Shown here: positions 1-64,000 of the stretch, one piece after another
Numbering within the stretch: position 1 is the stretch's first letter
Layout: each line of letters opens with the position of its first letter
IMG/VR virus record: IMGVR_UViG_2687453623_000004
Strand: one strand, 5' to 3'
Length of the DNA: 64,000 nt
From: a virus
Taxonomy: Duplodnaviria > Heunggongvirae > Uroviricota > Caudoviricetes
Program-made: the position numbers and the translations under genes
Notes under the pieces: model-generated
The model's database searches: none
What the model was told of the DNA's origin: nothing
What the model saw: only the letters and a program-made list of their open reading frames with translations

Positions 1-10
1 TAATTTAGTA

Positions 11-16
11 TTCTTC
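11..16. repeat. Left copy of 6-bp target-site duplication TTCTTC of the Mu-like prophage
   Basis: TTCTTC immediately precedes the TG terminus at 17; identical hexamer follows the CA terminus at 37061. Confidence 0.6.
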
Positions 17-91
<75 letters not shown>

Positions 92-92
92 T

Positions 93-170
<78 letters not shown>

Positions 171-179
171 TTGCAGATA

Positions 180-569
180 TTACTCTTTTTTCTCCGTATC
201 TGCATCGGGTTCATCAGCAAATAGCTTGCCCTGCATCCGATCCAGTTCTTCTTTTCTTACCCGCTTAACCACGCTGTAGACCCACTGAAGCGAAACACCA
301 AATTTGCGGGCCAGTTCGTGGTGGTTGCGTCCGTTAAACTCCCTGAAGATTTCCCGGTCGCGCTGACTGACCTTCCATACCATGCCCATCGGGAAATAAA
401 CGTTTTGCCCGCCCCAGACCTGCATCATTCGGTTCGCGACGGCCTGACCAATCTGGTCGGCAACTTCGGGCTCAATATCAATAATCTCGCGAACGGTCTC
501 AGAGGTATGCTGTGCCAGTTCCACCAGGAGTTCCGGCCCCTTACTTCGAAACTGATTCAGGTCGCTCAT
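180..569 (-). CDS. mor: Mor/C-family transcription activator
   Basis: 129 aa; motifs GGQNVYFP ... FNGRN ... FGVS ... VY resemble Mu Mor/C family; last gene of the leftward early operon. Confidence 0.65.
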   Translation of the reverse strand: MSDLNQFRSKGPELLVELAQHTSETVREIIDIEPEVADQIGQAVANRMMQVWGGQNVYFPMGMVWKVSQRDREIFREFNGRNHHELARKFGVSLQWVYSVVKRVRKEELDRMQGKLFADEPDADTEKKE

Positions 570-990
570 GTTTGACTCCCGCAGCTCTGCGCTGCCACTT
601 CTTCAGTTTCTCAATAACACTGCTTGCCTGTTCAGTACTGAGCCAGCGCAGGGCGCTGATGCCCGTTTCCCGCTTGATCCACCTCGCTAATGCATTTTCT
701 GAACGGTCACGAACAATGCCGGCAGCAGCCATTTCAAGCCATAGCGCACGAATTTTCCTGGACTGCGGATGGTTATCAAGCGGTAAACCGGAGCTGGCTT
801 TTCTGGCTGGTTTAACGCGAAAGCCTTTCTTTTTCATGGATTCCAGCACGCAGTTTAGTTGTGTGGTATCCATTCCTTTGGTTGAGGCTTTACCGGTCAG
901 CCCCTGTAACATCTGGCGGTAGGTGTCTTCATCCATACCCAGTTCATTACGGGCAATATGGATAAGCTGTATCAGGCGTTTTTTCTGCAT
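541..990 (-). CDS. GemA-like (Mu gp16 family) regulatory protein
   Basis: 149 aa, position immediately upstream of mor as in Mu; family assignment from memory. Confidence 0.5.
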   Translation of the reverse strand: MQKKRLIQLIHIARNELGMDEDTYRQMLQGLTGKASTKGMDTTQLNCVLESMKKKGFRVKPARKASSGLPLDNHPQSRKIRALWLEMAAAGIVRDRSENALARWIKRETGISALRWLSTEQASSVIEKLKKWQRRAAGVKHERPESVSK

Positions 991-991
991 A

Positions 992-1198
992 TCATCTCCT
1001 TTTTTTCAGTCTGTCGGCAACAATGTCGGTTGCAGCTGGCAGGGTGACTGGCCAGAACAACATGACGGCGGTCATGTACAGGATGTAATGCGCGGTGTCG
1101 TAGTGCCTGCCATAGCCCAGGGAACGATGAAGTCTTGCGCTGCATGATCCTGCGTACATATACCAGAAAAGAAAACAGACAATGGTTTCAGTAGTCAT
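992..1198 (-). CDS. Small hydrophobic protein, unknown function (start taken at internal Met of the 120-aa track ORF)
   Basis: MTTETIVCFLFWYMYAG... two predicted membrane helices; overlaps the stop of the upstream gene. Confidence 0.3.
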   Translation of the reverse strand: MTTETIVCFLFWYMYAGSCSARLHRSLGYGRHYDTAHYILYMTAVMLFWPVTLPAATDIVADRLKKRR

Positions 1199-1418
1199 TC
1201 TGAATACCTCCCCATTCGATATGAATATTACGGGCAGCAATGACAGGGTCGTTATTCCACCATGCACCTGACATGTATTTTTCAACCTGTTCGCGTCCGG
1301 CAATAACACCAATTGTGATCCCCGGCCTGACGTTCTTAAAAAAGGCGCGGGCAAAAAGGTATCTGGCAGATATTCGGCAGGCTTTTAATTTCCGGCTTTT
1401 ACCTGATAGCGTAATCAT
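1188..1418 (-). CDS. Hypothetical early protein
   Basis: 76-aa ORF co-oriented in the early operon. Confidence 0.3.
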   Translation of the reverse strand: MITLSGKSRKLKACRISARYLFARAFFKNVRPGITIGVIAGREQVEKYMSGAWWNNDPVIAARNIHIEWGGIQNDY

Positions 1419-2134
1419 CTGGCCTCCAGTTTCTGTTGTTCCTGCCCACTGACCGGGCGGTGCAGTCTGACGTTCTGCCCTTCACGAAACCCCGCATAGC
1501 GCGAGGCGTCGCCATTGCGGCTTCTTCCCGGTTTACGCGCCCTGGTGGTTTGCGTCTGCGGGTATTTATGTTCCAGCCACTGCTGCATCAGTTCACGCTC
1601 ATCATCGGTCAGGGCAAAGGACTGTATTTCACTGATAACGGCCAGCACCCAGCCTTCGGCAAACTGGTCTCCACGGCTGGTGCGGGTGGCGGTTTTTATT
1701 CTTTTGTTCTGTGCACTGATATACTGCTGACGCGCCTTTTTCAGCTGACGGGCCAGCACTTCCCAGGTGTATGCAGCCAGTGCCGCACGTTCCCGGTTGC
1801 CGTAGAACCCCACAGACGGATGCGTGCCGGGGTGAATGATGGAGTTAACACCAAATACCTCGCGGATGATGTTCATCAGGCCCAGCATGTAGCGCGGTGG
1901 ACGGAGACTGCCTGTCGGCCAGTAGTGACTGATGGTTTCATCAATATCACTCATAGCAATGTCGGAATGTGTGATGCCGTGAACATCCATCAGTTTACGG
2001 GCTCGGCGCAGTGCCAGAGCGGCCTCGTGCGGGTTGCCGGATGCGGCCAGCGCCAGCAACTTTTTCAGTTTCTCAATGTGTTTATTCTGGTCTGTCATTG
2101 TTCTGTATCTCCGGTATTTTTCTGCCGTTTCCAT
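1415..2134 (-). CDS. Hypothetical Mu-like early protein
   Basis: 239-aa ORF, tight coupling with neighbours; no family recognised with certainty. Confidence 0.4.
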   Translation of the reverse strand: METAEKYRRYRTMTDQNKHIEKLKKLLALAASGNPHEAALALRRARKLMDVHGITHSDIAMSDIDETISHYWPTGSLRPPRYMLGLMNIIREVFGVNSIIHPGTHPSVGFYGNRERAALAAYTWEVLARQLKKARQQYISAQNKRIKTATRTSRGDQFAEGWVLAVISEIQSFALTDDERELMQQWLEHKYPQTQTTRARKPGRSRNGDASRYAGFREGQNVRLHRPVSGQEQQKLEAR

Positions 2135-2310
2135 GCCCGGACAGCGTCGGACAGCTCTTTCAGGCTGTATGCTGCTTTAAGCTTTTCCCATAACCACTGT
2201 GTTGTTATGTGCATCAGCAGGGCAGCCAGGGCTGCCCCCGCACTGAGGCATGTCGCCAGGCCAGTAAGAATCAGTGTCCATGCGGTGATTTCCCTGAGTA
2301 TGTCAGCCAT
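2095..2310 (-). CDS. Small membrane protein, unknown function
   Basis: 71 aa, hydrophobic core LTGLATCLSAGAALAALLMHI. Confidence 0.3.
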   Translation of the reverse strand: MADILREITAWTLILTGLATCLSAGAALAALLMHITTQWLWEKLKAAYSLKELSDAVRAWKRQKNTGDTEQ

Positions 2311-2324
2311 TGAATGCCTCCCGG

Positions 2325-2621
2325 TTACTCGTTCGTGTAAATCACGCCCAGTCGTGCAGCCAGACGTTCCAGTTTTTTCTGTTTGTGGAAGTCAATCAGC
2401 CGGTCCATCCCCTGAAGGCGCAGTTGCTCTGTCATGATTTCCACGTCTGCCAGCTCTGCCGCGAGGTCACTTTCGCTGCCCTGTCCGTTCAGGTTGCGGG
2501 CGGCACTGGCCGCCAGTTCAGCGGCCTCTTCTGCCAGTTTCAGGGCCTGTGCGTCCGGCCCGAAACGCTGCAGGGCCAGACGGTAGAGGGCGGTGCGGGT
2601 GAGTTCGGTGTTTCGTGTCAT
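2325..2621 (-). CDS. Hypothetical early protein
   Basis: 98-aa ORF in operon context. Confidence 0.35.
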   Translation of the reverse strand: MTRNTELTRTALYRLALQRFGPDAQALKLAEEAAELAASAARNLNGQGSESDLAAELADVEIMTEQLRLQGMDRLIDFHKQKKLERLAARLGVIYTNE

Positions 2622-2630
2622 GCCGCGCCC

Positions 2631-2903
2631 TCAGTGCTTCCGGCTGACGGTGATGTGCAGGCCGCCTTCTGCAGTGGTTTCCATCCGGTACGGCACCTCA
2701 TGCTCTGCCGTGTGGGTGAGTGTGTTCATCAGTACCTGCAGGGCAGCCTCCTTTCCGTTGGTCGCCACAATGGCCTGTGTGGCCATGCTGATTAGCGCCG
2801 TCAGGACGTGCTTCACATCGGTGAGGTCGCGGCATTCACACTCGTTGACATAGTGTTCAACAAGGGTTCGGGTGCGCTGTCGTGCTTCCTGTGGGGTAAT
2901 CAT
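2631..2903 (-). CDS. Hypothetical early protein
   Basis: 90-aa ORF in operon context. Confidence 0.35.
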   Translation of the reverse strand: MITPQEARQRTRTLVEHYVNECECRDLTDVKHVLTALISMATQAIVATNGKEAALQVLMNTLTHTAEHEVPYRMETTAEGGLHITVSRKH

Positions 2904-3094
2904 TGCGAGTCCTCCCTGTCAGGGCGGGAGAATTCCATGACGGGCACGTCTGCCGAAAAATGCTGGCTGCAGTACGGGCAGACCAGGGTGACGCGTACCG
3001 CAGGGATGTGGTATTTACCGGACATCACGGCGATGGCGCTGTGAAAACGCAGGGCTGTTATATCCCTCTCGCACTGAATACATTTAAATATCAT
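2900..3094 (-). CDS. Small Cys-pair (zinc-ribbon-like) protein
   Basis: 64 aa with CxxC ... CPYC motifs. Confidence 0.35.
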   Translation of the reverse strand: MIFKCIQCERDITALRFHSAIAVMSGKYHIPAVRVTLVCPYCSQHFSADVPVMEFSRPDREDSQ

Positions 3095-3191
3095 GATTTA
3101 ATTCTCCTCTGTTTCCGGCGTGCAGAAGCCCGCGGCGCTGACGTCGGAATAAAAAAGAAAATGTTTTTATTAAATAATTAACGTGGTGTGT

Positions 3192-3722
3192 TTACTGCAC
3201 ATCCTGCTCAAAAGGAATTATTGAAAAATCCTCAATGTCGCTTTTAATGGAAATACCGGGAATATTTTTCACGGCCTCTTTTTCATTCAGGATAGCGTCT
3301 TTATTTATTTCCTCTTTTACACGAATAAAGCGCTCAAGCCCCAGACGTCTCAGTAATTCAATAACATTATCCGCCCCACGGATACTGACTGATGGCGGAC
3401 GGTTTCGCCACTGCACCTCGCCGGTGGTGAGGTTAGCGAACTTCACCTTCCCGTTGCCGGTCAGTTCATCACGGTGTGCCTCACACCATGTCTGAATACC
3501 GGACTGCAGTTCGGCCATGCGTTTTTTCAGGCTCTCGGTGAGCGGGGCATAACGTGCGGTGATATCGCCAATGGCGTCATTCATTTCTGTTTCAGCCCTG
3601 ACCAGTTCACGTTGTGCGTCACCGAGTAGTCTGATTCCCTCAATGACCTCTTCACGTGTCCCCGGCACCCAGAGTGCTGCTGCGGCCTTGATACGTTTTG
3701 CACCTTTTGTACTTTTTGCCAT
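3192..3722 (-). CDS. gam: Gam-like host-nuclease inhibitor (DNA end-binding)
   Basis: 176 aa; resembles Mu Gam; position between the B-like gene and the semi-essential small ORFs. Confidence 0.75.
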   Translation of the reverse strand: MAKSTKGAKRIKAAAALWVPGTREEVIEGIRLLGDAQRELVRAETEMNDAIGDITARYAPLTESLKKRMAELQSGIQTWCEAHRDELTGNGKVKFANLTTGEVQWRNRPPSVSIRGADNVIELLRRLGLERFIRVKEEINKDAILNEKEAVKNIPGISIKSDIEDFSIIPFEQDVQ

Positions 3723-3749
3723 TTTTTATGATTTCTCCAGTTGTGCTGA

Positions 3750-4019
3750 TTACCACAAAGATTCCGGCCACACGACGCGACAGCCGTGCAGTTCGAAAAC
3801 GCCCTGACGGAAATATCCCCTGTGGTCATGTCCGGTATACAGATAACAGGCCTTTCCCTGCTCAAGCATGCGCATGCAATGCGCACTCCGGGAAACGCGG
3901 ATGACAGGTTTGTTACCCCTGATGGTGATGCTTTGTACATCCGTGTTCGTCGCCTTAAGCGCCATAATGGCTGACTGCACTTTGCTGATTTGCTGGTTGA
4001 TACCTGTGGTGGATTTCAT
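3750..4019 (-). CDS. Hypothetical early protein
   Basis: 89-aa ORF. Confidence 0.3.
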   Translation of the reverse strand: MKSTTGINQQISKVQSAIMALKATNTDVQSITIRGNKPVIRVSRSAHCMRMLEQGKACYLYTGHDHRGYFRQGVFELHGCRVVWPESLW

Positions 4020-4021
4020 TA

Positions 4022-5227
4022 TTAAACCCCTTTGACAACGTCAGCGTTGACCTGTGGAACCCCGATTTCAGCGGCCAGATTCATGGCGGCTATTACCAGG
4101 TTACTGACGGCCAGCGGATACAGCAGGCTGACCATATTTTTACGGTGACTTCCCGGATTGCTCAGGCGGGCACGTATGGCATCCACTGCACCGGCGTCCA
4201 TAATGTCCGTCAGCTGTTTACCGGCCCGTTGCAGTTTGAACGTCAGAAATTCTTCAAGGTTATTGTCCAGAGGCAGAAGTTCGACCACCTCACAGCGCTG
4301 AACGACTTCACGGACTTCCATATTGCGTTCAGACAGTTTTGTCGCCAGTTCCGGCTGGCCAATCAGCACGATGGACAGCAGTTTTTTGAAACCGGACTCC
4401 AGCTCAAAAAAGCGTTTGAGGTGTTTCAGTGTCGGAATGGGCAGACTGTGGGCCTCCTCAATCACCAGAACGTGGCTGAACCCCGCCTGGCTGCTGTCTT
4501 TCAGGACGCGATGCAACTGGCGAAAACGGGCGTCCTGACTGCGTCTGATGCTTTCCAGTGGTGCGATGGTACTGATAATGGCTTCGGCAATAGCTGCTGC
4601 CTTCAGGGTTTTCCCTTTCACATCGTTGTCTTCCATAGCGATGATGTATGGCTCGATAACAATTACCGGCGCATTCTCGCGGTTGATACGTTCAGTCAGG
4701 TCGCGGCGCAGCGTGGATTTACCCGCACCGGACTCACCGATGACGGCCATAAACCCACCATGACGGGCTGTCTGGTACAGCGCCTCACGCACGTAGCGAA
4801 TGTCCGGGGTGGTGAACACATCATCAGAACCCTGCATGGCTTCGTCGGCGAACGGGTCACGGAAAAGACCAAACGCTTTTTTGGTTGCTGGAAATAACAC
4901 CTGTTTTTTGAGTAACATATTCTCTTCCTCACTGAGGCTCGTTTTATCTGTGGTACCCGCTGTACGGGGCGTGGCCGCGCCCTGTACAGCATCAAAACTC
5001 TTCGTTGTATCAATCCCCTGACTTTCCAGCCAGGACGCAAGACGCCGGCGCACTTCTCCGGGGCTGGTGCGGGGCCACGCGTTATGATTCACAATCTGGG
5101 CCAGCGTGGCCTCAGAAACATCGACAGCTCTCGCCACCACCGCCTGTGGAATACGGGCCTCTTTCAGTTGCTGCTTCAGTACCAGCATGTTTCCCTCCTC
5201 AGTTGCCGTTAACAATGCTGATAACAC
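4022..5227 (-). CDS. Transposition helper ATPase (Mu B / TniB-like P-loop protein)
   Basis: Walker A GESGAGKST; directly downstream of and overlapping the transposase gene; true start may be an internal Met. Confidence 0.7.
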   Translation of the reverse strand: MLSALLTATEEGNMLVLKQQLKEARIPQAVVARAVDVSEATLAQIVNHNAWPRTSPGEVRRRLASWLESQGIDTTKSFDAVQGAATPRTAGTTDKTSLSEEENMLLKKQVLFPATKKAFGLFRDPFADEAMQGSDDVFTTPDIRYVREALYQTARHGGFMAVIGESGAGKSTLRRDLTERINRENAPVIVIEPYIIAMEDNDVKGKTLKAAAIAEAIISTIAPLESIRRSQDARFRQLHRVLKDSSQAGFSHVLVIEEAHSLPIPTLKHLKRFFELESGFKKLLSIVLIGQPELATKLSERNMEVREVVQRCEVVELLPLDNNLEEFLTFKLQRAGKQLTDIMDAGAVDAIRARLSNPGSHRKNMVSLLYPLAVSNLVIAAMNLAAEIGVPQVNADVVKGV

Positions 5228-6968
5228 TGCTGCGGGCCGGTGTGGTCAGCGTGGCCATGACTTCATCCAGTGCGGCTTCCGGTACGCCGTCCGGGTACTG
5301 TGCCGTTAACTGGCGGTAATGTTCCGGCGTCCAGGTAAGGCCGTCGGCGCTGAACTTATCGCGCAGGGCTTTCGCGGCCTCCACATGAGTCATGGGACGT
5401 TGTTCAGTGCGCGGCCCGCGTACGTCAGAGGCCTGACCACGCTTCGGCATATAGGCCGGAAGTGTGGTGTCGTCGATATGTTTATACGGGTCAAGCCGCC
5501 CGCCGAACGGCAGCGCCTTCGCCTTGCGTGCGGCGGCTGCATCTGCGGCGTTGTCTGTACCGGTAACCAGCGCTTCGGTTTCTTTTGCCGCCATCTGTGC
5601 CGGGGTTTCCGGCAGGGCTTTGTAACTTTCGCCAAATACCGCCGCGCCTTCAGCAAAGCCAAACTCGTTCTTTCTGACCTCTTCGACCAGGAAGAACGTC
5701 TCGTGGCCGTCCTCACCGGTCAGAACCACCTGTGCCACATCGCTGCGCCATGGGTTACGGGTAATCATCAGTTTTTCACCAACCAGTACGCCCGGTACCG
5801 TTGATACGTCAAATTCAGTGCCCCGGAACGAGACACGAAGTTTTGGCGTGACTTTGCGGAGTTCTGGTGCCGCCACAGCCAGTTCACGACATACCTCAAC
5901 GGAAGGCGCTTTTTTCAGCTGCTCAGCAGTAATCTTCAGCCAGATATCCGTGCGGGTTTTACCGTGGCGGCTGTGAACAGCCGTGGCGTTAAAGTGGCTG
6001 CGCCATTTCGCGGCCAGCGCGTTGAGTTCTTCCAGACTGTGAACCGGCCGGAACTTCAGACCCGGCTCCAGCTTGCGTTCGATAATGTCACGCGCCTTTT
6101 CCACCTGTCCGGTGGCGCGGGCGTTATGCGGCTTGTGCGCTATCAGGTCGATGCCCAGTGAGCGGCACATGTTTTTCGTCATACCCGCGGTGTTTGCCGA
6201 GCCGGGGTCGAGATAGAGTATTTTCGGCACGCCGTGCAGCACGTCTGCGCCGCCACGCTCCTGCATGGCGTTGATAAGCACAGAACACAGGTTCTCACCT
6301 GATTCCGCGCCCGTCACATACTCAACGTAAATCCAGCCGCTGGCATGGTCGGTAATCTCGTAACTCCACACGCGGTCACTGGCGATACGGGCAAGGTTAG
6401 CGGGCTTGTTCTTGTAGAACTTCGCGCTGTCCATCACCTGCAGCCCTTTATGTCCATTGCTCAGGTAGTAAAGCGTGCAGAGTGAGGCGTCAATCTGCCA
6501 GACATGATTGGGATGCAGACTGGCCACTTCGGTATGTGGTGCAGGGGCATCCAGTTGTTCCGGGTGCAGGCCATAGTTACGCAGAGCACGGCTGATGGCA
6601 TCTTCAGACAACGGGAAAAACTCACTGGTGGTTTCATCTGTTCTGCCTGCGGTGATAAAGCCGTTAGCCCGCAGGGTTTCCACTGCATCTGCGATGGAAT
6701 AGAGACGCTTACCGTTCTTGCGGGTGGCCTCACGCAGTGTGGCAGATATCAGCGCGGCTTCGTCGCGGGTCAGGGCGCTGCGCCCGGCATCGGCGCGTTT
6801 TTTGCGTTTATCAGTCACAGATACCTCCTTCAGCCTGCGCAGCAGAGTGGCGCGGGACATGCCAAGTTCAGCACAGGCAGCGTCGTATATTGCACCGCGT
6901 TTACCATGCCCCGCGTCACGTGCCGCGCGGGCTGTTTCAACCAGTTTTTCAGTCAGTGCCGGGGTCAT
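5199..6968 (-). CDS. DDE transposase of transposable phage (Mu A-like function)
   Basis: 589 aa; N-terminal HTH-like region, catalytic-core-like motifs (WQIDAS, YLDPGS); followed by the B-like ATPase. Confidence 0.8.
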   Translation of the reverse strand: MTPALTEKLVETARAARDAGHGKRGAIYDAACAELGMSRATLLRRLKEVSVTDKRKKRADAGRSALTRDEAALISATLREATRKNGKRLYSIADAVETLRANGFITAGRTDETTSEFFPLSEDAISRALRNYGLHPEQLDAPAPHTEVASLHPNHVWQIDASLCTLYYLSNGHKGLQVMDSAKFYKNKPANLARIASDRVWSYEITDHASGWIYVEYVTGAESGENLCSVLINAMQERGGADVLHGVPKILYLDPGSANTAGMTKNMCRSLGIDLIAHKPHNARATGQVEKARDIIERKLEPGLKFRPVHSLEELNALAAKWRSHFNATAVHSRHGKTRTDIWLKITAEQLKKAPSVEVCRELAVAAPELRKVTPKLRVSFRGTEFDVSTVPGVLVGEKLMITRNPWRSDVAQVVLTGEDGHETFFLVEEVRKNEFGFAEGAAVFGESYKALPETPAQMAAKETEALVTGTDNAADAAAARKAKALPFGGRLDPYKHIDDTTLPAYMPKRGQASDVRGPRTEQRPMTHVEAAKALRDKFSADGLTWTPEHYRQLTAQYPDGVPEAALDEVMATLTTPARSSVISIVNGN

Positions 6969-6983
6969 AGCTTGTCTTCCCTG

Positions 6984-7301
6984 TTATCCGATTCTGGCGG
7001 CAATTTTTCTGGCGAGGTCGCACAGTGTTTCGCCATCGCAGGTTTTCACCACGGTATTTACCGGTTGCGGTGCAACTACCGGGCGTAATGCTGACTGATT
7101 CTGCAGACGTCTTATCTGCTGCATCAGCATCACCTCCATCGTCAGTACAAACGGGTGCGTCTCCTGTGCGGGTACGCAGATTTCACCGGAAGGGGTCACC
7201 ACGCGGAAACCCTGCACCATCTCCGGCAGCAGATTACACAGTGCGTGCCCCAGTGCCTCCGGGCTGTCCATCAGGGTATTTTGTGTGTTATTCGTATTCA
7301 T
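6984..7301 (-). CDS. Hypothetical protein
   Basis: 105-aa ORF between the Ner side and the transposase. Confidence 0.35.
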   Translation of the reverse strand: MNTNNTQNTLMDSPEALGHALCNLLPEMVQGFRVVTPSGEICVPAQETHPFVLTMEVMLMQQIRRLQNQSALRPVVAPQPVNTVVKTCDGETLCDLARKIAARIG

Positions 7302-8221
7302 TACTGCATATCCTCCGGTCGGTTGATTTCAGGTTCCGGTTCGGTCAGCCAGGCGGGGGCATCGTTACCCGATGGAGCGGCCTCAAGGTCAAACGTCTCA
7401 CGTAATGCATGAACACTGCGTTCAATCTGGCAGACCAGACCGGCCATGAAATCTCTGGGGGTATCGATCATGTTTTTGGTGCAGTATTCACACAGGGTCT
7501 CAAAAACACTGGACAGCCGGACGGCGATAGCCGATTCGGCCTCAACCGCTAATGCCGTCACTTCCGCCCGCAATTTTTTCAGTTCTTCGTCTGGCGGCGG
7601 AGGTTGCAGGCGCGATTTCTTCTCCAGTTTTGTGGCCAGTTCGTTGATTTTTTCGTCCTTTCCGGCAAGCACCTGTTGCTGAGCTGCGTTGGTTTCGCGC
7701 GCTTCACGCAGGGCGGCCTTCAGTTCGCGGCTGGTCATGCGATCAATATCATCAAGCGTTGCACCGGCGACGGTTCCACCATCAGCTAATGCGTCGAGTT
7801 CTTCGTCATCCAGAACCATCAGTTCATATAACTTGGTTTTTCCCAAAACGCTCAGCGCTGAGCGTTTTGGCTGTTCATCTCCATTGCCGAGAAATTTCAC
7901 GCTGGCCTGCATCATGCGACGAGCTACCTGTGGTGCTAATCCGAGGTCGTTTTCCAGAATATTTGTGAAATCACCATGCGGTTCATTTTCTTTTAAGATG
8001 ATCAGCCGCTTACCCGCTTCCAACATAGATTCAGCACTCTGCGCCATATAAAAACGTGCTTCGTGAACGATGCGTTCACGTTCATAAGGCAGTCCATCAC
8101 CAAACTGCTGCATGATCTCCATGCGATGCTGTGTCATGGCATTCAGGCTGACGTTGAGATCATCCGACAGCGGTACATCGGCGTTCAGTTCAGTGTTAAT
8201 CGGTGATTTGGTACGTCCCAT
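7301..8221 (-). CDS. Hypothetical coiled-coil protein
   Basis: 306 aa with long charged helical stretch; no family recognised with certainty. Confidence 0.4.
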   Translation of the reverse strand: MGRTKSPINTELNADVPLSDDLNVSLNAMTQHRMEIMQQFGDGLPYERERIVHEARFYMAQSAESMLEAGKRLIILKENEPHGDFTNILENDLGLAPQVARRMMQASVKFLGNGDEQPKRSALSVLGKTKLYELMVLDDEELDALADGGTVAGATLDDIDRMTSRELKAALREARETNAAQQQVLAGKDEKINELATKLEKKSRLQPPPPDEELKKLRAEVTALAVEAESAIAVRLSSVFETLCEYCTKNMIDTPRDFMAGLVCQIERSVHALRETFDLEAAPSGNDAPAWLTEPEPEINRPEDMQ

Positions 8222-8231
8222 TGATTACTCC

Positions 8232-8546
8232 TTACAAACGACTACCTGAAATGACACGTTGGTTAATTTCGTTAATACGATCCTGTGCACGTGCCATCTC
8301 GTTACTGTGGGCCATGGCGATCTGCAGTAACTGGATGCCCGGTGCAAAACGTCCGTTCTCCAGTTTCAGAGCCAGCCCTTCTTCAATGAGGGTGTTGAGT
8401 GCCCGGTTGATGTTTGCCGGTGACTCGTGCAGTGCTGTCGCCAGTTCACCGTTAGAAATACCGTTCAGGGCATGACCGCGCAGCGCTTTGAGTACCCGGA
8501 GGATGCGACTGCCGGAGCTTGAAACATTCGTCTTACTCATCTGCAT
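8232..8546 (-). CDS. Putative winged-helix DNA-binding regulator
   Basis: 104 aa; ILRVLKAL ... ISNGELATALHESPANINRALNTLIEEGL looks like an HTH segment. Confidence 0.4.
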   Translation of the reverse strand: MQMSKTNVSSSGSRILRVLKALRGHALNGISNGELATALHESPANINRALNTLIEEGLALKLENGRFAPGIQLLQIAMAHSNEMARAQDRINEINQRVISGSRL

Positions 8547-8592
8547 ACCTCTTTTGCGATATGTGATAACCTTTTACAAAGACTCAAAATAT

Positions 8593-8781
8593 TTAGGCCG
8601 CCTGAGCTGTTGATTTCAGTCCCAACTTCACGGCGATTTCATGGGATTTACCGTAACGGGCTTTGGTCTGCCCGTTGAGAACGCGGTATACCTCATTGCG
8701 GTTGTAGCCGTTTTCTTCTGCCCAGCGGGTGAAAGTGATCCCGCGCTGGCGGAAGAGAGCTTTGACTTGTTCTGCAGTCAT
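8593..8781 (-). CDS. ner: Ner-like DNA-binding protein (first gene of early operon)
   Basis: 62 aa; resembles Ner/Nlp family; divergent from repressor gene. Confidence 0.7.
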   Translation of the reverse strand: MTAEQVKALFRQRGITFTRWAEENGYNRNEVYRVLNGQTKARYGKSHEIAVKLGLKSTAQAA

Positions 8782-8833
8782 CGTTGTCTCCTTTGTTGAT
8801 GCAATGATGTTTGCCTTATATGTGTTAGATTAT

Positions 8834-8851
8834 TGCTCATAATTATGAGCA
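8834..8851. promoter_or_regulatory. Putative operator: perfect 18-bp palindrome TGCTCATAATTATGAGCA in the ner / repressor divergent region
   Basis: Read directly; an extra TATGAGC half-site overlaps the repressor start codon around 8873-8879. Confidence 0.45.
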
Positions 8852-8874
8852 TATCAAGATAGAGATTCACTTTT

Positions 8875-9231
8875 ATGAGCAAAGATATAGGAGAGCGCGT
8901 TATTTCTGTGAGGAAGAAAGCAGGGTTGAACCAGAGAGAATTTGCAGCTCGTTTAGGTATTTCTAATGGTGGTATCAGTCAGATTGAAAATGGAAAGGCG
9001 ATGCCTGGAGGGGAGTTTCTGTTAAAGATGCATCAAGAGTTTAATGTTGATGTAAATTGGTTGCTCACTGGAATGAGCACAGATGGTATGACTAGAAACC
9101 AGAATCAAATTTCCCCAGAAAAACAAAAACTAATAGATACTTTTGACGACATGACACCAGACCAACAACGCTCATTTCTTGAGATTGGGCGATTCTATAC
9201 TCAGCCAAAACCAGGAAAAATCGCAGGCTGA
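8875..9231 (+). CDS. XRE-family HTH repressor (c-repressor analogue)
   Basis: 118 aa; N-terminal LNQREFAARLGISNGGISQIENGK HTH; divergent from ner. Confidence 0.7.
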   Translation: MSKDIGERVISVRKKAGLNQREFAARLGISNGGISQIENGKAMPGGEFLLKMHQEFNVDVNWLLTGMSTDGMTRNQNQISPEKQKLIDTFDDMTPDQQRSFLEIGRFYTQPKPGKIAG

Positions 9232-9317
9232 TACTGACCCGGACACAAAGGACAGGTGGTTGATCTGGATGCTTTCAGAAAACATCGCCAGTGACATAGT
9301 GGAAGTTGTTTGGTTTA

Positions 9318-9345
9318 CCGGAAAGCATTGTGCTTTCCGGTTTTG
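9318..9345 (+). terminator. Rho-independent terminator after the repressor gene
   Basis: CCGGAAAGC-ATTGT-GCTTTCCGG perfect 9-bp stem followed by TTTTGTTT. Confidence 0.5.
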
Positions 9346-9347
9346 TT

Positions 9348-10112
9348 TCAGAAGTTGCAGATTAGCAGTTCACGGCGCGGCGTGGGTTTACCCGCCAGAC
9401 TGTAGTTGATATTCACTGTCTGTATGTTCAGTCCAGTGAACACCTCGCGCATCTGCGGGATGTCGTTCACCGAAATTATCATTTTTCCTCTGATGCACCG
9501 GGCCAGCTCTGCCAGCCGCGAGTAGTTCCCTTCAGGAAAATCCACACCATAGCCTTCCGTACCCAGGTACGGTGGGTCGCAGTAGAACAGCGTGTGCGGA
9601 CGATCATAACGCTCAATGCACTGTTGCCAGTCCATGTGTTCTATGACTGTTCTGGAAAGCCGCAGGTGTGCCGCTGACAGTTCTTCTTCAATACGTAGCA
9701 GGTTGAAGCGTGGCGGGGATGTGGTGGAGGTACCGAAGCTGTGCTCTGCCACCTTGCCGCCAAACGCCTGCTTCTGAAGGTAGTAGAACCGTGCCGCACG
9801 CTGGATATCCGTCAGTGTTTCTTCCGGGGTGATCTGCAGCCATTTGTAGATCTGACGGCTGACCAGCGCCCATTTGAACTGGCGGACAAATTCTTCCAGG
9901 TGATGCTTTACCACCCGGTACAGATTCACCAGTTCACCGTTGATATCATTGATGACTTCGATCTTGCCGGGTGTCTTAAGAAAATAGAGCGCTGCTGCCC
10001 CACAAAACGGCTCCACATAACATTCATGCGCCGGAAACAGCGGCAGAATGTGTTTTGCAAGGCGGCGTTTGCCACCAATCCACGGCACGATGGGTAATGT
10101 CTGCATTTTCAT
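9348..10112 (-). CDS. dam: Orphan DNA adenine methyltransferase (Dam family)
   Basis: N-terminus MKMQTLPIVPWIGGKRRLAKHILPLF and DPPY motif; start taken at an internal Met of the 284-aa track ORF; no adjacent restriction enzyme. Confidence 0.75.
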   Translation of the reverse strand: MKMQTLPIVPWIGGKRRLAKHILPLFPAHECYVEPFCGAAALYFLKTPGKIEVINDINGELVNLYRVVKHHLEEFVRQFKWALVSRQIYKWLQITPEETLTDIQRAARFYYLQKQAFGGKVAEHSFGTSTTSPPRFNLLRIEEELSAAHLRLSRTVIEHMDWQQCIERYDRPHTLFYCDPPYLGTEGYGVDFPEGNYSRLAELARCIRGKMIISVNDIPQMREVFTGLNIQTVNINYSLAGKPTPRRELLICNF

Positions 10113-10302
10113 AATCTGCAAGCCTTTTACAATTATTAAAAAATATGGCAGTCTGGTCAGGTCTCGCGAGACTGACTGAACCTTGGTCGGCTCACAGCGC
10201 ATTCCTGTGGGGCGATGACCAGCCCGGCTTTCGGGTGCCGGGCTGGTCGTTCTTTCATGATGCGGCAGGGATGGCGGGATTTCTGTTAATGTGGTTTAGG
10301 GA

Positions 10303-10518
10303 TTATCCGGGGCGATTTTCTGACCTTATCCGGTCCAGGGCATAAGTAATACCTTCTGCAAAAACAGAAGTATCAAACTGCTTTTGTATTCCCTGAAAAT
10401 GAAAAGCGGCACGACAGACACTCAGTTCTCCGCGGTATAACCGGATAATATCTTCCAGAACATTGTTCACTGCTTCAGCACGGCGCTGATGTTCTGTTAA
10501 CGTTAATCGGGGATTCAT
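10303..10518 (-). CDS. Hypothetical small protein
   Basis: 71-aa ORF co-oriented with dam. Confidence 0.3.
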   Translation of the reverse strand: MNPRLTLTEHQRRAEAVNNVLEDIIRLYRGELSVCRAAFHFQGIQKQFDTSVFAEGITYALDRIRSENRPG

Positions 10519-10921
10519 GATGCACTCCTTAAATGATGATTTTTATGTACTCACCGGCAAAATATTCTGCCGATTACTGAACACGCATCCGGCACCTCAG
10601 GTTTTGATTTATTCTGGTTTTTTCGATATCCCGGACCAGGTTGATCACGACCAGAAAAAGTGCCGGTGTTTTATTGATACGCTGATATGGCTTCGGGATA
10701 ACAGCTATATTCGTTACTCTCAGTTGCTGGCTGTGGGAGCGGCTGATGTCGTCCTCACGGAAAAAACGCTCTGTCTGCTCAATGCCATGCCGACCTTTCT
10801 GCAGCCCCGGCCCGTACCATTTAAAGAGTCACTTCTGGATGCAGTAAAAACCGGTGAAAATGCAGTCATCGCTGAATGCGTATCCCGGATTATGCGTTAC
10901 GTGTTTAATGAACGTAAGTGA
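10517..10921 (+). CDS. Hypothetical protein on the opposite strand within the accessory block
   Basis: 134-aa ORF filling the gap between two minus-strand genes; weak ribosome-binding site; could be spurious. Confidence 0.25.
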   Translation: MMHSLNDDFYVLTGKIFCRLLNTHPAPQVLIYSGFFDIPDQVDHDQKKCRCFIDTLIWLRDNSYIRYSQLLAVGAADVVLTEKTLCLLNAMPTFLQPRPVPFKESLLDAVKTGENAVIAECVSRIMRYVFNERK

Positions 10922-11625
10922 GGTTTATCCGCTGTCTGCATAATCCCGATAGCCAGTGCGAGGGGAAGTAATTCCGGGGAAACTCTTTCAAACAGCGATG
11001 CCCATTCTCCTCTCGCCATCACTCTGTCCAGCCCGCCCTCCAGTTGCATTTCAGCAATCTTCCTGATTTCCCGGAACAACGCCGCTTTGATCTCTTCATG
11101 CTCAGCTTTATTTTCCGGTGTCAGAAGGTATTCGTCGAAGAACCGGGGAGGCTGGTTAATCGGGATGTGTTCCTGTTTGCCGTACTTCGGGGACGAACAA
11201 CATTCTGTTGACTGACCAGTGAGTTTACGTAACTCCTTCATGAGCAGCTCCTGATCGTAAACTGTCATCAGTGCCGCAATGGTGGCATGCAGTGCATCGG
11301 GCAGTATCCAGGGTTGCCGGCCCGTGGGGCATATAACATCCAGCAGCTCATTCGTCCGACAGATACGCTCCTCGCCGTATGACAACAGGCCCTGTCCCGT
11401 GTATTCCTCCAGCCTGATCACTGTGCCAGCCCGTGGTTTCTGCCATGTGCTCAGATCATCCCCACTCATACGGCGCTCACCGTCCACGTCTGCGGCGTCG
11501 ACAATGACGCTGTTTCCGAATTCCTGTTTCACCACTTCCTCTATTCGCGCCAGTACGTAACTTTTACCGCTGCCCACAGGACCGGACACGGTGACAGTGA
11601 TGACCGGATTCAGTGTCTGCGTCAT
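10897..11625 (-). CDS. P-loop NTPase of unknown function
   Basis: 242 aa; Walker A GPVGSGKSY near the N-terminus; first gene of a leftward accessory block. Confidence 0.45.
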   Translation of the reverse strand: MTQTLNPVITVTVSGPVGSGKSYVLARIEEVVKQEFGNSVIVDAADVDGERRMSGDDLSTWQKPRAGTVIRLEEYTGQGLLSYGEERICRTNELLDVICPTGRQPWILPDALHATIAALMTVYDQELLMKELRKLTGQSTECCSSPKYGKQEHIPINQPPRFFDEYLLTPENKAEHEEIKAALFREIRKIAEMQLEGGLDRVMARGEWASLFERVSPELLPLALAIGIMQTADKPHLRSLNT

Positions 11626-11755
11626 ATCGTATTCTCCTCTGTGAATAATTCATCGTTTATCCTGCACATCCCGTATCCCCGGCTCTCTTAACGCGCTTTA
11701 AAATCCTTCGCGCCCTGTATTTGTGATGCTGTCTCCACCAGATAAGGAGACACAC

Positions 11756-12106
11756 ATGAAAAACCTGAAAAAATTCATTCCCCCTGTTAAAAAACCTCGC
11801 CTCAGCGGCTGGCTGCTGACCTCAGTGCTGTTGCTGGGCACCATCGCTCTGGTCTCACCACAGCAGCTGCCTGTTGTGATCTACAAGCTGGCACTCATCA
11901 CGCTGGCAGCAGTGCTGGGTTACTGGCTTGACCGTTCGCTCTTCCCCAAAGCCCGTCCCGGTCAGTACCTGAAACATGACGACAGGCTGATGGCTGAAGG
12001 GCGTTTCCCGGTACAGACCGGCCTTCACCTGGTGTTTTCTGCTGCGTTAATCCGCCGTGCACTGATTGTTGCAGCGGTCTGCCTGGCTGTTGCGATGGGG
12101 CTTTAA
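11756..12106 (+). CDS. Putative holin (three predicted membrane helices)
   Basis: Start at ATG 11756 preceded by AAGGAGA; immediately upstream of the endolysin. Confidence 0.45.
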   Translation: MKNLKKFIPPVKKPRLSGWLLTSVLLLGTIALVSPQQLPVVIYKLALITLAAVLGYWLDRSLFPKARPGQYLKHDDRLMAEGRFPVQTGLHLVFSAALIRRALIVAAVCLAVAMGL

Positions 12107-12108
12107 TC

Positions 12109-12849
12109 ATGAACTGGCCGCAGATCACCTGGATTGTATGCATGTCCCTGAAACTGGCTTTCGAAGCCTTTCGGGTCTTCATCAGAACCGAACGCCTGTC
12201 AGTCCGCGCCGGGACCTTTCTGGTTCATATGGCATGGGTATTCTTTGTCGCAATGTTGCTCTGGTGTGGCGGCTTTTTCAGCCAGGCATGCGCAGCACAA
12301 CCTCCGCAGGCTGCGCTGCAGTATCGCGATGATGTGATCCGTAATGCCCGGCTTGAATGGGGACTGTCTGCGCCGGTGGCCGATTTCGCCGCGCAACTGC
12401 ATCAGGAAAGCGGCTGGCGACCTGATGCGATCTCGCCGGCTGGCGCTCAGGGACTGGCGCAGTTCATGCCTGCCACTGCCGACTGGATAAGCCAGTTGAT
12501 ACCGATGCTGAGCAGTCGTGAGCCGTTTAATCCGGCATGGGCTATCCGGGCGCTGGTCAGCTATGACCGCTGGCTGTGGCAGCGTGTCAGCGCCGCCAGT
12601 GACTGCGAGCGTATGGCCATGACACTGTCGGGCTATAACGGTGGTCTGGGCTGGGTACAACGGGACAGGCGGCTTGCATCACAGAAAGGTCTGGACAGCA
12701 CCCGCTGGTTCGGACATGTCGCCACGGTGAATGCCGGACGCAATGCGGCCAGCTGGCGGGAGAACCGCCATTATCCGCAGCGCATCCTGCGCGAACTGGC
12801 ACCGCGATATCTCACATGGGGAGGCAGCAGTTGTGTGGCATCTGGTTAA
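12109..12849 (+). CDS. Endolysin, lytic transglycosylase (SLT domain) with N-terminal signal/anchor-like segment
   Basis: AQLHQESGW ... GAQGLAQFMPATA motifs; hydrophobic N-terminal region ending SQACAAQ. Confidence 0.7.
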   Translation: MNWPQITWIVCMSLKLAFEAFRVFIRTERLSVRAGTFLVHMAWVFFVAMLLWCGGFFSQACAAQPPQAALQYRDDVIRNARLEWGLSAPVADFAAQLHQESGWRPDAISPAGAQGLAQFMPATADWISQLIPMLSSREPFNPAWAIRALVSYDRWLWQRVSAASDCERMAMTLSGYNGGLGWVQRDRRLASQKGLDSTRWFGHVATVNAGRNAASWRENRHYPQRILRELAPRYLTWGGSSCVASG

Positions 12850-13483
12850 AAAGCTGCCGTGGCGCGGCATTCTGCTGGCCATTCTTATCAATGCCTTTCT
12901 GGTCGGCCTGTATGCCATGGGATACAGAAGTGGTCATGACTCTGCAAAGCGTGACGGTGATACCGCGCTAAGTCAGTTGCAGTCAGCATTTGACGCGTAC
13001 AAAACGGAGCAGGCAACGCTTGAGAATGCTGCGCTGCGGGCCTGGGCCAGACGGTATCAGGAGCAGGTGGCCGCCGGGCAGCGGGCTGAAGCCGGTTATC
13101 TTGAGCAGATTGCTCAACTGGAGAGCCGGAACAAACAACTACAGGGGCAAATTAACGATGTCACACAGCGCTGGATTGATGAAAAAGGTAAGAGTCATCC
13201 CATTGAGTGCGTGTTTACTCGCGGTTTCGTGCGCCAGTACAACGCCGCACTCGGATATGACAACGCATCCGTCGACACCGGTCATTCAGACTCAGTTGCC
13301 GCCACTGGCACCCGCTCTGGCACAGCGACCGGGCAACCTGAAACCACTGACACCCGGTTACGCGATTCGGGTGTCTCCCAGCGTGACGTTCTCGCCAACA
13401 TCATCGACAACGCATGGCAATGTCGTCGCTGGCGGAACCAGATAAACGCGCTGCTGGATGAACGGGAAGGATTACAGAAATGA
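12833..13483 (+). CDS. i-spanin (Rz-like); start uncertain (possibly GTG)
   Basis: N-terminal membrane helix GILLAILINAFLVGLYAMGY then coiled-coil; contains an embedded ORF in another frame. Confidence 0.5.
   Translation: MWHLVKKLPWRGILLAILINAFLVGLYAMGYRSGHDSAKRDGDTALSQLQSAFDAYKTEQATLENAALRAWARRYQEQVAAGQRAEAGYLEQIAQLESRNKQLQGQINDVTQRWIDEKGKSHPIECVFTRGFVRQYNAALGYDNASVDTGHSDSVAATGTRSGTATGQPETTDTRLRDSGVSQRDVLANIIDNAWQCRRWRNQINALLDEREGLQK
13179..13445 (+). CDS. o-spanin (Rz1-like lipoprotein) embedded in the i-spanin gene
   Basis: MKKVRVIPLSACLLAVSCAS lipoprotein-type signal followed by proline-rich sequence, in the +1 frame inside Rz. Confidence 0.5.
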   Translation: MKKVRVIPLSACLLAVSCASTTPHSDMTTHPSTPVIQTQLPPLAPALAQRPGNLKPLTPGYAIRVSPSVTFSPTSSTTHGNVVAGGTR

Positions 13484-13806
13484 CACTGCAGGTTGAATTC
13501 TGGACGGTGGTGAGTTTTCTGCTCACCTTCATGAGGTTTGTGGGAGGGCTCGCCAAATGGTTGTTCAGTAAAACAGAAGAACGCCAGGCGGCACGATTCG
13601 CCTCCCTTGAACAGGCCCTGCAACAATCCGCCTCCAACTGGGGCGAGCTGGAAAAAGAATTTATGCGATTTAAAGCGGATTTACCGCTGAATTATGTCCG
13701 TCGAGAGGATTATATCCGTGGCCAGACAGTCATTGAGGCCAAACTGGACGCGCTTTATAACAAACTGGAAGTGGTACAGCAGTACCGCAATACCGGAGGT
13801 CAATAA
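13480..13806 (+). CDS. Hypothetical membrane-anchored late protein
   Basis: 108 aa; N-terminal helix; precedes terminase genes. Confidence 0.4.
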   Translation: MTLQVEFWTVVSFLLTFMRFVGGLAKWLFSKTEERQAARFASLEQALQQSASNWGELEKEFMRFKADLPLNYVRREDYIRGQTVIEAKLDALYNKLEVVQQYRNTGGQ

Positions 13807-14117
13807 TGGTCGATATTACCCGGGTACGCCGCGAATCCCTGCGCTGGAGTCTGCTGGTTGCCCTGAACAAGACCCGCCCTTACACCGCCAGCGAGACGCT
13901 GCTGCTGGATGTGTCCCGTGCCATCTACCCGGACACCACACCGCTGGAACTGCGCCGCGAACTGGATTATCTGGCTGACCGTAAAATGGTTGAGCTGGAG
14001 AAAAAACCTTCTGGCGACTGGTTTGCTGACCTGACCCGCCTCGGCGTAGACCTGGTGGAATACACCGTGGAATGTGGTCCGGGTATTGCCCGCCCGGAAA
14101 AGTACTGGAGTGAATAA
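13806..14117 (+). CDS. Hypothetical late protein
   Basis: 103-aa ORF, translationally coupled. Confidence 0.4.
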   Translation: MVDITRVRRESLRWSLLVALNKTRPYTASETLLLDVSRAIYPDTTPLELRRELDYLADRKMVELEKKPSGDWFADLTRLGVDLVEYTVECGPGIARPEKYWSE

Positions 14118-14662
14118 TGGCCAGACGCAGCACAATAGAAAAGCTGCCGGAAGACGTGCGCCGCTGGCTTGAACGGGCGCTGACTGAATCCGGCTTCAGC
14201 GGGTATAACGAGCTGGAGTCACTGTTGCGTGAGCGGGGGTACGTCATCAGCAAATCCGCTATCCATCGCTATGGACAGAAGATTGAGCGCCGCTATGGTG
14301 CTATCCGTGCGGCAACAGAAGCGGCCCGCATGCTGACCGAAGGCGCAGCAGACGATCAGGATGCGCGTTCGGAGGCTGTGATAGCCCTTATTCAGACCGA
14401 GCTGTTCGAGAGTATTGTCCAGTTGCAGGAGGCGGAAGAAGGCGAAGTCGATCCTAAAGAACGCGTGGCCCTGCTGTCGAAGGTGGCGAAGAATGTGGCT
14501 ACGCTGTCCCGCGCGTCCGTCAACCTCAAAAAGTTCCAGTCTGAAGTACGGGCCAGAGCGCAGCAGGCAGCCAGCAACGCCGAGAAAATTGCCCGTAAGG
14601 GGGGACTGTCAAGCGACGCAGTACAGGCGCTTCGTCGCGAGATTCTGGGGATTGCCACATGA
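14117..14662 (+). CDS. Putative terminase small subunit (Mu gp27-like)
   Basis: 181 aa directly upstream of the large terminase gene; family from memory. Confidence 0.5.
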   Translation: MARRSTIEKLPEDVRRWLERALTESGFSGYNELESLLRERGYVISKSAIHRYGQKIERRYGAIRAATEAARMLTEGAADDQDARSEAVIALIQTELFESIVQLQEAEEGEVDPKERVALLSKVAKNVATLSRASVNLKKFQSEVRARAQQAASNAEKIARKGGLSSDAVQALRREILGIAT

Positions 14663-16254
14663 CAAAATCATCCGGAGTGATTTTAAACGCCGCTGGCGGC
14701 GGCCCCGAAGGGATGAGTCCCATGGACGGGAGGAATAACCTTGCTCCCGTTTTGCCTGATACCTCGGCGCTGGATGCCCCTCCCGTTCTGTTGCCTTACC
14801 AGCAGCGCTGGGTGGCAGACACCTCTCCGCTTAAGGTGATAGAAAAGAGCCGTCGTACCGGTATTACATGGGCTGAGGCATCCGATAACGTACTGACCGC
14901 CGCCTCTTCTGCGCCAGCAGGCGGGATGAATGTGTATTACATCGCTTATAACCAGGACATGACCGTCGAATACATTCAGGCGTGTGCGATGTGGGCACGG
15001 GCATTCAACTATGCGGCCAGTGAAATTGAAGAAGGATTCTGGGAAGAGGACGACGACGACAAACACATCAGGACTTACACCATCAAATTTCCTGACTCCG
15101 GCTTTCGTATTGTTGCGCTCTCCAGCCGCCCGTCTAACCTGCGTGGCCGTCAGGGTATTATTGTTATCGACGAAGCGGCGTTCCATGAGCAACTGGACGA
15201 ACTGCTGAAAGCGGCGCTGGCGATGCTTATCTGGGGGGGAAAGGTACGCGTTATCTCCACCCATGACGGTGACGACAATCCGTTCAATACGCTTATCGGG
15301 GATATCCGTGCCGGACGTCAGGGAGGCAGCATACATCGCATCACTTTCCGGGAAGCCGTATCTGAGGGGCTGTTCCGGCGCGTCTGTCTGCGCACCGGGA
15401 AGGAATGGTCGGAGGCATCCGAGCAGGCCTGGATGGCATCGGTGTACAAATTCTACGGTGCCGGCGCATCCGAAGAGCTTGACTGTATTCCGGCCAACGG
15501 TGGCGGTGCCTGGCTGTCCCGTGCCCTGATAGAGTCCCGCATGTCCGCTGATACGCCGGTATTGCGTCTGACCTGCAAGGAAGGTTATGAACTGCTGTCT
15601 GATGAGGTTCGCTTCCGCGAGACGCAGGACTGGCTTGATGAGTATCTGAAACCATTGCTGGAGGCACTCCCCACTGATGCCCGCTCTTTCCTGGGGCGCG
15701 ACTTTGGCCGTAGCGGTGATTTGTCGGTGGACTATCCCCTGCTGCAGGAGAAGAACCTGGTACGACGCGTGCCATTCGTACTGGAGCTGCGTAACGTGCC
15801 GTTCAGACAGCAGGAGCAAATCACCTGGTATCTGATGGATGGCCTGCCCGGTCTGCTGGGTGCAGCGTTTGATGCCCGTGGTAATGGTGCCTATCTGGCT
15901 GAATACGCCATGCAGCGCTACGGCTCCGGCCGGGTTCAGCAGGTGATGCCAACCGAAGGCTGGTACCGGGAGCATATGCCTCCGGTCAAAGCTGCACTGG
16001 AAGACGGCAACCTGGTGGACTTACCAAAGGATGAAGACACACTGGATGACCTGCGGGCCGTTCAGGTGGTGAACGGTGTCCCCCGCGTACCGGAGCAACG
16101 CTCAAAAGCAAAGGCTGACGGTGGTAAACGCCACGGGGATTCAGCCATCGCACTGGCGCTGGCGTATTTCGCCAGCCGTGAAATTAACAAAGGGCCGGTG
16201 AAGGCAAGCTCACGCCGTCGTCGTCAGGCGGCCCGTATGCTGGAGGGATTCTGA
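14659..16254 (+). CDS. Terminase large subunit
   Basis: 531 aa; position and size typical of Mu gp28-like terminase. Confidence 0.7.
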   Translation: MTKSSGVILNAAGGGPEGMSPMDGRNNLAPVLPDTSALDAPPVLLPYQQRWVADTSPLKVIEKSRRTGITWAEASDNVLTAASSAPAGGMNVYYIAYNQDMTVEYIQACAMWARAFNYAASEIEEGFWEEDDDDKHIRTYTIKFPDSGFRIVALSSRPSNLRGRQGIIVIDEAAFHEQLDELLKAALAMLIWGGKVRVISTHDGDDNPFNTLIGDIRAGRQGGSIHRITFREAVSEGLFRRVCLRTGKEWSEASEQAWMASVYKFYGAGASEELDCIPANGGGAWLSRALIESRMSADTPVLRLTCKEGYELLSDEVRFRETQDWLDEYLKPLLEALPTDARSFLGRDFGRSGDLSVDYPLLQEKNLVRRVPFVLELRNVPFRQQEQITWYLMDGLPGLLGAAFDARGNGAYLAEYAMQRYGSGRVQQVMPTEGWYREHMPPVKAALEDGNLVDLPKDEDTLDDLRAVQVVNGVPRVPEQRSKAKADGGKRHGDSAIALALAYFASREINKGPVKASSRRRRQAARMLEGF

Positions 16255-17750
16255 TGGCGAGGGGTATCTGGGTTTCACCCGATGAATTTGTTGCTTTTTC
16301 TGAGCCTCAGAAATCACTGACCGCGCAGATTGCCTCCCGCAGCCGCGCGATCGACTTTTACGGACTGGGCATGTATCTGCCCAATCCTGATCCCATTCTC
16401 AAGGCTCAGGGACGGGATATCCGTATCTACCGCGAACTGCGCACCGACCCGCTGGTCGGGGGCTGTATCCGCAGACGTAAAGCAGCGCTCAAATCGCTGG
16501 AGCGTGGACTGGAGCGTGGTCACGCCTCTGCCCGGGTCTTCCGTTTCATCCGCGACATGCTCGACGATCTGGATCTGTCCCGCATCATCGGTGAAATGAG
16601 CGATGCCGTGCTCTACGGGTATCAGCCCTGTGAAATCATGTGGGGCCGTTCGGTCAGGTCGTGGGCGGTGACGGATATTGTCGGCAAACCGCCTGAGTGG
16701 TTTCAGTTTGATACGGACAACTGCCTGCGCTTTCGGGCGCGTGATGCGGGTGTGGAGGGTGAGCTGCTGTCACCGTCAAAATTCGTGGTGCCGGCACAGG
16801 ATGCCTCGTATGACAATCCTTACGGTTTCCCGGACCTGTCCATGTGCTTCTGGCCGGTCGCCTTCAAGAAAGGCGGGATGAAATTCTGGCTCCGCTTTGC
16901 CGAAAAGTTTGGCTCCCCGTGGGTGATCGGTAAGCACCCGAGGGGCGCAAATGATGCAGAGATTGAAAAACTGCTGGACTCCATGGAGCAGATGGTGGAG
17001 GACGCGGTGGCCGCCATCCCCGATGACAGCAGTATTGAGCTCAGGGCAGCGGATGGCAAGGCAGACAGCAGCGAGGTATTTCGCGAGCTGATCACACTGT
17101 CACGCAGTGAGATCTCCATTGCATTACTCGGTCAGAATCAGACCACGGAAGCGAACAGTAACAAGGCCTCTGCACAGGCCGGGCTGGAGGTAACGGCTGA
17201 TATCCGCGATGCGGATGCGGACATCATTCAGGCGGCAGTGAATCAGGTCATCAGAACGGTGGTCACCCTGAACTTCGGCGATGTGCCGTGTCCGGTCTGG
17301 GCCATGTGGGAACAGGAGGCCATTGATGACACCCGTGCCACCCGCGACGAAAAACTCACCCGGGCGGGTCTGCGTCTGACCCCGCAGTACTTCAAGCGTG
17401 AGTACCAACTGCAGGACGGCGATATTGACGAGACACCACCGTCGGAACGCCAGAATAACATGCTGCCGCTGTCATTTGCCGAGGCGATTGATGCTGATAT
17501 TCAGGCTCAGCAGCAGCTTGACGACGCGCTGGACATTCTGATGAACGGAGGCGCGTTAAATGGCACGCTGGAACCCGTCCTGGCACCTCTGTTCAGGCGG
17601 GTCGAAAACGGGGTTAACCCGTCTGAGCTGCTGGGCGAACTGGCGGAGCTCTACCCTCAGATGAACACGGACGATCTGCAGGAGCGGCTGGCCCGCATTC
17701 TCTTTGTGGCAAATATCCGGGGACGTCTGCATGAGCGTGACAACGGCTGA
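16254..17750 (+). CDS. Portal protein (Mu gp29-like)
   Basis: 498 aa following the terminase. Confidence 0.7.
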   Translation: MARGIWVSPDEFVAFSEPQKSLTAQIASRSRAIDFYGLGMYLPNPDPILKAQGRDIRIYRELRTDPLVGGCIRRRKAALKSLERGLERGHASARVFRFIRDMLDDLDLSRIIGEMSDAVLYGYQPCEIMWGRSVRSWAVTDIVGKPPEWFQFDTDNCLRFRARDAGVEGELLSPSKFVVPAQDASYDNPYGFPDLSMCFWPVAFKKGGMKFWLRFAEKFGSPWVIGKHPRGANDAEIEKLLDSMEQMVEDAVAAIPDDSSIELRAADGKADSSEVFRELITLSRSEISIALLGQNQTTEANSNKASAQAGLEVTADIRDADADIIQAAVNQVIRTVVTLNFGDVPCPVWAMWEQEAIDDTRATRDEKLTRAGLRLTPQYFKREYQLQDGDIDETPPSERQNNMLPLSFAEAIDADIQAQQQLDDALDILMNGGALNGTLEPVLAPLFRRVENGVNPSELLGELAELYPQMNTDDLQERLARILFVANIRGRLHERDNG

Positions 17751-18552
17751 ACTGGCGTACTGCATGACGCTTCCCCCGAAGCGGGCAATCAACTACCTGA
17801 AGTCCAAAGGATATCAGATTACCTGGGACTGGGAAGAAATGTGGCAGGAGGCCCATGCCCGCGCCTTTACCGTTGCTAAAGTGACCCGCCTGGATATCCT
17901 GGAAGATATTCGCGGGGCACTGCAGCAGGCTGTCGATGAAGGAAAAACCGATCGCTGGTTCCGGCAGGAGCTGGAGCCGGTGCTGAAGCGTAAGGGATGG
18001 TGGGGACCACGTGACACGACTGACCCGGTAACGGGTGAGCCGGTCACCATTCAGCAGGGCAGTCCGTGGCGGCTCGATACCATCTTTCGCACCAATATGT
18101 CCGTACTCTACAGCGCCGGTCGTTGGGCGGAACAGATGGAAAACGTCGACGACAGGCCGTACTGGATGTATACCGGCATCAACGACAGCCATACCCGCAG
18201 GAGCCATCTGGCGCTGCATGGTCTGGTGCTGCGCTGGGATGACCCGTTCTGGCAGGCATTTTACCCGCCGAACGGCTGGCGCTGCCGCTGTAGTGTTATT
18301 GCCCTGAGTGCGGCGGATGTACGTGCCCGTGGCCTGAAGGTTATCAGCTCCGGCTCTGCCATGGGCCAGGAACTGAAACTGGTCTCAGAGAAAACCGGCG
18401 AAATGCGGAACGTGGCCACCTTTAATACCGGCACCACGAAGGTGACCACCGACGTCGGCTGGTCTTATGCTCCGGGGGCAGCATACCGTCCCGACCTGGC
18501 CCGCTATCAGGGTACGCTTCAGCCACTGGCACAACAGGAACTGAGAGGATAA
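17731..18552 (+). CDS. Head morphogenesis protein (Mu F-like)
   Basis: Start taken at internal ATG 17731 of the track ORF; follows the portal gene. Confidence 0.6.
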   Translation: MSVTTAELAYCMTLPPKRAINYLKSKGYQITWDWEEMWQEAHARAFTVAKVTRLDILEDIRGALQQAVDEGKTDRWFRQELEPVLKRKGWWGPRDTTDPVTGEPVTIQQGSPWRLDTIFRTNMSVLYSAGRWAEQMENVDDRPYWMYTGINDSHTRRSHLALHGLVLRWDDPFWQAFYPPNGWRCRCSVIALSAADVRARGLKVISSGSAMGQELKLVSEKTGEMRNVATFNTGTTKVTTDVGWSYAPGAAYRPDLARYQGTLQPLAQQELRG

Positions 18553-18554
18553 CA

Positions 18555-19013
18555 ATGGCTTCCGATAACCTGGTCAGTATCACCATTAACGATAAGTCCC
18601 TGCGCCGGAGCCTCCGTGCGCTGGATCTTGCTGCCACAGACCTGGAGCCCGCGATGCGCAAAATCGCCGGAACCCTGCTGGCGGAAACACAGTTTAACTT
18701 TCTTGATGAGGGGCGTCCGGGGTGGATGCCCTCGCTGGCAGCGGAAGAACGTGACGGGCAGACACTGCAGGATACCGGGCGTCTGATGGGGTCAGTATCA
18801 ACCGACCATGACGACCGGCAGGCTGTTGTGGGGACCAACGTTGTTTACGGTGCCATTCACCAGTTCGGGGGTAAAACGGGGCGTAATGAGTCTGTTGAAC
18901 TTCCGGCCCGCCCGTTCCTGCCGGTGACGGGGGATGGAGAACTACAGCCTGAAGTGGTAATCCCCATCCTCGATACCATTGTCCGCCATCTTGAATCAGC
19001 GGCCCGTCGCTGA
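18555..19013 (+). CDS. Virion morphogenesis protein (Mu G-like)
   Basis: 152 aa; order F-G-I as in Mu. Confidence 0.55.
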   Translation: MASDNLVSITINDKSLRRSLRALDLAATDLEPAMRKIAGTLLAETQFNFLDEGRPGWMPSLAAEERDGQTLQDTGRLMGSVSTDHDDRQAVVGTNVVYGAIHQFGGKTGRNESVELPARPFLPVTGDGELQPEVVIPILDTIVRHLESAARR

Positions 19014-19227
19014 GTTTTCTCTCTTCAGGCGGGTGATTTATCATTGCCAGCGAATGAGGGGCTGTATTACCTTTATAAAGGCTTTACAGCCTCTGTTTTA
19101 TAACCGCCTCCGGTTCACCGCATTGCTTTCCCTGTCCTTCTCCCCTGATGTTTTCTAAAGCAGATTAAAATCGCCGGGCCTGCATTTCTCACAAACTGTC
19201 TCCGACAACATAACGCGGGACAGCAAA

Positions 19228-20343
19228 ATGTCAGCCATTCACATTTTTAAAGCCGGTACTCATACCGATATGCACGGCAAAAAACTGCCGTTCACGCCAG
19301 ACGATCTTGCCGCCTGCGTGAAAGCCTATGACCCGTCCGTCCATGAAGCACCACTCGTGATTGGTCATCCCAGAACGGAAGACCCGGCGTGGGGCTGGGT
19401 GAAAGCCCTGTCGCTCAGCGGCGTCGATCTGATGGCAGAGCCTGCCCAGCTGGACCCGCAGTTTGCTGAGATGGTCACCGACGGACGATTCAAAAAAGTG
19501 TCCGCCTCTTTCTACCTCCCGGATTCACCGTCCAATCCGAAGCCCGGCGTGCTCTACCTTCGCCATGTGGGCTTTCTCGGGGCACAGCCACCTTCCGTCA
19601 AGGGGCTGAAACAGGTGTCCTTCAGTGAGCAGGAAGAAGGTGTGGTGGAGTTCGCCGACTGGCAGGCCATCACGAATGCCTCCCTGTGGGGAAAGCTGCG
19701 CGATTTTCTGATCGCCCGCTTCAGTCTGGACGAGGCAGAAAAAGTCCTGCCGGAATGGCAGCTCAACAGTCTGCGCGAAGAGGCGTACCGCGACACACTG
19801 TCGCAGGATGCAGCAGGTGCACAATTCAGTGAGACAGGCCCGGGGCCGTCTTCCGCAAGTAACGAGGAATCATCGATGACAAAAGAAGAGATTGAAGCCC
19901 TTCAGGAGGAGAACCGCCGCCTGAAGCAGCAGGCTGCTGATCGCGATGCGCGTGATGCACAGGTCAGACAGGAGCAACTGCATAAGGACAATGTGGCCTT
20001 TGCAGAAAAACTGGTCGCAGAGGGCCGTCTGGCTCCCCGCGCCTCCTCCGTGGTGGTTGCCCTGCTGGATGCCGTCGCCGGTGGCGACAAGCCGGTGGAG
20101 TTTGCTGAGGGGGAAAGCCGCACACCGCTGGCCACCGCCTTTCGTTCATTGCTCTCCGACGGGGAGCCGGTGATGAATTTCGCCGAACAGGCCACAAAAG
20201 AGCGTGTCGGCGACACGGTGAAGGTGGATGTGGCAGAGTTTGCGGAAGCCGATCCTGAGCGTCTGGCCCTGCATCAGAAAGCAGTGGCCCTGTCCAAAAA
20301 AGAAGGCATCAGCTATGAGGCTGCTGTCGCACGCTGCCTGTAA
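19228..20343 (+). CDS. Head protease / scaffold (Mu I-like)
   Basis: 371 aa; acidic coiled-coil C-terminal half; precedes the major capsid gene. Confidence 0.65.
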   Translation: MSAIHIFKAGTHTDMHGKKLPFTPDDLAACVKAYDPSVHEAPLVIGHPRTEDPAWGWVKALSLSGVDLMAEPAQLDPQFAEMVTDGRFKKVSASFYLPDSPSNPKPGVLYLRHVGFLGAQPPSVKGLKQVSFSEQEEGVVEFADWQAITNASLWGKLRDFLIARFSLDEAEKVLPEWQLNSLREEAYRDTLSQDAAGAQFSETGPGPSSASNEESSMTKEEIEALQEENRRLKQQAADRDARDAQVRQEQLHKDNVAFAEKLVAEGRLAPRASSVVVALLDAVAGGDKPVEFAEGESRTPLATAFRSLLSDGEPVMNFAEQATKERVGDTVKVDVAEFAEADPERLALHQKAVALSKKEGISYEAAVARCL

Positions 20344-20357
20344 TTTAAGGAGAGAGC

Positions 20358-21311
20358 ATGTCTGATTACTTAAAAGGTAAACGTGTCGTTGATCCGGTAC
20401 TGACCAGTATCGCCCGTGGCTATAAAAATGCCGCATTCATCGGCGAACGTATTTTCCCCGTCGTGCTGACGGACAAGGAAGGCGTGCGTGTACCGACCTT
20501 CGGGAAAACCGCCTTTGTGGAATATGACACCGAGCGTGCCGTCGGGGCGGACAGCAATGTTCTGGTCCGTGAAAAAACAGGCACGCTGGACCTGGTGCTG
20601 GGTGAACACGATCTGGCTGCGCCGGTGGACTATCGCGAGCAGGCGGAGTCCATGTTTAACGAAGAGAGCAAGGCCATCCGTCGCGCCACGAATGGCGTGA
20701 ACCTGCGCCGTGAACTTATCGCTGCCCGTCTGGCTCAGGATGAAAAGGTCTACCGTACCGGGCACGTCAAAAAACTGACAGCCAGTGATCGCTGGGCCGG
20801 TGGTAAGGGGGACCCCATCGGGGTGATTGAAGCCGGTATGGAAGCGGTCCGTACGGCCACGGGGCTGCGTCCTAACCTGATGACCATGGGGGCCGGCGTG
20901 ATGGCGCTGCTGAAGTTCCACCCGGCGATTCAGGCCGCCATCGGAGCCAACGAACGCAAGCGCATCACCACAGAAATCCTGCAGGACCTCTTTCAGATCG
21001 AAGAGATCGTCATCGGTGCCCCAGTCTCCCTGCCGTCCATGAAAGCGGCAATGGATAAGAACAGCGTGCCGGCGGATATCTGGGGAGACAATCTGATGCT
21101 GCACTATGTCGGCAAACCGCAGCCGGGGGCGGACAGCGCGGACGAGAACGAGCCGTCCTTCGGCTACACCCTGCGTCGTAAGGGGATGCCTGTTGCCGAC
21201 AAATACGACGGAGCCGGTGGCAAGGTGAAGTACTGCCGTTATACCGATATCTACAAAGTCGCCGTGGTTGGTGGCGATGCCGGGTATCTCATTACCGGTA
21301 TCAGTAAATAA
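20358..21311 (+). CDS. Major capsid protein (Mu T-like)
   Basis: 317 aa; strong RBS GGAGAGA; order and size match the Mu head module. Confidence 0.7.
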   Translation: MSDYLKGKRVVDPVLTSIARGYKNAAFIGERIFPVVLTDKEGVRVPTFGKTAFVEYDTERAVGADSNVLVREKTGTLDLVLGEHDLAAPVDYREQAESMFNEESKAIRRATNGVNLRRELIAARLAQDEKVYRTGHVKKLTASDRWAGGKGDPIGVIEAGMEAVRTATGLRPNLMTMGAGVMALLKFHPAIQAAIGANERKRITTEILQDLFQIEEIVIGAPVSLPSMKAAMDKNSVPADIWGDNLMLHYVGKPQPGADSADENEPSFGYTLRRKGMPVADKYDGAGGKVKYCRYTDIYKVAVVGGDAGYLITGISK

Positions 21312-21320
21312 GGAGGCGTT

Positions 21321-21659
21321 ATGGGAACCACTCAGCAGGTCATTCTGATCACAACCGTAACGGCAGGGGCAGCACTGGCACAGCAGCGTTTTGTCGGGGC
21401 AGATAATACCCCCTGTAAAGCCGGTGCCGCAGCGCTCGGGGTTGCCGAAGTGGATGCTGTTACCGGCGACAGCACGCCGGTGAGCGTTCTGGGCATTATT
21501 GCTGTCGAGGCCGGGGCCGCTGTCAGCCGTGGTGTGGCTGTTCAGTCAGATGCTCAGGCCAGAGCCGTGCCGCAGTCCGGCGACGGTAAATCCTGTGGTA
21601 TTGCACTTGATGAAGCCGGGGGTGAAGGCGACGTCATTCGTATCCTGCGCGGGGTGTGA
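21321..21659 (+). CDS. Small Ala/Gly/Val-rich head-associated protein (decoration/cement-like)
   Basis: 112 aa directly after the capsid gene. Confidence 0.4.
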   Translation: MGTTQQVILITTVTAGAALAQQRFVGADNTPCKAGAAALGVAEVDAVTGDSTPVSVLGIIAVEAGAAVSRGVAVQSDAQARAVPQSGDGKSCGIALDEAGGEGDVIRILRGV

Positions 21660-21660
21660 C

Positions 21661-22107
21661 ATGTACTGCACCCTGGAGGATTTGCTTGCGCAGGTGCCGG
21701 AGCGGACGCTTATCGAGCTCACCAGTGAAGAGATGGACTTCGACTCACCTGCAACAGTGAATACCCGTGTGGTGGACAGCTGTATCCGCTATGCCGACGA
21801 GCTGATTGATGCCCATCTGCGCGGACGCTATATCCTGCCACTGGCAGAGATACCGACTGTTCTGCGGGACATTGCCATCACGCTGGTCCGTTACCGGCTC
21901 TACGCCCGCCGCCCGGAAGGTGACCTCCCGGATACGGTGAAGGATGACCACAAAGAAGCGCTGCGGCAACTCAGGGAGTTACGTGATAACAGGCTCACGC
22001 TGGGGCTGCCGTCCACTCAGAAAGATGTGCCTGAGCCTGGCGAGTTTCGTGTACGCAGTCGCCCGGCCACTTTCGGCGGTCGTGACGGTTTACTGGAGAA
22101 ATACTGA
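21661..22107 (+). CDS. Head-tail connector protein (Mu gp36-like)
   Basis: Start taken at internal Met (MYCTLEDLL); follows the head genes. Confidence 0.45.
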   Translation: MYCTLEDLLAQVPERTLIELTSEEMDFDSPATVNTRVVDSCIRYADELIDAHLRGRYILPLAEIPTVLRDIAITLVRYRLYARRPEGDLPDTVKDDHKEALRQLRELRDNRLTLGLPSTQKDVPEPGEFRVRSRPATFGGRDGLLEKY

Positions 22108-22571
22108 TGAACGTTCTGCCCGTCCTTGATGCGGTACTGGCCCGGTTACGCGAGAAGCTGCCGCAACTGCAGGTGGAGTACTTCCCGGAGAAACCGGCTG
22201 AATATCGCCTGAACCATCCGGTTGGCGCGTTGCTGTTGAGCTATGCCGGTTCGCGCTTTGACAGGCCGGATGATACCGGTGCGGTGATCCAGTCTCAGAC
22301 TATCCAGCTCTGCGTCACGGTGGTCTTCCGCCAGCTCAACGGTAAAAAAGGGGCGATTAATGTCCTGGATGCTGTCCGCCGCATTCTCGGTGGCCACACC
22401 CCGCCCGGCTGCCGCCGCCGTATCTGGCTGACCCGCGAGGTGTTTATCGGTGAAGTCAGGGGGCTGTGGCAGTACGCCCTCGACTTCGCGACTGAAAGCG
22501 TCTTTATCGAAGACAGCGATTTACCGTCCGGCCCGCTGTTAACCGAAGTGAACTATGAGGAAAGCGAGTGA
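22107..22571 (+). CDS. Head-tail joining protein (Mu gp37-like)
   Basis: 154-aa ORF, coupled. Confidence 0.45.
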   Translation: MNVLPVLDAVLARLREKLPQLQVEYFPEKPAEYRLNHPVGALLLSYAGSRFDRPDDTGAVIQSQTIQLCVTVVFRQLNGKKGAINVLDAVRRILGGHTPPGCRRRIWLTREVFIGEVRGLWQYALDFATESVFIEDSDLPSGPLLTEVNYEESE

Positions 22572-22822
22572 TGAAAGAATACCGCTATTCCGGCCCGGCC
22601 AGCGGCGTCACGCTGTCGGACGGAACCGAAATCCTGCTCTGGCCGGGGAAGACGGTTTCCCTGCCGGAGGAGCATGACTACGTGAAGGTACTGGTGGCGC
22701 TGAAACATCTGACGCCGGTACCTGAAGAGACTAAACCCGCCGGCACACCGGCTGTGCAGTCACCAAAGCGCAGAAGCAGCAGTGACAGCGAAGTGAAAAC
22801 GGAGGACACCCATGGCAGCTAA
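22568..22822 (+). CDS. Small tail-associated protein (Mu gp38-like)
   Basis: 84-aa ORF preceding the sheath gene. Confidence 0.4.
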   Translation: MMKEYRYSGPASGVTLSDGTEILLWPGKTVSLPEEHDYVKVLVALKHLTPVPEETKPAGTPAVQSPKRRSSSDSEVKTEDTHGS

Positions 22823-24239
22823 CTATCTGCATGGTCCCGAAACCATTGAGGTGGAAAACGGTGCCCGCCCGGTTAAAACGGTGAAATCTGCCGTTATTGG
22901 CCTGATTGGTACCGCCCCGATGGGGGATGTCAATACGCTGGTACAGTGCCTGTCTGAGAAAGACGCAGCGGCATTTGGCAGCCAGTTCACCGGCTTTACC
23001 ATTCCGCAGGCGCTGGATGCGATTTATGACCATGGTGCAGGCACCGTTCTGGTCATTAACGTCCTCGACCCGGCGAAACATAAAACGGCGATCGAGGATG
23101 AGGTGGTTACCTTTGACAAATCGACAGGGCAGGCCAGACTGGCGCATCCGGTTGTCGCTAATGTGGTGGTGAAAAACAGTGAAGGCAGCACCACCCACAC
23201 GGCGAACACGGACTACCGTGTTGATGCGCAGGCGGGTGTGCTCACGAACCTGGGCAAGGCTATTGAGGCCGGTGGCAGCGTGAAGGTGAGCTATGAGTAC
23301 GCGGACCCGTCGAAGGTGACTGCGGCGGACATCATCGGCGGGGTGAACAGCGCCGGAAACCGAACCGGCATGAAGCTGCTTAACGACAGCTTCAACCTGT
23401 ACGGCTATTTCGCCAAAATTCTGATTGCGCCGGTGTTCTGCACCCAGAAGAGTGTCGCAGTTGAGCTTATCGCCATGGCAGAGAAGCTGGGCGCGGTAAC
23501 CTACATTGATGCGCCTGTCGGTACCACCTTTGCACAGGCTCTGGCAGGTCGTGGCCCGGAAGGCACCATCAACTTCAATACCAGCTCCGACCGCGTCCGT
23601 CTGTGCTATCCGCATGTGAAGGTATATGACCCGGTGACAAACACAGAGCGTCTGGAGCCGCTCAGCCAGCGTGCAGCAGGTCTGCGTGCCAGAGTCGATC
23701 TGGACAAGGGCTACTGGTGGTCATCCTCCAATCAGGAGATTCTGGGGATCACCGGCGTGGAGCGCCAGCTGTCCGCGATGATTGATGACCCGCAGAGTGA
23801 GGTGAACCTGCTTAACGAACAGGGGATCACCACGGTATTCAGCAGTTACGGCAGCGGCCTTCGTCTGTGGGGTAACCGGACGGCAGCATGGCCAACGGTC
23901 ACCCATATGCGTAACTTTGAGAACGTTCGCCGCACCGGTGATGTGATCAACGAGTCCATTCGTTATTTCAGCCAGCAGTACATCGACATGCCGATTACTC
24001 AGGCGCTGATTGATGCACTGACGGAGTCGGTCAACGCCTACGGTCGCAAAATGACTGGTGATGGTGCGGTACTGGGCTTCCGTTGCTGGTTTGATCCGGC
24101 CCGCAATCCGGAGACGGAGCTGGCCGCCGGGCACCTGTTGCTGAGCTACAAATATACGCCACCACCGCCGCTGGAGCGACTGACGTTTGAGACTGAGATC
24201 ACCTCGGAATACCTGTTAACCCTGAAAGGGGGCAACTGA
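22812..24239 (+). CDS. Contractile tail sheath protein
   Basis: 475 aa; followed by the tube gene. Confidence 0.75.
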   Translation: MAANYLHGPETIEVENGARPVKTVKSAVIGLIGTAPMGDVNTLVQCLSEKDAAAFGSQFTGFTIPQALDAIYDHGAGTVLVINVLDPAKHKTAIEDEVVTFDKSTGQARLAHPVVANVVVKNSEGSTTHTANTDYRVDAQAGVLTNLGKAIEAGGSVKVSYEYADPSKVTAADIIGGVNSAGNRTGMKLLNDSFNLYGYFAKILIAPVFCTQKSVAVELIAMAEKLGAVTYIDAPVGTTFAQALAGRGPEGTINFNTSSDRVRLCYPHVKVYDPVTNTERLEPLSQRAAGLRARVDLDKGYWWSSSNQEILGITGVERQLSAMIDDPQSEVNLLNEQGITTVFSSYGSGLRLWGNRTAAWPTVTHMRNFENVRRTGDVINESIRYFSQQYIDMPITQALIDALTESVNAYGRKMTGDGAVLGFRCWFDPARNPETELAAGHLLLSYKYTPPPPLERLTFETEITSEYLLTLKGGN

Positions 24240-24760
24240 TGTCAAAGATTGAGATAAACCGCATCACGAATGCCAACATCTATCTGGATGGTACTAACCT
24301 GCTGGGACGGGCTGAGGAAGTTAAACTCCCCGATGTCTCCATGATTATGCAGGAACACAAGGCGCTGGGGATGGTGGGTAAGGTGGAACTCCCGGCTGGT
24401 TTTGACAAACTGGAAGGCGAAATCAAATGGAACAGCTTTTACCGCGATGCGATGCTGTCTGCCGCGAACCCGTACAGGTCGCTGGCACTGCAGTGTCGTT
24501 CCAGCGTCCAGCGCTACAGCTCGCAGGGGCTGATTGACGAAATCCCGCTGGTCACCTTCCTGACGATTATGTTCAAGAAGAACCCGCTGGGGACGTTCAA
24601 ACAGCACGAGAACGCCGAGTTCTCCAGTAGCTTCACCTGCACGTATATCAGACAGGTACTGGATGGTGAAGAGCTGCTGCAACTGGACTATCTGGCCAAC
24701 ATCTTCCGGGTCGGCGGTGTTGATCAACTGACTGACTACCGTATCAATATCGGGGGCTGA
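24239..24760 (+). CDS. Tail tube protein
   Basis: 173 aa immediately after the sheath gene. Confidence 0.7.
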   Translation: MSKIEINRITNANIYLDGTNLLGRAEEVKLPDVSMIMQEHKALGMVGKVELPAGFDKLEGEIKWNSFYRDAMLSAANPYRSLALQCRSSVQRYSSQGLIDEIPLVTFLTIMFKKNPLGTFKQHENAEFSSSFTCTYIRQVLDGEELLQLDYLANIFRVGGVDQLTDYRINIGG

Positions 24761-24762
24761 CG

Positions 24763-25044
24763 GTGAGTGTTGAACTGACGGATAAAGGAGGACGATGTGC
24801 GGCACTGGGCATGTCAAATGGTACGTGGTTTACCCTCCTTGATATTCCGGGGGTGGAAACCCTTTTTAATACCCGTAAAACCAATGACCCGATTGACTGC
24901 ACACGTTCAAAGGCCCGCAAACTGGCGGATTTGATTGAAGCATGGGAGCCTCCCGACCACTGGTTCTCCGGCATCGGCAAATCTGAGGGAAAGACGCTTC
25001 TCATCGCTTTCCTGCGTAACTGCAAGGGGTTTCGCACTTGCTGA
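24763..25044 (+). CDS. Hypothetical protein (GTG start)
   Basis: 93-aa ORF after the tube gene. Confidence 0.3.
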   Translation: MSVELTDKGGRCAALGMSNGTWFTLLDIPGVETLFNTRKTNDPIDCTRSKARKLADLIEAWEPPDHWFSGIGKSEGKTLLIAFLRNCKGFRTC

Positions 25045-25141
25045 CATCACAGGGGCTCCGGCCCCTTCTTCTTAATCTCCTTTAATATCCGTCACGCGCT
25101 TCTCCCGACATACTGCCCTGAACTTACACAGGAGCACAATC

Positions 25142-25477
25142 ATGTCACAGACCCCATCCGATACTTTTAAATTGTCTTATCCCTTCACCACTGCTGCAGG
25201 CACCAGAATTGAGCTGGTTGAACTGAAACGCCTGACGGTAAAAGACCTGAAGCAGGTGCGCAAAATCAGCAAAAACCCGGCAGACTGGGACGAACCGCTG
25301 ATTGCCCGCAGTACTGGTCTTCTCCCGGAGGATCTCGACAATATGGATCTGGCTGATTACCTGCAGTTACAGAAACGATTTCAGCTCATCACGGGGATGG
25401 GTGAGAGCAACCAGGGCGCTGACGCAGGCGCAGGGGCTGCTGGCGAGATGGTTCCGGTTTCAGCCGGGGGAGATTGA
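25142..25477 (+). CDS. Putative tail assembly chaperone
   Basis: 111-aa ORF between tube and tape measure, overlapped by an 85-aa ORF in another frame (25302-25559). Confidence 0.4.
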   Translation: MSQTPSDTFKLSYPFTTAAGTRIELVELKRLTVKDLKQVRKISKNPADWDEPLIARSTGLLPEDLDNMDLADYLQLQKRFQLITGMGESNQGADAGAGAAGEMVPVSAGGD

Positions 25478-25634
25478 TGCCCTCGATACTGACGATCTGG
25501 AGATGTGGCTGGAGCAGGCTGAAGAGCAAATCAAAAGCGAGTACGGCGACAAATCATAGTACAGACAGCCGCCAGTAGCGGCTGTTCTGCGTTATCCCCT
25601 CACGTCTTTTCACCTTCCCCGGAGGTTAACCACT

Positions 25635-28586
25635 ATGTCGGGACAGTTTTCAGTCGGCGTTGTTATCGGCGGGATGATTGGCAGCACATTCCGTTCTGCA
25701 ATGAGCGGTACCCGCCGTGCGCTTGATTCCCTGAGCGATACCTCACGCCGCCTGCAGGAACGTCAGAACGCTTTAACCCGTGCAACAGAACGTTATGGTC
25801 AACTGGGTTCTTCCCGGATGCAGCATCTCAACAGCGAGCTGCTGCGGGTAAGCCGCACCATGGAGCAAATTGAGCGCCAGCAGCGCCGTCTGTCAGCGGC
25901 ATCCGCTACCAGTGATGCGCTGAAAGCTAACCGCATGGCGCTGTATGGTCAGGGGATTGAAGCGTATGGCATGGCACAGACTGTTTATCATACGGTTTCC
26001 CCTGCCGTTCAGCAGTCCATGTCTTTTCAGGACAAAATGATTGATATGTCGATCACCGCAAAATATGACAATAAAACGCGGGATGCACTTGCCGGACAGA
26101 TAAAAGGCTGGGCGCTTAAATACAATCAGTATCAGGATGAGCTGCAGGAGGCGATGGGTTCACTCATCAGCGACAATATTGATAATGTGTCAGATATCGG
26201 TTTTCTGATGCCGGATATTGCCCGCGCGGCAACGGCAACACGCACGTCTGCTCAGGACTGGGCAAAAGTGGCCGCAGTCTGGCAAAACTCCCTGAAAGGC
26301 GCGGCCAGAGATTTTGGTGCCGTTCAGAATATTATGGCTTATGCCGGTGACCAGGGGTCATTTGAAATCCCGGATCAGGTCAAGTGGATGCAGTCCCTGG
26401 CCCCAATGATGGCGGGTATTGCCAGTGGAAAAGAGGCTGTTGCTGAAATCGGGGCCAGTCTCCAGATAGCAAAAATCGGTGCAGGTTCCACCGACGAAGC
26501 AGCCAATAATTTTAAAAACTTTCTTACCAAAATTTTTGCCCGCGATACTCAGAAACAGTTTGCTGATCTGGGTATTGATTTGCAGGGATCTATTGCGAGT
26601 TATAAAGCTGCGGGGATCTCTCCGATTGAAGGGATGTTGAGTGTTATAGAACGTTACCTCAATGCCAAAAGCCCCGAAGCGCTGGCCGGCTTCAAATCAG
26701 CCATGAAAATAAAGAATGATACGGCAAGAGATGAGGCACTTCAGGCTCTGGCGAAAAACTTTGGTCTGGGCGATATGTTCGCGGATATGCAGGTCATGGC
26801 ATTTATCCGCCCGATGCTGGCCAACATGGACAGATATCGAGAGATCCGTGCCGGTGCTCTCAGGGCTGCGGATAACGATTTGCTTGCCAGTGCTTATGAT
26901 CAGCGGCTGAAATCTCCCCTTGAAGCCACTAAAACACTTATGGTCAGCAGTCGCGATCTGGCAATTACGCTGGGCGATCAATTAGCTCCATCTTTTATTT
27001 CTCTGACTCAGGACTTGCTCCCACTCATTCAGGGGACAAAACACTGGGTGGCGACTCACCCGCAATTTGTCAGTGGGGCTTTTAAGCTCATCAGTGCGCT
27101 CCTTGCGATTAAGATAGCGACTGTTGGTCTCAAACTGGGGCTGAATCTCCTTATTTCCCCCTTTGTGAACGTCTGGAAAACTGCTGTTTTACTCCGGACC
27201 AACTGGCATCGACTGACTACCGCACTCGGAGAAGGTGGCAAATTACGCTGGCTTGTCACTGGATTCAGCCGACTGACCAGCGGAGGACTGAAACTCAGCA
27301 AAGTTCTGGCGGGCAGCCTCGTTCGCGGTTTTATGAGCGCTGCACGTGCCGTTCTCTGGATTGGGCGAGCGCTGATGATGAATCCCATCGGTCTCGTTAT
27401 CACCGCTGTCGCGGCAGCAGCTTACCTTATCTACCGCAACTGGGGGGCAGTCAGTGGCTGGTTTAAACAGCGCTGGGCTGACATTCAGGAAGCCTTTAAC
27501 GGCGGTATCGCGGGAACTGGTAAGCTGCTGATTAACTGGTCGCCGGCAGGCCTGCTCTATAAAGCCTTTGCGGCTGCGCTGAAATATTTCGGCGTTACTC
27601 TGCCGGCAAAGTTCACCGACTTCGGTGGCCATCTTATCGACGGTTTGATTAACGGTATCAAAAACAAATGGGGGTCGCTCAAATCCAGTGTAACCGGAAT
27701 GGGTGACAGCATCAGTAGCTGGTTTAAACAATGCTGGGCTGACATTCAGGAAGCCTTTAACGGCGGTATCGCGGGAACTGGTAAGCTGCTGATTAACTGG
27801 TCGCCGGCAGGTCTGCTCTATAAAGCCTTTGCAGCTGCGCTGAAATATCTTGGTGTTGATCTGCCGGCAAAGTTTACCGACTTCGGTGGCCATCTTGTCG
27901 ATGGTCTGATTAACGGTATCAAAAACAAATGGGAGTCGCTCAAATCCAGTGTAACCGGAATGGGCGACAGCATCAGTGGCTGGTTCAGCGAAAAGCTGGG
28001 CATTCATTCGCCGAGCCGCGTGTTTATGGGCTTTGGTGACAATATCGCGCAGGGGGCCGCCATTGGCCTGCAGCGGACCACTCCGCTTGCAGCTCTGGCC
28101 GGGCAGCGAATGGCCAGTGAACTGCTCCCCAGAATGCCCGTGAGCATTCAGGGGCCAGAAATACGGGATAACACTTCAGGTGTTCGCTTCAGTATGCCGT
28201 TGCCCGATATCAATGGGTTTATGTCGTCTGCTAAAAATGCGATCGGAGCCGTAATCAATAGTTTGTCTTCCATGCCCGCTATTCCGCTCTCCACCCGGGC
28301 ATCGATTTTACCAGGGCAACGTCTGGCAAATGAGATGACACCGGATGTTCCCCGTATCCCCTCGCCTGAAATCCTGGCTGCCGGATATTCAGGCCGTGGT
28401 GCAGCTGCAACCGGCGGTGGAACGTCTGGTGGTATCCAGGTCAGCTTTAATCCTCAGTTTTTCCTCAATGGCAGGGAAACCACAGCGCCTGCAGGACTGA
28501 CTGGTGCCCTGAATATGAGTCTGCATGAGCTGGAAAAAATGCTGGAGCGTCTGCTGGCTCAGAAACAACGTAAGGAGTACCGCTGA
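25635..28586 (+). CDS. Tail tape measure protein carrying an internal in-frame tandem duplication
   Basis: 983 aa; helical N-terminal half, hydrophobic segments; 87-aa unit repeated twice. Confidence 0.75.
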   Translation: MSGQFSVGVVIGGMIGSTFRSAMSGTRRALDSLSDTSRRLQERQNALTRATERYGQLGSSRMQHLNSELLRVSRTMEQIERQQRRLSAASATSDALKANRMALYGQGIEAYGMAQTVYHTVSPAVQQSMSFQDKMIDMSITAKYDNKTRDALAGQIKGWALKYNQYQDELQEAMGSLISDNIDNVSDIGFLMPDIARAATATRTSAQDWAKVAAVWQNSLKGAARDFGAVQNIMAYAGDQGSFEIPDQVKWMQSLAPMMAGIASGKEAVAEIGASLQIAKIGAGSTDEAANNFKNFLTKIFARDTQKQFADLGIDLQGSIASYKAAGISPIEGMLSVIERYLNAKSPEALAGFKSAMKIKNDTARDEALQALAKNFGLGDMFADMQVMAFIRPMLANMDRYREIRAGALRAADNDLLASAYDQRLKSPLEATKTLMVSSRDLAITLGDQLAPSFISLTQDLLPLIQGTKHWVATHPQFVSGAFKLISALLAIKIATVGLKLGLNLLISPFVNVWKTAVLLRTNWHRLTTALGEGGKLRWLVTGFSRLTSGGLKLSKVLAGSLVRGFMSAARAVLWIGRALMMNPIGLVITAVAAAAYLIYRNWGAVSGWFKQRWADIQEAFNGGIAGTGKLLINWSPAGLLYKAFAAALKYFGVTLPAKFTDFGGHLIDGLINGIKNKWGSLKSSVTGMGDSISSWFKQCWADIQEAFNGGIAGTGKLLINWSPAGLLYKAFAAALKYLGVDLPAKFTDFGGHLVDGLINGIKNKWESLKSSVTGMGDSISGWFSEKLGIHSPSRVFMGFGDNIAQGAAIGLQRTTPLAALAGQRMASELLPRMPVSIQGPEIRDNTSGVRFSMPLPDINGFMSSAKNAIGAVINSLSSMPAIPLSTRASILPGQRLANEMTPDVPRIPSPEILAAGYSGRGAAATGGGTSGGIQVSFNPQFFLNGRETTAPAGLTGALNMSLHELEKMLERLLAQKQRKEYR
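27446..27967 (+). repeat. Two tandem 261-bp near-identical units inside the tape measure gene
   Basis: Unit boundaries GCTGGTTTAAACAGCGCTGGGC at 27457 and GCTGGTTTAAACAATGCTGGGC at 27718; protein repeat SWFKQ(R/C)WADIQEAFNGGIAGTGKLLINWSPAGLLYKAFAAALKY... Confidence 0.8.
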
Positions 28587-29470
28587 TGTTTGCCGTACTG
28601 GGTGATATTGAGTTTGAGCTGATTACCTACTGGGACGGCTTCGAGGCCACGTTCGGCGTCGATTATGCGGAGCATGCCCGCATCGGGGGTAAGCCTGGTC
28701 TGCAGTTCGTCGGCGACAGGCTGGACGAAATCCAGATAACTCTGGTTTTCCATCAGCATTATTGTGTACCCGATGTGGAGCTGGCGAGACTGCGAACAGC
28801 CATGAAAGCCCATCAGGCACTGGCGCTGGTCTTCGGCAACGGTGACTATCGCGGCTGGTTCGTGATCACCGATGTGACTGCAACCAGCGAGCAGACTGAC
28901 AGTACCGGCAACGTGCTGGCTGTCAGTGCCACCGTGTCTCTCCGGGAATACACCGGTGACCCGAAAAATCCTCTGCAACCACCGGCAATACGCACGAAGC
29001 TCCCGGGTGTCGGGGCGGTCTCCGGTGCCATACCTTCACCTTCAGGGGTGGCGCAGTTCATCCGCAACGGCGTCAACTATGCGAAACAGGCGCAGTCTGT
29101 ACTCCAGACCACTATCAGCGCCGTTCGGGTGACACAGAAAATGAAGGATAACCCCGTTGTCGCACTGACCCGTGTGCCGGGGCTGATGAGCGGACTGGGT
29201 AATATCTCCGGGGCTCTGGGGAAAAGTGTTCCGGCGTTTAACGCACTCTCTGAATCCATGCCCGATGCCATCAGTCTGGCCAGAACAGCCAGCGAAGCAG
29301 CCACGTATGTACAGCAGGCACAGTCTGCGCTGAGTGGTGTGGACAAAAGAAATATTGCAGGTGCTCTGGATACCGTTTCCGGGCAGCTTAACGCCGTCGG
29401 CACAGCATTCAACCGCATGTCTCCGGGATTAAGTGCAATGGCCGCCAGAATACTGACGAGGAGTGTGTGA
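28586..29470 (+). CDS. DNA circularisation protein (Mu N-like)
   Basis: 294 aa directly after the tape measure. Confidence 0.6.
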   Translation: MFAVLGDIEFELITYWDGFEATFGVDYAEHARIGGKPGLQFVGDRLDEIQITLVFHQHYCVPDVELARLRTAMKAHQALALVFGNGDYRGWFVITDVTATSEQTDSTGNVLAVSATVSLREYTGDPKNPLQPPAIRTKLPGVGAVSGAIPSPSGVAQFIRNGVNYAKQAQSVLQTTISAVRVTQKMKDNPVVALTRVPGLMSGLGNISGALGKSVPAFNALSESMPDAISLARTASEAATYVQQAQSALSGVDKRNIAGALDTVSGQLNAVGTAFNRMSPGLSAMAARILTRSV

Positions 29471-29682
29471 TGTTTCTTGAACATGTTACCCGTGACGGAG
29501 AGCGCTGGGATTCGCTGGCATGGCAGTACTACGGTGACCCGCTGGGCTATCCCCGGATTATTGCCGCCAATCCGCACGTGGCCATCACGCCGGTGCTGCC
29601 CTCCGGGCTGTTGTTACTGATCCCGGTGATTGAGGCTGAAGAAGCCCGTACAGAAGAGGATATTGCCCCATGGCTGAGATAA
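29467..29682 (+). CDS. Small tail protein (P2 gpX-like)
   Basis: 71 aa, coupled. Confidence 0.4.
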   Translation: MMFLEHVTRDGERWDSLAWQYYGDPLGYPRIIAANPHVAITPVLPSGLLLLIPVIEAEEARTEEDIAPWLR

Positions 29683-30824
29683 ACAGCACTGCGCAAGTCA
29701 CATCAGCGTTAACCGGCGTCAGCGATGTGCTGACACCGGTGTTCACTCTGTGGTATCTGCAGAAAAACATCACCTCTGATATCGCGCCTTATGTCACCCG
29801 TGTGACCTGGAGCGATAACATCAAAAATGAGTCCGATACCATTGAGGTGGAGCTGGACGACACCGATGGCCGCTGGCTGGATAAATGGTATCCGGGCAAG
29901 GGTGACACGCTGACGCTGAAAATGGGCTATCAGGGCGAGAAGCTGCTGTCCTGCGGTACGTTCTCTATAGACGAGATCGAAGTGAGTTCGCCCGCTTCCG
30001 TTGTTTCTATCCGTGGGGTGGCCACCTCGGTTAACAGTGCCCTGCGGACTAAAACCAGTCGTGGTTTTGAGAACACCACGCTGGCAGCTGTTGCGGGGCG
30101 GATTGCCAGAAAGCACCGGCTGAAACTGGTGGGCAGCATTGAGTCCATCAGAATCGACCGGGTGACCCAGTATGCTGAAACCGACGTGGGTTTTCTGCGC
30201 CGGCTGGCCAGCGAGTATGGTTATGCAGTGAAAGTGGTCAGTGACCAGCTGATTTTTTCTCATCTGGCCACACTGCGCAGTCAGGAGCCGGTCAGGCAGT
30301 TAAAACCGCAGGATGTGGCCCGCTTTTCCCTGCGTGACACCATCAACCGGGTCTATAAATCTGCAAAGGTAAAACACCAGAAAAGCAGCAGTAAAAAACT
30401 GATCGTCTACGAAGCTGATGGTGGTACCCGTGAAAGCGACAAAAAGCTCAAAGGTGGTAAGGTTACCAGCGCTGACTCACTTAAAGTTAACAGCCGCGTC
30501 AGCGACCCGGACAGTGCCCGGATTAAAGCGGATTCAGCACTGGCCAGACATAACGAATACCAGCAGAACGGCTCCCTGACGCTGACGGGAACACCTCAAC
30601 TGACAGCAGGCAACAAAATTGAACTGGTGAGTTTTGGGCAGTTATCCGGGCCATGGCTCATAACCACTGCCCGCCATGCGTTTGACCGTAACAGCGGCTA
30701 CACCACAGAGCTGGAAGTGGCACGGGGGCCAGTCACAAGAGGGAAAAAACAAAAAACTCAGAAACTCACGGTTTATCACCCGGATGGCAGTACATCGACG
30801 GTGATTAAGGAGAAGAAAAAATGA
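29670..30824 (+). CDS. Baseplate hub / tail protein (Mu P, P2 gpD-like)
   Basis: 384 aa in baseplate module. Confidence 0.6.
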   Translation: MAEINSTAQVTSALTGVSDVLTPVFTLWYLQKNITSDIAPYVTRVTWSDNIKNESDTIEVELDDTDGRWLDKWYPGKGDTLTLKMGYQGEKLLSCGTFSIDEIEVSSPASVVSIRGVATSVNSALRTKTSRGFENTTLAAVAGRIARKHRLKLVGSIESIRIDRVTQYAETDVGFLRRLASEYGYAVKVVSDQLIFSHLATLRSQEPVRQLKPQDVARFSLRDTINRVYKSAKVKHQKSSSKKLIVYEADGGTRESDKKLKGGKVTSADSLKVNSRVSDPDSARIKADSALARHNEYQQNGSLTLTGTPQLTAGNKIELVSFGQLSGPWLITTARHAFDRNSGYTTELEVARGPVTRGKKQKTQKLTVYHPDGSTSTVIKEKKK

Positions 30825-31417
30825 CTGGTGTCACTCGTCAGGTCGGTACGGTCAGTGCCGTTGATGCCGACAGGGTTCAGGCCCGCGTTCGTCTGCCTGA
30901 ATGCGATAACCTGCGCACAAACTGGCTTAACGTGCTGCAGCGCAATACCCAGGATAACAAAGATTACTGGCTCCCTGACGTGGGGGAGCAGGTTGAGGTG
31001 CTGCTCGATGCCAACGGCGAGGATGGTGTTATTCTGGGCGCGGTGTATTCAGACGTCGATAAACCACCGTTCAGTGACAAAAATATCCGGGGAACCCGGT
31101 TTGCTGATGGTGCAGAGTACAGCTACAACCGGAAGACGCACACTCTGATCATCCGGGGCGGCATTGAGCATATTGTCATTGAGTGTGGTGCTGATGTGGT
31201 ATTGAAAACACAGAAAGCCACGATTGACGCACCGGAAACCGAACTTACCGGAGATCTGCGTGTCAGGGGTAAGCTGATTTACGAAGGAGGCATGGCGGGT
31301 TCTGGTGGTGAAGGTGTTACCGCGACCATCCATGGCAATATCGAGATTAAAGGGAATGTCCATGCCACGGGCAGTATGTTGTCTGATGGCGAAAACTCCA
31401 GCCACCACTCCCACTGA
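30821..31417 (+). CDS. Baseplate spike protein (gpV-like)
   Basis: 198 aa; glycine-rich C-terminus. Confidence 0.6.
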   Translation: MTGVTRQVGTVSAVDADRVQARVRLPECDNLRTNWLNVLQRNTQDNKDYWLPDVGEQVEVLLDANGEDGVILGAVYSDVDKPPFSDKNIRGTRFADGAEYSYNRKTHTLIIRGGIEHIVIECGADVVLKTQKATIDAPETELTGDLRVRGKLIYEGGMAGSGGEGVTATIHGNIEIKGNVHATGSMLSDGENSSHHSH

Positions 31418-31471
31418 GCTTTTTAAACGCCTTTAATATCAGCGTTCCCGCACGGGGGCAATACTGCCCCC

Positions 31472-31819
31472 ATGAAAACAACCTCAGTATTCTGGCAACC
31501 AGCCCTGCAGGCTCCCGGCGAAATTGTCCGGGGGCTGGATGATATCCGGCAGGCGATTCAAATTATCCTGCGGACTCCCCGCGGCAGCGACCCGCATCGC
31601 CCGGAGTTCGGCAGCAATCTGCATCTTTATATCGACTGGCCTGTAGACCGGGCCATTCCGCATGTGGTGCGCGAATCCGTCGATGCCATCCGGCGCTGGG
31701 AGCCCCGCTGCCAGCTTATGTCAGTTAAACCCGCCGTCGACGGCGAACATCTTACGCTCCGGGTGAGCTGGAAAGGCTCAGACGGACAGACCCGGACTCA
31801 GGAGCTGCTATGGCGCTGA
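31472..31819 (+). CDS. Baseplate wedge protein (gpW / gp25-like)
   Basis: 115 aa; precedes the J-like gene. Confidence 0.6.
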   Translation: MKTTSVFWQPALQAPGEIVRGLDDIRQAIQIILRTPRGSDPHRPEFGSNLHLYIDWPVDRAIPHVVRESVDAIRRWEPRCQLMSVKPAVDGEHLTLRVSWKGSDGQTRTQELLWR

Positions 31820-32913
31820 CAGAACCCGATTTTATTGAACGCGATGCCGACAAAATCACGGCAGAAATGATTGCGAAGTATGAAGCGGATACCGGCAAAA
31901 CGCTGTACCCGGCACAGGCAGAACGTCTGCTGATTGATCTGTGGGCCTATCGCGAAATGCTGGTCAGGGTTGCGGTACAGGAGGCAGCAAAGCAGAATCT
32001 GGTCGCCTTTGCCCGTGAGCCGATGATTGATTACCTCGGTGAACTGGTCGGTGTATACCGTCTTGCCGCGCAGCCTGCCACCACCACGCTCCAGTTCTCC
32101 GTAGATGAGGCACTGGCCATTGATGTGCTGATCCCGGCAGGCACCCGCGTCAGCGCTTCCGACAGCGTTATTTTTGCCACCGATACAGATGTGGTACTGA
32201 AGGCCGGATTGCTGCTGGTCAATGTCACGGCCACCTGTACCGAACCCGGTACCGCTGGTAACGGCTGGCAACCTGCGCAGGTCAGTCAGTTACTCGATGA
32301 GATTGATAACGTTAACCTGCTGGTGAGCAATCTGATGGCCAGTTCCGGCGGTTCAGAACAGGAAGACGATGACAGGCTCCGGGAGCGTATCAGGCTGGCC
32401 CCGGAGTCATTCACCAATGCCGGAAGCCGTGGCGCATACCGCTTTCATGCCATGCAGGCCCATCCCAACATTGTCGATGTTGCTGTGCTTTCCCCGGTTC
32501 CCGGGACCGTAGATCTGTATCCGCTGCTCAGTACCGGTCTGCCGGACGGCGGTGTTCTCACGCTGGTAGAGAGTTTCTGCTCTGATGAGAAAGTCAGGCC
32601 ACTCACTGATACAGTGCGGGCTAAAACACCAGTGAAGGTGGATTACACCATTGAAGCCAGGATTACGATCTATCGTGATCAGGATGCCAGGTCTGTAAAA
32701 GATGCCGCTAACAGCGCCATACAGAACTGGGTGGCATCACGTGCCGCCACGCTGGGGCGCGATATTGTCCCCAGCCAGATTATCAGTGCATTGTCCGTTT
32801 CCGGGGTGTACCAGGTTGAACTGGTGACACCGGCACTGCGGGTGGTGGCAGAAAACGAATGGGCAAACTGTACGGCAATCACTCTTAACATGACTGGAGT
32901 GTCTGATGACTGA
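31810..32913 (+). CDS. Baseplate protein J-like
   Basis: 367 aa. Confidence 0.7.
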   Translation: MALTEPDFIERDADKITAEMIAKYEADTGKTLYPAQAERLLIDLWAYREMLVRVAVQEAAKQNLVAFAREPMIDYLGELVGVYRLAAQPATTTLQFSVDEALAIDVLIPAGTRVSASDSVIFATDTDVVLKAGLLLVNVTATCTEPGTAGNGWQPAQVSQLLDEIDNVNLLVSNLMASSGGSEQEDDDRLRERIRLAPESFTNAGSRGAYRFHAMQAHPNIVDVAVLSPVPGTVDLYPLLSTGLPDGGVLTLVESFCSDEKVRPLTDTVRAKTPVKVDYTIEARITIYRDQDARSVKDAANSAIQNWVASRAATLGRDIVPSQIISALSVSGVYQVELVTPALRVVAENEWANCTAITLNMTGVSDD

Positions 32914-33484
32914 GCCATTACAACTCCCGCCACCGCTTGAGGGTGATATCAGTCTCAGGACGCTGGGAAGACTGGCAGGACGGCTGGATAACATCGACCT
33001 GAGCGTACTGATGGTCTTTCTCGTCGATATCGTCGACAGTTCCGCGCTGCCATGGCTGGGCGAGCAGTTCTCACTGTCTGGCGATGGCTGGGAGCTGGCG
33101 GAATCGGACGATGTTCGCCGCATGCTTATAAAAGCAGCCATCGAACTGCACCGGTATAAAGGGACGCCGTGGTCAATCCGGGAAGTTATCCGCCGTTTTG
33201 GCTTTGGTGAAGTGGATCTGATTGAAGGCACAGGTCGTCTCAGTTACGACGGCAATCGCAGCTATAACGGACTGTTTGTTCATGGAGATGCAGCCGCCTG
33301 GGCAGTTTATCGCGTTATTCTGAAACAGCCCATTACTAACGATCAGGCCGCGATGCTGCGTCAGACGCTGGCTGCATTTGCACCGGCCCGCTGCCATCTG
33401 GCCAGCCTGGAGTATCAGTCTGTGGCCATTCGCTATAACAATACCGCCATCCATGATGGCAGTTATAACCACGGGAGCAGTTGA
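32906..33484 (+). CDS. Baseplate protein (gpI-like)
   Basis: 192 aa, coupled to the tail-fibre gene. Confidence 0.6.
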   Translation: MTEPLQLPPPLEGDISLRTLGRLAGRLDNIDLSVLMVFLVDIVDSSALPWLGEQFSLSGDGWELAESDDVRRMLIKAAIELHRYKGTPWSIREVIRRFGFGEVDLIEGTGRLSYDGNRSYNGLFVHGDAAAWAVYRVILKQPITNDQAAMLRQTLAAFAPARCHLASLEYQSVAIRYNNTAIHDGSYNHGSS

Positions 33485-34734
33485 TTATGGGAAACCTGAA
33501 TGAAACAGAAAAGTGGGAAGAAAATATCTATCAACTGGAGACATCAGATCCGGTTCTGGGTGGTGCAGACGGGATATCAAATCGAGCCCCCCGGCAACTG
33601 GCAAACAGGACGAAATGGCTGAAGAAGAAAACGGAGGAAGCCGCACAGTCACTGGCTGAACACGTACGTTCCCGTAACCACCCGGACGCGACACTGACAG
33701 CTAAGGGGTTCACCCAACTGAGCAGTGCCACCAACAGCACCTCTGAAACGCTGGCCGCCACACCAAAAGCGGTCAAGGCTGCATACGACCTGGCAGCCGG
33801 CAAGGCGCCTGCCAGCCACACTCACCCGTGGAGTCAGATAACGGGAGTGCCTGCGGCTTCACTGACGGCAAAAGGCACCGTACAACTGAGCAGCGCCACG
33901 GACAGTCAATCAGAAACTGAGGCTGCCACGCCGAAGGCGGTCAAGGCTGCATACGACCTTGCAGCCGGCAAGGCGCCCGTCAGCCACACTCACCCGTGGA
34001 GTCAGATAACGGGAGTGCCTGCTGCCTCGCTGACGGCAAAAGGCACCGTACAATTGAGCAGTGCCATCAACAGCACGTCTGAAATACTGGCCGCCACACC
34101 GAAAGCGGTCAAGGCTGCATACGATCTGGCAAACGGAAAACAACCGGCAGATGCCACGCTCACTGCTCTGGCAGGACTTGCCACTGCAGCAGATCGGTTG
34201 CCTTATTTTACCGGAGCAGACCGCGCAGAGCTGGCAACCCTTACAGCTATTGGTCGCGCTATTATCGCTAAGGGCAGTATAAAAGATGTCCTCAATTACC
34301 TTGGTTTGGGGGAAGGCTCGGCGCTGCCCGTTGGTGTACCTGTTCCGTGGCCCACTGCCACACCGCCAGCAGGCTGGTTAAAGTGCGACGGGCGCGCCTT
34401 TACAAAAGAACAATATCCTGTTCTGGCCAGAGTCTACCCGACCCTCCGTCTTCCCGATTTACGCGGTGAGTTTATCCGTGGATGGGACGACGGGCGAAAA
34501 GTGGATACAGGGCGCGATCTGCTTTCACGGCAGGATGGTACAAGTTTTTCTCATTACGCAGGTAATTTTGACATTGGGTCTGGTCATTCAATCAATAACT
34601 ATGACCAAATCGTTGACAACCAACCTGGATTCTCCCGTTTTTCATTTGCAGGTCCTTCGCGAGGCGATGGGGTTAATTATGTGACCATTCGTCCCCGTAA
34701 CATTGCGTTTAATTACATCGTAAGGGCGGCATAG
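33481..34734 (+). CDS. Tail fibre protein S (constant part plus currently expressed C-terminal cassette Sv1)
   Basis: 417 aa; repeated TAKGxxQLSSAxxSxSE...[16 protein letters not shown] units; C-terminus ...[14 protein letters not shown]. Confidence 0.75.
   Translation: MIMGNLNETEKWEENIYQLETSDPVLGGADGISNRAPRQLANRTKWLKKKTEEAAQSLAEHVRSRNHPDATLTAKGFTQLSSATNSTSETLAATPKAVKAAYDLAAGKAPASHTHPWSQITGVPAASLTAKGTVQLSSATDSQSETEAATPKAVKAAYDLAAGKAPVSHTHPWSQITGVPAASLTAKGTVQLSSAINSTSEILAATPKAVKAAYDLANGKQPADATLTALAGLATAADRLPYFTGADRAELATLTAIGRAIIAKGSIKDVLNYLGLGEGSALPVGVPVPWPTATPPAGWLKCDGRAFTKEQYPVLARVYPTLRLPDLRGEFIRGWDDGRKVDTGRDLLSRQDGTSFSHYAGNFDIGSGHSINNYDQIVDNQPGFSRFSFAGPSRGDGVNYVTIRPRNIAFNYIVRAA
34289..34314 (+). 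promoter_or_regulatory. Putative Gin/Hin-type crossover site A inside S
   Basis: TCCTCAATTACC-TT-GGTTTGGGGGAA resembles hix/gix half-sites (ACC-TT-GGTTT core); begins a ~210-bp segment repeated at 34740 and, inverted, at 36130-36346. Confidence 0.45.
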
Positions 34735-34753
34735 AAACGTTGGTTTGGGGGAA
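34730..34753 (+). promoter_or_regulatory. Putative crossover site B (direct) immediately after the S stop codon
   Basis: CATAGAAACG-TT-GGTTTGGGGGAA. Confidence 0.4.
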
Positions 34754-35206
34754 GGCTCTGCATTGCCTGTTGGTGTACCGGTTCCATGGCCCACCGCCAC
34801 ACCGCCAGCAGGCTGGTTACAGTGCAACGGAGCTACGTTCACCAAAGAACAATATCCTGTTCTGGTCAGAGTCTACCCGACCCTCCGTCTTCCCGATTTG
34901 CGCGGTGAGTTTATCCGTGGATGGGACGGTGGTCGCAAGGTTGATACCGGGCGTGCGCTACTTTCATTTCAGGAAGGGACTATCGTATCCGGTTTTGATG
35001 ATAATGATACCGGAGATATCAGTTCGCTCGGCTCTACACAATACGGATTTGGTGACGCTTTAACCTCTAATCAACTGGGGGTCTTAAATGGCAAAAAGTG
35101 GATATTTGATGCATCCTCTAAAGGTGCACAAAGATATGACTGGTGGGCTTATGTATCAGCTCGCCCCCGCAATATCGCATTTAACTATATCGTGAGGGCG
35201 GCGTGA
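34745..35206 (+). other. Silent alternative tail-fibre C-terminal cassette (Sv2), no upstream constant region in frame
   Basis: Homologous to the S C-terminal region (PVGVPVPWPTATPPAGWL ... [14 protein letters not shown]) but diverged in the middle; lacks an independent start context. Confidence 0.5.
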
Positions 35207-35212
35207 TACCGT

Positions 35213-35827
35213 TCAGCCGGCAAGCGCCAGTGGCGCTTCCGGCCAGCTGATTTCAGGTGCCTTGCTGATATCCAGTGCGTTCAGCTCGTCGATATAATCC
35301 AGCACGGCGTTCAGTTTTGCCGTTTCTTCTGGTTTCAGACTGCGACCAGCACGCAGTTTGAGGTTGATAAGATCGACGGACGCCATCGCCTGTTTCACCC
35401 GTTGCTGGCGTTGCTGTCTGGCAACCTCCAGTTCTGCGGCTCGCTGCCGTTCAGTATCGGTTACCCACGCCTCACCGTTCCAGGTATCCCATGGCGTGGC
35501 TGGCTGTTTTGTGGTGGTGTCCGCCGGGTAATCACCCGGTTGGGTAATCAGAACGGGGTTACCGTTCTCCGTGCTGTATACCGTCTCGCCGCGGTGATCA
35601 GGCACATGCTCCCACCCGTTCAGCGTGGCAGTCCGGCAAACCACGTAACCCGAAATTGCTTCCGGCGGTGCATCGGCGCACGAATGTGCCGGAGTACCCA
35701 CCCCAAGGGCGAGATACTCCACAGAGGATGAGGTGTATTCCCGGGTTTCCTCGTCATAGTGATATACAGTGATATCGCCCGCTACAGTGGCGATACCGTT
35801 TTCATCCAGAACTGCAGTGTTACTCAT
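35213..35827 (-). CDS. Tail fibre assembly protein (U'-like), inverted orientation
   Basis: 204 aa; C-terminus ...ISWPEAPLALAG typical of Tfa family. Confidence 0.6.
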   Translation of the reverse strand: MSNTAVLDENGIATVAGDITVYHYDEETREYTSSSVEYLALGVGTPAHSCADAPPEAISGYVVCRTATLNGWEHVPDHRGETVYSTENGNPVLITQPGDYPADTTTKQPATPWDTWNGEAWVTDTERQRAAELEVARQQRQQRVKQAMASVDLINLKLRAGRSLKPEETAKLNAVLDYIDELNALDISKAPEISWPEAPLALAG

Positions 35828-36309
35828 TAAACTGCCCTCACAATGTAATTAAGTGCAATGCTACGGGGTCTGACAGTGATACCCTTCGCATACCCGCTTC
35901 TGATAGAGGTCAGAATAGTAGCCTGCATACCATTGTCTGACATTGCCACGACAGGATCGCTGAATGTTGTCCCGTCCGGCATTTTAAAGCTGCCCTCACG
36001 AAGGTCTGTAATGGAATCTTCATTGTTGAATCCCATGCCGACTATCCCCGAGGTTCCCGTAGTGTCCTGGTTATAATAATCCAGCATTGCTGTTCTTAAC
36101 AGCGTTGCCCCTTGTGCGGACAGCAACTTACGTCCTGTATCAACTTTGCGCCCGTCGTCCCATCCACGGATAAACTCACCGCGTAAATCGGGAAGACGGA
36201 GGGTCGGGTAGACTCTGGCCAGAACAGGATATTGTTCTTTTGTAAAGGCGCGCCCGTCGCACTTTAACCAGCCTGCTGGCGGTGTGGCGGTGGGCCACGG
36301 AACAGGCAC
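35827..36309 (-). other. Inverted alternative tail-fibre C-terminal cassette (Sv3)
   Basis: Begins PVPWPTATPPAGWLKCDGRAF..., ends ...RPRSIALNYIVRAV; its 5' ~210 bp is almost identical to S at 34301-34512 in inverted orientation. Confidence 0.6.
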
Positions 36310-36320
36310 ACCAACGGGTA

Positions 36321-36346
36321 GCGCCGAGCCTTCTCCTAAACCAACG
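36321..36346 (-). promoter_or_regulatory. Putative crossover site C (inverted)
   Basis: Reverse complement GATAAACG-TT-GGTTTAGGAGAA. Confidence 0.4.
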
Positions 36347-36407
36347 TTTATCTCTCAAATCCTCCCCACATTATCTCAGTACTTTAACCACTCAAAAGGG
36401 AGTATTT

Positions 36408-36983
36408 TTAATGCTGATTGGCTACATACGTGTGTCAACAAATGACCAAAACACAGATTTGCAACGCAATGCATTAATGTGCGCAGGATGTGAACAGATT
36501 TTTGAGGACAAAATGAGCGGAACCAAGTCGGAACGACCAGGCCTGAAACGCGCTTTAAAGTGCCTTAAAAGAGGGGATACATTGGTGGTCTGGAAGCTGG
36601 ATCGGTTGGGTAGAAGAATGAAACACCTCATTGCTCTCACAGAAGAGCTACGCGCAAAAGGTGTCAATTTTCGCAGTCTGACGGATTCAATCGATACCAG
36701 CACTCCGATGGGAAGGTTCTTTTTTCATATGATGGGTGCACTGGCAGAAATGGAGCGTGAACTGATAGTTGAGCGCACGCTGGCTGGACTGGCTGCTGCG
36801 CGAGCACAAGGAAGAGTTGGAGGACGTCGCCCGAAACTGACGAAGGAGCAGCATGAGCAGATCGCAAGATTGCTCCAGAAAGGGTATGACAGAAAGCGGC
36901 TGGCAATTATCTATGATATTGGACTGTCAACGATCTACCGCTATCACCCTGTTGGGACTGTCATAACGCAACCTGAAATGTAA
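36408..36983 (+). CDS. gin: Serine DNA invertase (Gin/Hin/Pin family)
   Basis: MLIGYIRVSTNDQNTDLQ ... catalytic Ser motif and C-terminal HTH; start at internal Met of the track ORF. Confidence 0.85.
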   Translation, partial: LMLIGYIRVSTNDQNTDLQRNALMCAGCEQIFEDKMSGTKSERPGLKRALKCLKRGDTLVVWKLDRLGRRMKHLIALTEELRAKGVNFRSLTDSIDTSTPMGRFFFHMMGALAEMERELIVERTLAGLAAARAQGRVGGRRPKLTKEQHEQIARLLQKGYDRKRLAIIYDIGLSTIYRYHPVGTVITQPEM

Positions 36984-37011
36984 TTCTTTTTCAAATAATG
37001 AAACGCCGCGT

Positions 37012-37061
37012 GGATGCCATTTATCGCACAAGATAGAGTGCATTTATCGCGCGGCGCATCA
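37012..37061 (-). repeat. Right terminal inverted repeat with two CATTTATCGC motifs
   Basis: CCATTTATCGCACAAG and GCATTTATCGCGCGGCGCATCA; resembles Mu attR-type repeated A-protein binding sites (from memory). Confidence 0.55.
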
Positions 37062-37067
37062 TTCTTC
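37062..37067. repeat. Right copy of 6-bp target-site duplication TTCTTC
   Basis: Read directly after the prophage end ...GCGCATCA. Confidence 0.6.
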
Positions 37068-37165
37068 ATGTGAATCATCCGTTGATTAATTATATATAAA
37101 CATTATGTATCAACAAGTTACATTGATAATTAACGCTACCATTAATAAAAATACCCCACAAGGTC

Positions 37166-37194
37166 CGAAAAAAAACGCCGGCAATGTGCCGACG
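37166..37194 (-). terminator. Rho-independent terminator downstream of aroA
   Basis: Hairpin CGTCGGCA-CAT-TGCCGGCG followed by a T-run on the minus strand. Confidence 0.5.
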
Positions 37195-37238
37195 TCTTTG
37201 AAAAGAAAGGATTGTCTATGTTATCGCCCGTTATTCAT

Positions 37239-38522
37239 TCAGCCGGGTTGACTTATCCGCGCCAATTGCTCGAAATAGTCTGGAAAAGTTTTAGCGGTAC
37301 ATTTTGGATCAAGAATCGTCACAGGCGTATCTGATAATGCGACCAGCGAGAAACACATCGCCATCCGGTGATCATTATAAGTGGCGATCTCAGCAAATTT
37401 CAGTTTTTCCGGTGGCGTAATGCGAATGAAATCATGCCCCTCTTCGACTTCCGCACCGACTTTACGCAGTTCTGTTGCCATCGCAAACAGGCGATCGGTC
37501 TCTTTAACACGCCAGTTATAGATATTGCGCAGCGTGGTGGTGCCTTTTGCAAATAACGCCGCGGTGGCAATGGTCATCGCCGCATCGGGAATATGGTTCA
37601 TATCCATATCAATGGCGTTCAGTTCACCACGCGTGCAGGAAATATAATCATCGCCCCAGCAAATGGTCGCGCCCATTTTTTCCAGAACATCAGCAAAGCG
37701 AATATCACCCTGCATACTGTTGCGTCCAATGCCGGTCACTTTTACAGTGCCGCCTCTGATTGCTGCTGCTGCCAGGAAATAAGAAGCCGAAGATGCATCG
37801 CCTTCAACCAAATAAGTGCCCGGAGACTGGTAAGACTGCCCCCCTTTTACGACAAATTGTTGATAGTGCTGATTTTCAATTTCAACACCAAACGTCTTCA
37901 TCAGATTGAGGGTGATATCGATATAAGGTTTAGAAACCAGATCGCCTTTAATACGAATCACCGTATCTTCCGGCGCAAGAGGCGCAGTCATTAACAGTGC
38001 GGTGAGGAACTGGCTGGAAACGGAGCCATCAACATCAACGTTGCCGCCAGTAAAGCCGCCCTGTAAACGCAATGGCGGATAATTTTCTTGTTCCAGGTAA
38101 GTGATCTTCGCCCCGCCCTGGCGCAGCGCATCCACCAGATGACCAATCGGGCGTTCTTTCATTCGCGGTTCACCGCTCAGTACAATATCATTGCTACCCA
38201 GGCAAAGTGCTGCCGCCAGCGGACGCATTGCCGTTCCGGCGTTACCGAGGAACAACTCCCGGGCACTTTCTGCGTGTAATGGACCACCGTTACCGATAAT
38301 TTCGCAACGCGTACGATCGGCTGAAAGCGTATAGCTTACCCCTAACGCTGTTAATGCATTCAGCATATGGCGCACGTCATCGCTATCCAGCAGATTGGTT
38401 AATACTGTTTTGCCGTGTGCTAATGCCGCCAGCAATAAAGCGCGGTTAGAAACGCTCTTGGAACCGGGCAGATTAATAGTGCCATCGACACGAGCGATGG
38501 GTTGTAACGTTAGGGATTCCAT
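37239..38522 (-). CDS. aroA: 3-phosphoshikimate 1-carboxyvinyltransferase (EPSP synthase)
   Basis: 427 aa, near-identical to E. coli AroA as I remember it. Confidence 0.95.
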
Positions 38523-38592
38523 GAACTCAACTCTCTACAACAGAAATAAAAACCCCACAGGCTGGCTGTGGGGATTATGCAAAATTTCGACA

Positions 38593-39681
38593 TTAGCCGT
38601 GACGACGTTCGAACTCAACCATGAAGTCTGTCAGTGCTTTAACACCTTCCAGCGGCATGGCGTTATAAATAGACGCACGCATTCCGCCGACCACTCGGTG
38701 ACCTTTCAGCGCATGTAAGCCCGCAGCGAAAGACTCTTCGAGGAACAATTTATCAAGCGCGCTATCCGCCAACTGGAACGGCACGTTCATCCGCGAACGG
38801 TTAGCTTTCGCCACATCATTGCGGTAGAAATCGCTGTTATCAATCACCCCATACAGCAGTTCTGCTTTTTGCTGATTGATCTTATCCATTGCAGCCACAC
38901 CGCCGTTCGCTTTCAGCCATTTGAAGACCAGGCCAGATAAGTACCAGGCAAATGTCGGCGGCGTGTTGAACATGGAATCGTTATCGTTGAGGATGGAGTA
39001 ATCCAGAATCGATGGGCAGGCGATATTCGCTTTGCCCAGCAAATCTTCACGAACGATGACGATTGTCAGGCCAGCCGGGCCGATATTTTTCTGCGCGCCA
39101 GCGTAAATTACACCATAACGGCTGACATCAATCGGACGGGAAAGAATGGTTGAAGAGAAGTCAGCGGCGACCACCACGTCTTTACCGAAGTCTGGTGTTT
39201 CATCGATAGCGATACCATCGATGGTTTCGTTCGGGCAGTAATGCATATAAGCAGCATTATCAGAGAGTTGCCATTCACTCATTGGCTTAACTGCGCGAAG
39301 ACCATCAACGGTCACTTTCGCATCAAACACATTTGGTGTGCAGTATTTTTTCGCTTCTTTGATAGCACTTGCTGCCCAGTAACCCGCATCAACATAATCT
39401 GCAGTGGTTTTATCACCAAGAATATTCAACGGTACTGCAGCAAATTGACCGCGACCACCGCCATGGCAGAACAATACTTTGTAGTTGGAGGGGACGTTAA
39501 GAAGATCGCGAAAATCCTTCTCGGCTTCCTCTGCAACCTGAATGAACTCTTTGCCACGGTGACTCACTTCCATCACCGACGTACCAAGACCGTTCCAGTC
39601 GCGCAGTTCCTGTTGAGCCTGTTTAAGCACCTCTGCCGGTAGCATTGCCGGACCAGAACTAAAATTGAAGATTTGAGCCAT
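38593..39681 (-). CDS. serC: Phosphoserine aminotransferase
   Basis: 362 aa; serC-aroA operon arrangement. Confidence 0.95.
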
Positions 39682-39879
39682 TTCCCCTCACCACGTTGCG
39701 TTGCTATTAACCCGCGGTCAATCGATTGCGACCACAGGTAATACATTATTCCAGTGGCTATCGGTTTTATCATTCAGTGACACACATCGCAATGAGTAAA
39801 ACCGTTGAGGGCAAAAATGTGGCTTGCATCACACAAAAGAATCTCTCGGATTATTAGCAAAAAGCCGATGTTTTTGCTG

Positions 39880-40572
39880 TCAGGTCACCCGTTTAGCTCG
39901 ACTTGCCTTCGTCCATTCTGGATTTGCACAGCGCGGACATAATTGTTTTTCCCCCGCGTTCATATGAATGATTTCACTGCAACGGATGCAGGCATAGTCC
40001 GCCGACTCCGGCACCACTTTGTAACGCTGAGTACAGTCACTGGGTAAAATAAGTAACCCCGGTTTCACCTTGTCATCTTCAAAGAAATAAACACTGATTT
40101 GCCCGTTGGTTTCGAGAATCGCCAGACGTACCTGCCCCAACTGCTCTACACCGCGCAATCGTAGCTCCATAAAGAACTCAAATTCCGTCATGTTGGAGTT
40201 ATTGAGTTTCGACCAGGCCAGCTCGCCGTCTTCAATAATGACAACCGGCTTGCCTTCCAGAAGATCTTCCAGTTTTTCACTGTGCGCCATCAACCACATT
40301 ACCAGGCGGTATAACAACGCCAGAGTAATAAAGACGATAAGTACCGGGACCATCGGCACATCATCATAAAACGCCACATCTCCCGCCGCTGAACCCAGTG
40401 TCAGAATGATTAACACTTCAAACAGCGACATCTGCCGCACACCGCGTCTTCCGGTCATTTTGAGGAACAAAAAAACCAGTACAAAGGTATAAAGACTACG
40501 TAGTGCAACTTCGCCAAGGAAATCAAAAGGCACTTTATCAAATGCCATACGGTGGAGATCGAACGCCTTCAT
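39880..40572 (-). CDS. ycaP: Inner membrane protein YcaP (DUF421 family)
   Basis: 230 aa; position between serC and ycaO as in E. coli. Confidence 0.8.
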   Translation of the reverse strand: MKAFDLHRMAFDKVPFDFLGEVALRSLYTFVLVFLFLKMTGRRGVRQMSLFEVLIILTLGSAAGDVAFYDDVPMVPVLIVFITLALLYRLVMWLMAHSEKLEDLLEGKPVVIIEDGELAWSKLNNSNMTEFEFFMELRLRGVEQLGQVRLAILETNGQISVYFFEDDKVKPGLLILPSDCTQRYKVVPESADYACIRCSEIIHMNAGEKQLCPRCANPEWTKASRAKRVT

Positions 40573-40701
40573 TTTTATGCTCTTATCGTGGTTTATCCGC
40601 TAAAAGCATAGCCAACAGTTCATCGGCATGGCGGCGGTGATAGCGCCTTTGAGATAAAACCCGTATTATTGCGCGCTTTCCGTACGACTAAAGTGATTTT
40701 C

Positions 40702-42462
40702 ATGACGCAAACATTTATCCCCGGCAAAGATGCCGCTCTGGAAGATTCCATCGCTCGCTTCCAGCAAAAACTTTCAGACCTCGGTTTTCAGATTGAAGAG
40801 GCCTCCTGGCTGAATCCCGTGCCTAATGTCTGGTCTGTACATATTCGCGACAAAGAGTGCGCACTGTGTTTTACCAACGGTAAAGGCGCAACCAAAAAAG
40901 CGGCGCTGGCTTCTGCCCTCGGTGAATATTTCGAGCGTCTCTCAACCAACTACTTTTTTGCGGACTTCTGGCTGGGCGAAACCATCGCCAACGGCCCATT
41001 CGTGCATTATCCCAACGAAAAATGGTTCCCACTGACCGAAAATGACGATGTACCAGAAGGGCTGCTCGATGACCGTCTGCGCGCATTTTACGATCCGGAG
41101 AATGAACTGACCGGTAGTATGCTGATTGACCTGCAATCCGGTAACGAAGATCGTGGTATTTGCGGTCTACCGTTTACGCGCCAGTCCGACAATCAGACCA
41201 TTTATATTCCGATGAATATCATTGGTAACTTGTACGTTTCTAACGGTATGTCTGCTGGCAATACCCGTAACGAAGCACGCGTTCAGGGGTTATCCGAAGT
41301 TTTCGAACGTTACGTGAAAAACCGCATTATTGCTGAAAGCATCAGCTTGCCGGAAATCCCGGCAGACGTGCTGGCACGTTATCCAGCAGTAGTTGAAGCG
41401 ATCGAAACGCTGGAAGCGGAAGGTTTCCCGATCTTCGCTTATGACGGTTCGCTTGGCGGCCAGTATCCGGTGATTTGCGTGGTACTGTTCAATCCTGCTA
41501 ACGGTACCTGCTTTGCCTCATTCGGTGCGCATCCTGATTTTGGCGTTGCACTGGAACGTACCGTGACCGAGTTGCTGCAAGGTCGTGGCCTGAAAGATCT
41601 GGATGTGTTTACTCCACCAACCTTCGATGATGAAGAAGTCGCTGAACATACCAACCTCGAAACGCACTTTATCGATTCCAGCGGTTTAATCTCCTGGGAC
41701 CTGTTCAAGCAGGATGCCGATTATCCGTTTGTTGACTGGAGCTTCTCCGGCACCACGGAAGAAGAGTTCGCCACGCTGATGGCTATCTTCAAAAAGGAAG
41801 ATAAAGAAGTTTATATTGCCGATTACGAGCATCTGGGTGTCTACTCTTGCCGTATTATCGTACCTGGCATGTCCGATATTTATCCGGCTGAAGATCTGTG
41901 GTTGGCGAATAACAGTATGGGCAGCCATTTACGTGAAACGATTCTGTCACTGCCCGGTAGCGAGTGGGAAAAGGAAGATTACCTGAACCTCATCGAGCAA
42001 CTGGATGAAGAAGGTTTTGATGACTTTACCCGCGTGCGTGAACTGTTGGGCCTGGCGACCGGGTCGGATAACGGCTGGTACACTCTGCGTATCGGTGAAT
42101 TAAAAGCCATGCTGGCGCTGGCTGGTGGCGATCTGGAACAGGCTCTGGTCTGGACCGAATGGACGATGGAGTTTAACTCATCAGTATTCAGCCCGGAACG
42201 CGCCAATTATTATCGCTGCCTGCAAACATTGTTATTACTGGCGCAGGAAGAAGATCGCCAGCCGCTGCAATATCTGAATGCGTTTGTTCGCATGTACGGC
42301 GCAGATGCCGTGGAAGCCGCCAGTGCAGCAATGAGCGGCGAAGCGGCGTTTTATGGCTTGCAACCAGTAGATAGCGATCTGCACGCGTTTGCTGCACATC
42401 AGTCGTTGTTGAAGGCCTACGAAAAGCTGCAACGCGCCAAAGCAGCATTCTGGGCAAAATAA
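40702..42462 (+). CDS. ycaO: YcaO (ribosomal protein S12 methylthiolation accessory factor)
   Basis: Start taken at MTQTFIPGKDAALE (track ORF has an 11-aa N-terminal extension). Confidence 0.9.
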   Translation: MTQTFIPGKDAALEDSIARFQQKLSDLGFQIEEASWLNPVPNVWSVHIRDKECALCFTNGKGATKKAALASALGEYFERLSTNYFFADFWLGETIANGPFVHYPNEKWFPLTENDDVPEGLLDDRLRAFYDPENELTGSMLIDLQSGNEDRGICGLPFTRQSDNQTIYIPMNIIGNLYVSNGMSAGNTRNEARVQGLSEVFERYVKNRIIAESISLPEIPADVLARYPAVVEAIETLEAEGFPIFAYDGSLGGQYPVICVVLFNPANGTCFASFGAHPDFGVALERTVTELLQGRGLKDLDVFTPPTFDDEEVAEHTNLETHFIDSSGLISWDLFKQDADYPFVDWSFSGTTEEEFATLMAIFKKEDKEVYIADYEHLGVYSCRIIVPGMSDIYPAEDLWLANNSMGSHLRETILSLPGSEWEKEDYLNLIEQLDEEGFDDFTRVRELLGLATGSDNGWYTLRIGELKAMLALAGGDLEQALVWTEWTMEFNSSVFSPERANYYRCLQTLLLLAQEEDRQPLQYLNAFVRMYGADAVEAASAAMSGEAAFYGLQPVDSDLHAFAAHQSLLKAYEKLQRAKAAFWAK

Positions 42463-42795
42463 AATCAAATAGCCTACGCAATGTAGGCTTAATGATTCGT
42501 CTGAGTTATATTACGGGGCGTTTTTTTAATGCCCCGCTTTACATATATTTGCATTAATAAAATAATTGTAATTATAAGGTTAAATATCGGTAATTCGTAT
42601 TTAATAAATACGATCGATATTGTTACTTTATTCGCCAGGTGCTCCCTTTTAATTAACTGTTTTAGCGGAGGATGCGGAAAAAATTCAACTCATTTGTTAA
42701 TTTTTAAAATTTATTTTTATTTGGATAATCAAATATTTACTCCGTATTTGCATAAAAACCATGCGAGTTACGGGCCTATAAGCCAGGCGAGATAT

Positions 42796-42821
42796 GATCT
42801 ATATCAATTTCTCATCTATAA
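42796..42821 (+). promoter_or_regulatory. Putative FNR-dependent promoter upstream of focA
   Basis: TGATCTATATCAA (FNR consensus TTGAT-N4-ATCAA) followed by TATAAT at 42816-42821. Confidence 0.4.
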
Positions 42822-42867
42822 TGCTTTGTTAGTATCTCGTCGCCGACTTAATAAAGAGAGAGTTAGT

Positions 42868-43725
42868 GTGAAAGCTGACAACCCTTTTGATCTTTTACTT
42901 CCTGCTGCAATGGCCAAAGTGGCCGAAGAGGCAGGTGTCTATAAAGCAACGAAACATCCGCTTAAGACTTTCTATCTGGCGATTACCGCCGGTGTTTTCA
43001 TCTCAATCGCATTCGTCTTCTATATCACAGCAACCACTGGCACAGGTACAATGCCCTTCGGCATGGCAAAACTGATTGGCGGCATTTGCTTCTCTCTGGG
43101 GTTGATTCTTTGTGTTGTCTGCGGAGCCGATCTCTTTACTTCCACAGTGTTGATTGTTGTTGCCAAGGCGAGTGGGCGCATCACCTGGGGTCAGTTGGCG
43201 AAAAACTGGCTAAATGTTTATTTTGGCAACCTGGTCGGCGCACTGCTGTTTGTACTTTTAATGTGGCTTTCCGGCGAGTATATGACCGCAAATGGTCAAT
43301 GGGGACTAAACGTCCTACAAACCGCCGACCACAAAGTGCACCATACTTTTATTGAGGCCGTCTGTCTTGGTATCCTGGCAAACCTGATGGTATGTCTGGC
43401 AGTATGGATGAGTTATTCTGGCCGCAGCCTGATGGACAAAGCGTTCATTATGGTGCTGCCGGTCGCGATGTTTGTTGCCAGCGGTTTTGAGCACAGTATC
43501 GCAAACATGTTTATGATCCCGATGGGTATTGTAATCCGCGACTTCGCATCTCCGGAATTCTGGACCGCTGTCGGTTCTGCACCGGAAAATTTTTCTCACC
43601 TGACCGTGATGAACTTCATCACTGATAACCTGATTCCGGTTACGATCGGTAATATTATCGGCGGTGGTTTGTTGGTTGGGTTGACATACTGGGTCATTTA
43701 CCTGCGTGAAAACGATCACCATTAA
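42868..43725 (+). CDS. focA: Formate channel FocA (GTG start)
   Basis: Start at GTG 42868 giving (M)KADNPFDLLLPAAMAKV...; track ORF extends spuriously upstream. Confidence 0.9.
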   Translation: MKADNPFDLLLPAAMAKVAEEAGVYKATKHPLKTFYLAITAGVFISIAFVFYITATTGTGTMPFGMAKLIGGICFSLGLILCVVCGADLFTSTVLIVVAKASGRITWGQLAKNWLNVYFGNLVGALLFVLLMWLSGEYMTANGQWGLNVLQTADHKVHHTFIEAVCLGILANLMVCLAVWMSYSGRSLMDKAFIMVLPVAMFVASGFEHSIANMFMIPMGIVIRDFASPEFWTAVGSAPENFSHLTVMNFITDNLIPVTIGNIIGGGLLVGLTYWVIYLRENDHH

Positions 43726-43779
43726 TGGTTGTCGAAGTACGCAGTAAATAAAAAATCCACTTAAGAAGGTAGGTGTTAC

Positions 43780-46062
43780 ATGTCCGAGCTTAATGAAAAG
43801 TTAGCCACAGCCTGGGAAGGTTTTACCAAAGGTGACTGGCAGAATGAAGTAAACGTCCGTGACTTCATTCAGAAAAACTACACTCCGTACGAGGGTGACG
43901 AGTCCTTCCTGGCTGGCGCTACTGAAGCGACCACCACCCTGTGGGACAAAGTAATGGAAGGCGTTAAACTGGAAAACCGCACTCACGCGCCAGTTGACTT
44001 TGACACCGCTGTTGCTTCCACCATCACCTCTCACGACGCTGGTTACATCAACAAGCAGCTTGAGAAAATCGTTGGTCTGCAGACTGAAGCTCCGCTGAAA
44101 CGTGCTCTTATCCCGTTCGGTGGTATCAAAATGATCGAAGGTTCCTGCAAAGCGTACAACCGCGAACTGGACCCGATGATCAAAAAAATCTTCACTGAAT
44201 ACCGTAAAACTCACAACCAGGGCGTGTTCGACGTTTACACTCCGGACATCCTGCGTTGCCGTAAATCCGGTGTTCTGACCGGTCTGCCAGATGCTTATGG
44301 CCGTGGTCGTATCATCGGTGACTACCGTCGCGTTGCACTGTACGGTATCGACTACCTGATGAAAGACAAACTTGCACAGTTCACCTCTCTGCAGGCTGAT
44401 CTGGAAAACGGCGTAAACCTGGAACAGACTATCCGTCTGCGCGAAGAAATCGCTGAACAGCACCGCGCTCTGGGTCAGATGAAAGAAATGGCTGCGAAAT
44501 ACGGCTACGACATCTCTGGTCCGGCTACTAACGCTCAGGAAGCTATCCAGTGGACTTACTTCGGCTACCTGGCTGCTGTTAAGTCTCAGAACGGTGCTGC
44601 AATGTCCTTCGGTCGTACCTCCACCTTCCTGGATGTGTACATCGAACGTGACCTGAAAGCTGGCAAGATCACCGAACAAGAAGCGCAGGAAATGGTTGAC
44701 CACCTGGTCATGAAACTGCGTATGGTTCGCTTCCTGCGTACTCCGGAATACGATGAACTGTTCTCTGGCGACCCGATCTGGGCAACCGAATCTATCGGTG
44801 GTATGGGCCTCGACGGTCGTACCCTGGTTACCAAAAACAGCTTCCGTTTCCTGAACACCCTGTACACCATGGGTCCGTCTCCGGAACCGAACATGACCAT
44901 TCTGTGGTCTGAAAAACTGCCGCTGAACTTCAAGAAATTCGCCGCTAAAGTGTCCATCGACACCTCTTCTCTGCAGTATGAGAACGATGACCTGATGCGT
45001 CCGGACTTCAACAACGATGACTACGCTATTGCTTGCTGCGTAAGCCCGATGATCGTTGGTAAACAAATGCAGTTCTTCGGTGCGCGTGCAAACCTGGCGA
45101 AAACCATGCTGTACGCAATCAACGGTGGCGTTGACGAAAAACTGAAAATGCAGGTTGGTCCGAAATCTGAGCCGATCAAAGGCGATGTCCTGAACTATGA
45201 TGAAGTGATGGAGCGCATGGATCACTTCATGGACTGGCTGGCTAAACAGTACATCACTGCACTGAACATCATCCACTACATGCACGACAAGTACAGCTAC
45301 GAAGCCTCTCTGATGGCGCTGCACGACCGTGACGTTATCCGCACCATGGCGTGTGGTATCGCTGGTCTGTCCGTTGCTGCTGACTCCCTGTCTGCAATCA
45401 AATATGCGAAAGTTAAACCGATTCGTGATGAAGACGGTCTGGCTATCGACTTCGAAATCGAAGGCGAATACCCGCAGTTTGGTAACAACGATCCGCGTGT
45501 AGATGACCTGGCTGTTGACCTGGTAGAACGTTTCATGAAGAAAATTCAGAAACTGCACACCTACCGTGACGCTATCCCGACTCAGTCTGTTCTGACCATC
45601 ACTTCTAACGTTGTGTATGGTAAGAAAACTGGTAACACCCCAGACGGTCGTCGTGCTGGCGCGCCGTTCGGACCGGGTGCTAACCCGATGCACGGTCGTG
45701 ACCAGAAAGGTGCTGTAGCGTCTCTGACTTCCGTTGCTAAACTGCCGTTTGCTTACGCTAAAGATGGTATCTCCTACACCTTCTCTATCGTTCCGAACGC
45801 ACTGGGTAAAGACGACGAAGTTCGTAAGACCAACCTGGCTGGTCTGATGGATGGTTACTTCCACCACGAAGCATCCATCGAAGGTGGTCAGCACCTGAAC
45901 GTTAACGTGATGAACCGTGAAATGCTGCTCGACGCGATGGAAAACCCGGAAAAATATCCGCAGCTGACCATCCGTGTATCTGGCTACGCAGTACGTTTCA
46001 ACTCGCTGACTAAAGAACAGCAGCAGGACGTTATTACTCGTACCTTCACTCAATCTATGTAA
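43780..46062 (+). CDS. pflB: Pyruvate formate-lyase
   Basis: 760 aa; glycyl-radical motif region near the C-terminus. Confidence 0.95.
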
Positions 46063-46103
46063 TTAGATTTGACTGAAATCGTACAGTAAAAAGCGTACAA
46101 TAA

Positions 46104-46130
46104 AGGCTCCACGAAAGTGGGGCCTTTTTT
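46104..46130 (+). terminator. Rho-independent terminator after pflB
   Basis: GGCTCCAC-GAAA-GTGGGGCC followed by TTTTTT. Confidence 0.5.
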
Positions 46131-46253
46131 AGCACGAGAGCCTTTTTTGTCAGCTATCTATACTTTAAGGTGACTGCCAAAACAGACTCGACGTAGCCTT
46201 CGAGCTGCGCACCAACACGGCCTCAGATGGGCCACATCTGGAGAAACACCGCA

Positions 46254-46280
46254 ATGTCAGTTATTGGTGACATTTTTTGA
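46254..46280 (+). pseudogene. pflA: 5' end of pflA (first five codons MSVIG) fused to prophage DNA; reads MSVIGDIF-stop
   Basis: ATGTCAGTTATTGGT preceded by GGAGAAACACC about 190 bp after pflB; sequence diverges from what I recall of pflA (cgcattcac...) at 46269. Confidence 0.55.
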
Positions 46281-46343
46281 TATCTAATCACATGAAATAA
46301 AAGGATTTATTTCTGGTCACGTCCACACATTGACCACATCGAC

Positions 46344-46368
46344 AAAAAAAGCCCCTCGACTGAGGGGC
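46344..46368 (-). terminator. Rho-independent terminator downstream of ogr
   Basis: GCCCCTC-AGTC-GAGGGGC followed by TTTTTTT on the minus strand. Confidence 0.5.
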
Positions 46369-46381
46369 TTTCCATTTGTAA

Positions 46382-46600
46382 TTACATCCACATAATTTGC
46401 TGCCCTGACGGCAACGGGTGCGGCCTTACGGCGTGGACTTCTCCCGGCTTCACGATGTATCGCTGTACCGACTCATAGGTGATGAACGTGGCGCTGCAAT
46501 TCACGTTCTGACACTGGTGATAACGCTCTTTTGTCGTGTCAGTGATATAGCGGCTTGTACGCGCATGTGCGGCATGCTGGCATAAAGGACAATGAAACAT
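46382..46600 (-). CDS. ogr: Ogr/Delta zinc-finger late-gene activator
   Basis: MFHCPLCQHAAHARTSRYITDTTKERYHQCQNVNCSATF... 72 aa from the internal Met; four Cys. Confidence 0.85.
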   Translation of the reverse strand: MFHCPLCQHAAHARTSRYITDTTKERYHQCQNVNCSATFITYESVQRYIVKPGEVHAVRPHPLPSGQQIMWM

Positions 46601-46681
46601 CGCGAGCACCTCTTCCGGTTTTGTTGACGGTGCCATTTTAGTTAATTTATCCTTACAAAACAAACAGATAAATAAAACACA

Positions 46682-47845
46682 TCACTCATCACCTTCTGTT
46701 TCGTACTCCACATCAGAAAGCCTGACCTCAAGCTCTAAGGACGTCGTGAAGCCGCTATTATTCAGAAAATGTGTCACCTTAGTGATTGTCCAGTCCTGCT
46801 CGTCTATGACGCGCTTAAAGCCTGACACTTTGACCGGCGTTTCCGTGTAAATATCTGCCCGACCGGTAGCCAGACTGATGGAGAACTCCGCAACGCCCCG
46901 TTGCAGTTTATCCCACTTCGCCTGAGCGGCACGCATGGCCTGCGCTTTCGTGGCATATACCGTGGTCAGGGCAAAAACGTTGTCAGCCTCACCGGCCATG
47001 TATTCACCTTCACGCGCTTCCGGTACTTTAGGCGCTTTCTTCTGCCTGACCGGTTTCGCTTTCGGGTGCTCCAGTGCGCGCAGGTGTTTCTCTTTCTTTT
47101 TGCGTTTCAGTTTTACCTTCTGCTTTTGCGGTTTCGGGTCTTTGGTGTGTAACCACTTTGCCGTTACGCCTGTATAGGCTCCGCGGTCAGCAATCGCAAA
47201 ATGATGACGGTCGCCGTCGCTGCGGGTGATGGTAATCTGCGGGATTTTTTTACCGCTGGCCGTCACCCCCTGCCCCGCTTTGAGAAACAGCAGTTTTCCC
47301 ATTTTTACCGACACCTCACCGCCGTTGCGTTCAGCAAGACGGGTCAGGAATTTCGCATCAGACTCCTGCGACTGGTCGATGTGCGGGATTTTAATTCCTG
47401 CCAGTGACGGCGCGACACTGGCTTCCAGCCTGTTACGGGAGGCTATCGCCTCAACAATCGCACCGAGCGTGGTGTCATGCCATGAGCCTTCACGGCGGGA
47501 ATTGAGCGTCCCGCGAAAATCTGCACTCCGGGCGCGGATGGTGACCACATCCGGTGCGCCCCGGTGTTCAACCTCATCAACGGTGAATTTCCCTTTGCAT
47601 ACCAGGGCAAAACCTTTCCAGCCGATATACACCGTCAGGACAGCGCCACGAACCGGCAGCTCGACCTGCCCGTCGGCATCGTTCAGTTCAATATCAAGCT
47701 GGTCAGCCTCAAAGCCCCGGTTATCCGTCAGGGTCATGCTCATCAGACGGTCGCTGATATTGCCGGTAATATCCCTGCTGTCGAGCACCAGCATGTAATC
47801 CGGCGTCAGCGTACTGCCTGCATCAAATGTCAGTGCATCCAGCAT
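46682..47845 (-). CDS. D: Tail protein D
   Basis: 387 aa, same size and position as P2 gpD. Confidence 0.8.
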   Translation of the reverse strand: MLDALTFDAGSTLTPDYMLVLDSRDITGNISDRLMSMTLTDNRGFEADQLDIELNDADGQVELPVRGAVLTVYIGWKGFALVCKGKFTVDEVEHRGAPDVVTIRARSADFRGTLNSRREGSWHDTTLGAIVEAIASRNRLEASVAPSLAGIKIPHIDQSQESDAKFLTRLAERNGGEVSVKMGKLLFLKAGQGVTASGKKIPQITITRSDGDRHHFAIADRGAYTGVTAKWLHTKDPKPQKQKVKLKRKKKEKHLRALEHPKAKPVRQKKAPKVPEAREGEYMAGEADNVFALTTVYATKAQAMRAAQAKWDKLQRGVAEFSISLATGRADIYTETPVKVSGFKRVIDEQDWTITKVTHFLNNSGFTTSLELEVRLSDVEYETEGDE

Positions 47846-48324
47846 TATCCCGCCCCCGTCATACCCGTGAATTTAGTCGCCATACTGCCAGCCTTACCGA
47901 TGAGCGATTCCGCCTGTTTACCGATATCGCCATAAAGCGCGGCCAGTGATTCATCAACGCGGGTGAGCGACAGCGTAAAATCAATTTTCCGGGGTGTGCC
48001 GTCTGCAAAGAAAATACTCCCTGTTTCACTCACCTTGCTGATGACATACATGCCGTAAATCATGCCGGTGCCATCCAGCAACGGCCACGCCCGCCCCTCC
48101 TCTGCCATCAGCCTGAGCGTGGTCATCGTCAGCTTGCCGCCGGTCAGTTCGGGATAAAGCACACCGGCAAGCGTCATGTTTTCCTCACCCACACCGAGAA
48201 ACTGGTAGGCATCCCGTTTACCGATACGGGAATTTGACGGCCAGCGATAATCTGATTCACGCTGCATGGTCTGGTGTGGCAGCGTCTGGCGCATAAAAAC
48301 AAACATACCTAACGCGAGCATCAT
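47845..48324 (-). CDS. U: Tail protein U
   Basis: 159 aa. Confidence 0.8.
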   Translation of the reverse strand: MMLALGMFVFMRQTLPHQTMQRESDYRWPSNSRIGKRDAYQFLGVGEENMTLAGVLYPELTGGKLTMTTLRLMAEEGRAWPLLDGTGMIYGMYVISKVSETGSIFFADGTPRKIDFTLSLTRVDESLAALYGDIGKQAESLIGKAGSMATKFTGMTGAG

Positions 48325-48338
48325 TTTTCGTCACCTCC

Positions 48339-50785
48339 TTAACCGTCATGCATCATGCTGGCACGGGCGCGCGCTCGTTTATCCCGCTCGTATTTTTCGA
48401 GCGCATCCTGTAACTGGCGGTCGAGCTGTGTCCCCGGCGCAGTACCACCCGTCAGGCTGATGTGATATTCGTTTTTACTCTGGTCTACATAAGAGCGGCC
48501 AGCCGGTGCCGTGACCGGCTGATAAGCCTGATAACCTGCATAAGAGCTGGTCGCCGGAATATAACCACCGCTGCCATACGTGGCGGCTTGAGTTCTGGCG
48601 GCGGTCTGGTCAAGTGTGTCTGACTCTTTGTTGATAACACCGAGTTTTTCCAGTACCCAGTCAATACCACTGCGCAGTTTGTTGAACGCATTAAGCGGCA
48701 GCATCAGCGCGTCAGCCAGTGCCTGCCCGAACATGACGCCCGTGTCACGGCAACGGTTCAGGGTGTCCTGGGTGGCTTTGACCGGGGCAATCAGGTTTTT
48801 AAACCACTGCCACGCGGCCTGTAACTTTTCACCCAGCCAGTCAAACACCGGTTTAAGTGGCGTGAACAGTTCCCCCACCGGCGTAAATGCCGCTTTCAGC
48901 CCTTCCACCACACCGCCAAAGAATGCGCTGACAGGCTCCCAGTATTTACGGATAAGCAACGCCCCGGCGACAATGGCGGCCACCACGGCCACAACCGGCC
49001 AGCTAATCGCCCCGATGGCGGTCATAACAGCACTGCCAACCGTCGTGAAGATTGCCCCCATTGCGCCTGCTGCCGCGATGATGGCATTGATGCCGGTGAT
49101 AACCGGCCAGGCTACGAGGCCAATGGCACCGATGACACCAATCAGTGCCAGTGCACCACCGACAATGATGCCGATGGTTGACGCCAGTGATTTGTTTTTC
49201 TGGATCCAGCCGTCGAGTTTTAACACATACTTTGTGGCCGTCTGCGTGAGATTACGCAGTGCGCCTTCCTGCTGGTCAAACAGGTCAGTCCCCACCGCCT
49301 CATAAGCGGACTGAAACTCCTTAAAGTCACCGCCGAGGTTATCCTGCATGATTTTAACCAGCTCTTCCGTTTTACCGTCCGAGGCTTTCAGCGTGGCGGT
49401 CAGCTTATCCAGTTTTCCGCTTGCTGCCGCTGCCAGTAAAACGTTCGCTGATTTCAGGGCTTCCTCACCAAAAATGGTTTTAAGGTATTCCCCCTTCTGA
49501 GACGTTCCCAGCTTGTGTTTATCAAAGCTGGCCTGAATCTCTTTCAGAATGGTGAACAACGGACGCATATTTCCCTTTTTGTCCGAGGTTTTAACGCCAA
49601 GCTCTTTGAGTGCATCCCATGCTTTTCCAGTCGGTGCCTGTAATCGGGTGACAACGGCACTACTACCCGTACCCGCCATTGACCCCCTGATGTTATTGTC
49701 ATGCAGCACACCTGTCATGGCCGCTGCCTGCTCAAGACTTACGCCTGCCGTCCTCGCAACCGGCCCGAGGTAAGTCAGTGCATCACTGAGTCCCTGAAAA
49801 TCAGCGCCGACTTATTCATCGTTGCAGACAACACGTCGCCCACATGGCTGACATCATCATTTGACAGTTGAAAGGATGCCTTAGTCCCCAGCAACAGTTG
49901 CGCGTTTTCTTCCATCGACCGCTGATTCGCCAGTGCCATATTCAGCGTGACCGGCGTTGCCGCCTGAATAGCCGCAGCATCTCCACCCGCTTTCGCAATG
50001 ATAATCTGCGCACCGGCCGCATCATCCGCCGAGGCGGCTGTGTTGTCACCGAGCTGGCGCGCCTGTTTGCGGAGTGCGGTCATTTCGGCGGAGTCTTTTG
50101 CCACTCCGAGCACGGCCTGCAATTCTGAGTTTTTCTGCGCAAACTCATAACCGGGCATCAGCAGCTTAACTCCGGCCATCGTTCCCGCAGCAGCAATCCC
50201 CGCACCGGCAGCGCCCACTGAGGCCATATTTCCGGCCAGTTCCTTTCCTGCCTGATAACGCTGTTTGACTGCGTTAAGTTTTGCCTGTTGTACACTGACA
50301 CGCGCCAGCGCGTCACGCTGACGGTTAAGCTGTGCGGTGGTTTCACTGATACGGTTTTTCAGTCCCTGCTCATCATGTGCAAGATTGCGGGTATTAATTC
50401 CCACAGCGGCCAGTTCTCGCTGCTGGCGTTTAACGGAATCTGTCAGGCGGTTATATTTCGCCTGTAAGTCCTCCGCCGCACGCTTTGCGGATTCCAGCAC
50501 TTTCGCCTGAGCACGGGTCGGACGTTCGGTGTTTTTAAACTGTGTGGCAAGGGCTTCGGCTTCCTGTCGAGCCTTTTCAAATGCATGACCAGTCACGGCG
50601 AGCTGTGCACTGGTCTTGCGGAATCCCTCAATACGGGATGCGTGACCGTTCAGCTCGCGCAGTGATTTTTGTGTTTCCCGGATATCCCCCGACAGCGACT
50701 TGCTCGCTGTACGGATGGATTTAAACGGGCGGGATGCCTGGTCAACAGCCCTGAGCAATACCTGTAATTTTACATTGTTACTCAT
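48339..50785 (-). pseudogene. T: Tail tape measure gene T, split by a frameshift into 336-aa and about 487-aa reading frames
   Basis: Two minus-strand ORFs in different frames overlapping only at 49778-49811, which contains an AAAA run; combined length about 812 aa versus roughly 815 aa for P2 T (from memory). Confidence 0.6.
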
Positions 50786-51205
50786 TCGTGTTTCCGCTTC
50801 GCCGGAGCGCCTTTTCGCGCCATGTGATGAGTTCGGTCAGGCTCATGGGATACAGTTCTGATGGCGGCCAGTGAAATATCACTGCCACATCCGCCATCAG
50901 GTCATCGACCGAGAGATTTTTCGGAAACGTTACTGCACCGAGTTCGGCGACAAAAAACCGACCACCTTACCGGCCAGCGCCACAAGGTCAGGCAGCTCCA
51001 GCGCGGCGACCTCCTGCTCAGTCAGCATCGGTGCCGTCATGCGCGGCAGCACTTTAATCAGTGCATCGACTTCGGAGTTCGCGACCGCAGCCAGACTGAC
51101 ACCGCGCAGCGTCCCGGCATTGGGTTTCATCAGCGTGACCTGTTCGATAACCTGCTCACCACGCTTGACCGGATTGTCCAGGGTAATCACATTTTCTTTG
51201 TTCAT
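50781..51205 (-). CDS. E+E' frameshift product (programmed -1 shift at the T-TTT-TTG slippery run)
   Basis: Minus-strand G GTT TTT TGT at 50951-50957; the -1 frame continues to a TAA overlapping the T start (AATGAGTAA). Confidence 0.55.
50930..51205 (-). CDS. E: Tail assembly chaperone E
   Basis: 91 aa; ends ...GKVVGFLSPNSVQ. Confidence 0.8.
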   Translation of the reverse strand: MNKENVITLDNPVKRGEQVIEQVTLMKPNAGTLRGVSLAAVANSEVDALIKVLPRMTAPMLTEQEVAALELPDLVALAGKVVGFLSPNSVQ

Positions 51206-51261
51206 GGTTTTCTCACTTCTGAATCAGGGTTAACCGGTCAGCCTGGCTGACCGGATGAAAA

Positions 51262-51780
51262 TCACAGGCCGATATTGCGGCGGTGTTGCTCCAGCCGGTC
51301 GACGCCGTTCACCTTCTCAATCATGTTGATGGTGTCGATTTCGACCAGCTCCTTACCGTCCATCGTCAGCCGGAAATAGGTGCAGACCACGGAGATTTTC
51401 GACTCGGTGTCTTCTCCCTGTTTACCCTCTCCGGTGTCGATTTCTTTCTGACGTCCACGCATGACCACTTCGACGGCCACCGTTTCGCCGGTATCGTCAC
51501 GCTGGTAAGAGCCTGCAAAACGAATCGGCACGGCATCCACGCCGGTTGCGGCGTAAAGCTCCCAGATAACCGAATCCGGGAAGCCCCCGAGCGACCACTC
51601 CATTGACAGCGCATCGTCATCAAGGCCGAGGTCTACCGGTGCGCTGCCGTTCATCCCCGCACCGCGATAGTTTTCGAGCTTACGGGTCAGTTTTGGCAGC
51701 GTGACGGACTTTGCAACGCCCTGATAGCTGTAGCCGTTCAGAAAGACGTTCATTAACTTGAGTTTGCGCGGCATTGCCAT
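51262..51780 (-). CDS. FII: Tail tube protein FII
   Basis: 172 aa. Confidence 0.85.
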   Translation of the reverse strand: MAMPRKLKLMNVFLNGYSYQGVAKSVTLPKLTRKLENYRGAGMNGSAPVDLGLDDDALSMEWSLGGFPDSVIWELYAATGVDAVPIRFAGSYQRDDTGETVAVEVVMRGRQKEIDTGEGKQGEDTESKISVVCTYFRLTMDGKELVEIDTINMIEKVNGVDRLEQHRRNIGL

Positions 51781-51792
51781 CGGTCAGGCTCC

Positions 51793-52983
51793 TTAATTGC
51801 TGTTAACCGAGGTGACCAGATTTGCCAGGTATTTATCGGTAATACGCTGGCGCAGGGTCAGGTTTTCAAGAGGAGGCACCGGTGTATAGTCGTAGTCGAT
51901 ATACAGTTTTCCGGCCTTGAGGGTTTCCGCATCGTTGGATTCTTCGCTGAACCAGCAGGTCGCATCCACGATATAGCCGTTTGTTTTCAGCTCACGGAAT
52001 TTGGCATTGATGCCGTCAACGATGTCGCGAATCAGCGTTGCGGTGATGGGCTTGTCCACCGCCCACATGTGCGCCTCAGCCATCGTGTCGGCAAGCACCT
52101 GCGCGGTGCGGGTGTAGTTTTCAAAGAGGAACAGCGGGTCATCAGAGCAGGTACGGTTACCCCAGAAGCGGAAACCGTCACGGCGAATCAGCGTTGTGAC
52201 GCCTGACTCGTTAAGCAGGTCAGCATCGGTACCGGACTCCTGCAAATCCCAGAATACAGAGGCGCTGATGCCGGTAACACCGCTTACCCCGACGTTGGAC
52301 AGCGTTTTATGCCAGCCCTGCTCCTGGTCGATTTTAGCACGCAGGCCCAGTGCACGAGCGGTGGCATACGCGGTGGCGGTGGTACTGGCGACCGTATCCC
52401 ATGCGAGGAAATCCGGCCAGATGACCATCAGCTCACGCTGGCTGAAATTCTGGCGGTAGGCTTTCACCTCGGAAATGGTCTTACAGCCCCATGCGCTGAT
52501 ATACCCGAAAGCGCGCAGCTTCTGACAGACTGATGCCAGTGCGACGGCAACCTCTTTGGTGTCCAGTCCCGGCACACCAAGAATACGCGGTTTAACACCG
52601 GTTACCGACTCCGCCGCCAGCAGGGCTTTCAGTCCGGTGTACTGACCGTTTTCGTCGGTGGTGCCGATGATATTGGAAATGGTCTGCGCAAGTTTCGTTT
52701 CTTCGTCGTCGCCGGTGCCGTCTTCCACACGCACGACAACGGTGACCGGTTTTGACTGGTCGGCGATGGCCTGCAACGATGCCGCCAGCGTGCCTTTTTT
52801 ACCGGCCTTTGCAATTGCGCTCTGCACATTGGTTATCAGCACCGGTTTATTGAGGGGGAAGGTTTCCGCATCCGCATCGCTGGCCGTGCAGACCATGCCG
52901 ACAATGGCCGTGGATACGGTGGAAATGACGCGGGTGCCGTCGTTAATCTCCAGCACCTGCACGCCGTGATGATAGTCACTCAT
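51793..52983 (-). CDS. FI: Tail sheath protein FI
   Basis: 396 aa. Confidence 0.85.
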   Translation of the reverse strand: MSDYHHGVQVLEINDGTRVISTVSTAIVGMVCTASDADAETFPLNKPVLITNVQSAIAKAGKKGTLAASLQAIADQSKPVTVVVRVEDGTGDDEETKLAQTISNIIGTTDENGQYTGLKALLAAESVTGVKPRILGVPGLDTKEVAVALASVCQKLRAFGYISAWGCKTISEVKAYRQNFSQRELMVIWPDFLAWDTVASTTATAYATARALGLRAKIDQEQGWHKTLSNVGVSGVTGISASVFWDLQESGTDADLLNESGVTTLIRRDGFRFWGNRTCSDDPLFLFENYTRTAQVLADTMAEAHMWAVDKPITATLIRDIVDGINAKFRELKTNGYIVDATCWFSEESNDAETLKAGKLYIDYDYTPVPPLENLTLRQRITDKYLANLVTSVNSN

Positions 52984-53070
52984 CCGTTTAACTCCGTGGT
53001 TAATGGGTGCAACTATTTTCTGTTGTGCAGAGCATGAGACGCTATTTGACCTGGCTGGCCAGTGGATGAA

Positions 53071-53106
53071 ACAACAAATAAAGAAAAGGCGGGCAATCAG
53101 CCCGCC
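53071..53106 (-). terminator. Rho-independent terminator upstream of FI, terminating the cargo gene transcript
   Basis: GGCGGGC-AATCA-GCCCGCC perfect stem followed by TTTTCTTTATTT on the minus strand. Confidence 0.5.
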
Positions 53107-53294
53107 TGCCTTGATTTGTTCTCACTCAGCTTCCAACTGACAAGTTACATAATCAAAACGCTATTAAATCTGACAGTCTGCTTTGAGCGATGAACGGACA
53201 TAACGACTCACTAATGACTAATTTGCTAACCGCTTCCGACCCAAAACTGTCGGTTGCATGATAATTAATCCAGCAAGCAAATTCATAGTCATTG

Positions 53295-53771
53295 CTATAT
53301 GTTACTGGGATTATTAAAAGGGATAATACTGGCCAATCCGTCATCAACATCAAGACCATAGGTAACCGCTATTTCTGCCAGAGAGTTACCACACTTTTGT
53401 CGCAGTTTAAAAAGGGCTCGCTCAAGTATGGATATTTGAACAGGATGATCAAGTTGGATAAAGTGAGGGGAGCCAACGCTGTCACAGAATTCTTGGCATG
53501 CTTTTCTCATTTTCCTTAATTGTTTTGCTAAATGTGAATCGCTCGGCAAACCTTGTAGGACTTTAGTCAATTCAGATCTAATGTTGATAACACTCGAAGT
53601 GCAATGACTAGCACCCTCCATGTCGACAGGATTGAAAAGAACGCGCTTGTCCTCAAGAAAAATGACGATCTTCTTCGCTTCGTCAGTTTCTATTATTGGA
53701 GCATTCCACTGAATCCCGAATATGGGACAGCTAAGGCCAGTAATATTTTTATAGATTTGTTCAAATTTCAA
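53295..53771 (-). CDS. Cargo protein of unknown function (158 aa) in the G/FI hotspot
   Basis: AT-rich; apparent TTG start 7 nt after a strong AAGGAG; own terminator; no family recognised. Start codon position by my count is 53770-53772 (one-nt discrepancy with the track). Confidence 0.5.
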   Translation of the reverse strand: MKFEQIYKNITGLSCPIFGIQWNAPIIETDEAKKIVIFLEDKRVLFNPVDMEGASHCTSSVINIRSELTKVLQGLPSDSHLAKQLRKMRKACQEFCDSVGSPHFIQLDHPVQISILERALFKLRQKCGNSLAEIAVTYGLDVDDGLASIIPFNNPSNI

Positions 53772-54030
53772 AAGTCACTCCTTGGATGGACTCTGAGCAT
53801 ATAAAACGCCATACTGATAAACGGACTCGGTTCAAGTAATCTGTTAGATAGCATAACTCGGAACCACTGTAAAAATAGTTGTTAACATACCTAAAAGTGA
53901 CAGCGGAGGCAAGATTCCCTCAGCCGGAGCGATAAATTAGGCATAAGTTATACACACATTAGTAATAATCACTAAAGATATTCTAATTTTTTATGCCGAC
54001 TTAATATGATTTCCCGTCAATCAGGTTAGC

Positions 54031-54054
54031 GTCCGCTCCTGGCACAAAGCGGAC
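54031..54054 (+). repeat. 24-bp hairpin repeat copy 1 (GTCCGCT-CCTGGCACAA-AGCGGAC)
   Basis: Perfect 7-bp stem; second copy at 54954-54977 with 21/24 identity. Confidence 0.6.
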
Positions 54055-54159
54055 GAGGTAACTGAGCTAAAGGTCCGCTGTGAGCGAAAAGTGGACATTA
54101 GAGTTACAAAAGTAAGTTTAAATCATCCAAAATATTACAATATCCTTATCTATCTGATA

Positions 54160-54189
54160 TTGTTATGATAAAAAGTTCCTGAATATAAT
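54160..54189 (+). promoter_or_regulatory. Sigma70-like promoter for the membrane-protein gene
   Basis: TTGTTA, 18-bp spacer, TATAAT; AGGTGG ribosome-binding site 9 nt before ATG 54212. Confidence 0.45.
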
Positions 54190-54211
54190 CGATAGTAGGT
54201 GGTTATTTTCC

Positions 54212-54589
54212 ATGAAATCAATTTTAGAGGTTTTTACTCAAGGAAATACTAAAGAAAAACTGGCTGTTATCGCTGATCTCACAACCATTGCGGGAATATC
54301 GATAGCAACTATTATTGCTGGTTTGTTAACCCTAGTTGCAAAAACAGATAAACTAGATGTTGGAAATCTGTTTGGAGTTGTCATAATATCTCTGCTCGGA
54401 TTGGCTGGTGTTTGCTGTTTTATGGCCCTATTTATTTGGGTTATAACCCAAATGTCTAAACCATGGGGAACACCTCGGGGGATTCAGTCCTTAGTTAAGT
54501 GTGCTATTTCCCTTATCTTTATCTGTATTTTTTTGCTGGCTGTCTTTACATTTTATGAGGTTATTTCTTCGATGAGAATACTCTATTGA
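54212..54589 (+). CDS. Small membrane protein (125 aa, three predicted helices), unknown function
   Basis: AT-rich; hydrophobic stretches IAGISIATIIAGLLTLVA, VVIISLLGLAGVCCFMALFIWVI, AISLIFICIFLLAVFTF; own promoter and terminator. Confidence 0.5.
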   Translation: MKSILEVFTQGNTKEKLAVIADLTTIAGISIATIIAGLLTLVAKTDKLDVGNLFGVVIISLLGLAGVCCFMALFIWVITQMSKPWGTPRGIQSLVKCAISLIFICIFLLAVFTFYEVISSMRILY

Positions 54590-54614
54590 ATATAAAATCA
54601 GCTCTCATAACTTA

Positions 54615-54643
54615 AAAGAGGCCTTCTATAAGGTCTCTTTTAA
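54615..54643 (+). terminator. Rho-independent terminator after the membrane-protein gene
   Basis: AAAGAGGCCTT-CTAT-AAGGTCTCTTT followed by TAATTG. Confidence 0.5.
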
Positions 54644-54953
54644 TTGAATTACCATCCTATTAATCCAGAGAATCTTTATCATCACAAAATAACAAACATT
54701 GGAGATAATTAATAAACTAATCATCCTCAAGATCATCTTTATCTTTACAAAGCGAGTGTCAGTATTCATCCTAACATCAAGTGCAGAATGGAGTATTTTA
54801 TGTATCTTCATGCCGCTTGCACGCTTTATCTCGTTTTTTGTAGGTGGTGTACTATCTCTAAATGACCATTTATATGGTGTAAGACTACTGACTTTAGAGG
54901 GCTATGATCTACATAGTTCTTCTAACCATTATTCTCCAAATAAACTTTACAAC

Positions 54954-54977
54954 GTCCGCTCCTGGCACGGAACGGAC
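54954..54977 (+). repeat. 24-bp hairpin repeat copy 2 (GTCCGCT-CCTGGCACGG-AACGGAC)
   Basis: Same orientation as copy 1; an AATCAGG-like flank lies on the opposite side (CCTGATTAGG). Confidence 0.6.
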
Positions 54978-55642
54978 AGCCTGATTAGGTTTTACTCTGT
55001 GCCATAGATGAGTAATCTCATACCAGAGCTAATACGATTTATTGCGGCATTTCTGGCCATTCTATATCCGGAGCATTTTCCGGCTGAACGCGATTCAGTA
55101 GCACACGGTATTTTTTCCAGTGTGTCAGGCTTAACTTTTCTTCCTCGGTAGCCATATCTAAATCGACAGCATCCTGCAGAGTGCCAATAATTTCACCGGC
55201 ATATGCAATCTGCTCTTTCTTCTGAGACTCCGCCGCTCTGACAAGTGCATCATGCTCTGCATTCTCATCATTCACCCACGCATTTCCGTTCCATTTCTGA
55301 TAATCCCCATCCGGGGAAATGGCTGTCACGTCTGGAGGTAATGCACCAAGTTCAGAAATATAAATGGCTGCTCCCGTTTTCGTTTCGTAGACAGTCTTTC
55401 CGCGATGATCTTCCATCAACTCCCATTTCATTTCATCTGCATTGAAAACGGCTGCATAACCAGCAGGAATATCAGGTGGTGCAATATCTGTACTGTTTGC
55501 AGGCAGACCTGTATGCGGCGGAATATATGCATCACTTTCGCCAATAAACTCATTGGTTGCGTATTACCGTGAAGGAGATCGGTGAGTAACATCGATGGAG
55601 ATCGGTTCGTGTCACTTTCACAGAACCGTTTTTAAATTACCT

Positions 55643-56392
55643 TCACTGATCTCCTTCGGTCAACGGAGATTGTATTTTCCGCATTGATTCTCCTTTAAGT
55701 TCGATCTTGATACTGCCATGAACCAGTCGATCTAGGATGGCATCCGCATGTGTGGAGTCTCCGATCATTTTGTACCAGTTTTCCACCGGCAACTGGCTCA
55801 CTACGATGATTGAGCCTCGTTGGTACATCAGATCCACTATTTCCAGCAGGTCGCTACGCTGTTCTGATGAGAGAGGTTCCAGCCCCCAGTCATCCAGAAG
55901 CAGCAGATCGCTATTATTCAGCCTGGTCAAAAGTTTGCTGTATCTTCCATCAGCATGCCCCTGATAGCACTGTTCCATCAGCGCTTTAAGGCGATAATAG
56001 TAGACCTTGTATCCCTGTCGGCAGGCATTATGACCAAGTGCACATGCCAGGAACGTTTTACCGCTGCCGGTGGCCCCGGTCAGTAAAATATTTTGTTTCA
56101 GGGTTAACCAGTTTCCCTGACTGAGTGAACGGATGAGGGCCCTGTCCAGCCCTCTATTGTTACGATAATCCAGCTTTGATAACTCAGCATTAAGTCTGAA
56201 CCGTGCATGTTTGATCAGACGCTCTGCCTTCCTGTTTTCACGGCAGGTTAGTTCTTCTGCTGTCAGTAATGACAGGCGTTCTTCGAAGCCCAGCTCCTGG
56301 TATGTGCCCGGTTGAGCAAGTTGCTTTTTAAGCGCATCACGGAAGCCGGTGAGTTTAAGTGCGGTCAGTTGTTCGTAAAGATGATTCATCAT
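55643..56392 (-). CDS. istB: IS21-family helper ATPase IstB
   Basis: 249 aa; Walker A LTGATGSGKTF. Confidence 0.85.
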   Translation of the reverse strand: MMNHLYEQLTALKLTGFRDALKKQLAQPGTYQELGFEERLSLLTAEELTCRENRKAERLIKHARFRLNAELSKLDYRNNRGLDRALIRSLSQGNWLTLKQNILLTGATGSGKTFLACALGHNACRQGYKVYYYRLKALMEQCYQGHADGRYSKLLTRLNNSDLLLLDDWGLEPLSSEQRSDLLEIVDLMYQRGSIIVVSQLPVENWYKMIGDSTHADAILDRLVHGSIKIELKGESMRKIQSPLTEGDQ

Positions 56393-56403
56393 TGGATCCC
56401 GTA

Positions 56404-57945
56404 TCAGTGGTAATACTCACTGCCGCGTACGTTTTCGTGTTCCATCGTGGATAACAGATCTGGTTTTGGATCCTGAACAGGTTGTTTATCCAGACCTTTT
56501 TCCAGGATCGATTTAATACCTGACAGACGCCATACCTTTGTTTTCAGAGCTCTTGCACATGCTGCATTAAGTCTGGCTTTACTGTATTTTTTATGAAGGT
56601 TCAGGAGTCCAAGGCAGAAGCGATAGCTTTGTTCCGGATGTGGACGAGAGTTCAGTATATGAAGCACATAACTATGAGTTTCACTGCCTATGTGCCCCGC
56701 CCATTCCAGAAGACGCTCTGGCGTCCAGGTGGCATGCTGTCGATGAGCTTCAGGCATGTGCTCGTTGCGGGTACTGTAGCCATAAGTACGCTTGCGCGGG
56801 TGCACAGCAACCTCCTGCCCCTGATTGAAGAGTCTTACCAGTTCTCCGGAGATCCATGCTTCCAGTTGCTGGCCTAACAGCGAACATGGAACCGAGTAGT
56901 AATGTTTGTCGATTTCCACGTGGTAATCGGCATGAACTCTGACTTTCTTCACCAGGGTGTAACTGTAACTGGCTTCAGGAAGAGGCTTCAGTGCGGGTTT
57001 ATCAAGCTGGATGAAGAGTTCTGCACGTGAATAACCCAACTTCTGCATTATTTTGTTATTCAGTCTTTCCAGCAACTCCCGAATGCGCTGATTAAGCGAT
57101 GCAAGGCTGTAGAAGATCTCATGCCTGATTCGGGCCATGATCCAGCGTTCAACAACCTGAACGCCAACTTCAGCTTTGGCTTTATCTTTCGGTTTACGTG
57201 GCCGCGCAGGCAAAACTGCGACATTATAATGCTCAAGCATCTGCTGGTAGGTAGGGTTAACGTCAGGATCATACTTACATGCCCTGGATGTGGCGCTTTT
57301 CAGATTGTCCGGAACAACAAGTTCAGGAACGCCACCCAACCACTGGAAGCAGCGAACATGACTCATCACCCAGTCTTCAAGCTGCTGAGACCAGGTGGCC
57401 TCTGCCCATGTGTAACTTGATGCCCCGAGAACAGCTACGATGACCTGAGCAGTTCTTATTTCTCCGGTCTCAGGGTCGGTAACGCCAACGGTAGGTCCAC
57501 AGTAATCAACGAAAAGTTTTTCGCCAGCTTTATGTACCTGACGCATTGATGGTGAAGTGGTTTTGAGCCATTCACGGTACATCCGGCAGTAATGGTTATA
57601 GCTGTAAAAACCGCCTGGATTACGCTCACAGTATTCTTCCCAGAGTAGCTGCAGCGTCACGCATTTATTACGCAGTTCCCGGTGTACTGTAGCCCAGTCA
57701 GGCAGAGAGTGCTTCTTCATCTTAACCTGGGTCTGAAGGAACGCATGTTTTAGTTTTGTATCATCCCATCCTGTAGGTAAGGGCCACTGCTTTATGCCAA
57801 GTTGAGCCGCCCGATTAGCATATCTGGATACAACGGAAGGGGAGATTGCAAGACTACGACCAATTTGTCGATGGCTGAGTCCAACACCGTATTTAAGCCT
57901 AAGAATTTCTTTAAGTTTTCTCATAGAAATTGGAACTGTTGGCAT
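56404..57945 (-). CDS. istA: IS21-family transposase IstA
   Basis: 513 aa; N-terminal HTH; upstream of istB. Confidence 0.85.
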   Translation of the reverse strand: MPTVPISMRKLKEILRLKYGVGLSHRQIGRSLAISPSVVSRYANRAAQLGIKQWPLPTGWDDTKLKHAFLQTQVKMKKHSLPDWATVHRELRNKCVTLQLLWEEYCERNPGGFYSYNHYCRMYREWLKTTSPSMRQVHKAGEKLFVDYCGPTVGVTDPETGEIRTAQVIVAVLGASSYTWAEATWSQQLEDWVMSHVRCFQWLGGVPELVVPDNLKSATSRACKYDPDVNPTYQQMLEHYNVAVLPARPRKPKDKAKAEVGVQVVERWIMARIRHEIFYSLASLNQRIRELLERLNNKIMQKLGYSRAELFIQLDKPALKPLPEASYSYTLVKKVRVHADYHVEIDKHYYSVPCSLLGQQLEAWISGELVRLFNQGQEVAVHPRKRTYGYSTRNEHMPEAHRQHATWTPERLLEWAGHIGSETHSYVLHILNSRPHPEQSYRFCLGLLNLHKKYSKARLNAACARALKTKVWRLSGIKSILEKGLDKQPVQDPKPDLLSTMEHENVRGSEYYH

Positions 57946-58204
57946 AGGTATCCTTTACCGGAATGGCAAAAGATACAGATCAACACACCTGTGAAGTTCC
58001 AATAACATTGATGGAGATCACTGAATAACAAAATGAGTCAAAAGTGATCTCCATCGATGTTATTCAGCGATCTGTTCAAATGTTATTACCCGATCTCGAT
58101 GGAAGTTATTGAGTGATCTCCTTTCATGAAAATACGCACATTGGTTCCATCAAGTAAATTGAAAACGCGGATAGTTTGTGCTTCTGCACTCATTCTGAAA
58201 GCCA

Positions 58205-60829
58205 TTATGCAAGCCTCACAATATAGTTAAATGCGATGTTTTTGACGGTGTTTTCTGTATTACCTGTAGCATTAACGGTAATAGAGTGCCCGTGTGAGCC
58301 AATAGCAACCGTGTGTGAATGTGCACCAATACCAACCGTATGATTATGTGCACCAATATCTACCGTGTGGGCATGATTCCCGGCAGCTCCTGATGTGCCA
58401 TTAAACGATGGGTTGTCAAAGCCTGTTTTACCGGTTTCACCATTAGTATTGGCATTCCCTCTGTAAATGGTATGTGTATGGTTACCAGTGGTATTAGTGG
58501 TTTTTGTTCCGTAGTTAAACGTACTGACTGTCTTCGTCCCGTAATCAAACGAACTGGTTGTTTTCGTTCCCAAATCCGTATTTGACGCACTGGCACTGTG
58601 AGTATGCGATTTAATCCCGTCCTGTTCCTGTGACAATACGGCACGCCCACTGGCGGGTTTGCCCTTGATTGTCCAGCCGCGCATATCAGGAATAACACCA
58701 GAAGGATAGGCTATAGCCAGTTTCGGATATGCTGCCTTATCAAACGTCTGCCCCTGCATGATTGCATAGCCTGCAGGTGGTGTATCTGATGGCCACGGCA
58801 GCGGAACACCAGGCGGAAACGCTTCAATATTTGCCGAGCCGTCAAATTTTACGCCGTTAATTGTCCTTGCCGTTTTCAGCTTTGTTGCTGTAGCCGCATT
58901 GCCGGACAGTTCACCAGAAAGGCCTGCACTGAATGTCTGTTTTGCCTCCCATGTCTGGGCTTCGTCGATAATTGGTAGCCGACGAATATTGAAGCTACGC
59001 TCCCCAGGATTGCCATATAAGCGGACTGTAAAAAAACGATAGTTGGTTTTGTTTGAAGTGCTGCGCCATACCTGCATTGAACGGGCGACACCTCCGCCTT
59101 CACTGGGGCCAACAGTGATATTTATCAGGTTAGTATCAATGACGCCCCATTCCATCCCATCGGGAATATTGGTCATATCTGAAAGCCTGACAGTTATCAT
59201 GCTGCCCGGTATAAAGTCGTAGGTCTGCCAGTCCAGACTGGATAACCTGTCGGTAACACCGCCGACACCTAATTTAGTGAGTAATGATTTTGAGTTGTAT
59301 ACTTCCGCCCATTCCCCCCAGTCAGTTTCACCGCTGGCGCGGGTTCGCTGAAATGTCCGGTTTTTATAGGCATCCGTTGCTGAAACAGTCGTATATGTCT
59401 GGATATACGATTCAATATCACAACGTTTTTTCACCTCAACTATTGAGCCAACAGCAAGATCTTTAGAGTCGGTGACAGGTGCATTTGTGGCCTGTTTCGT
59501 GACGCTATAAATACCAGGCTTTAAAAGGTCATCAAGATCCCCTGAATAAGTCCATCCCGTGGACTGATACCCAACAGCAATCCAGTCCTCCCATTGTGGA
59601 TTTTCTGCATCCCATGAGGCTGTCAGTCCGCGAATGTACATAGTCCCACTACGGGTGGTATAACGTTGCATCCTCCCATACAGACCGCCTTCAAAGACTT
59701 CCAGAATACCCTGTCCAAAACTCCCTTCCTCCGGGAAATGACGGTCAAATGAGGCTATTGATGTACTGCTATTGCGCCATATTCCCAGGTGTTCCGCACC
59801 ACCTAAAGAATTCAGGTCAATTGACGTGCTTAATGGGCGAGTCCCGCTTGTAATAGCTCTCCATGCACTCCATACAGGACTGACAGGGTTCCATTCTGCA
59901 TCAAGCATCCGAATGTAAATATTACCGGTTCGGGTGGTGTAGCGTTGTGTGCAGTGAAAGCGACCAGCATTGAATACTTCCAGAACCCCATTGCCTTTAT
60001 CTTCAGGGTAACCAGACTCTGGTTTTGCAGTGGATTGTGACGGACATGACCACGTTCCAAGATATTTTTCTTCTGGGCCATAGGAATCAAGATTGTCAGT
60101 GGTTGGAATCATTCCATTGTGTTTCATAAACGTCAGGCTGGTAACGCCAATATTGTCCAGAAAAGCGCCCTTATCTGGAATATCGCCACCGTTCTGGTCT
60201 TTCTGCAGACGTTTCTCAGCATTGTCATAGGCTGCTTTTACTGCCTTTGGCGTTGCTGCCAGCTTTTCACTGGTGCTGTTTGTTGCACTGCTTAACTGAG
60301 TAAAACCTTTTTCTGTCAGCGTGGCGTCAGGATGGCGGCGGGACTGCTCATGCTCTGCGATTTTGTCATCGACGTAATCCTGCGTCGCCATCACTGTGCT
60401 GGCATCAATACTCAGCTCAACAGACGCCACGTTACTGACAATAATGACCATGCGGCAGGTCTGCGCACGCCCGGAGCCTTCAGCCAGTTCAGGCTTATAG
60501 CTTTCTGCCATGTTAGCGACCGCAATCAGTGTTCCGGCATCATCATACAGACCAAGTTCACGCATCCAGAAGCCGCCCACTTCTGGCGGTACAACCAGTT
60601 CAGCCACGATATAGTTTTTATTCTTGTTATCCACGCTGACTTTATTCAGAGCGTGACGCCAGACCTCATGCACCAGTTTCGTCTGACCGGCATCCGGCAC
60701 CGGCAATTTGCCATTACCGTCACCCACGGCCATTGCAGACAGGTTTACTTTTTTCCCGCCGGGGACAGTGGCGGCTGCCAGCTTTGCGGCTCCGGCAGTA
60801 GTGATAACGGTTTTAAATTTCGTGCTCAT
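58205..60829 (-). CDS. H: Tail fibre protein H (mosaic, longer than P2 H)
   Basis: 874 aa; P2-like N-terminus; C-terminal region with GAHxHTV repeats and ...[12 protein letters not shown] end shared with the Mu-like fibre cassettes. Confidence 0.8.
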
Positions 60830-60839
60830 TGTTTCTCAC

Positions 60840-61370
60840 TTATCCGGGATAAACAGTAATAACATCACCATCACAGACCACACCGCCTGTATACAGATAG
60901 CCGGGAATGTCCTGGATAATGTTCAGACCGATAAGGTGGCGACTTGCGGGTTTGGCATCGGCAATCAGCCGTTCCATTTCCAGATACATCTCCTCCGTGA
61001 TGCCGCTTTCCAGTACGCCGATATCAAGGCGGAAGGTTCCTGGCGGGTCGTTTGTCTCCCACCATTCCTTTACGTTAATGAGATAGCCGAGCGGCTCCAC
61101 CACACGCCGGATTGCGCCGACAGTGCCTTTATGACAATGAATGAAATAGGCATCGCGGATAACGGCGCGTTTTGTCGCTTCCGGCCACTTTTCATCCCAG
61201 CGGTCAACCGAAAATGACCACGCCAGCCACGGCAGTAGATTTGCCGGGCAGGTGTCCGGGTTCCACAGCTCACGAATACTGACCGGCGTTTTTTCAATTT
61301 CCGCACAGGCTTTTGCGGCGGCGACTTCAAGCGGTGATGAGCCAGTCGGCAGCAGTCGCGAATCACTCAT
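60840..61370 (-). CDS. I: Baseplate protein I
   Basis: 176 aa. Confidence 0.8.
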   Translation of the reverse strand: MSDSRLLPTGSSPLEVAAAKACAEIEKTPVSIRELWNPDTCPANLLPWLAWSFSVDRWDEKWPEATKRAVIRDAYFIHCHKGTVGAIRRVVEPLGYLINVKEWWETNDPPGTFRLDIGVLESGITEEMYLEMERLIADAKPASRHLIGLNIIQDIPGYLYTGGVVCDGDVITVYPG

Positions 61371-62271
61371 CCGAGCCTCCGGTCACGACGCTGTATTCGG
61401 TGCAGAAAGACGCCTGCGTACTGTTGAGCACAATGTCGGCCAGTGGTGCGGCCAGCTCGACACGCTGCACGCCTTCCACATGCAAAGCGGCATAAATGGC
61501 AGACAGACGGATGTCGCGCCCCAGCCGGTGCTGTGCCGTGATGTACGCTTCCAGTTTTTTCACGGCAGCAGCGCGGATGGGTTCGCTTTCGGGACCAGGG
61601 TAAAGGTAAAGCGTGGCGTTTATCTGGTATTCAACAATGGCGGCAGACTGCACGGTCACGCGGTCGGCCACCGGCCTGACGTCCTCGCCATTAAGGGCGT
61701 TACGCACCACCGCCAGCAGGTCTTCGGATGCCACACCGTTATTTTCACGTGACAGCACAGAGATGGTGACGCAGGCCGGAGACGGACTGGTGACAGAGAT
61801 ATCCGCGACACGCCCATCGGCACTGCGACCATGATACTGATAGGCTCCCACCGACCCGGCGACGCTTAAACCTTCAAACGCCTGCTGAATACGCAGACGA
61901 TAATCGGTGTCAGACTCCATCACTGCCGGTGTCGGCGGGATGGTCGAATCATCTGCCGGGGTGATAGTCAGGCGCGTGGTGTTGTAATTGGCACCAATCA
62001 CATCAAGGTCATTACCGGCTGCACAGGCCAGCATCACCGCCCGTGCAGCCTCATTCACACGCTGACGCCAGATAAGCTCACGATAAGCATTTTCCTCCAG
62101 CAGTTTGACGAGAGGCTCAGATTCCAGCGTCAGGGTACGGGCGACCGCCTCCTGCTGGTCTTCCGGGTAAAGGGAAATCAGTGTCGCCTTGCGTTCAGCG
62201 AGAATGGTTTCAAAGTCCAGCTCCTCGACCACATCCGGTGCGGGTAGCTGGTTCAGGTCGATAATCGGCAT
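61363..62271 (-). CDS. J: Baseplate assembly protein J
   Basis: 302 aa. Confidence 0.85.
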   Translation of the reverse strand: MPIIDLNQLPAPDVVEELDFETILAERKATLISLYPEDQQEAVARTLTLESEPLVKLLEENAYRELIWRQRVNEAARAVMLACAAGNDLDVIGANYNTTRLTITPADDSTIPPTPAVMESDTDYRLRIQQAFEGLSVAGSVGAYQYHGRSADGRVADISVTSPSPACVTISVLSRENNGVASEDLLAVVRNALNGEDVRPVADRVTVQSAAIVEYQINATLYLYPGPESEPIRAAAVKKLEAYITAQHRLGRDIRLSAIYAALHVEGVQRVELAAPLADIVLNSTQASFCTEYSVVTGGSDE

Positions 62272-62275
62272 GGTT

Positions 62276-62623
62276 TCAACTCACAGGGATGGTTAACGAA
62301 AGTGGCTGGCCGGTGTCGTTGTGCTGGCCGGTTAACGTGACCGTCATTCGCCCGTCAAAACTGCGCGCCGTAGTGACGGATGACAGGGTGACGCGGGGTT
62401 CCCATTTCAGCACGGCCATGTAACAGGCGACCTTAATCTGCAACTCAAGCGCCGGGGTCTGCGGCTGGTCAATCATTGACGCCAGCAACGAGCCGTAATC
62501 ACGACGCATCACCCGTGAGCCGACCGGTGTGCGCAGGATATCGCCGATACTCTGGCTGATATGCTCAAGGTCAGTGACAGTCAGGCCATCACTGCGATTC
62601 ATTCCGAGATAACGCGCTGTCAT
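62276..62623 (-). CDS. W: Baseplate wedge protein W
   Basis: 115 aa. Confidence 0.8.
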   Translation of the reverse strand: MTARYLGMNRSDGLTVTDLEHISQSIGDILRTPVGSRVMRRDYGSLLASMIDQPQTPALELQIKVACYMAVLKWEPRVTLSSVTTARSFDGRMTVTLTGQHNDTGQPLSLTIPVS

Positions 62624-63255
62624 AGAGGACTCCCGGTTGTGCCGCCGCTGTCGCCGGGGTGTTTATGGGTATGCAGTACCTTACCGTTTGATGAGAGTTC
62701 ACCGCCGGTGTGTTCAATGTTGCCGCGCATCGTCCCGCCCTTCTGCACTTTCAGCGTGCCGGTAATCAGCCTGTTGGTGCAGACCACCTCCGGTGTGTCC
62801 AGGGTGATGCGGGTTGATGCTTTCACCATGACCACCGGCACCGTGGCAGTAACAGAATCAGAAGCCGTCACGCTGGCCGTTTTAATTCCGCTTACCGTGA
62901 GTGCACTGGTTTCGGGTTCATACTCAATCACCGCCCCGTCAGGGAAACGGATATGCAGGGCATCAGCCGACGCAGACGGCGCGGGGTTATCGCCGGAATA
63001 AATCCCCGGCAGAACAAACGCCGTGTCAAGTTCACCACCCACGGCCAGAATCAGCACCTGTTCCCCCACGGAAGGTGCCCACCATGTGCGCGAACGTCCT
63101 GCGCGATGGGTCAGCCACTGAAGCCAGTCGGTGCACATGCCGCCGGTCTGCACACGGCAGCGACCGGCGTTAAGGTCGGTTTCGACGATAATGCCGGTGC
63201 GGATCATGTTGCGCAGTGCGCGCGCGAGTTCCTGAATATTTGCGAGAGTGTTCAT
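62620..63255 (-). CDS. V: Baseplate spike protein V
   Basis: 211 aa. Confidence 0.8.
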   Translation of the reverse strand: MNTLANIQELARALRNMIRTGIIVETDLNAGRCRVQTGGMCTDWLQWLTHRAGRSRTWWAPSVGEQVLILAVGGELDTAFVLPGIYSGDNPAPSASADALHIRFPDGAVIEYEPETSALTVSGIKTASVTASDSVTATVPVVMVKASTRITLDTPEVVCTNRLITGTLKVQKGGTMRGNIEHTGGELSSNGKVLHTHKHPGDSGGTTGSPL

Positions 63256-63321
63256 AACGGGAAGGATGCCGCCGGGTCATACCGGCGGCAATGTGACGAT
63301 GAGGTGTCGGGAATGGCACAA

Positions 63322-63774
63322 CTAACGGTCGAGGTGAGCCAGAATAATCTCTTCAATCATCTGCACATCCTCACCGGTAAAGCCGAGCAGAGGACGCGCC
63401 GGATAATCAATTTTCTTACCGTCTTTCCGGGTTTCTTCCGACAGACCGAACTGATGCACACTGGCGATTTTCGGCGACTTCCCGCCGTAAAATTCCATTG
63501 ATGCCTGTTCCGGGCTGGCGCGGATATGCAAAAAACGACTGGTGATAAGTTTCGCAAACATTTTTCGCTTAACACGACCGGTCTTTTTTCTGGCGCTCTG
63601 CTGCTGGCGTGGCGCGTAGGGTGTGCCGTCCGGGGCTTTCTGTGCCATCACCCGACGCTGCTGACTCTGCCGCAGACGCTTCGCCAGCTCTGCACTCAGC
63701 CGCCGACGCCCTGACGGTGACAGCGACTCAATCAGTCCGGTCAGCCGGTCTTCAAAACGCTTAAACTCATTCAT
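63322..63774 (-). CDS. S: Tail completion protein S
   Basis: 150 aa. Confidence 0.75.
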   Translation of the reverse strand: MNEFKRFEDRLTGLIESLSPSGRRRLSAELAKRLRQSQQRRVMAQKAPDGTPYAPRQQQSARKKTGRVKRKMFAKLITSRFLHIRASPEQASMEFYGGKSPKIASVHQFGLSEETRKDGKKIDYPARPLLGFTGEDVQMIEEIILAHLDR

Positions 63775-64000
63775 CCCACTTGCTCACCAGTTCGCCATTG
63801 ATATAAAGCTCCATCGGGCGGGTGACCGGCTCCGGCGGCGGGGGTTCCGGGATATTCTTCACATGCAGTGCGCCGTCCACCTCACTGACCAGCGTTCGCT
63901 CGGTCAGCATCAGGCTGATGCTGATATCAAAACTGCTGTCATTGTTGATGTCTGCATAAAACGTGAAGCCCTTTTTCTGGCCTGCGTCGGTGGTCATGAT
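63767..64000 (-). CDS. R: Tail completion protein R, C-terminal part (gene continues beyond the window)
   Basis: Position upstream of S; the track Met at 63997 is probably internal. Confidence 0.55.
   Translation of the reverse strand: MMTTDAGQKKGFTFYADINNDSSFDISISLMLTERTLVSEVDGALHVKNIPEPPPPEPVTRPMELYINGELVSKWDE

What the first reader, a model, noticed from the sequence alone, without database searches (positions are those of the whole stretch)
54160..54643. Independently expressed 125-aa three-helix membrane protein
TTGTTA-18 bp-TATAAT promoter, AGGTGG SD, ATG at 54212 and a hairpin terminator at 54615-54643 define a monocistronic unit on the strand opposite to all flanking phage genes. The product has a short soluble N-terminus and three strongly hydrophobic segments. 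This is the architecture of small membrane effectors such as superinfection-exclusion, abortive-infection or holin-like toxins.
Basis: partly seen in the sequence, partly recalled or inferred. Interest (0 to 1): 0.55.

Follow-up and report, generated by a model that had tools for sequence, protein, structure and literature searches.

The report
Orphan three-helix membrane gene, prophage hotspot
A real, conserved but uncharacterised small inner-membrane protein gene sits in the anti-phage "Z/fun" cargo slot of a defective P2-like prophage; it is what remains of a two-gene cassette whose ATPase gene was deleted, so it is a reasonable but untested phage-exclusion candidate.

Summary
The 125-aa ORF (54212-54589, +) is real. 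It is conserved at 125 aa across Enterobacterales, with dN/dS 0.2-0.4 between genera. It belongs to a small stand-alone family (PHROG 4155; 56 clusters among 1.84 billion proteins). The predicted protein has a short N-terminal helix plus three long helices, N-in/C-out. It has no Pfam, PADLOC, NCBIfam, PDB or fold relative.

It lies between tail genes G and FI of a P2-like prophage, the known Z/fun defence hotspot. It is not a lone unit by origin. Window 54071-54975 is a 2.5-kb cassette (membrane gene plus a convergent 556-aa Sll1717-family P-loop ATPase) with 1.6 kb deleted. Only the last ~59 ATPase codons survive.

The neighbouring DUF6650 gene is a separate cassette. Both cassettes are bounded by conserved ~25-bp near-palindromic sites. 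The same sites flank fun(Z) in P2 and known defence genes such as PD-T7-1 and HEC-08 elsewhere.

The holin and toxin readings are not supported. A membrane-level phage-exclusion or abortive-infection role is the best guess, and it rests on context only. The promoter match is no better than chance.

The parts
54212..54589 (+). CDS of the 125-aa three-helix inner-membrane protein (RefSeq WP_001576671.1, 'hypothetical protein'; PHROG 4155)
   Evidence: ORF; RefSeq annotation; PHROG hit E 5e-79; 17 full-length homologues; dN/dS 0.2-0.5 between genera; AF2 model with pLDDT 81 and helices 4-10, 13-43, 50-81, 89-120.
54160..54189 (+). Plausible but not above chance, and only partly conserved.
   Evidence: 10 of 12 matches; 8 sites found against 7.4 expected in the region; alignment A4.
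54138..54175 (+). Conserved non-coding block CAATATCCTTATCTATCTGATATTGTTATGATAAAAAG upstream of the gene. It holds an alternative -10, TATGAT, at 54164-54169. Probably the real promoter or operator region.
   Evidence: conserved from E. coli to Yersinia and Pectobacterium, where all other flanking DNA differs; homology with those loci starts at 54134.
54197..54202 (+). Shine-Dalgarno AGGTGG, 9 nt before the ATG
   Evidence: The variants AGATGG, ACGCGG and AGGTTG in other genera are shown.
54612..54643 (.). Strong hairpin between the membrane gene and the remnant of the convergent ATPase gene. Likely a bidirectional terminator.
   Evidence: -16.5 kcal/mol, z -4.4. Conserved in Enterobacter and Serratia. 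The S88-type rearrangement breaks inside its loop.
54716..54895 (-). Pseudogene remnant: the last ~59 codons (aa 498-556) of a 556-aa Sll1717-family P-loop ATPase, with a frameshift near the end. It explains the spurious 61-aa ORF at 54626-54811.
   Evidence: tblastn gives 89% identity, E 4e-26. Frame comparison. ATPase family NF047389 at 209 bits.
54897..54975 (.). Right-end segment of the ancestral 2.5-kb cassette, corresponding to DNA 110-185 bp upstream of the ATPase start codon. It is joined directly to the remnant, which marks a 1.6-kb internal deletion.
   Evidence: L013 5881-6685 matches window 54089-54896, and L013 8285-8360 matches window 54900-54975.
54072..54096 (.). Left boundary site of the membrane-gene cassette (GTCCGCTGTGAGCGAAAAGTGGAC), roughly the reverse complement of the right-end site
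   Evidence: It coincides with the BLAST breakpoint 54072/54073.
54953..54977 (.). Right boundary site of the membrane-gene cassette (CGTCCGCTCCTGGCACGGAACGGAC)
   Evidence: It coincides with the end of cassette homology at 54975.
53176..54054 (.). Neighbouring independent cassette: left site 53176-53200, DUF6650 gene 53295-53771 (-), right site 54030-54054 (CGTCCGCTCCTGGCACAAAGCGGAC)
   Evidence: Pfam DUF6650 at 2.1e-16; sites; absent from 'alone' loci such as KSC207; present elsewhere without the membrane gene.

Best explanation
The ORF encodes a small inner-membrane protein made from its own regulatory region. The protein has a cytoplasmic N-terminal amphipathic helix and three transmembrane helices, N-in/C-out, with an invariant Asp22 at the start of the first helix. 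It is accessory cargo of a defective P2-like prophage, carried in the Z/fun slot between tail genes G and FI.

It arrived there as the first gene of a ~2.5-kb cassette bounded by ~25-bp near-palindromic sites. That cassette also carried a convergent Sll1717-family P-loop ATPase. In the E. coli lineage a 1.6-kb internal deletion removed the ATPase and left the membrane gene intact.

My committed reading is that the protein acts in the cytoplasmic membrane against incoming phages. It could hinder genome entry, or it could permeabilise the membrane once infection is sensed. I also read it as able to work without a fixed partner.

Shown: the gene, its conservation, its predicted topology, the locus, the cassette structure and the deletion. 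Inferred from context only: expression, and any anti-phage activity.
For: Real, constrained gene.

Family of 56 clusters, all 113-135 aa (one is 183 aa), matching over the full length and never fused to another domain.

Positive-inside pattern across 33 members. Mean K+R is 3.6 in the N-terminus, 0.9 in loop 1, 2.6 in loop 2 and 0.9 in the C-terminus.

The N-terminus and first helix are the most conserved part. D22 and G28 are invariant.

AT-rich cargo, 36.5-38% GC against 56% for the tail genes.

Locus is the P2 Z/fun hotspot.

Relatives sit in other cargo or defence contexts.
- P2 hotspot #1, beside a reverse transcriptase: with Pfam.
- Beside TIR-CHASE2, PIN and Abi_alpha genes.
- Beside a RelA_SpoT-like gene and an Acb2/Tad1-like gene.
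- On relaxase-bearing elements.

No constant partner.
- An 88%-identical ATPase occurs in E. coli and on Enterobacter plasmids without the membrane gene.
- The membrane gene occurs without the ATPase.

The same boundary sites flank fun(Z) in P2 and cassettes carrying PD-T7-1, HEC-08, RES and RelA_SpoT genes.

The gene stays intact on more than 1,000 contigs after the ATPase deletion.
Against: There is no experimental or homology evidence for any function.
- PADLOC, Pfam and NCBIfam gave nothing.

The promoter is not statistically supported, and expression is unknown.

Within E. coli the few differences are 3 synonymous and 7 non-synonymous, dN/dS about 0.75. That is what neutral drift after loss of a partner would give, although with 10 changes it cannot be told apart from dN/dS 0.3.

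In every site-bounded variant the membrane gene shares one left/right site pair with a convergent gene. That gene is the ATPase, a 276-aa DUF2971-like protein, or an integrase plus DUF5677. This fits a two-part system as well as it fits independence.

One distant homologue lies between housekeeping genes.

The gene is absent from all 50,697 deposited phage genomes.
Confidence: 0.4

Rival explanations
1. The membrane protein is the constant effector half of a modular two-gene system. A convergent partner (the Sll1717 ATPase, or its replacements) senses infection and triggers the membrane protein. In this window the sensor is deleted, so the gene is an inert orphan kept only by recency.
For: The membrane gene and ATPase form one discrete 2.5-kb unit with identical boundaries in Enterobacter, Klebsiella and Serratia, in different surroundings, with no internal site. 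Synonymous divergence is comparable for the two genes: dS 0.12-0.16 for the membrane gene and 0.20-0.33 for the ATPase. The ATPase is distantly related to the validated anti-phage protein DS41_1, at 55 bits. The membrane gene is always the first gene after the left site, with a variable convergent gene before the right site. dN/dS is about 0.75 within E. coli after the deletion.
Against: Convergent rather than operonic arrangement, with each gene having its own upstream region. The ATPase family (more than 987 proteins) is far larger than the membrane family (56 clusters). The ATPase occurs at 88% identity without the membrane gene. Distant membrane homologues have unrelated neighbours or none. 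The orphan is intact and very widespread.
Confidence: 0.25
2. It is a membrane protein with a role unrelated to phages. Examples would be immunity to a membrane-depolarising bacteriocin or contact-dependent toxin, or an envelope-stress or small-solute function. On this reading it simply travels with mobile-element cargo.
For: Small multi-helix membrane proteins transcribed on their own are typical immunity proteins of pore-forming toxins (my own knowledge). Polymorphic-toxin genes (DUF8093 with phospholipase or nuclease domains) lie within 5 kb in the Serratia and Yersinia loci. Some site-bounded cassettes carry metabolic-looking genes such as HAD plus NUDIX. One homologue sits among housekeeping genes.
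Against: No toxin gene is adjacent in any E. coli locus. No colicin- or microcin-immunity family matched. Most contexts are prophage hotspots or defence-rich islands.
Confidence: 0.15
3. It is a holin-like or type-I-toxin-like membrane toxin. It would kill or arrest the cell when expressed.
For: Three hydrophobic helices and small size. Membrane effectors of abortive-infection systems are toxic when activated (PMC9122126).
Against: Topology is N-in/C-out with a 6-residue C-terminus carrying one charge. Class I holins are N-out/C-in with a charged cytoplasmic tail (plus my own knowledge of lambda S). In the matching LS4 record the prophage has its own holin and lysis genes. No holin family matched. 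No antitoxin, antisense RNA signal or regulator is evident. A constitutively transcribed toxin could not be carried on more than 1,000 contigs.
Confidence: 0.05
4. It works together with the divergently transcribed DUF6650 protein. That would be a split version of the transmembrane-fused ThsG effectors of type VI Thoeris.
For: DUF6650 is the ThsG effector domain, and some ThsG proteins carry N-terminal transmembrane helices (bioRxiv 10.64898/2025.12.03.692087). A 299-aa DUF6650 protein is a validated single-gene defence (PMC13092281). In the window the two genes are 440 bp apart.
Against: Only 17 of 63 genomes with the membrane gene have DUF6650. DUF6650 occurs in 10 genomes in other islands without the membrane gene. 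The two genes lie in separate site-bounded cassettes. No TIR gene is present at the locus.
Confidence: 0.03

Closest known systems
Phage P2 Fun(Z), the classical occupant of the same slot
   Same: Same position between G and FI. Same orientation against the tail operons. AT-rich lysogenic-conversion cargo. Flanked by the same kind of boundary site.
   Different: Fun(Z) is 528 aa and unrelated in sequence. tblastn and blastn of the window gene against all phage records, P2 included, found nothing. Fun(Z) has a known phenotype, blocking T5; this gene has none.
Small phage or prophage inner-membrane superinfection-exclusion proteins (T4 Imm, P22 SieA, HK97 gp15)
   Same: Small, independently expressed, membrane-embedded accessory proteins of phages that act alone at the cytoplasmic membrane (my own knowledge). 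This is the functional class I consider most likely.
   Different: No sequence, Pfam or fold similarity to any of them. Exclusion activity is untested.
Membrane effectors of two-part defence systems (lambda RexB, Kiwa KwaA, the hydrolase + transmembrane and TIR + transmembrane systems of P4/P2 hotspots)
   Same: A multi-helix membrane protein encoded next to a cytoplasmic NTPase or enzyme in a mobile-element hotspot. Transmembrane proteins are read as suicide effectors in PMC9122126.
   Different: No PADLOC model matches. The partner is convergent, variable and dispensable in distribution. In this window the partner is deleted.
Sll1717-family P-loop ATPase / DS-41 anti-phage protein (the lost partner)
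   Same: The remnant at 54716-54895 belongs to NCBIfam NF047389 (209 bits for the intact Enterobacter gene). It is distantly similar to the validated DS41_1 anti-phage protein.
   Different: Only 55 bits against the DS41_1 cut-off of 370, so it is not that system. Only ~59 codons remain here.
Integron cassettes, and the site-specific recombination proposed for P2 inserts by Nilsson et al. 2004 (Mol Biol Evol 21:1)
   Same: Small cargo units of one to a few genes, bounded by a conserved palindromic site, stacked in tandem at a fixed slot. A tyrosine recombinase gene is sometimes adjacent.
   Different: The sites are not attC-like. The two ends are inverted copies of each other. The recombinase is only ~200 aa and is usually absent from the locus. 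I could not read the 2004 paper, so I do not know how much of this it already described.

Membership tests
Class I holin | Three transmembrane helices with N-out/C-in topology and a charged cytoplasmic C-terminal tail | tested here: not met
   The positive-inside count over 33 family members puts the N-terminus and loop 2 inside (K+R 3.6 and 2.6) and loop 1 and the C-terminus outside (0.9 and 0.9). The C-terminus is 6 residues with a single Arg.
Class I holin | Encoded in the lysis cassette next to the endolysin; matches a holin family | tested here: not met
   The gene lies between G and FI. The closest matching record (LS4) annotates the prophage's holin, endolysin, LysB and LysC elsewhere. 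There is no holin Pfam hit at E<1.
Known anti-phage defence systems (PADLOC-DB v2) | Match to a model of a known or candidate defence protein | tested here: not met
   0 families at E<=1 for the 125-aa protein.
P2 Fun(Z) | Sequence homology to P2 gene fun(Z) | tested here: not met
   tblastn and blastn against 50,697 phage records, P2 included, gave no match. Fun(Z) is 528 aa.
P2 Z/fun hotspot cargo (positional class) | Located between tail-fibre assembly gene G and the pF promoter/tail sheath gene FI of a P2-like prophage, AT-rich, variable between phages | tested here: met
   (Caudo_TAP). The hotspot is described in PMC9519451 and PMC13586616.
Type VI Thoeris (TIR + DUF6650 ThsG) | A TIR-domain gene adjacent to the DUF6650 effector | tested here: not met
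   The DUF6650 domain is present in the neighbour, but no TIR gene is in the locus. The membrane gene is in a different cassette.
Two-gene membrane protein + Sll1717 ATPase cassette | Intact convergent 556-aa ATPase gene within the same site-bounded unit | tested here: not met
   Only codons 498-556 remain, with a frameshift. 1.6 kb is deleted. No complete E. coli genome has the intact pair.
Pore-forming colicin immunity proteins (E1 type) | Match to a colicin/microcin immunity family and an adjacent colicin gene | tested here: not met
   No such Pfam or NCBIfam hit. No bacteriocin gene is in any E. coli locus.
Superinfection-exclusion membrane proteins | Blocks infection or DNA entry of other phages when expressed from the prophage | not testable with these tools
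   Needs plating and DNA-entry assays. Only context speaks for it.
PHROG 4155 / the 113-135-aa family found here | Full-length match; N-terminal G-x2-K-E-(K/R)-L-A-x-I-A-D-L motif followed by three hydrophobic helices | tested here: met
   PHROG 4155 at E 5e-79 over residues 1-125. The profile search gave 56 clusters.

The most novel reading that the evidence does not exclude
The three-helix protein is the constant membrane module of a modular defence cassette. Its convergent partner is swappable (Sll1717 ATPase, a DUF2971-like protein, DUF5677). These cassettes, like fun(Z), PD-T7-1, HEC-08, DUF6650 and others, would be moved in and out of the P2 Z/fun slot and other islands by a dedicated ~200-aa tyrosine recombinase acting on the ~25-bp boundary sites. 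That would be the recombination process that recent work on P2/P4 hotspots says is still to be elucidated (PMC13586616).
Probability: 0.15. Interest if true: 0.75.

Novelty: new member of a known kind. Interest (0 to 1): 0.4.

Why it matters
If the protein excludes phages, it would add an unrecognised single-gene membrane defence family. That family is carried by common ExPEC lineages (the S88/ST95-type and O25:H4-type strains). It would also give a natural experiment, membrane gene with and without its ATPase neighbour, for asking whether such small membrane proteins act alone. The boundary sites found on the way may explain how cargo is exchanged at the P2 Z/fun hotspot. As it stands, the gene is an ordinary 'hypothetical membrane protein' moron with contextual evidence only.

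Tried and rejected
- Pfam, NCBIfam and PADLOC on the 125-aa protein gave nothing meaningful.
- The PDB sequence profile search gave only chance hits, E>=0.06.
- A link to DUF6650 was rejected by distribution.
- An obligatory link to the ATPase was weakened: an 88%-identical ATPase occurs without the membrane gene in E. coli and on Enterobacter plasmids.
- A recurring 276-aa partner in Yersinia and in a metagenomic locus turned out to be two unrelated proteins.
- Scans of genome contigs were unproductive. The first alignment was too diverse. The narrower alignment gave no confirmed hit. The single protein gave one locus.
- The idea that the boundary site is a REP-type high-copy repeat was rejected: median 1 and maximum 6 copies per E. 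coli genome.
- Rfam found no RNA family in the cargo region, only a sub-threshold IS009 hit inside gene G.
- Literature searches for the protein accessions, PHROG 4155 and Sll1717 found nothing.
- Nilsson et al. 2004 could not be read.

Full report
**Setting.** The window carries a P2-like prophage on the minus strand.
- The tape-measure gene T is split into two ORFs (48339-49718 and 49775-50785).
- Then come E, FII (51262-51780) and FI, the sheath gene (51793-52983).
- Further on are the 3' part of the tail-fibre assembly gene G (55039-55431, Pfam Caudo_TAP 1e-40), an IS21-family element (55643-57945) inserted in G, and the fibre gene H (58205-60829).

The 2-kb stretch between FI and G is 38% GC, against 56% for the tail genes. 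In phage P2 this slot holds fun(Z). Vassallo et al. describe it as a second defence hotspot of P2-like phages (PMC9519451; also PMC13586616).

**Observation check.** The hairpin is 54612-54643, with a 14-bp stem, -16.5 kcal/mol and z -4.4.

The promoter-like site at 54160-54189 exists, but the region has 8 such sites against 7.4 expected by chance. Its two hexamers are only partly conserved. TTGTTA is specific to this lineage, and TATAAT becomes TATAAC or TAAC outside E. coli.

A 38-bp block at 54138-54175 is conserved even in Yersinia and Pectobacterium, where everything else upstream differs. It contains an alternative -10, TATGAT. So the gene does travel with its own upstream region, but which promoter is used is not settled.

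**The gene is real.**
- RefSeq annotates it as hypothetical protein WP_001576671.1.
- It matches PHROG 4155 (unknown function) at E 5e-79.
- Seventeen homologues from Escherichia, Enterobacter, Klebsiella, Serratia, Yersinia and Pectobacterium align without gaps apart from end truncations in two; all but those two are 125 aa.
- dN/dS is 0.19-0.50 between genera.
- A profile search of 1.84 billion representatives found 56 clusters. All are 113-135 aa except one of 183 aa, and all match over the full length.

**Protein features.** Across 33 diverse members the most conserved part is the N-terminus plus the first helix. The motif is G-x2-K-E-(K/R)-L-A-x-I-A-D-L, with D22 and G28 invariant.

Basic residues cluster in the N-terminus and the second loop. 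Mean K+R there is 3.6 and 2.6, against 0.9 and 0.9 for the first loop and the C-terminus. This predicts N-in/C-out.

AlphaFold2 with the 33-sequence alignment gives pLDDT 81, with helices at 4-10, 13-43, 50-81 and 89-120.

**Distribution.** 63 of 5,426 complete E. coli genomes carry the gene, always on the chromosome. In every locus I inspected it lies between G and FI of a P2-like prophage. There are three arrangements:
- alone, as in KSC207;
- with a DUF6650 gene between it and FI, in 17 genomes including this window;
- with a ~194-aa tyrosine recombinase plus a DUF5677 gene on the G side, as in S88, ATCC 11775 and APEC strains.

The two commonest protein variants were seen on at least 1,000 and on 354 contigs. 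No deposited phage genome has the gene. Ten IMG/VR contigs do.

**The unit is half of a decayed cassette.** In Enterobacter ludwigii, Klebsiella michiganensis and Serratia marcescens the gene is followed about 125 bp downstream by a convergent 556-aa gene. That protein is a 'P-loop ATPase, Sll1717 family' (NF047389, 209 bits). It has weak similarity (55 bits, cut-off 370) to the validated anti-phage protein DS41_1.

The three genera share one discrete ~2.5-kb block with the same ends, in different surroundings.

Window 54071-54896 matches the left 825 bp of that block. Window 54897-54975 matches its last ~75 bp. So the E. coli copy has lost about 1.6 kb.

The minus strand at about 54716-54895 still encodes ATPase residues 498-556 at 89% identity, with a frameshift near the end. 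This also explains the 61-aa ORF at 54626-54811. No complete E. coli genome has the intact pair.

It is conserved only in this lineage and is broken in the S88 arrangement.

**Are the two genes one system?**

For:
- They share one cassette.
- They show similar synonymous divergence.
- The ATPase is under very strong constraint, dN/dS 0.02-0.03.

Against:
- An 88%-identical ATPase occurs in E. coli and on Enterobacter kobei plasmids with no trace of the membrane gene.
- The ATPase family has more than 987 members, against 56 membrane-protein clusters.
- In Yersinia, in Pectobacterium and in five more distant homologues, the neighbours are unrelated or absent.

Those other contexts are mostly conflict-related:
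- P2 hotspot #1, next to a reverse transcriptase (Pfam RVT_1);
- a TIR-CHASE2 / PIN / Abi_alpha island;
- a RelA_SpoT-like gene and an Acb2/Tad1-like gene;
- relaxase-bearing elements.

One homologue lies between housekeeping genes.

Within E. coli the copies differ by 3 synonymous and 7 non-synonymous changes. This fits relaxed constraint, but the numbers are too small to decide.

**The DUF6650 neighbour is independent.** DUF6650 is the ThsG effector domain of type VI Thoeris. It is also part of a validated single-gene system. Here there is no TIR gene. The 871-bp DUF6650 segment is missing from most loci that carry the membrane gene. It occurs in ten genomes in other islands without the membrane gene.

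**Boundary sites.** The BLAST breakpoints at 53201/53202, 54072/54073 and 54975 coincide with a ~25-bp near-palindromic site.
- The right-end form is CGTCCGCTC-CTGGCACA-AAGCGGACG, at 54030-54054 and 54953-54977.
- The left-end form is roughly its reverse complement, at 53176-53200 and 54072-54096.

The exact 15-mer occurs only twice in the 64-kb window.

The same sites occur elsewhere:
- at the end of the 2.5-kb cassette in Enterobacter, Klebsiella and Serratia;
- flanking DUF6650 in another island;
- 40-80 bp past the stop of the small recombinase gene in three contexts. This recombinase is 91% identical between S88 and Enterobacter.

P2 itself has such sites on both sides of fun(Z), at 15335-15359 and 17431-17455. 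The chance expectation is at most 0.03 per 10 kb.

A 24-mer pattern of the site has 84 exact matches in IMG/VR. In 29 of the 80 loci fetched it lies just beyond gene G.

About 30 different cargo segments lie between site pairs. They include PD-T7-1 (3.8e-83), HEC-08 (4.9e-145), RES, RelA_SpoT and a protease like those of RT-protease, Lamassu and Hachiman effectors. They also include HAD plus NUDIX genes.

The site is low-copy in E. coli, with a median of 1 per genome.

The title of Nilsson et al. 2004 suggests that site-specific recombination at P2 inserts was proposed before. I could not read that paper.

**Conclusion.**
- Firm: the gene is real, the predicted topology is consistent across the family, it is hotspot cargo, and it is the survivor of a deleted two-gene cassette.
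- Function is inferred from context only. I favour a membrane-level anti-phage role that does not need a fixed partner (0.4).
- Next is an orphaned effector of a two-part system (0.25), then a non-phage membrane role (0.15).
- The holin/toxin reading and the DUF6650-partner reading are poorly supported.

Noticed in passing
window 53176-53200, 54030-54054, 54072-54096, 54953-54977; also P2 NC_001895 15335-15359 and 17431-17455; L013 8338-8362; L042 3432-3456 and 4329-4353: A conserved ~25-bp near-palindromic site (9+8+9: CGTCCGCTC-CTGGCACA-AAGCGGACG, and its inverted form) marks the ends of each cargo cassette and both edges of the P2 Z/fun slot. It has 84 exact matches in IMG/VR and low copy number in E. 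coli genomes. About 30 different cargo segments lie between site pairs, including PD-T7-1 and HEC-08. It may be the recombination target for cargo exchange, and may already be described in Nilsson et al. 2004, which I could not read.
   Followed up: partly
L005 (E. coli S88) 8472-9056; L013 (Enterobacter) 3732-4334; remnant in L016 8414-8503; L042 1688-1909; L073 5429-5995: A short (~194-200 aa) tyrosine recombinase, 91% identical between E. coli S88 and Enterobacter, recurs next to these cassettes. In three contexts it has a boundary site 40-80 bp past its stop codon. It is a candidate enzyme for moving the cassettes, but it is absent from most site-bearing loci.
   Followed up: partly
window 53295-53771 (-): The 158-aa gene is a DUF6650 protein (Pfam 2.1e-16). 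That is the ThsG effector domain of type VI Thoeris, but here there is no TIR gene and no transmembrane segment. It forms its own 0.87-kb cassette, which also occurs next to Gabija-like genes and in CP4-type islands.
   Followed up: partly
window 55643-57945 and 48339-50785: The prophage looks defective. An IS21-family element (ISEc12, istA/istB) splits tail-fibre assembly gene G, and the tape-measure gene is broken into two ORFs. RefSeq marks the tape-measure gene as frameshifted in the closest matching strain, LS4.
   Followed up: partly
window 54138-54175: A 38-bp non-coding block upstream of the membrane gene is better conserved across genera than the coding sequence. It contains the short palindrome TATCTGATA, so it may be an operator as well as a promoter.
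   Followed up: no
window 54020-54100: The two adjacent boundary sites between the DUF6650 and membrane-gene cassettes can fold together into a long structure (-29.9 kcal/mol, z -2.9). This might insulate the two divergent transcription units.
   Followed up: no
window about 33685-36983: A second phage-derived region ends next to aroA. It has tail-fibre gene fragments, a tail-fibre assembly gene and a 'recombinase family protein', which looks like an invertible tail-fibre segment. This was seen only in the annotation of the matching LS4 record.
   Followed up: no
L044 39390-42712 (E. coli LS4, beyond the window end): Hotspot #1 of the same prophage, between the portal and replication genes, carries four uncharacterised genes including a DUF2971 protein. 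In Yersinia the gene convergent with the membrane gene also shows weak DUF2971 similarity.
   Followed up: no
window 55076-55274 (-): A sub-threshold Rfam hit to IS009 (51 bits against a gathering score of 117) inside the 3' part of gene G. Probably not meaningful.
   Followed up: no

Follow-up and report, generated by a model that had tools for sequence, protein, structure and literature searches.

A P2-like prophage of Escherichia coli carries a single intact copy of the insertion sequence ISEc12 in codon 22 of its tail-fibre assembly gene (tfa), and this copy appears to have arrived by transposition, recently and as a probably neutral second hit to the prophage. We assign this reading a probability of about 0.95. 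The window is the whole stretch of 64,000 nucleotides that was analysed. The prophage lies beside pflB, and its E. coli host is a close relative of the ST131-O25b strain CCUG 73778. The insertion is an ordinary event of prophage decay that has already been annotated, and the element itself is already known.

Identity of the element

On its sequence, the element is ISEc12, a catalogued insertion sequence of the IS21 family, the name being taken from RefSeq annotation and one paper (PMC10711316).

55558..58138, minus strand: complete ISEc12 (IS21 family), 2,581 bp, 100% full-length identity to RefSeq-named copies
56404..57945, minus strand: istA, DDE transposase, 513 aa (Pfam rve and Mu-transpos_C_2; NCBIfam NF033546)
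55643..56392, minus strand: istB, AAA+ helper ATPase, 249 aa (Pfam IstB_IS21; NCBIfam NF038214)
58001..58138, minus strand: left terminal region, beginning with TGCGTATT, with GGAGATC-core sites
55558..55657, minus strand: right terminal region, ending with ...AATACGCA on the element's own strand, with GGAGATC-core sites

RefSeq names identical full-length copies 'IS21-like element ISEc12' and calls the identical IstA and IstB proteins 'ISEc12 family'. The 2,581 bp are also 100% identical to the tssM::ISEc12 copy of ST131 (locus L016 in our sample, duplication ACTGC); a copy with this duplication in tssM has been named ISEc12, and that insertion is fixed in E. coli ST131 clade C (PMC10711316). 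Boundaries at 55558 and 58138 had been proposed by an earlier note on this DNA, drawn up from the sequence alone. They were exact on recomputation, and the element boundaries are identical in 20 other ISEc12 copies examined. Read in the direction istA then istB, the element runs from its left end at 58138 to its right end at 55558. No second ISEc12 copy was found within the 64-kb window.

The long istA gene is followed on the same strand, after a gap of 11 nt, by the shorter istB, which is the gene pair of the IS21 type. IstA scores 310 bits against NCBIfam NF033546 (cut-off 160) and matches the IS5376 IstA structures 8B4H and 8Q4D (E = 3e-13). Its residues D147, D213 and E259 lie in motifs that align with IS5376 IstA and, as candidates for the catalytic residues, would make up the active site. 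IstB matches Pfam IstB_IS21 (PF01695) with E = 2e-67, scores 270 bits against NCBIfam NF038214 (cut-off 200) and resembles the IS5376 IstB structure 8Q3W (E = 2e-27); it has a Walker A motif, GATGSGKT, at residue 106 and a Walker B motif, LLLLDD, at residue 163. The family scores and the structural matches of both proteins bear out the IS21 assignment made earlier. RefSeq places the istB start one codon downstream, giving 248 aa. A biochemical study of ISEc12 transposition was not found in the literature.

The terminal inverted repeats are TGCGTATT at 55558-65 and AATACGCA at 58131-38. They run 5'-TG...CA-3', as the IS21 family requires, and the two element ends align over about 50 nt with one gap. 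Sites with a GGAGATC core are found in the left end at element positions 18, 41 (CGAGATC) and 87, and inverted at 120; in the right end they occupy window positions 55571-83 and 55594-606, and inverted 55645-57 (2559, 2536 and, inverted, 2485 in element coordinates). The outer two sites at each end are spaced 23 bp apart, which is the L1/L2 and R1/R2 layout. When the 64-kb window was searched for GATGGAGATC-type repeats with at most one mismatch, 6/6 matches fell within about 130 bp of the element ends. The multi-site termini that had been suspected are supported by this clustering and spacing, and the repeated end sites are putative IstA-binding sites.

The interrupted gene

58139..58205, minus strand: 5' stub of tfa (P2 gene G equivalent), 22 codons (translation; RefSeq pseudogene)
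55039..55557, minus strand: 3' part of tfa, codons 21-192 and stop, containing the whole Caudo_TAP domain
58205..60829, minus strand: intact tail-fibre gene (P2 H equivalent), 874 aa (Pfam Phage_tail_fib, Phage_fiber_2, Collar)

Excision of the element together with one CATTGGT yields an open frame of 579 nt, in which ...VFNLLDGTN is joined to EFIGESDAY..., and which encodes 192 aa. The restored protein matches Pfam Caudo_TAP (PF02413, E = 3e-40) over residues 72-192. Among Tfa proteins it is closest to the one from Peduovirus P24A7b, with 97.4% identity, while the identity to lambda Tfa is 65.4% over 191 aa, so that the description of the frame as lambda-Tfa-like holds. Of the span 55039-58204 given earlier for tfa, the end stands and the start has to be moved: the ATG lies at 58205-58203, with a one-base overlap with the stop codon of the tail-fibre gene, and the gene covers 55039-58205. 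The 3' part opens with the duplicated copy, which makes up two whole codons and one base of the next. Read-through from the stub into the element is predicted to give a product of 39 aa, and RefSeq lists the stub as a 'tail fiber assembly protein' pseudogene without its C-terminus. Tfa function would be lost through the insertion.

The insertion site

55551..55557, no strand assigned: target-site duplication copy CATTGGT on the right-end side, single in uninterrupted alleles
58139..58145, no strand assigned: target-site duplication copy CATTGGT on the left-end side, single in uninterrupted alleles

A clean insertion with an intact 7-bp duplication had been proposed, a view that would fall if the heptamers proved not to be a true duplication beside an uninterrupted allele. 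This comparison was made and the duplication is genuine: the rejoined site of 720 nt is 100% identical to uninterrupted alleles, with one CATTGGT, in 10 complete E. coli genomes. In the alignment with strain SaT040, the two flanks overlap by precisely the duplicated bases, and about 6 kb on either side of the element is collinear with that genome. The chance of a given 7-mer recurring at a fixed position is p ~6e-5, and the duplication is not due to chance, because the rejoined site matches empty alleles that have a single CATTGGT.

Target duplications in the IS21 family range from 4 to 8 bp. For ISEc12, 7 bp is a minority length and 5 bp the usual one (5 bp, n = 14; 7 bp, n = 3; 8 bp, n = 1 in a sample of distinct insertions), and a 5-bp duplication is described for many IS21 members (PMC10122671, PMC11208146). 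Identical ISEc12 copies occupy at least 18 distinct sites, each with its own duplication. BLAST matches running 6-21 nt beyond the element ends had prompted the idea of a target-site consensus, which was dropped since 20 aligned flanks show no clear motif; in these flanks the duplication weakly tends to end in G or GT.

The host prophage and its decay

48339..50785, minus strand: tape-measure gene T, in which a 1-nt deletion near 49805 leaves two ORFs, of 336 aa and 459 aa
53295..54589, no strand assigned: two intact 'cargo' ORFs between tfa and the sheath gene (Pfam, NCBIfam and PADLOC searches)
53295-53771, minus strand: cargo ORF, DUF6650 (Pfam)
54212-54589, plus strand: cargo ORF, 125 aa, without family match (Pfam, NCBIfam)

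CCUG 73778 is collinear with the window over 27.9 kb, with 3 mismatches, and the RefSeq annotation of this region gives the late-gene order ogr-D-U-T-E-FII-FI...G-H-I-J-W-V. This agrees with the late order of P2 (ogr, D, U, T, E/E', FII, FI, G, H, I, J, W, V, S, R, lysis, X, L, M, N, O, P, Q). The host prophage, whose integrase end is not part of the window, is P2-like (Peduovirinae) as judged from its late-gene region, and not lambdoid.

The deletion near 49805 changes GGCGGC to GGCGC, and the same T frameshift sequence is carried by SaT040. The prophage was probably defective before ISEc12 inserted, because the frameshift occurs in this genome with an empty tfa site. The suggestion of the earlier note that the prophage is being inactivated while its cargo is retained is consistent with these data in its first part, given a real 1-nt deletion in T and an additional deletion beside the element in strain AH21H052. 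In its second part it is correct in that the two ORFs are intact, but it is descriptive only: neither the PADLOC defence models nor NCBIfam gave a match for them, and Pfam gives DUF6650 alone.

Distribution

Among 5,426 complete E. coli genomes, 1,908 contain ISEc12, and the median copy number is 3. Both junctions of the tfa insertion are found in only four RefSeq records from three strains, namely LS4 (two records), CCUG 73778 and REF1, and RefSeq already annotates the insertion in these records. AH21H052 keeps one junction, and about 7 kb of the late genes adjoining the element are deleted there. Copies at many other loci match the element with 100% identity. By these sequence comparisons the insertion is recent, as had been supposed. 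In the text of the CCUG 73778 genome paper, prophages and insertion sequences are absent.

Proposed history and alternatives

The order of events would be the frameshift in T, then the insertion, then a deletion beside the element in one strain. By analogy with the IS21 family (PMC10122671, PMC11208146), the IstA transposase would bind to the repeats in the two element ends, while target DNA would be captured and bent by the IstB ATPase; repair after a staggered strand transfer would then have produced the 7-bp duplication CATTGGT. With Tfa reduced to a stub of 22 aa, the adjacent intact tail fibre would not be folded or assembled. A polar effect on other tail genes is not expected, because no gene follows tfa in its late operon. 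The element seems to have remained active after insertion, as it would have removed the approximately 7 kb of adjacent late genes in one strain.

It could be imagined that the two CATTGGT copies are coincidental, or that the element arrived through recombination between two ISEc12 copies, so that the flanks were never contiguous. Such rearrangements do happen, as ISEc12 copies without matching flanking repeats exist at two of the sampled loci (L015 and L022). For the tfa site this explanation is scarcely credible, and it is refuted by the 10 empty-site alleles, identical over 720 nt with one CATTGGT, and by the collinearity with SaT040 over about 6 kb per side. Partial survival of Tfa function is also very improbable. 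It would require transcription to continue from the element across its right end into an ORF of 130 aa, which starts at ATG 55431 on the same strand as istA and istB and encodes the entire Caudo_TAP domain (residues 72-192). However, this ORF lacks the N-terminal 62 residues, a stretch conserved in lambda Tfa, no clear Shine-Dalgarno sequence was seen before its ATG, and a frameshifted T would block tail assembly regardless of any Tfa fragment. A promoter and terminator scan around the element gave fewer promoter-like sites than shuffled sequence and none pointing outward from the element end, and was uninformative.

Transposition into a prophage that was probably already defective would probably make the event neutral. 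An adaptive insertion, either because loss of the chaperone was selected, for instance through locking the prophage and its cargo in the chromosome, or because ISEc12 prefers such targets, is an unlikely alternative reading of four independent ISEc12 insertions in tail-fibre chaperone genes, together with the intact state of the cargo ORFs.

This window: P2-like tfa, codon 22
Strain 20377: P2-like tfa, about codon 166
KE47: lambdoid stfR-tfa, about codon 69
PhiR12 lambdoid phages: DUF4376-family chaperone, about codon 30

The affected chaperones belong to two families that are unrelated to each other, Caudo_TAP and DUF4376, and the phages are of P2-like as well as lambdoid type. The PhiR12 phages, which account for one of the four events, form plaques; a search for literature on E. 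coli PhiR12 phages found none. Against an adaptive origin, the T frameshift in the empty-site SaT040 indicates a prophage that was probably already immobile, so that nothing further was gained, and the tfa::ISEc12 allele is rare (four records from three strains with both junctions, versus 10 genomes with the identical empty site). Furthermore, sampling was biased: two of the four chaperone cases come from a search with the tfa flank in the query, and KE47 ranked high partly through a flank match, whereas 10 contexts sampled via the exact IstA protein, without flank bias, include no tfa insertion. Few late genes can be dispensed with, side-fibre and chaperone genes being among them, and survivorship alone can explain the pattern. 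Neither the insertion sites nor the duplicated sequences have a clear consensus. It is doubtful, though conceivable, that ISEc12 disrupts the tail-fibre chaperone genes of temperate phages above chance, via target choice or selection. If such an excess were real, phage host range or fibre display would be switched recurrently by insertion sequences, which would then be more than agents of decay.

Read as a recent and probably neutral second hit, the locus is a textbook case of stepwise prophage decay, with a point frameshift, an insertion and an adjacent deletion, whose order emerges from comparison of sister genomes. As a lineage marker, the tfa::ISEc12 junctions could be of use within the small set of E. 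coli that are relatives of CCUG 73778 (ST131-O25b). The event has little importance beyond careful annotation.

Comparison with known systems

With the IS5376 and IS21 prototypes (PMC10122671, PMC11208146), ISEc12 shares an istA-istB operon for a DDE transposase and an AAA+ helper, TG...CA ends with two repeated transposase sites each (L1/L2 and R1/R2), and a short target duplication. It differs from both in being longer and in having additional inverted sites inside each end, and its proteins are only distantly similar to those of IS5376 (IstA E = 3e-13, IstB E = 2e-27). The interrupted gene resembles those of the Caudo_TAP chaperones lambda Tfa, P2 gpG and P24A7b Tfa in that it directly follows the tail-fibre gene and its start overlaps the stop of that gene; unlike these, it is split after codon 22. 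A close parallel to the whole event is ISEc12 at tssM (PMC10711316), where the same 2,581-bp sequence, with the same IstA (WP_001298859.1), IstB (WP_001016257.1) and termini, has had the same outcome, a clean gene knock-out between the copies of a target duplication. The target genes differ, the duplication here, of 7 bp, is longer than the 5 bp that is usual, and the tfa insertion is restricted to few genomes whereas the tssM insertion is fixed in a clade.

The ISEc12 insertion and its target duplication

Sequence comparison confirms a clean insertion of ISEc12 in the tail fibre assembly gene (tfa), and the interpretation of the earlier note stands with refinements: the host prophage is P2-like, the frameshift in the tape-measure gene T seems older than the insertion, and a 7-bp duplication is atypical but normal for ISEc12. 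The element and its flanks are laid out as follows.

55551-55557: CATTGGT flanking copy, 7 bp
55558-58138: ISEc12 element, 2,581 bp, first bases TGCGTATT, last bases AATACGCA
55643-56392, minus strand: istB (helper ATPase), 249-aa ORF, 11 nt after the 513-aa ORF
56404-57945, minus strand: istA (transposase), 513-aa ORF
58139-58145: CATTGGT flanking copy, 7 bp

Removal of the element and one CATTGGT restores a 579-nt open frame, in which ...VFNLLDGTN is joined to EFIGESDAY..., encoding a 192-aa protein with a Pfam Caudo_TAP domain (E = 3e-40). The tfa ATG lies at 58205 and shares one base with the stop codon of the tail-fibre gene (874 aa) upstream of it; the right boundary proposed earlier is therefore one base short, and the other coordinates are exact. 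The rejoined 720 nt were searched against 5,426 complete E. coli genomes, 10 of which contain them at 100% identity, with a single CATTGGT and the annotation 'tail fiber assembly protein'. Furthermore, E. coli SaT040, which has an empty tfa site, aligns on either side of the element, with an overlap that consists of the duplicated bases and, by coincidence, one further T. At the level of sequence, these uninterrupted alleles prove that the flanks were originally contiguous and that the 7-bp duplication, which the earlier note described as intact, is a target-site duplication.

In a sample of 20 distinct ISEc12 insertions, including that of the window, the duplication is 5 bp in 14, 7 bp in 3 (the window's included) and 8 bp in 1, while it is absent in 2 copies, both rearranged. 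Since 7 bp occurs in 3 of these 20 and duplications in the IS21 family range from 4 to 8 bp, it is an atypical, minority, yet normal length for ISEc12. For many family members 5 bp is typical (PMC10122671, PMC11208146).

Identity and ends of the element

Membership of the IS21 family, as first suggested, is borne out by both proteins and by the repeated end sites. IstA matches NCBIfam 'IS21 family transposase' with 310 bits (cut-off 160) and contains the Pfam domains rve and Mu-transpos_C_2; IstB matches 'IS21-like element helper ATPase IstB' with 270 bits (cut-off 200) and Pfam IstB_IS21 (E = 2e-67), and has the motifs GATGSGKT (Walker A) and LLLLDD (Walker B). The solved IstA and IstB structures of IS5376 are matched with E = 3e-13 and 2e-27. 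Identical copies are annotated in RefSeq as 'IS21-like element ISEc12', and the element is 100% identical to a copy flanked by ACTGC, the published duplication of the tssM::ISEc12 insertion of ST131 clade C (locus L016; PMC10711316). The name ISEc12 is based on these two proxies, the RefSeq annotation and the tssM copy. The element is present in 1,908 of the 5,426 genomes (median of 3 places in each); of the 2,409 records with any match, 2,221 have a best match of at least 99% identity. In many ST131 genomes (hits H1-H25), the best match consists of two pieces over 3,299 bp. At one such locus (L005, 5684-5989), a truncated helix-turn-helix pseudogene adjoins a full ISEc12 copy; the second piece may come from a further, incomplete IS21-family copy.

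The two ends can be aligned over about 50 nt with one gap allowed. As the earlier note had observed, the termini are multi-site: each holds two GGAGATC-core sites 23 bp apart, with further inverted copies. With at most one mismatch, GATGGAGATCRNT has six matches in the 64-kb window, none of them further than about 130 bp from an end of the element. In its repeats, the element follows the L1/L2 and R1/R2 arrangement known from the IS21 family (PMC10122671). The Dam methylation site GATC lies inside every putative IstA-binding repeat at both ends (55571-55657 and 58010-58124). Possibly, Dam methylation might affect recognition of the ends; we know of no report of such an effect in IS21-family elements.

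Proposed mechanism and consequence

By analogy with the family, IstA would bind the repeated end sites and bring the ends together, IstB would assemble on and bend the target DNA, and staggered strand transfer followed by repair would give rise to the duplication (PMC10122671, PMC11208146). The remaining 39-aa read-through product would be non-functional and the tail fibre would not be assembled. A 130-aa internal ORF still spans the whole Caudo_TAP domain; a scan around the element found no expression signal for it. Polar effects on other genes are not expected, since no gene follows tfa in its operon and, in P2, the sheath operon is transcribed from a late promoter of its own.

Insertions in other tail-fibre chaperone genes

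Three further independent ISEc12 insertions lie in tail-fibre chaperone genes (coordinates in each locus's own numbering).

Strain 20377 (L011, 1120-3700): P2-like tfa, about codon 166, 5-bp duplication
KE47 (L012, 1120-3700): lambdoid stfR-tfa, about codon 69, 8-bp duplication
Deposited lambdoid phages PhiR12_1, _2, _2_star and _4 (L026, 3652-6232, PV340551; L027, 3713-6293, PV340549): DUF4376-family chaperone, about codon 30, 5-bp duplication

The PhiR12 phages form plaques, and a full ISEc12 copy occurs in 4 phage-database records, all at one common site. Together with the window's tfa, these cases could suggest a true target preference of ISEc12 for such genes. This is unlikely, however, because the 20377 and KE47 insertions came from a search query containing the tfa flank, with the rank of KE47 raised partly by the flank match, because none of ten contexts sampled without this bias lies in a chaperone gene, and because these genes are among the few dispensable late genes. 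The insertions may instead reflect tolerance or sampling bias.

Order of events in the prophage

48339-50785: T, 1-nt deletion near 49805 (GGCGGC to GGCGC), split into ORFs of 336 and 459 aa

The T deletion was scored against an intact 815-aa allele. SaT040, whose tfa lacks the element, does not differ from the window across the deletion position; the most economical order on these sequences is therefore frameshift first and ISEc12 later, and the prophage was probably already defective when the element landed. Both junctions of the tfa insertion occur only in four RefSeq records of three strains, LS4 (two records), CCUG 73778 and REF1. Aligned over about 12.4 kb of the prophage, SaT040 and the window differ at only two positions. 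SaT040 has one extra AC unit at 53952, between the cargo ORFs, and a C-run one C shorter at 59314 in the tail-fibre gene H, which is annotated as frameshifted there; slippage or a sequencing error could account for this.

In strain AH21H052 (L015, NZ_CP196264, 6201-8781), ISEc12 still has its right-end junction with tfa, but its left end now borders a truncated lysozyme gene, and about 7 kb next to the element are missing (tfa stub, H, I, J, W, V, S, R and lysis genes). This looks like an adjacent deletion made by ISEc12 itself, indicating that the element stayed active and decay went on. The earlier proposal that frameshift and insertion together inactivate the prophage is consistent with these data in that the frameshift is real and decay continued, with the frameshift being the older event.

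Host prophage and known relatives

Nearly base for base, the window agrees with the ST131-O25b strain E. coli CCUG 73778 (PMC7355845). By the annotation of that strain it contains two prophages.

About 180-37,000: Mu-like prophage, between ycaL and aroA
About 46.4 kb (ogrK) to past the window end: P2-like prophage, adjoining pflB

At the end of the Mu-like prophage, beside a serine-recombinase gene (about 36411-36983), some 1.6 kb (34512-36130, region 34301-36347) between inverted repeats about 210 bp long have the opposite orientation in CCUG 73778; this resembles a G-segment/Gin-type tail-fibre switch in its other position. Between tfa and the sheath gene lie two intact ORFs, encoding a DUF6650 protein and a 125-aa product without family match; neither matched defence models or NCBIfam families, and 'retained cargo' is descriptive of their being intact.

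ISEc12 and its tfa insertion are already in public annotation, with tfa pseudogene fragments annotated around the element in LS4, CCUG 73778 and REF1. ISEc12 interrupts the equivalent of P2 gene G, with which the V-W-J-I-H-G block ends. Once restored, the protein shares 97.4% identity with Tfa of Peduovirus P24A7b and 65.4% with that of lambda; it is therefore lambda-Tfa-like as a protein, as the earlier note had it, but its prophage is P2-like and not lambdoid.
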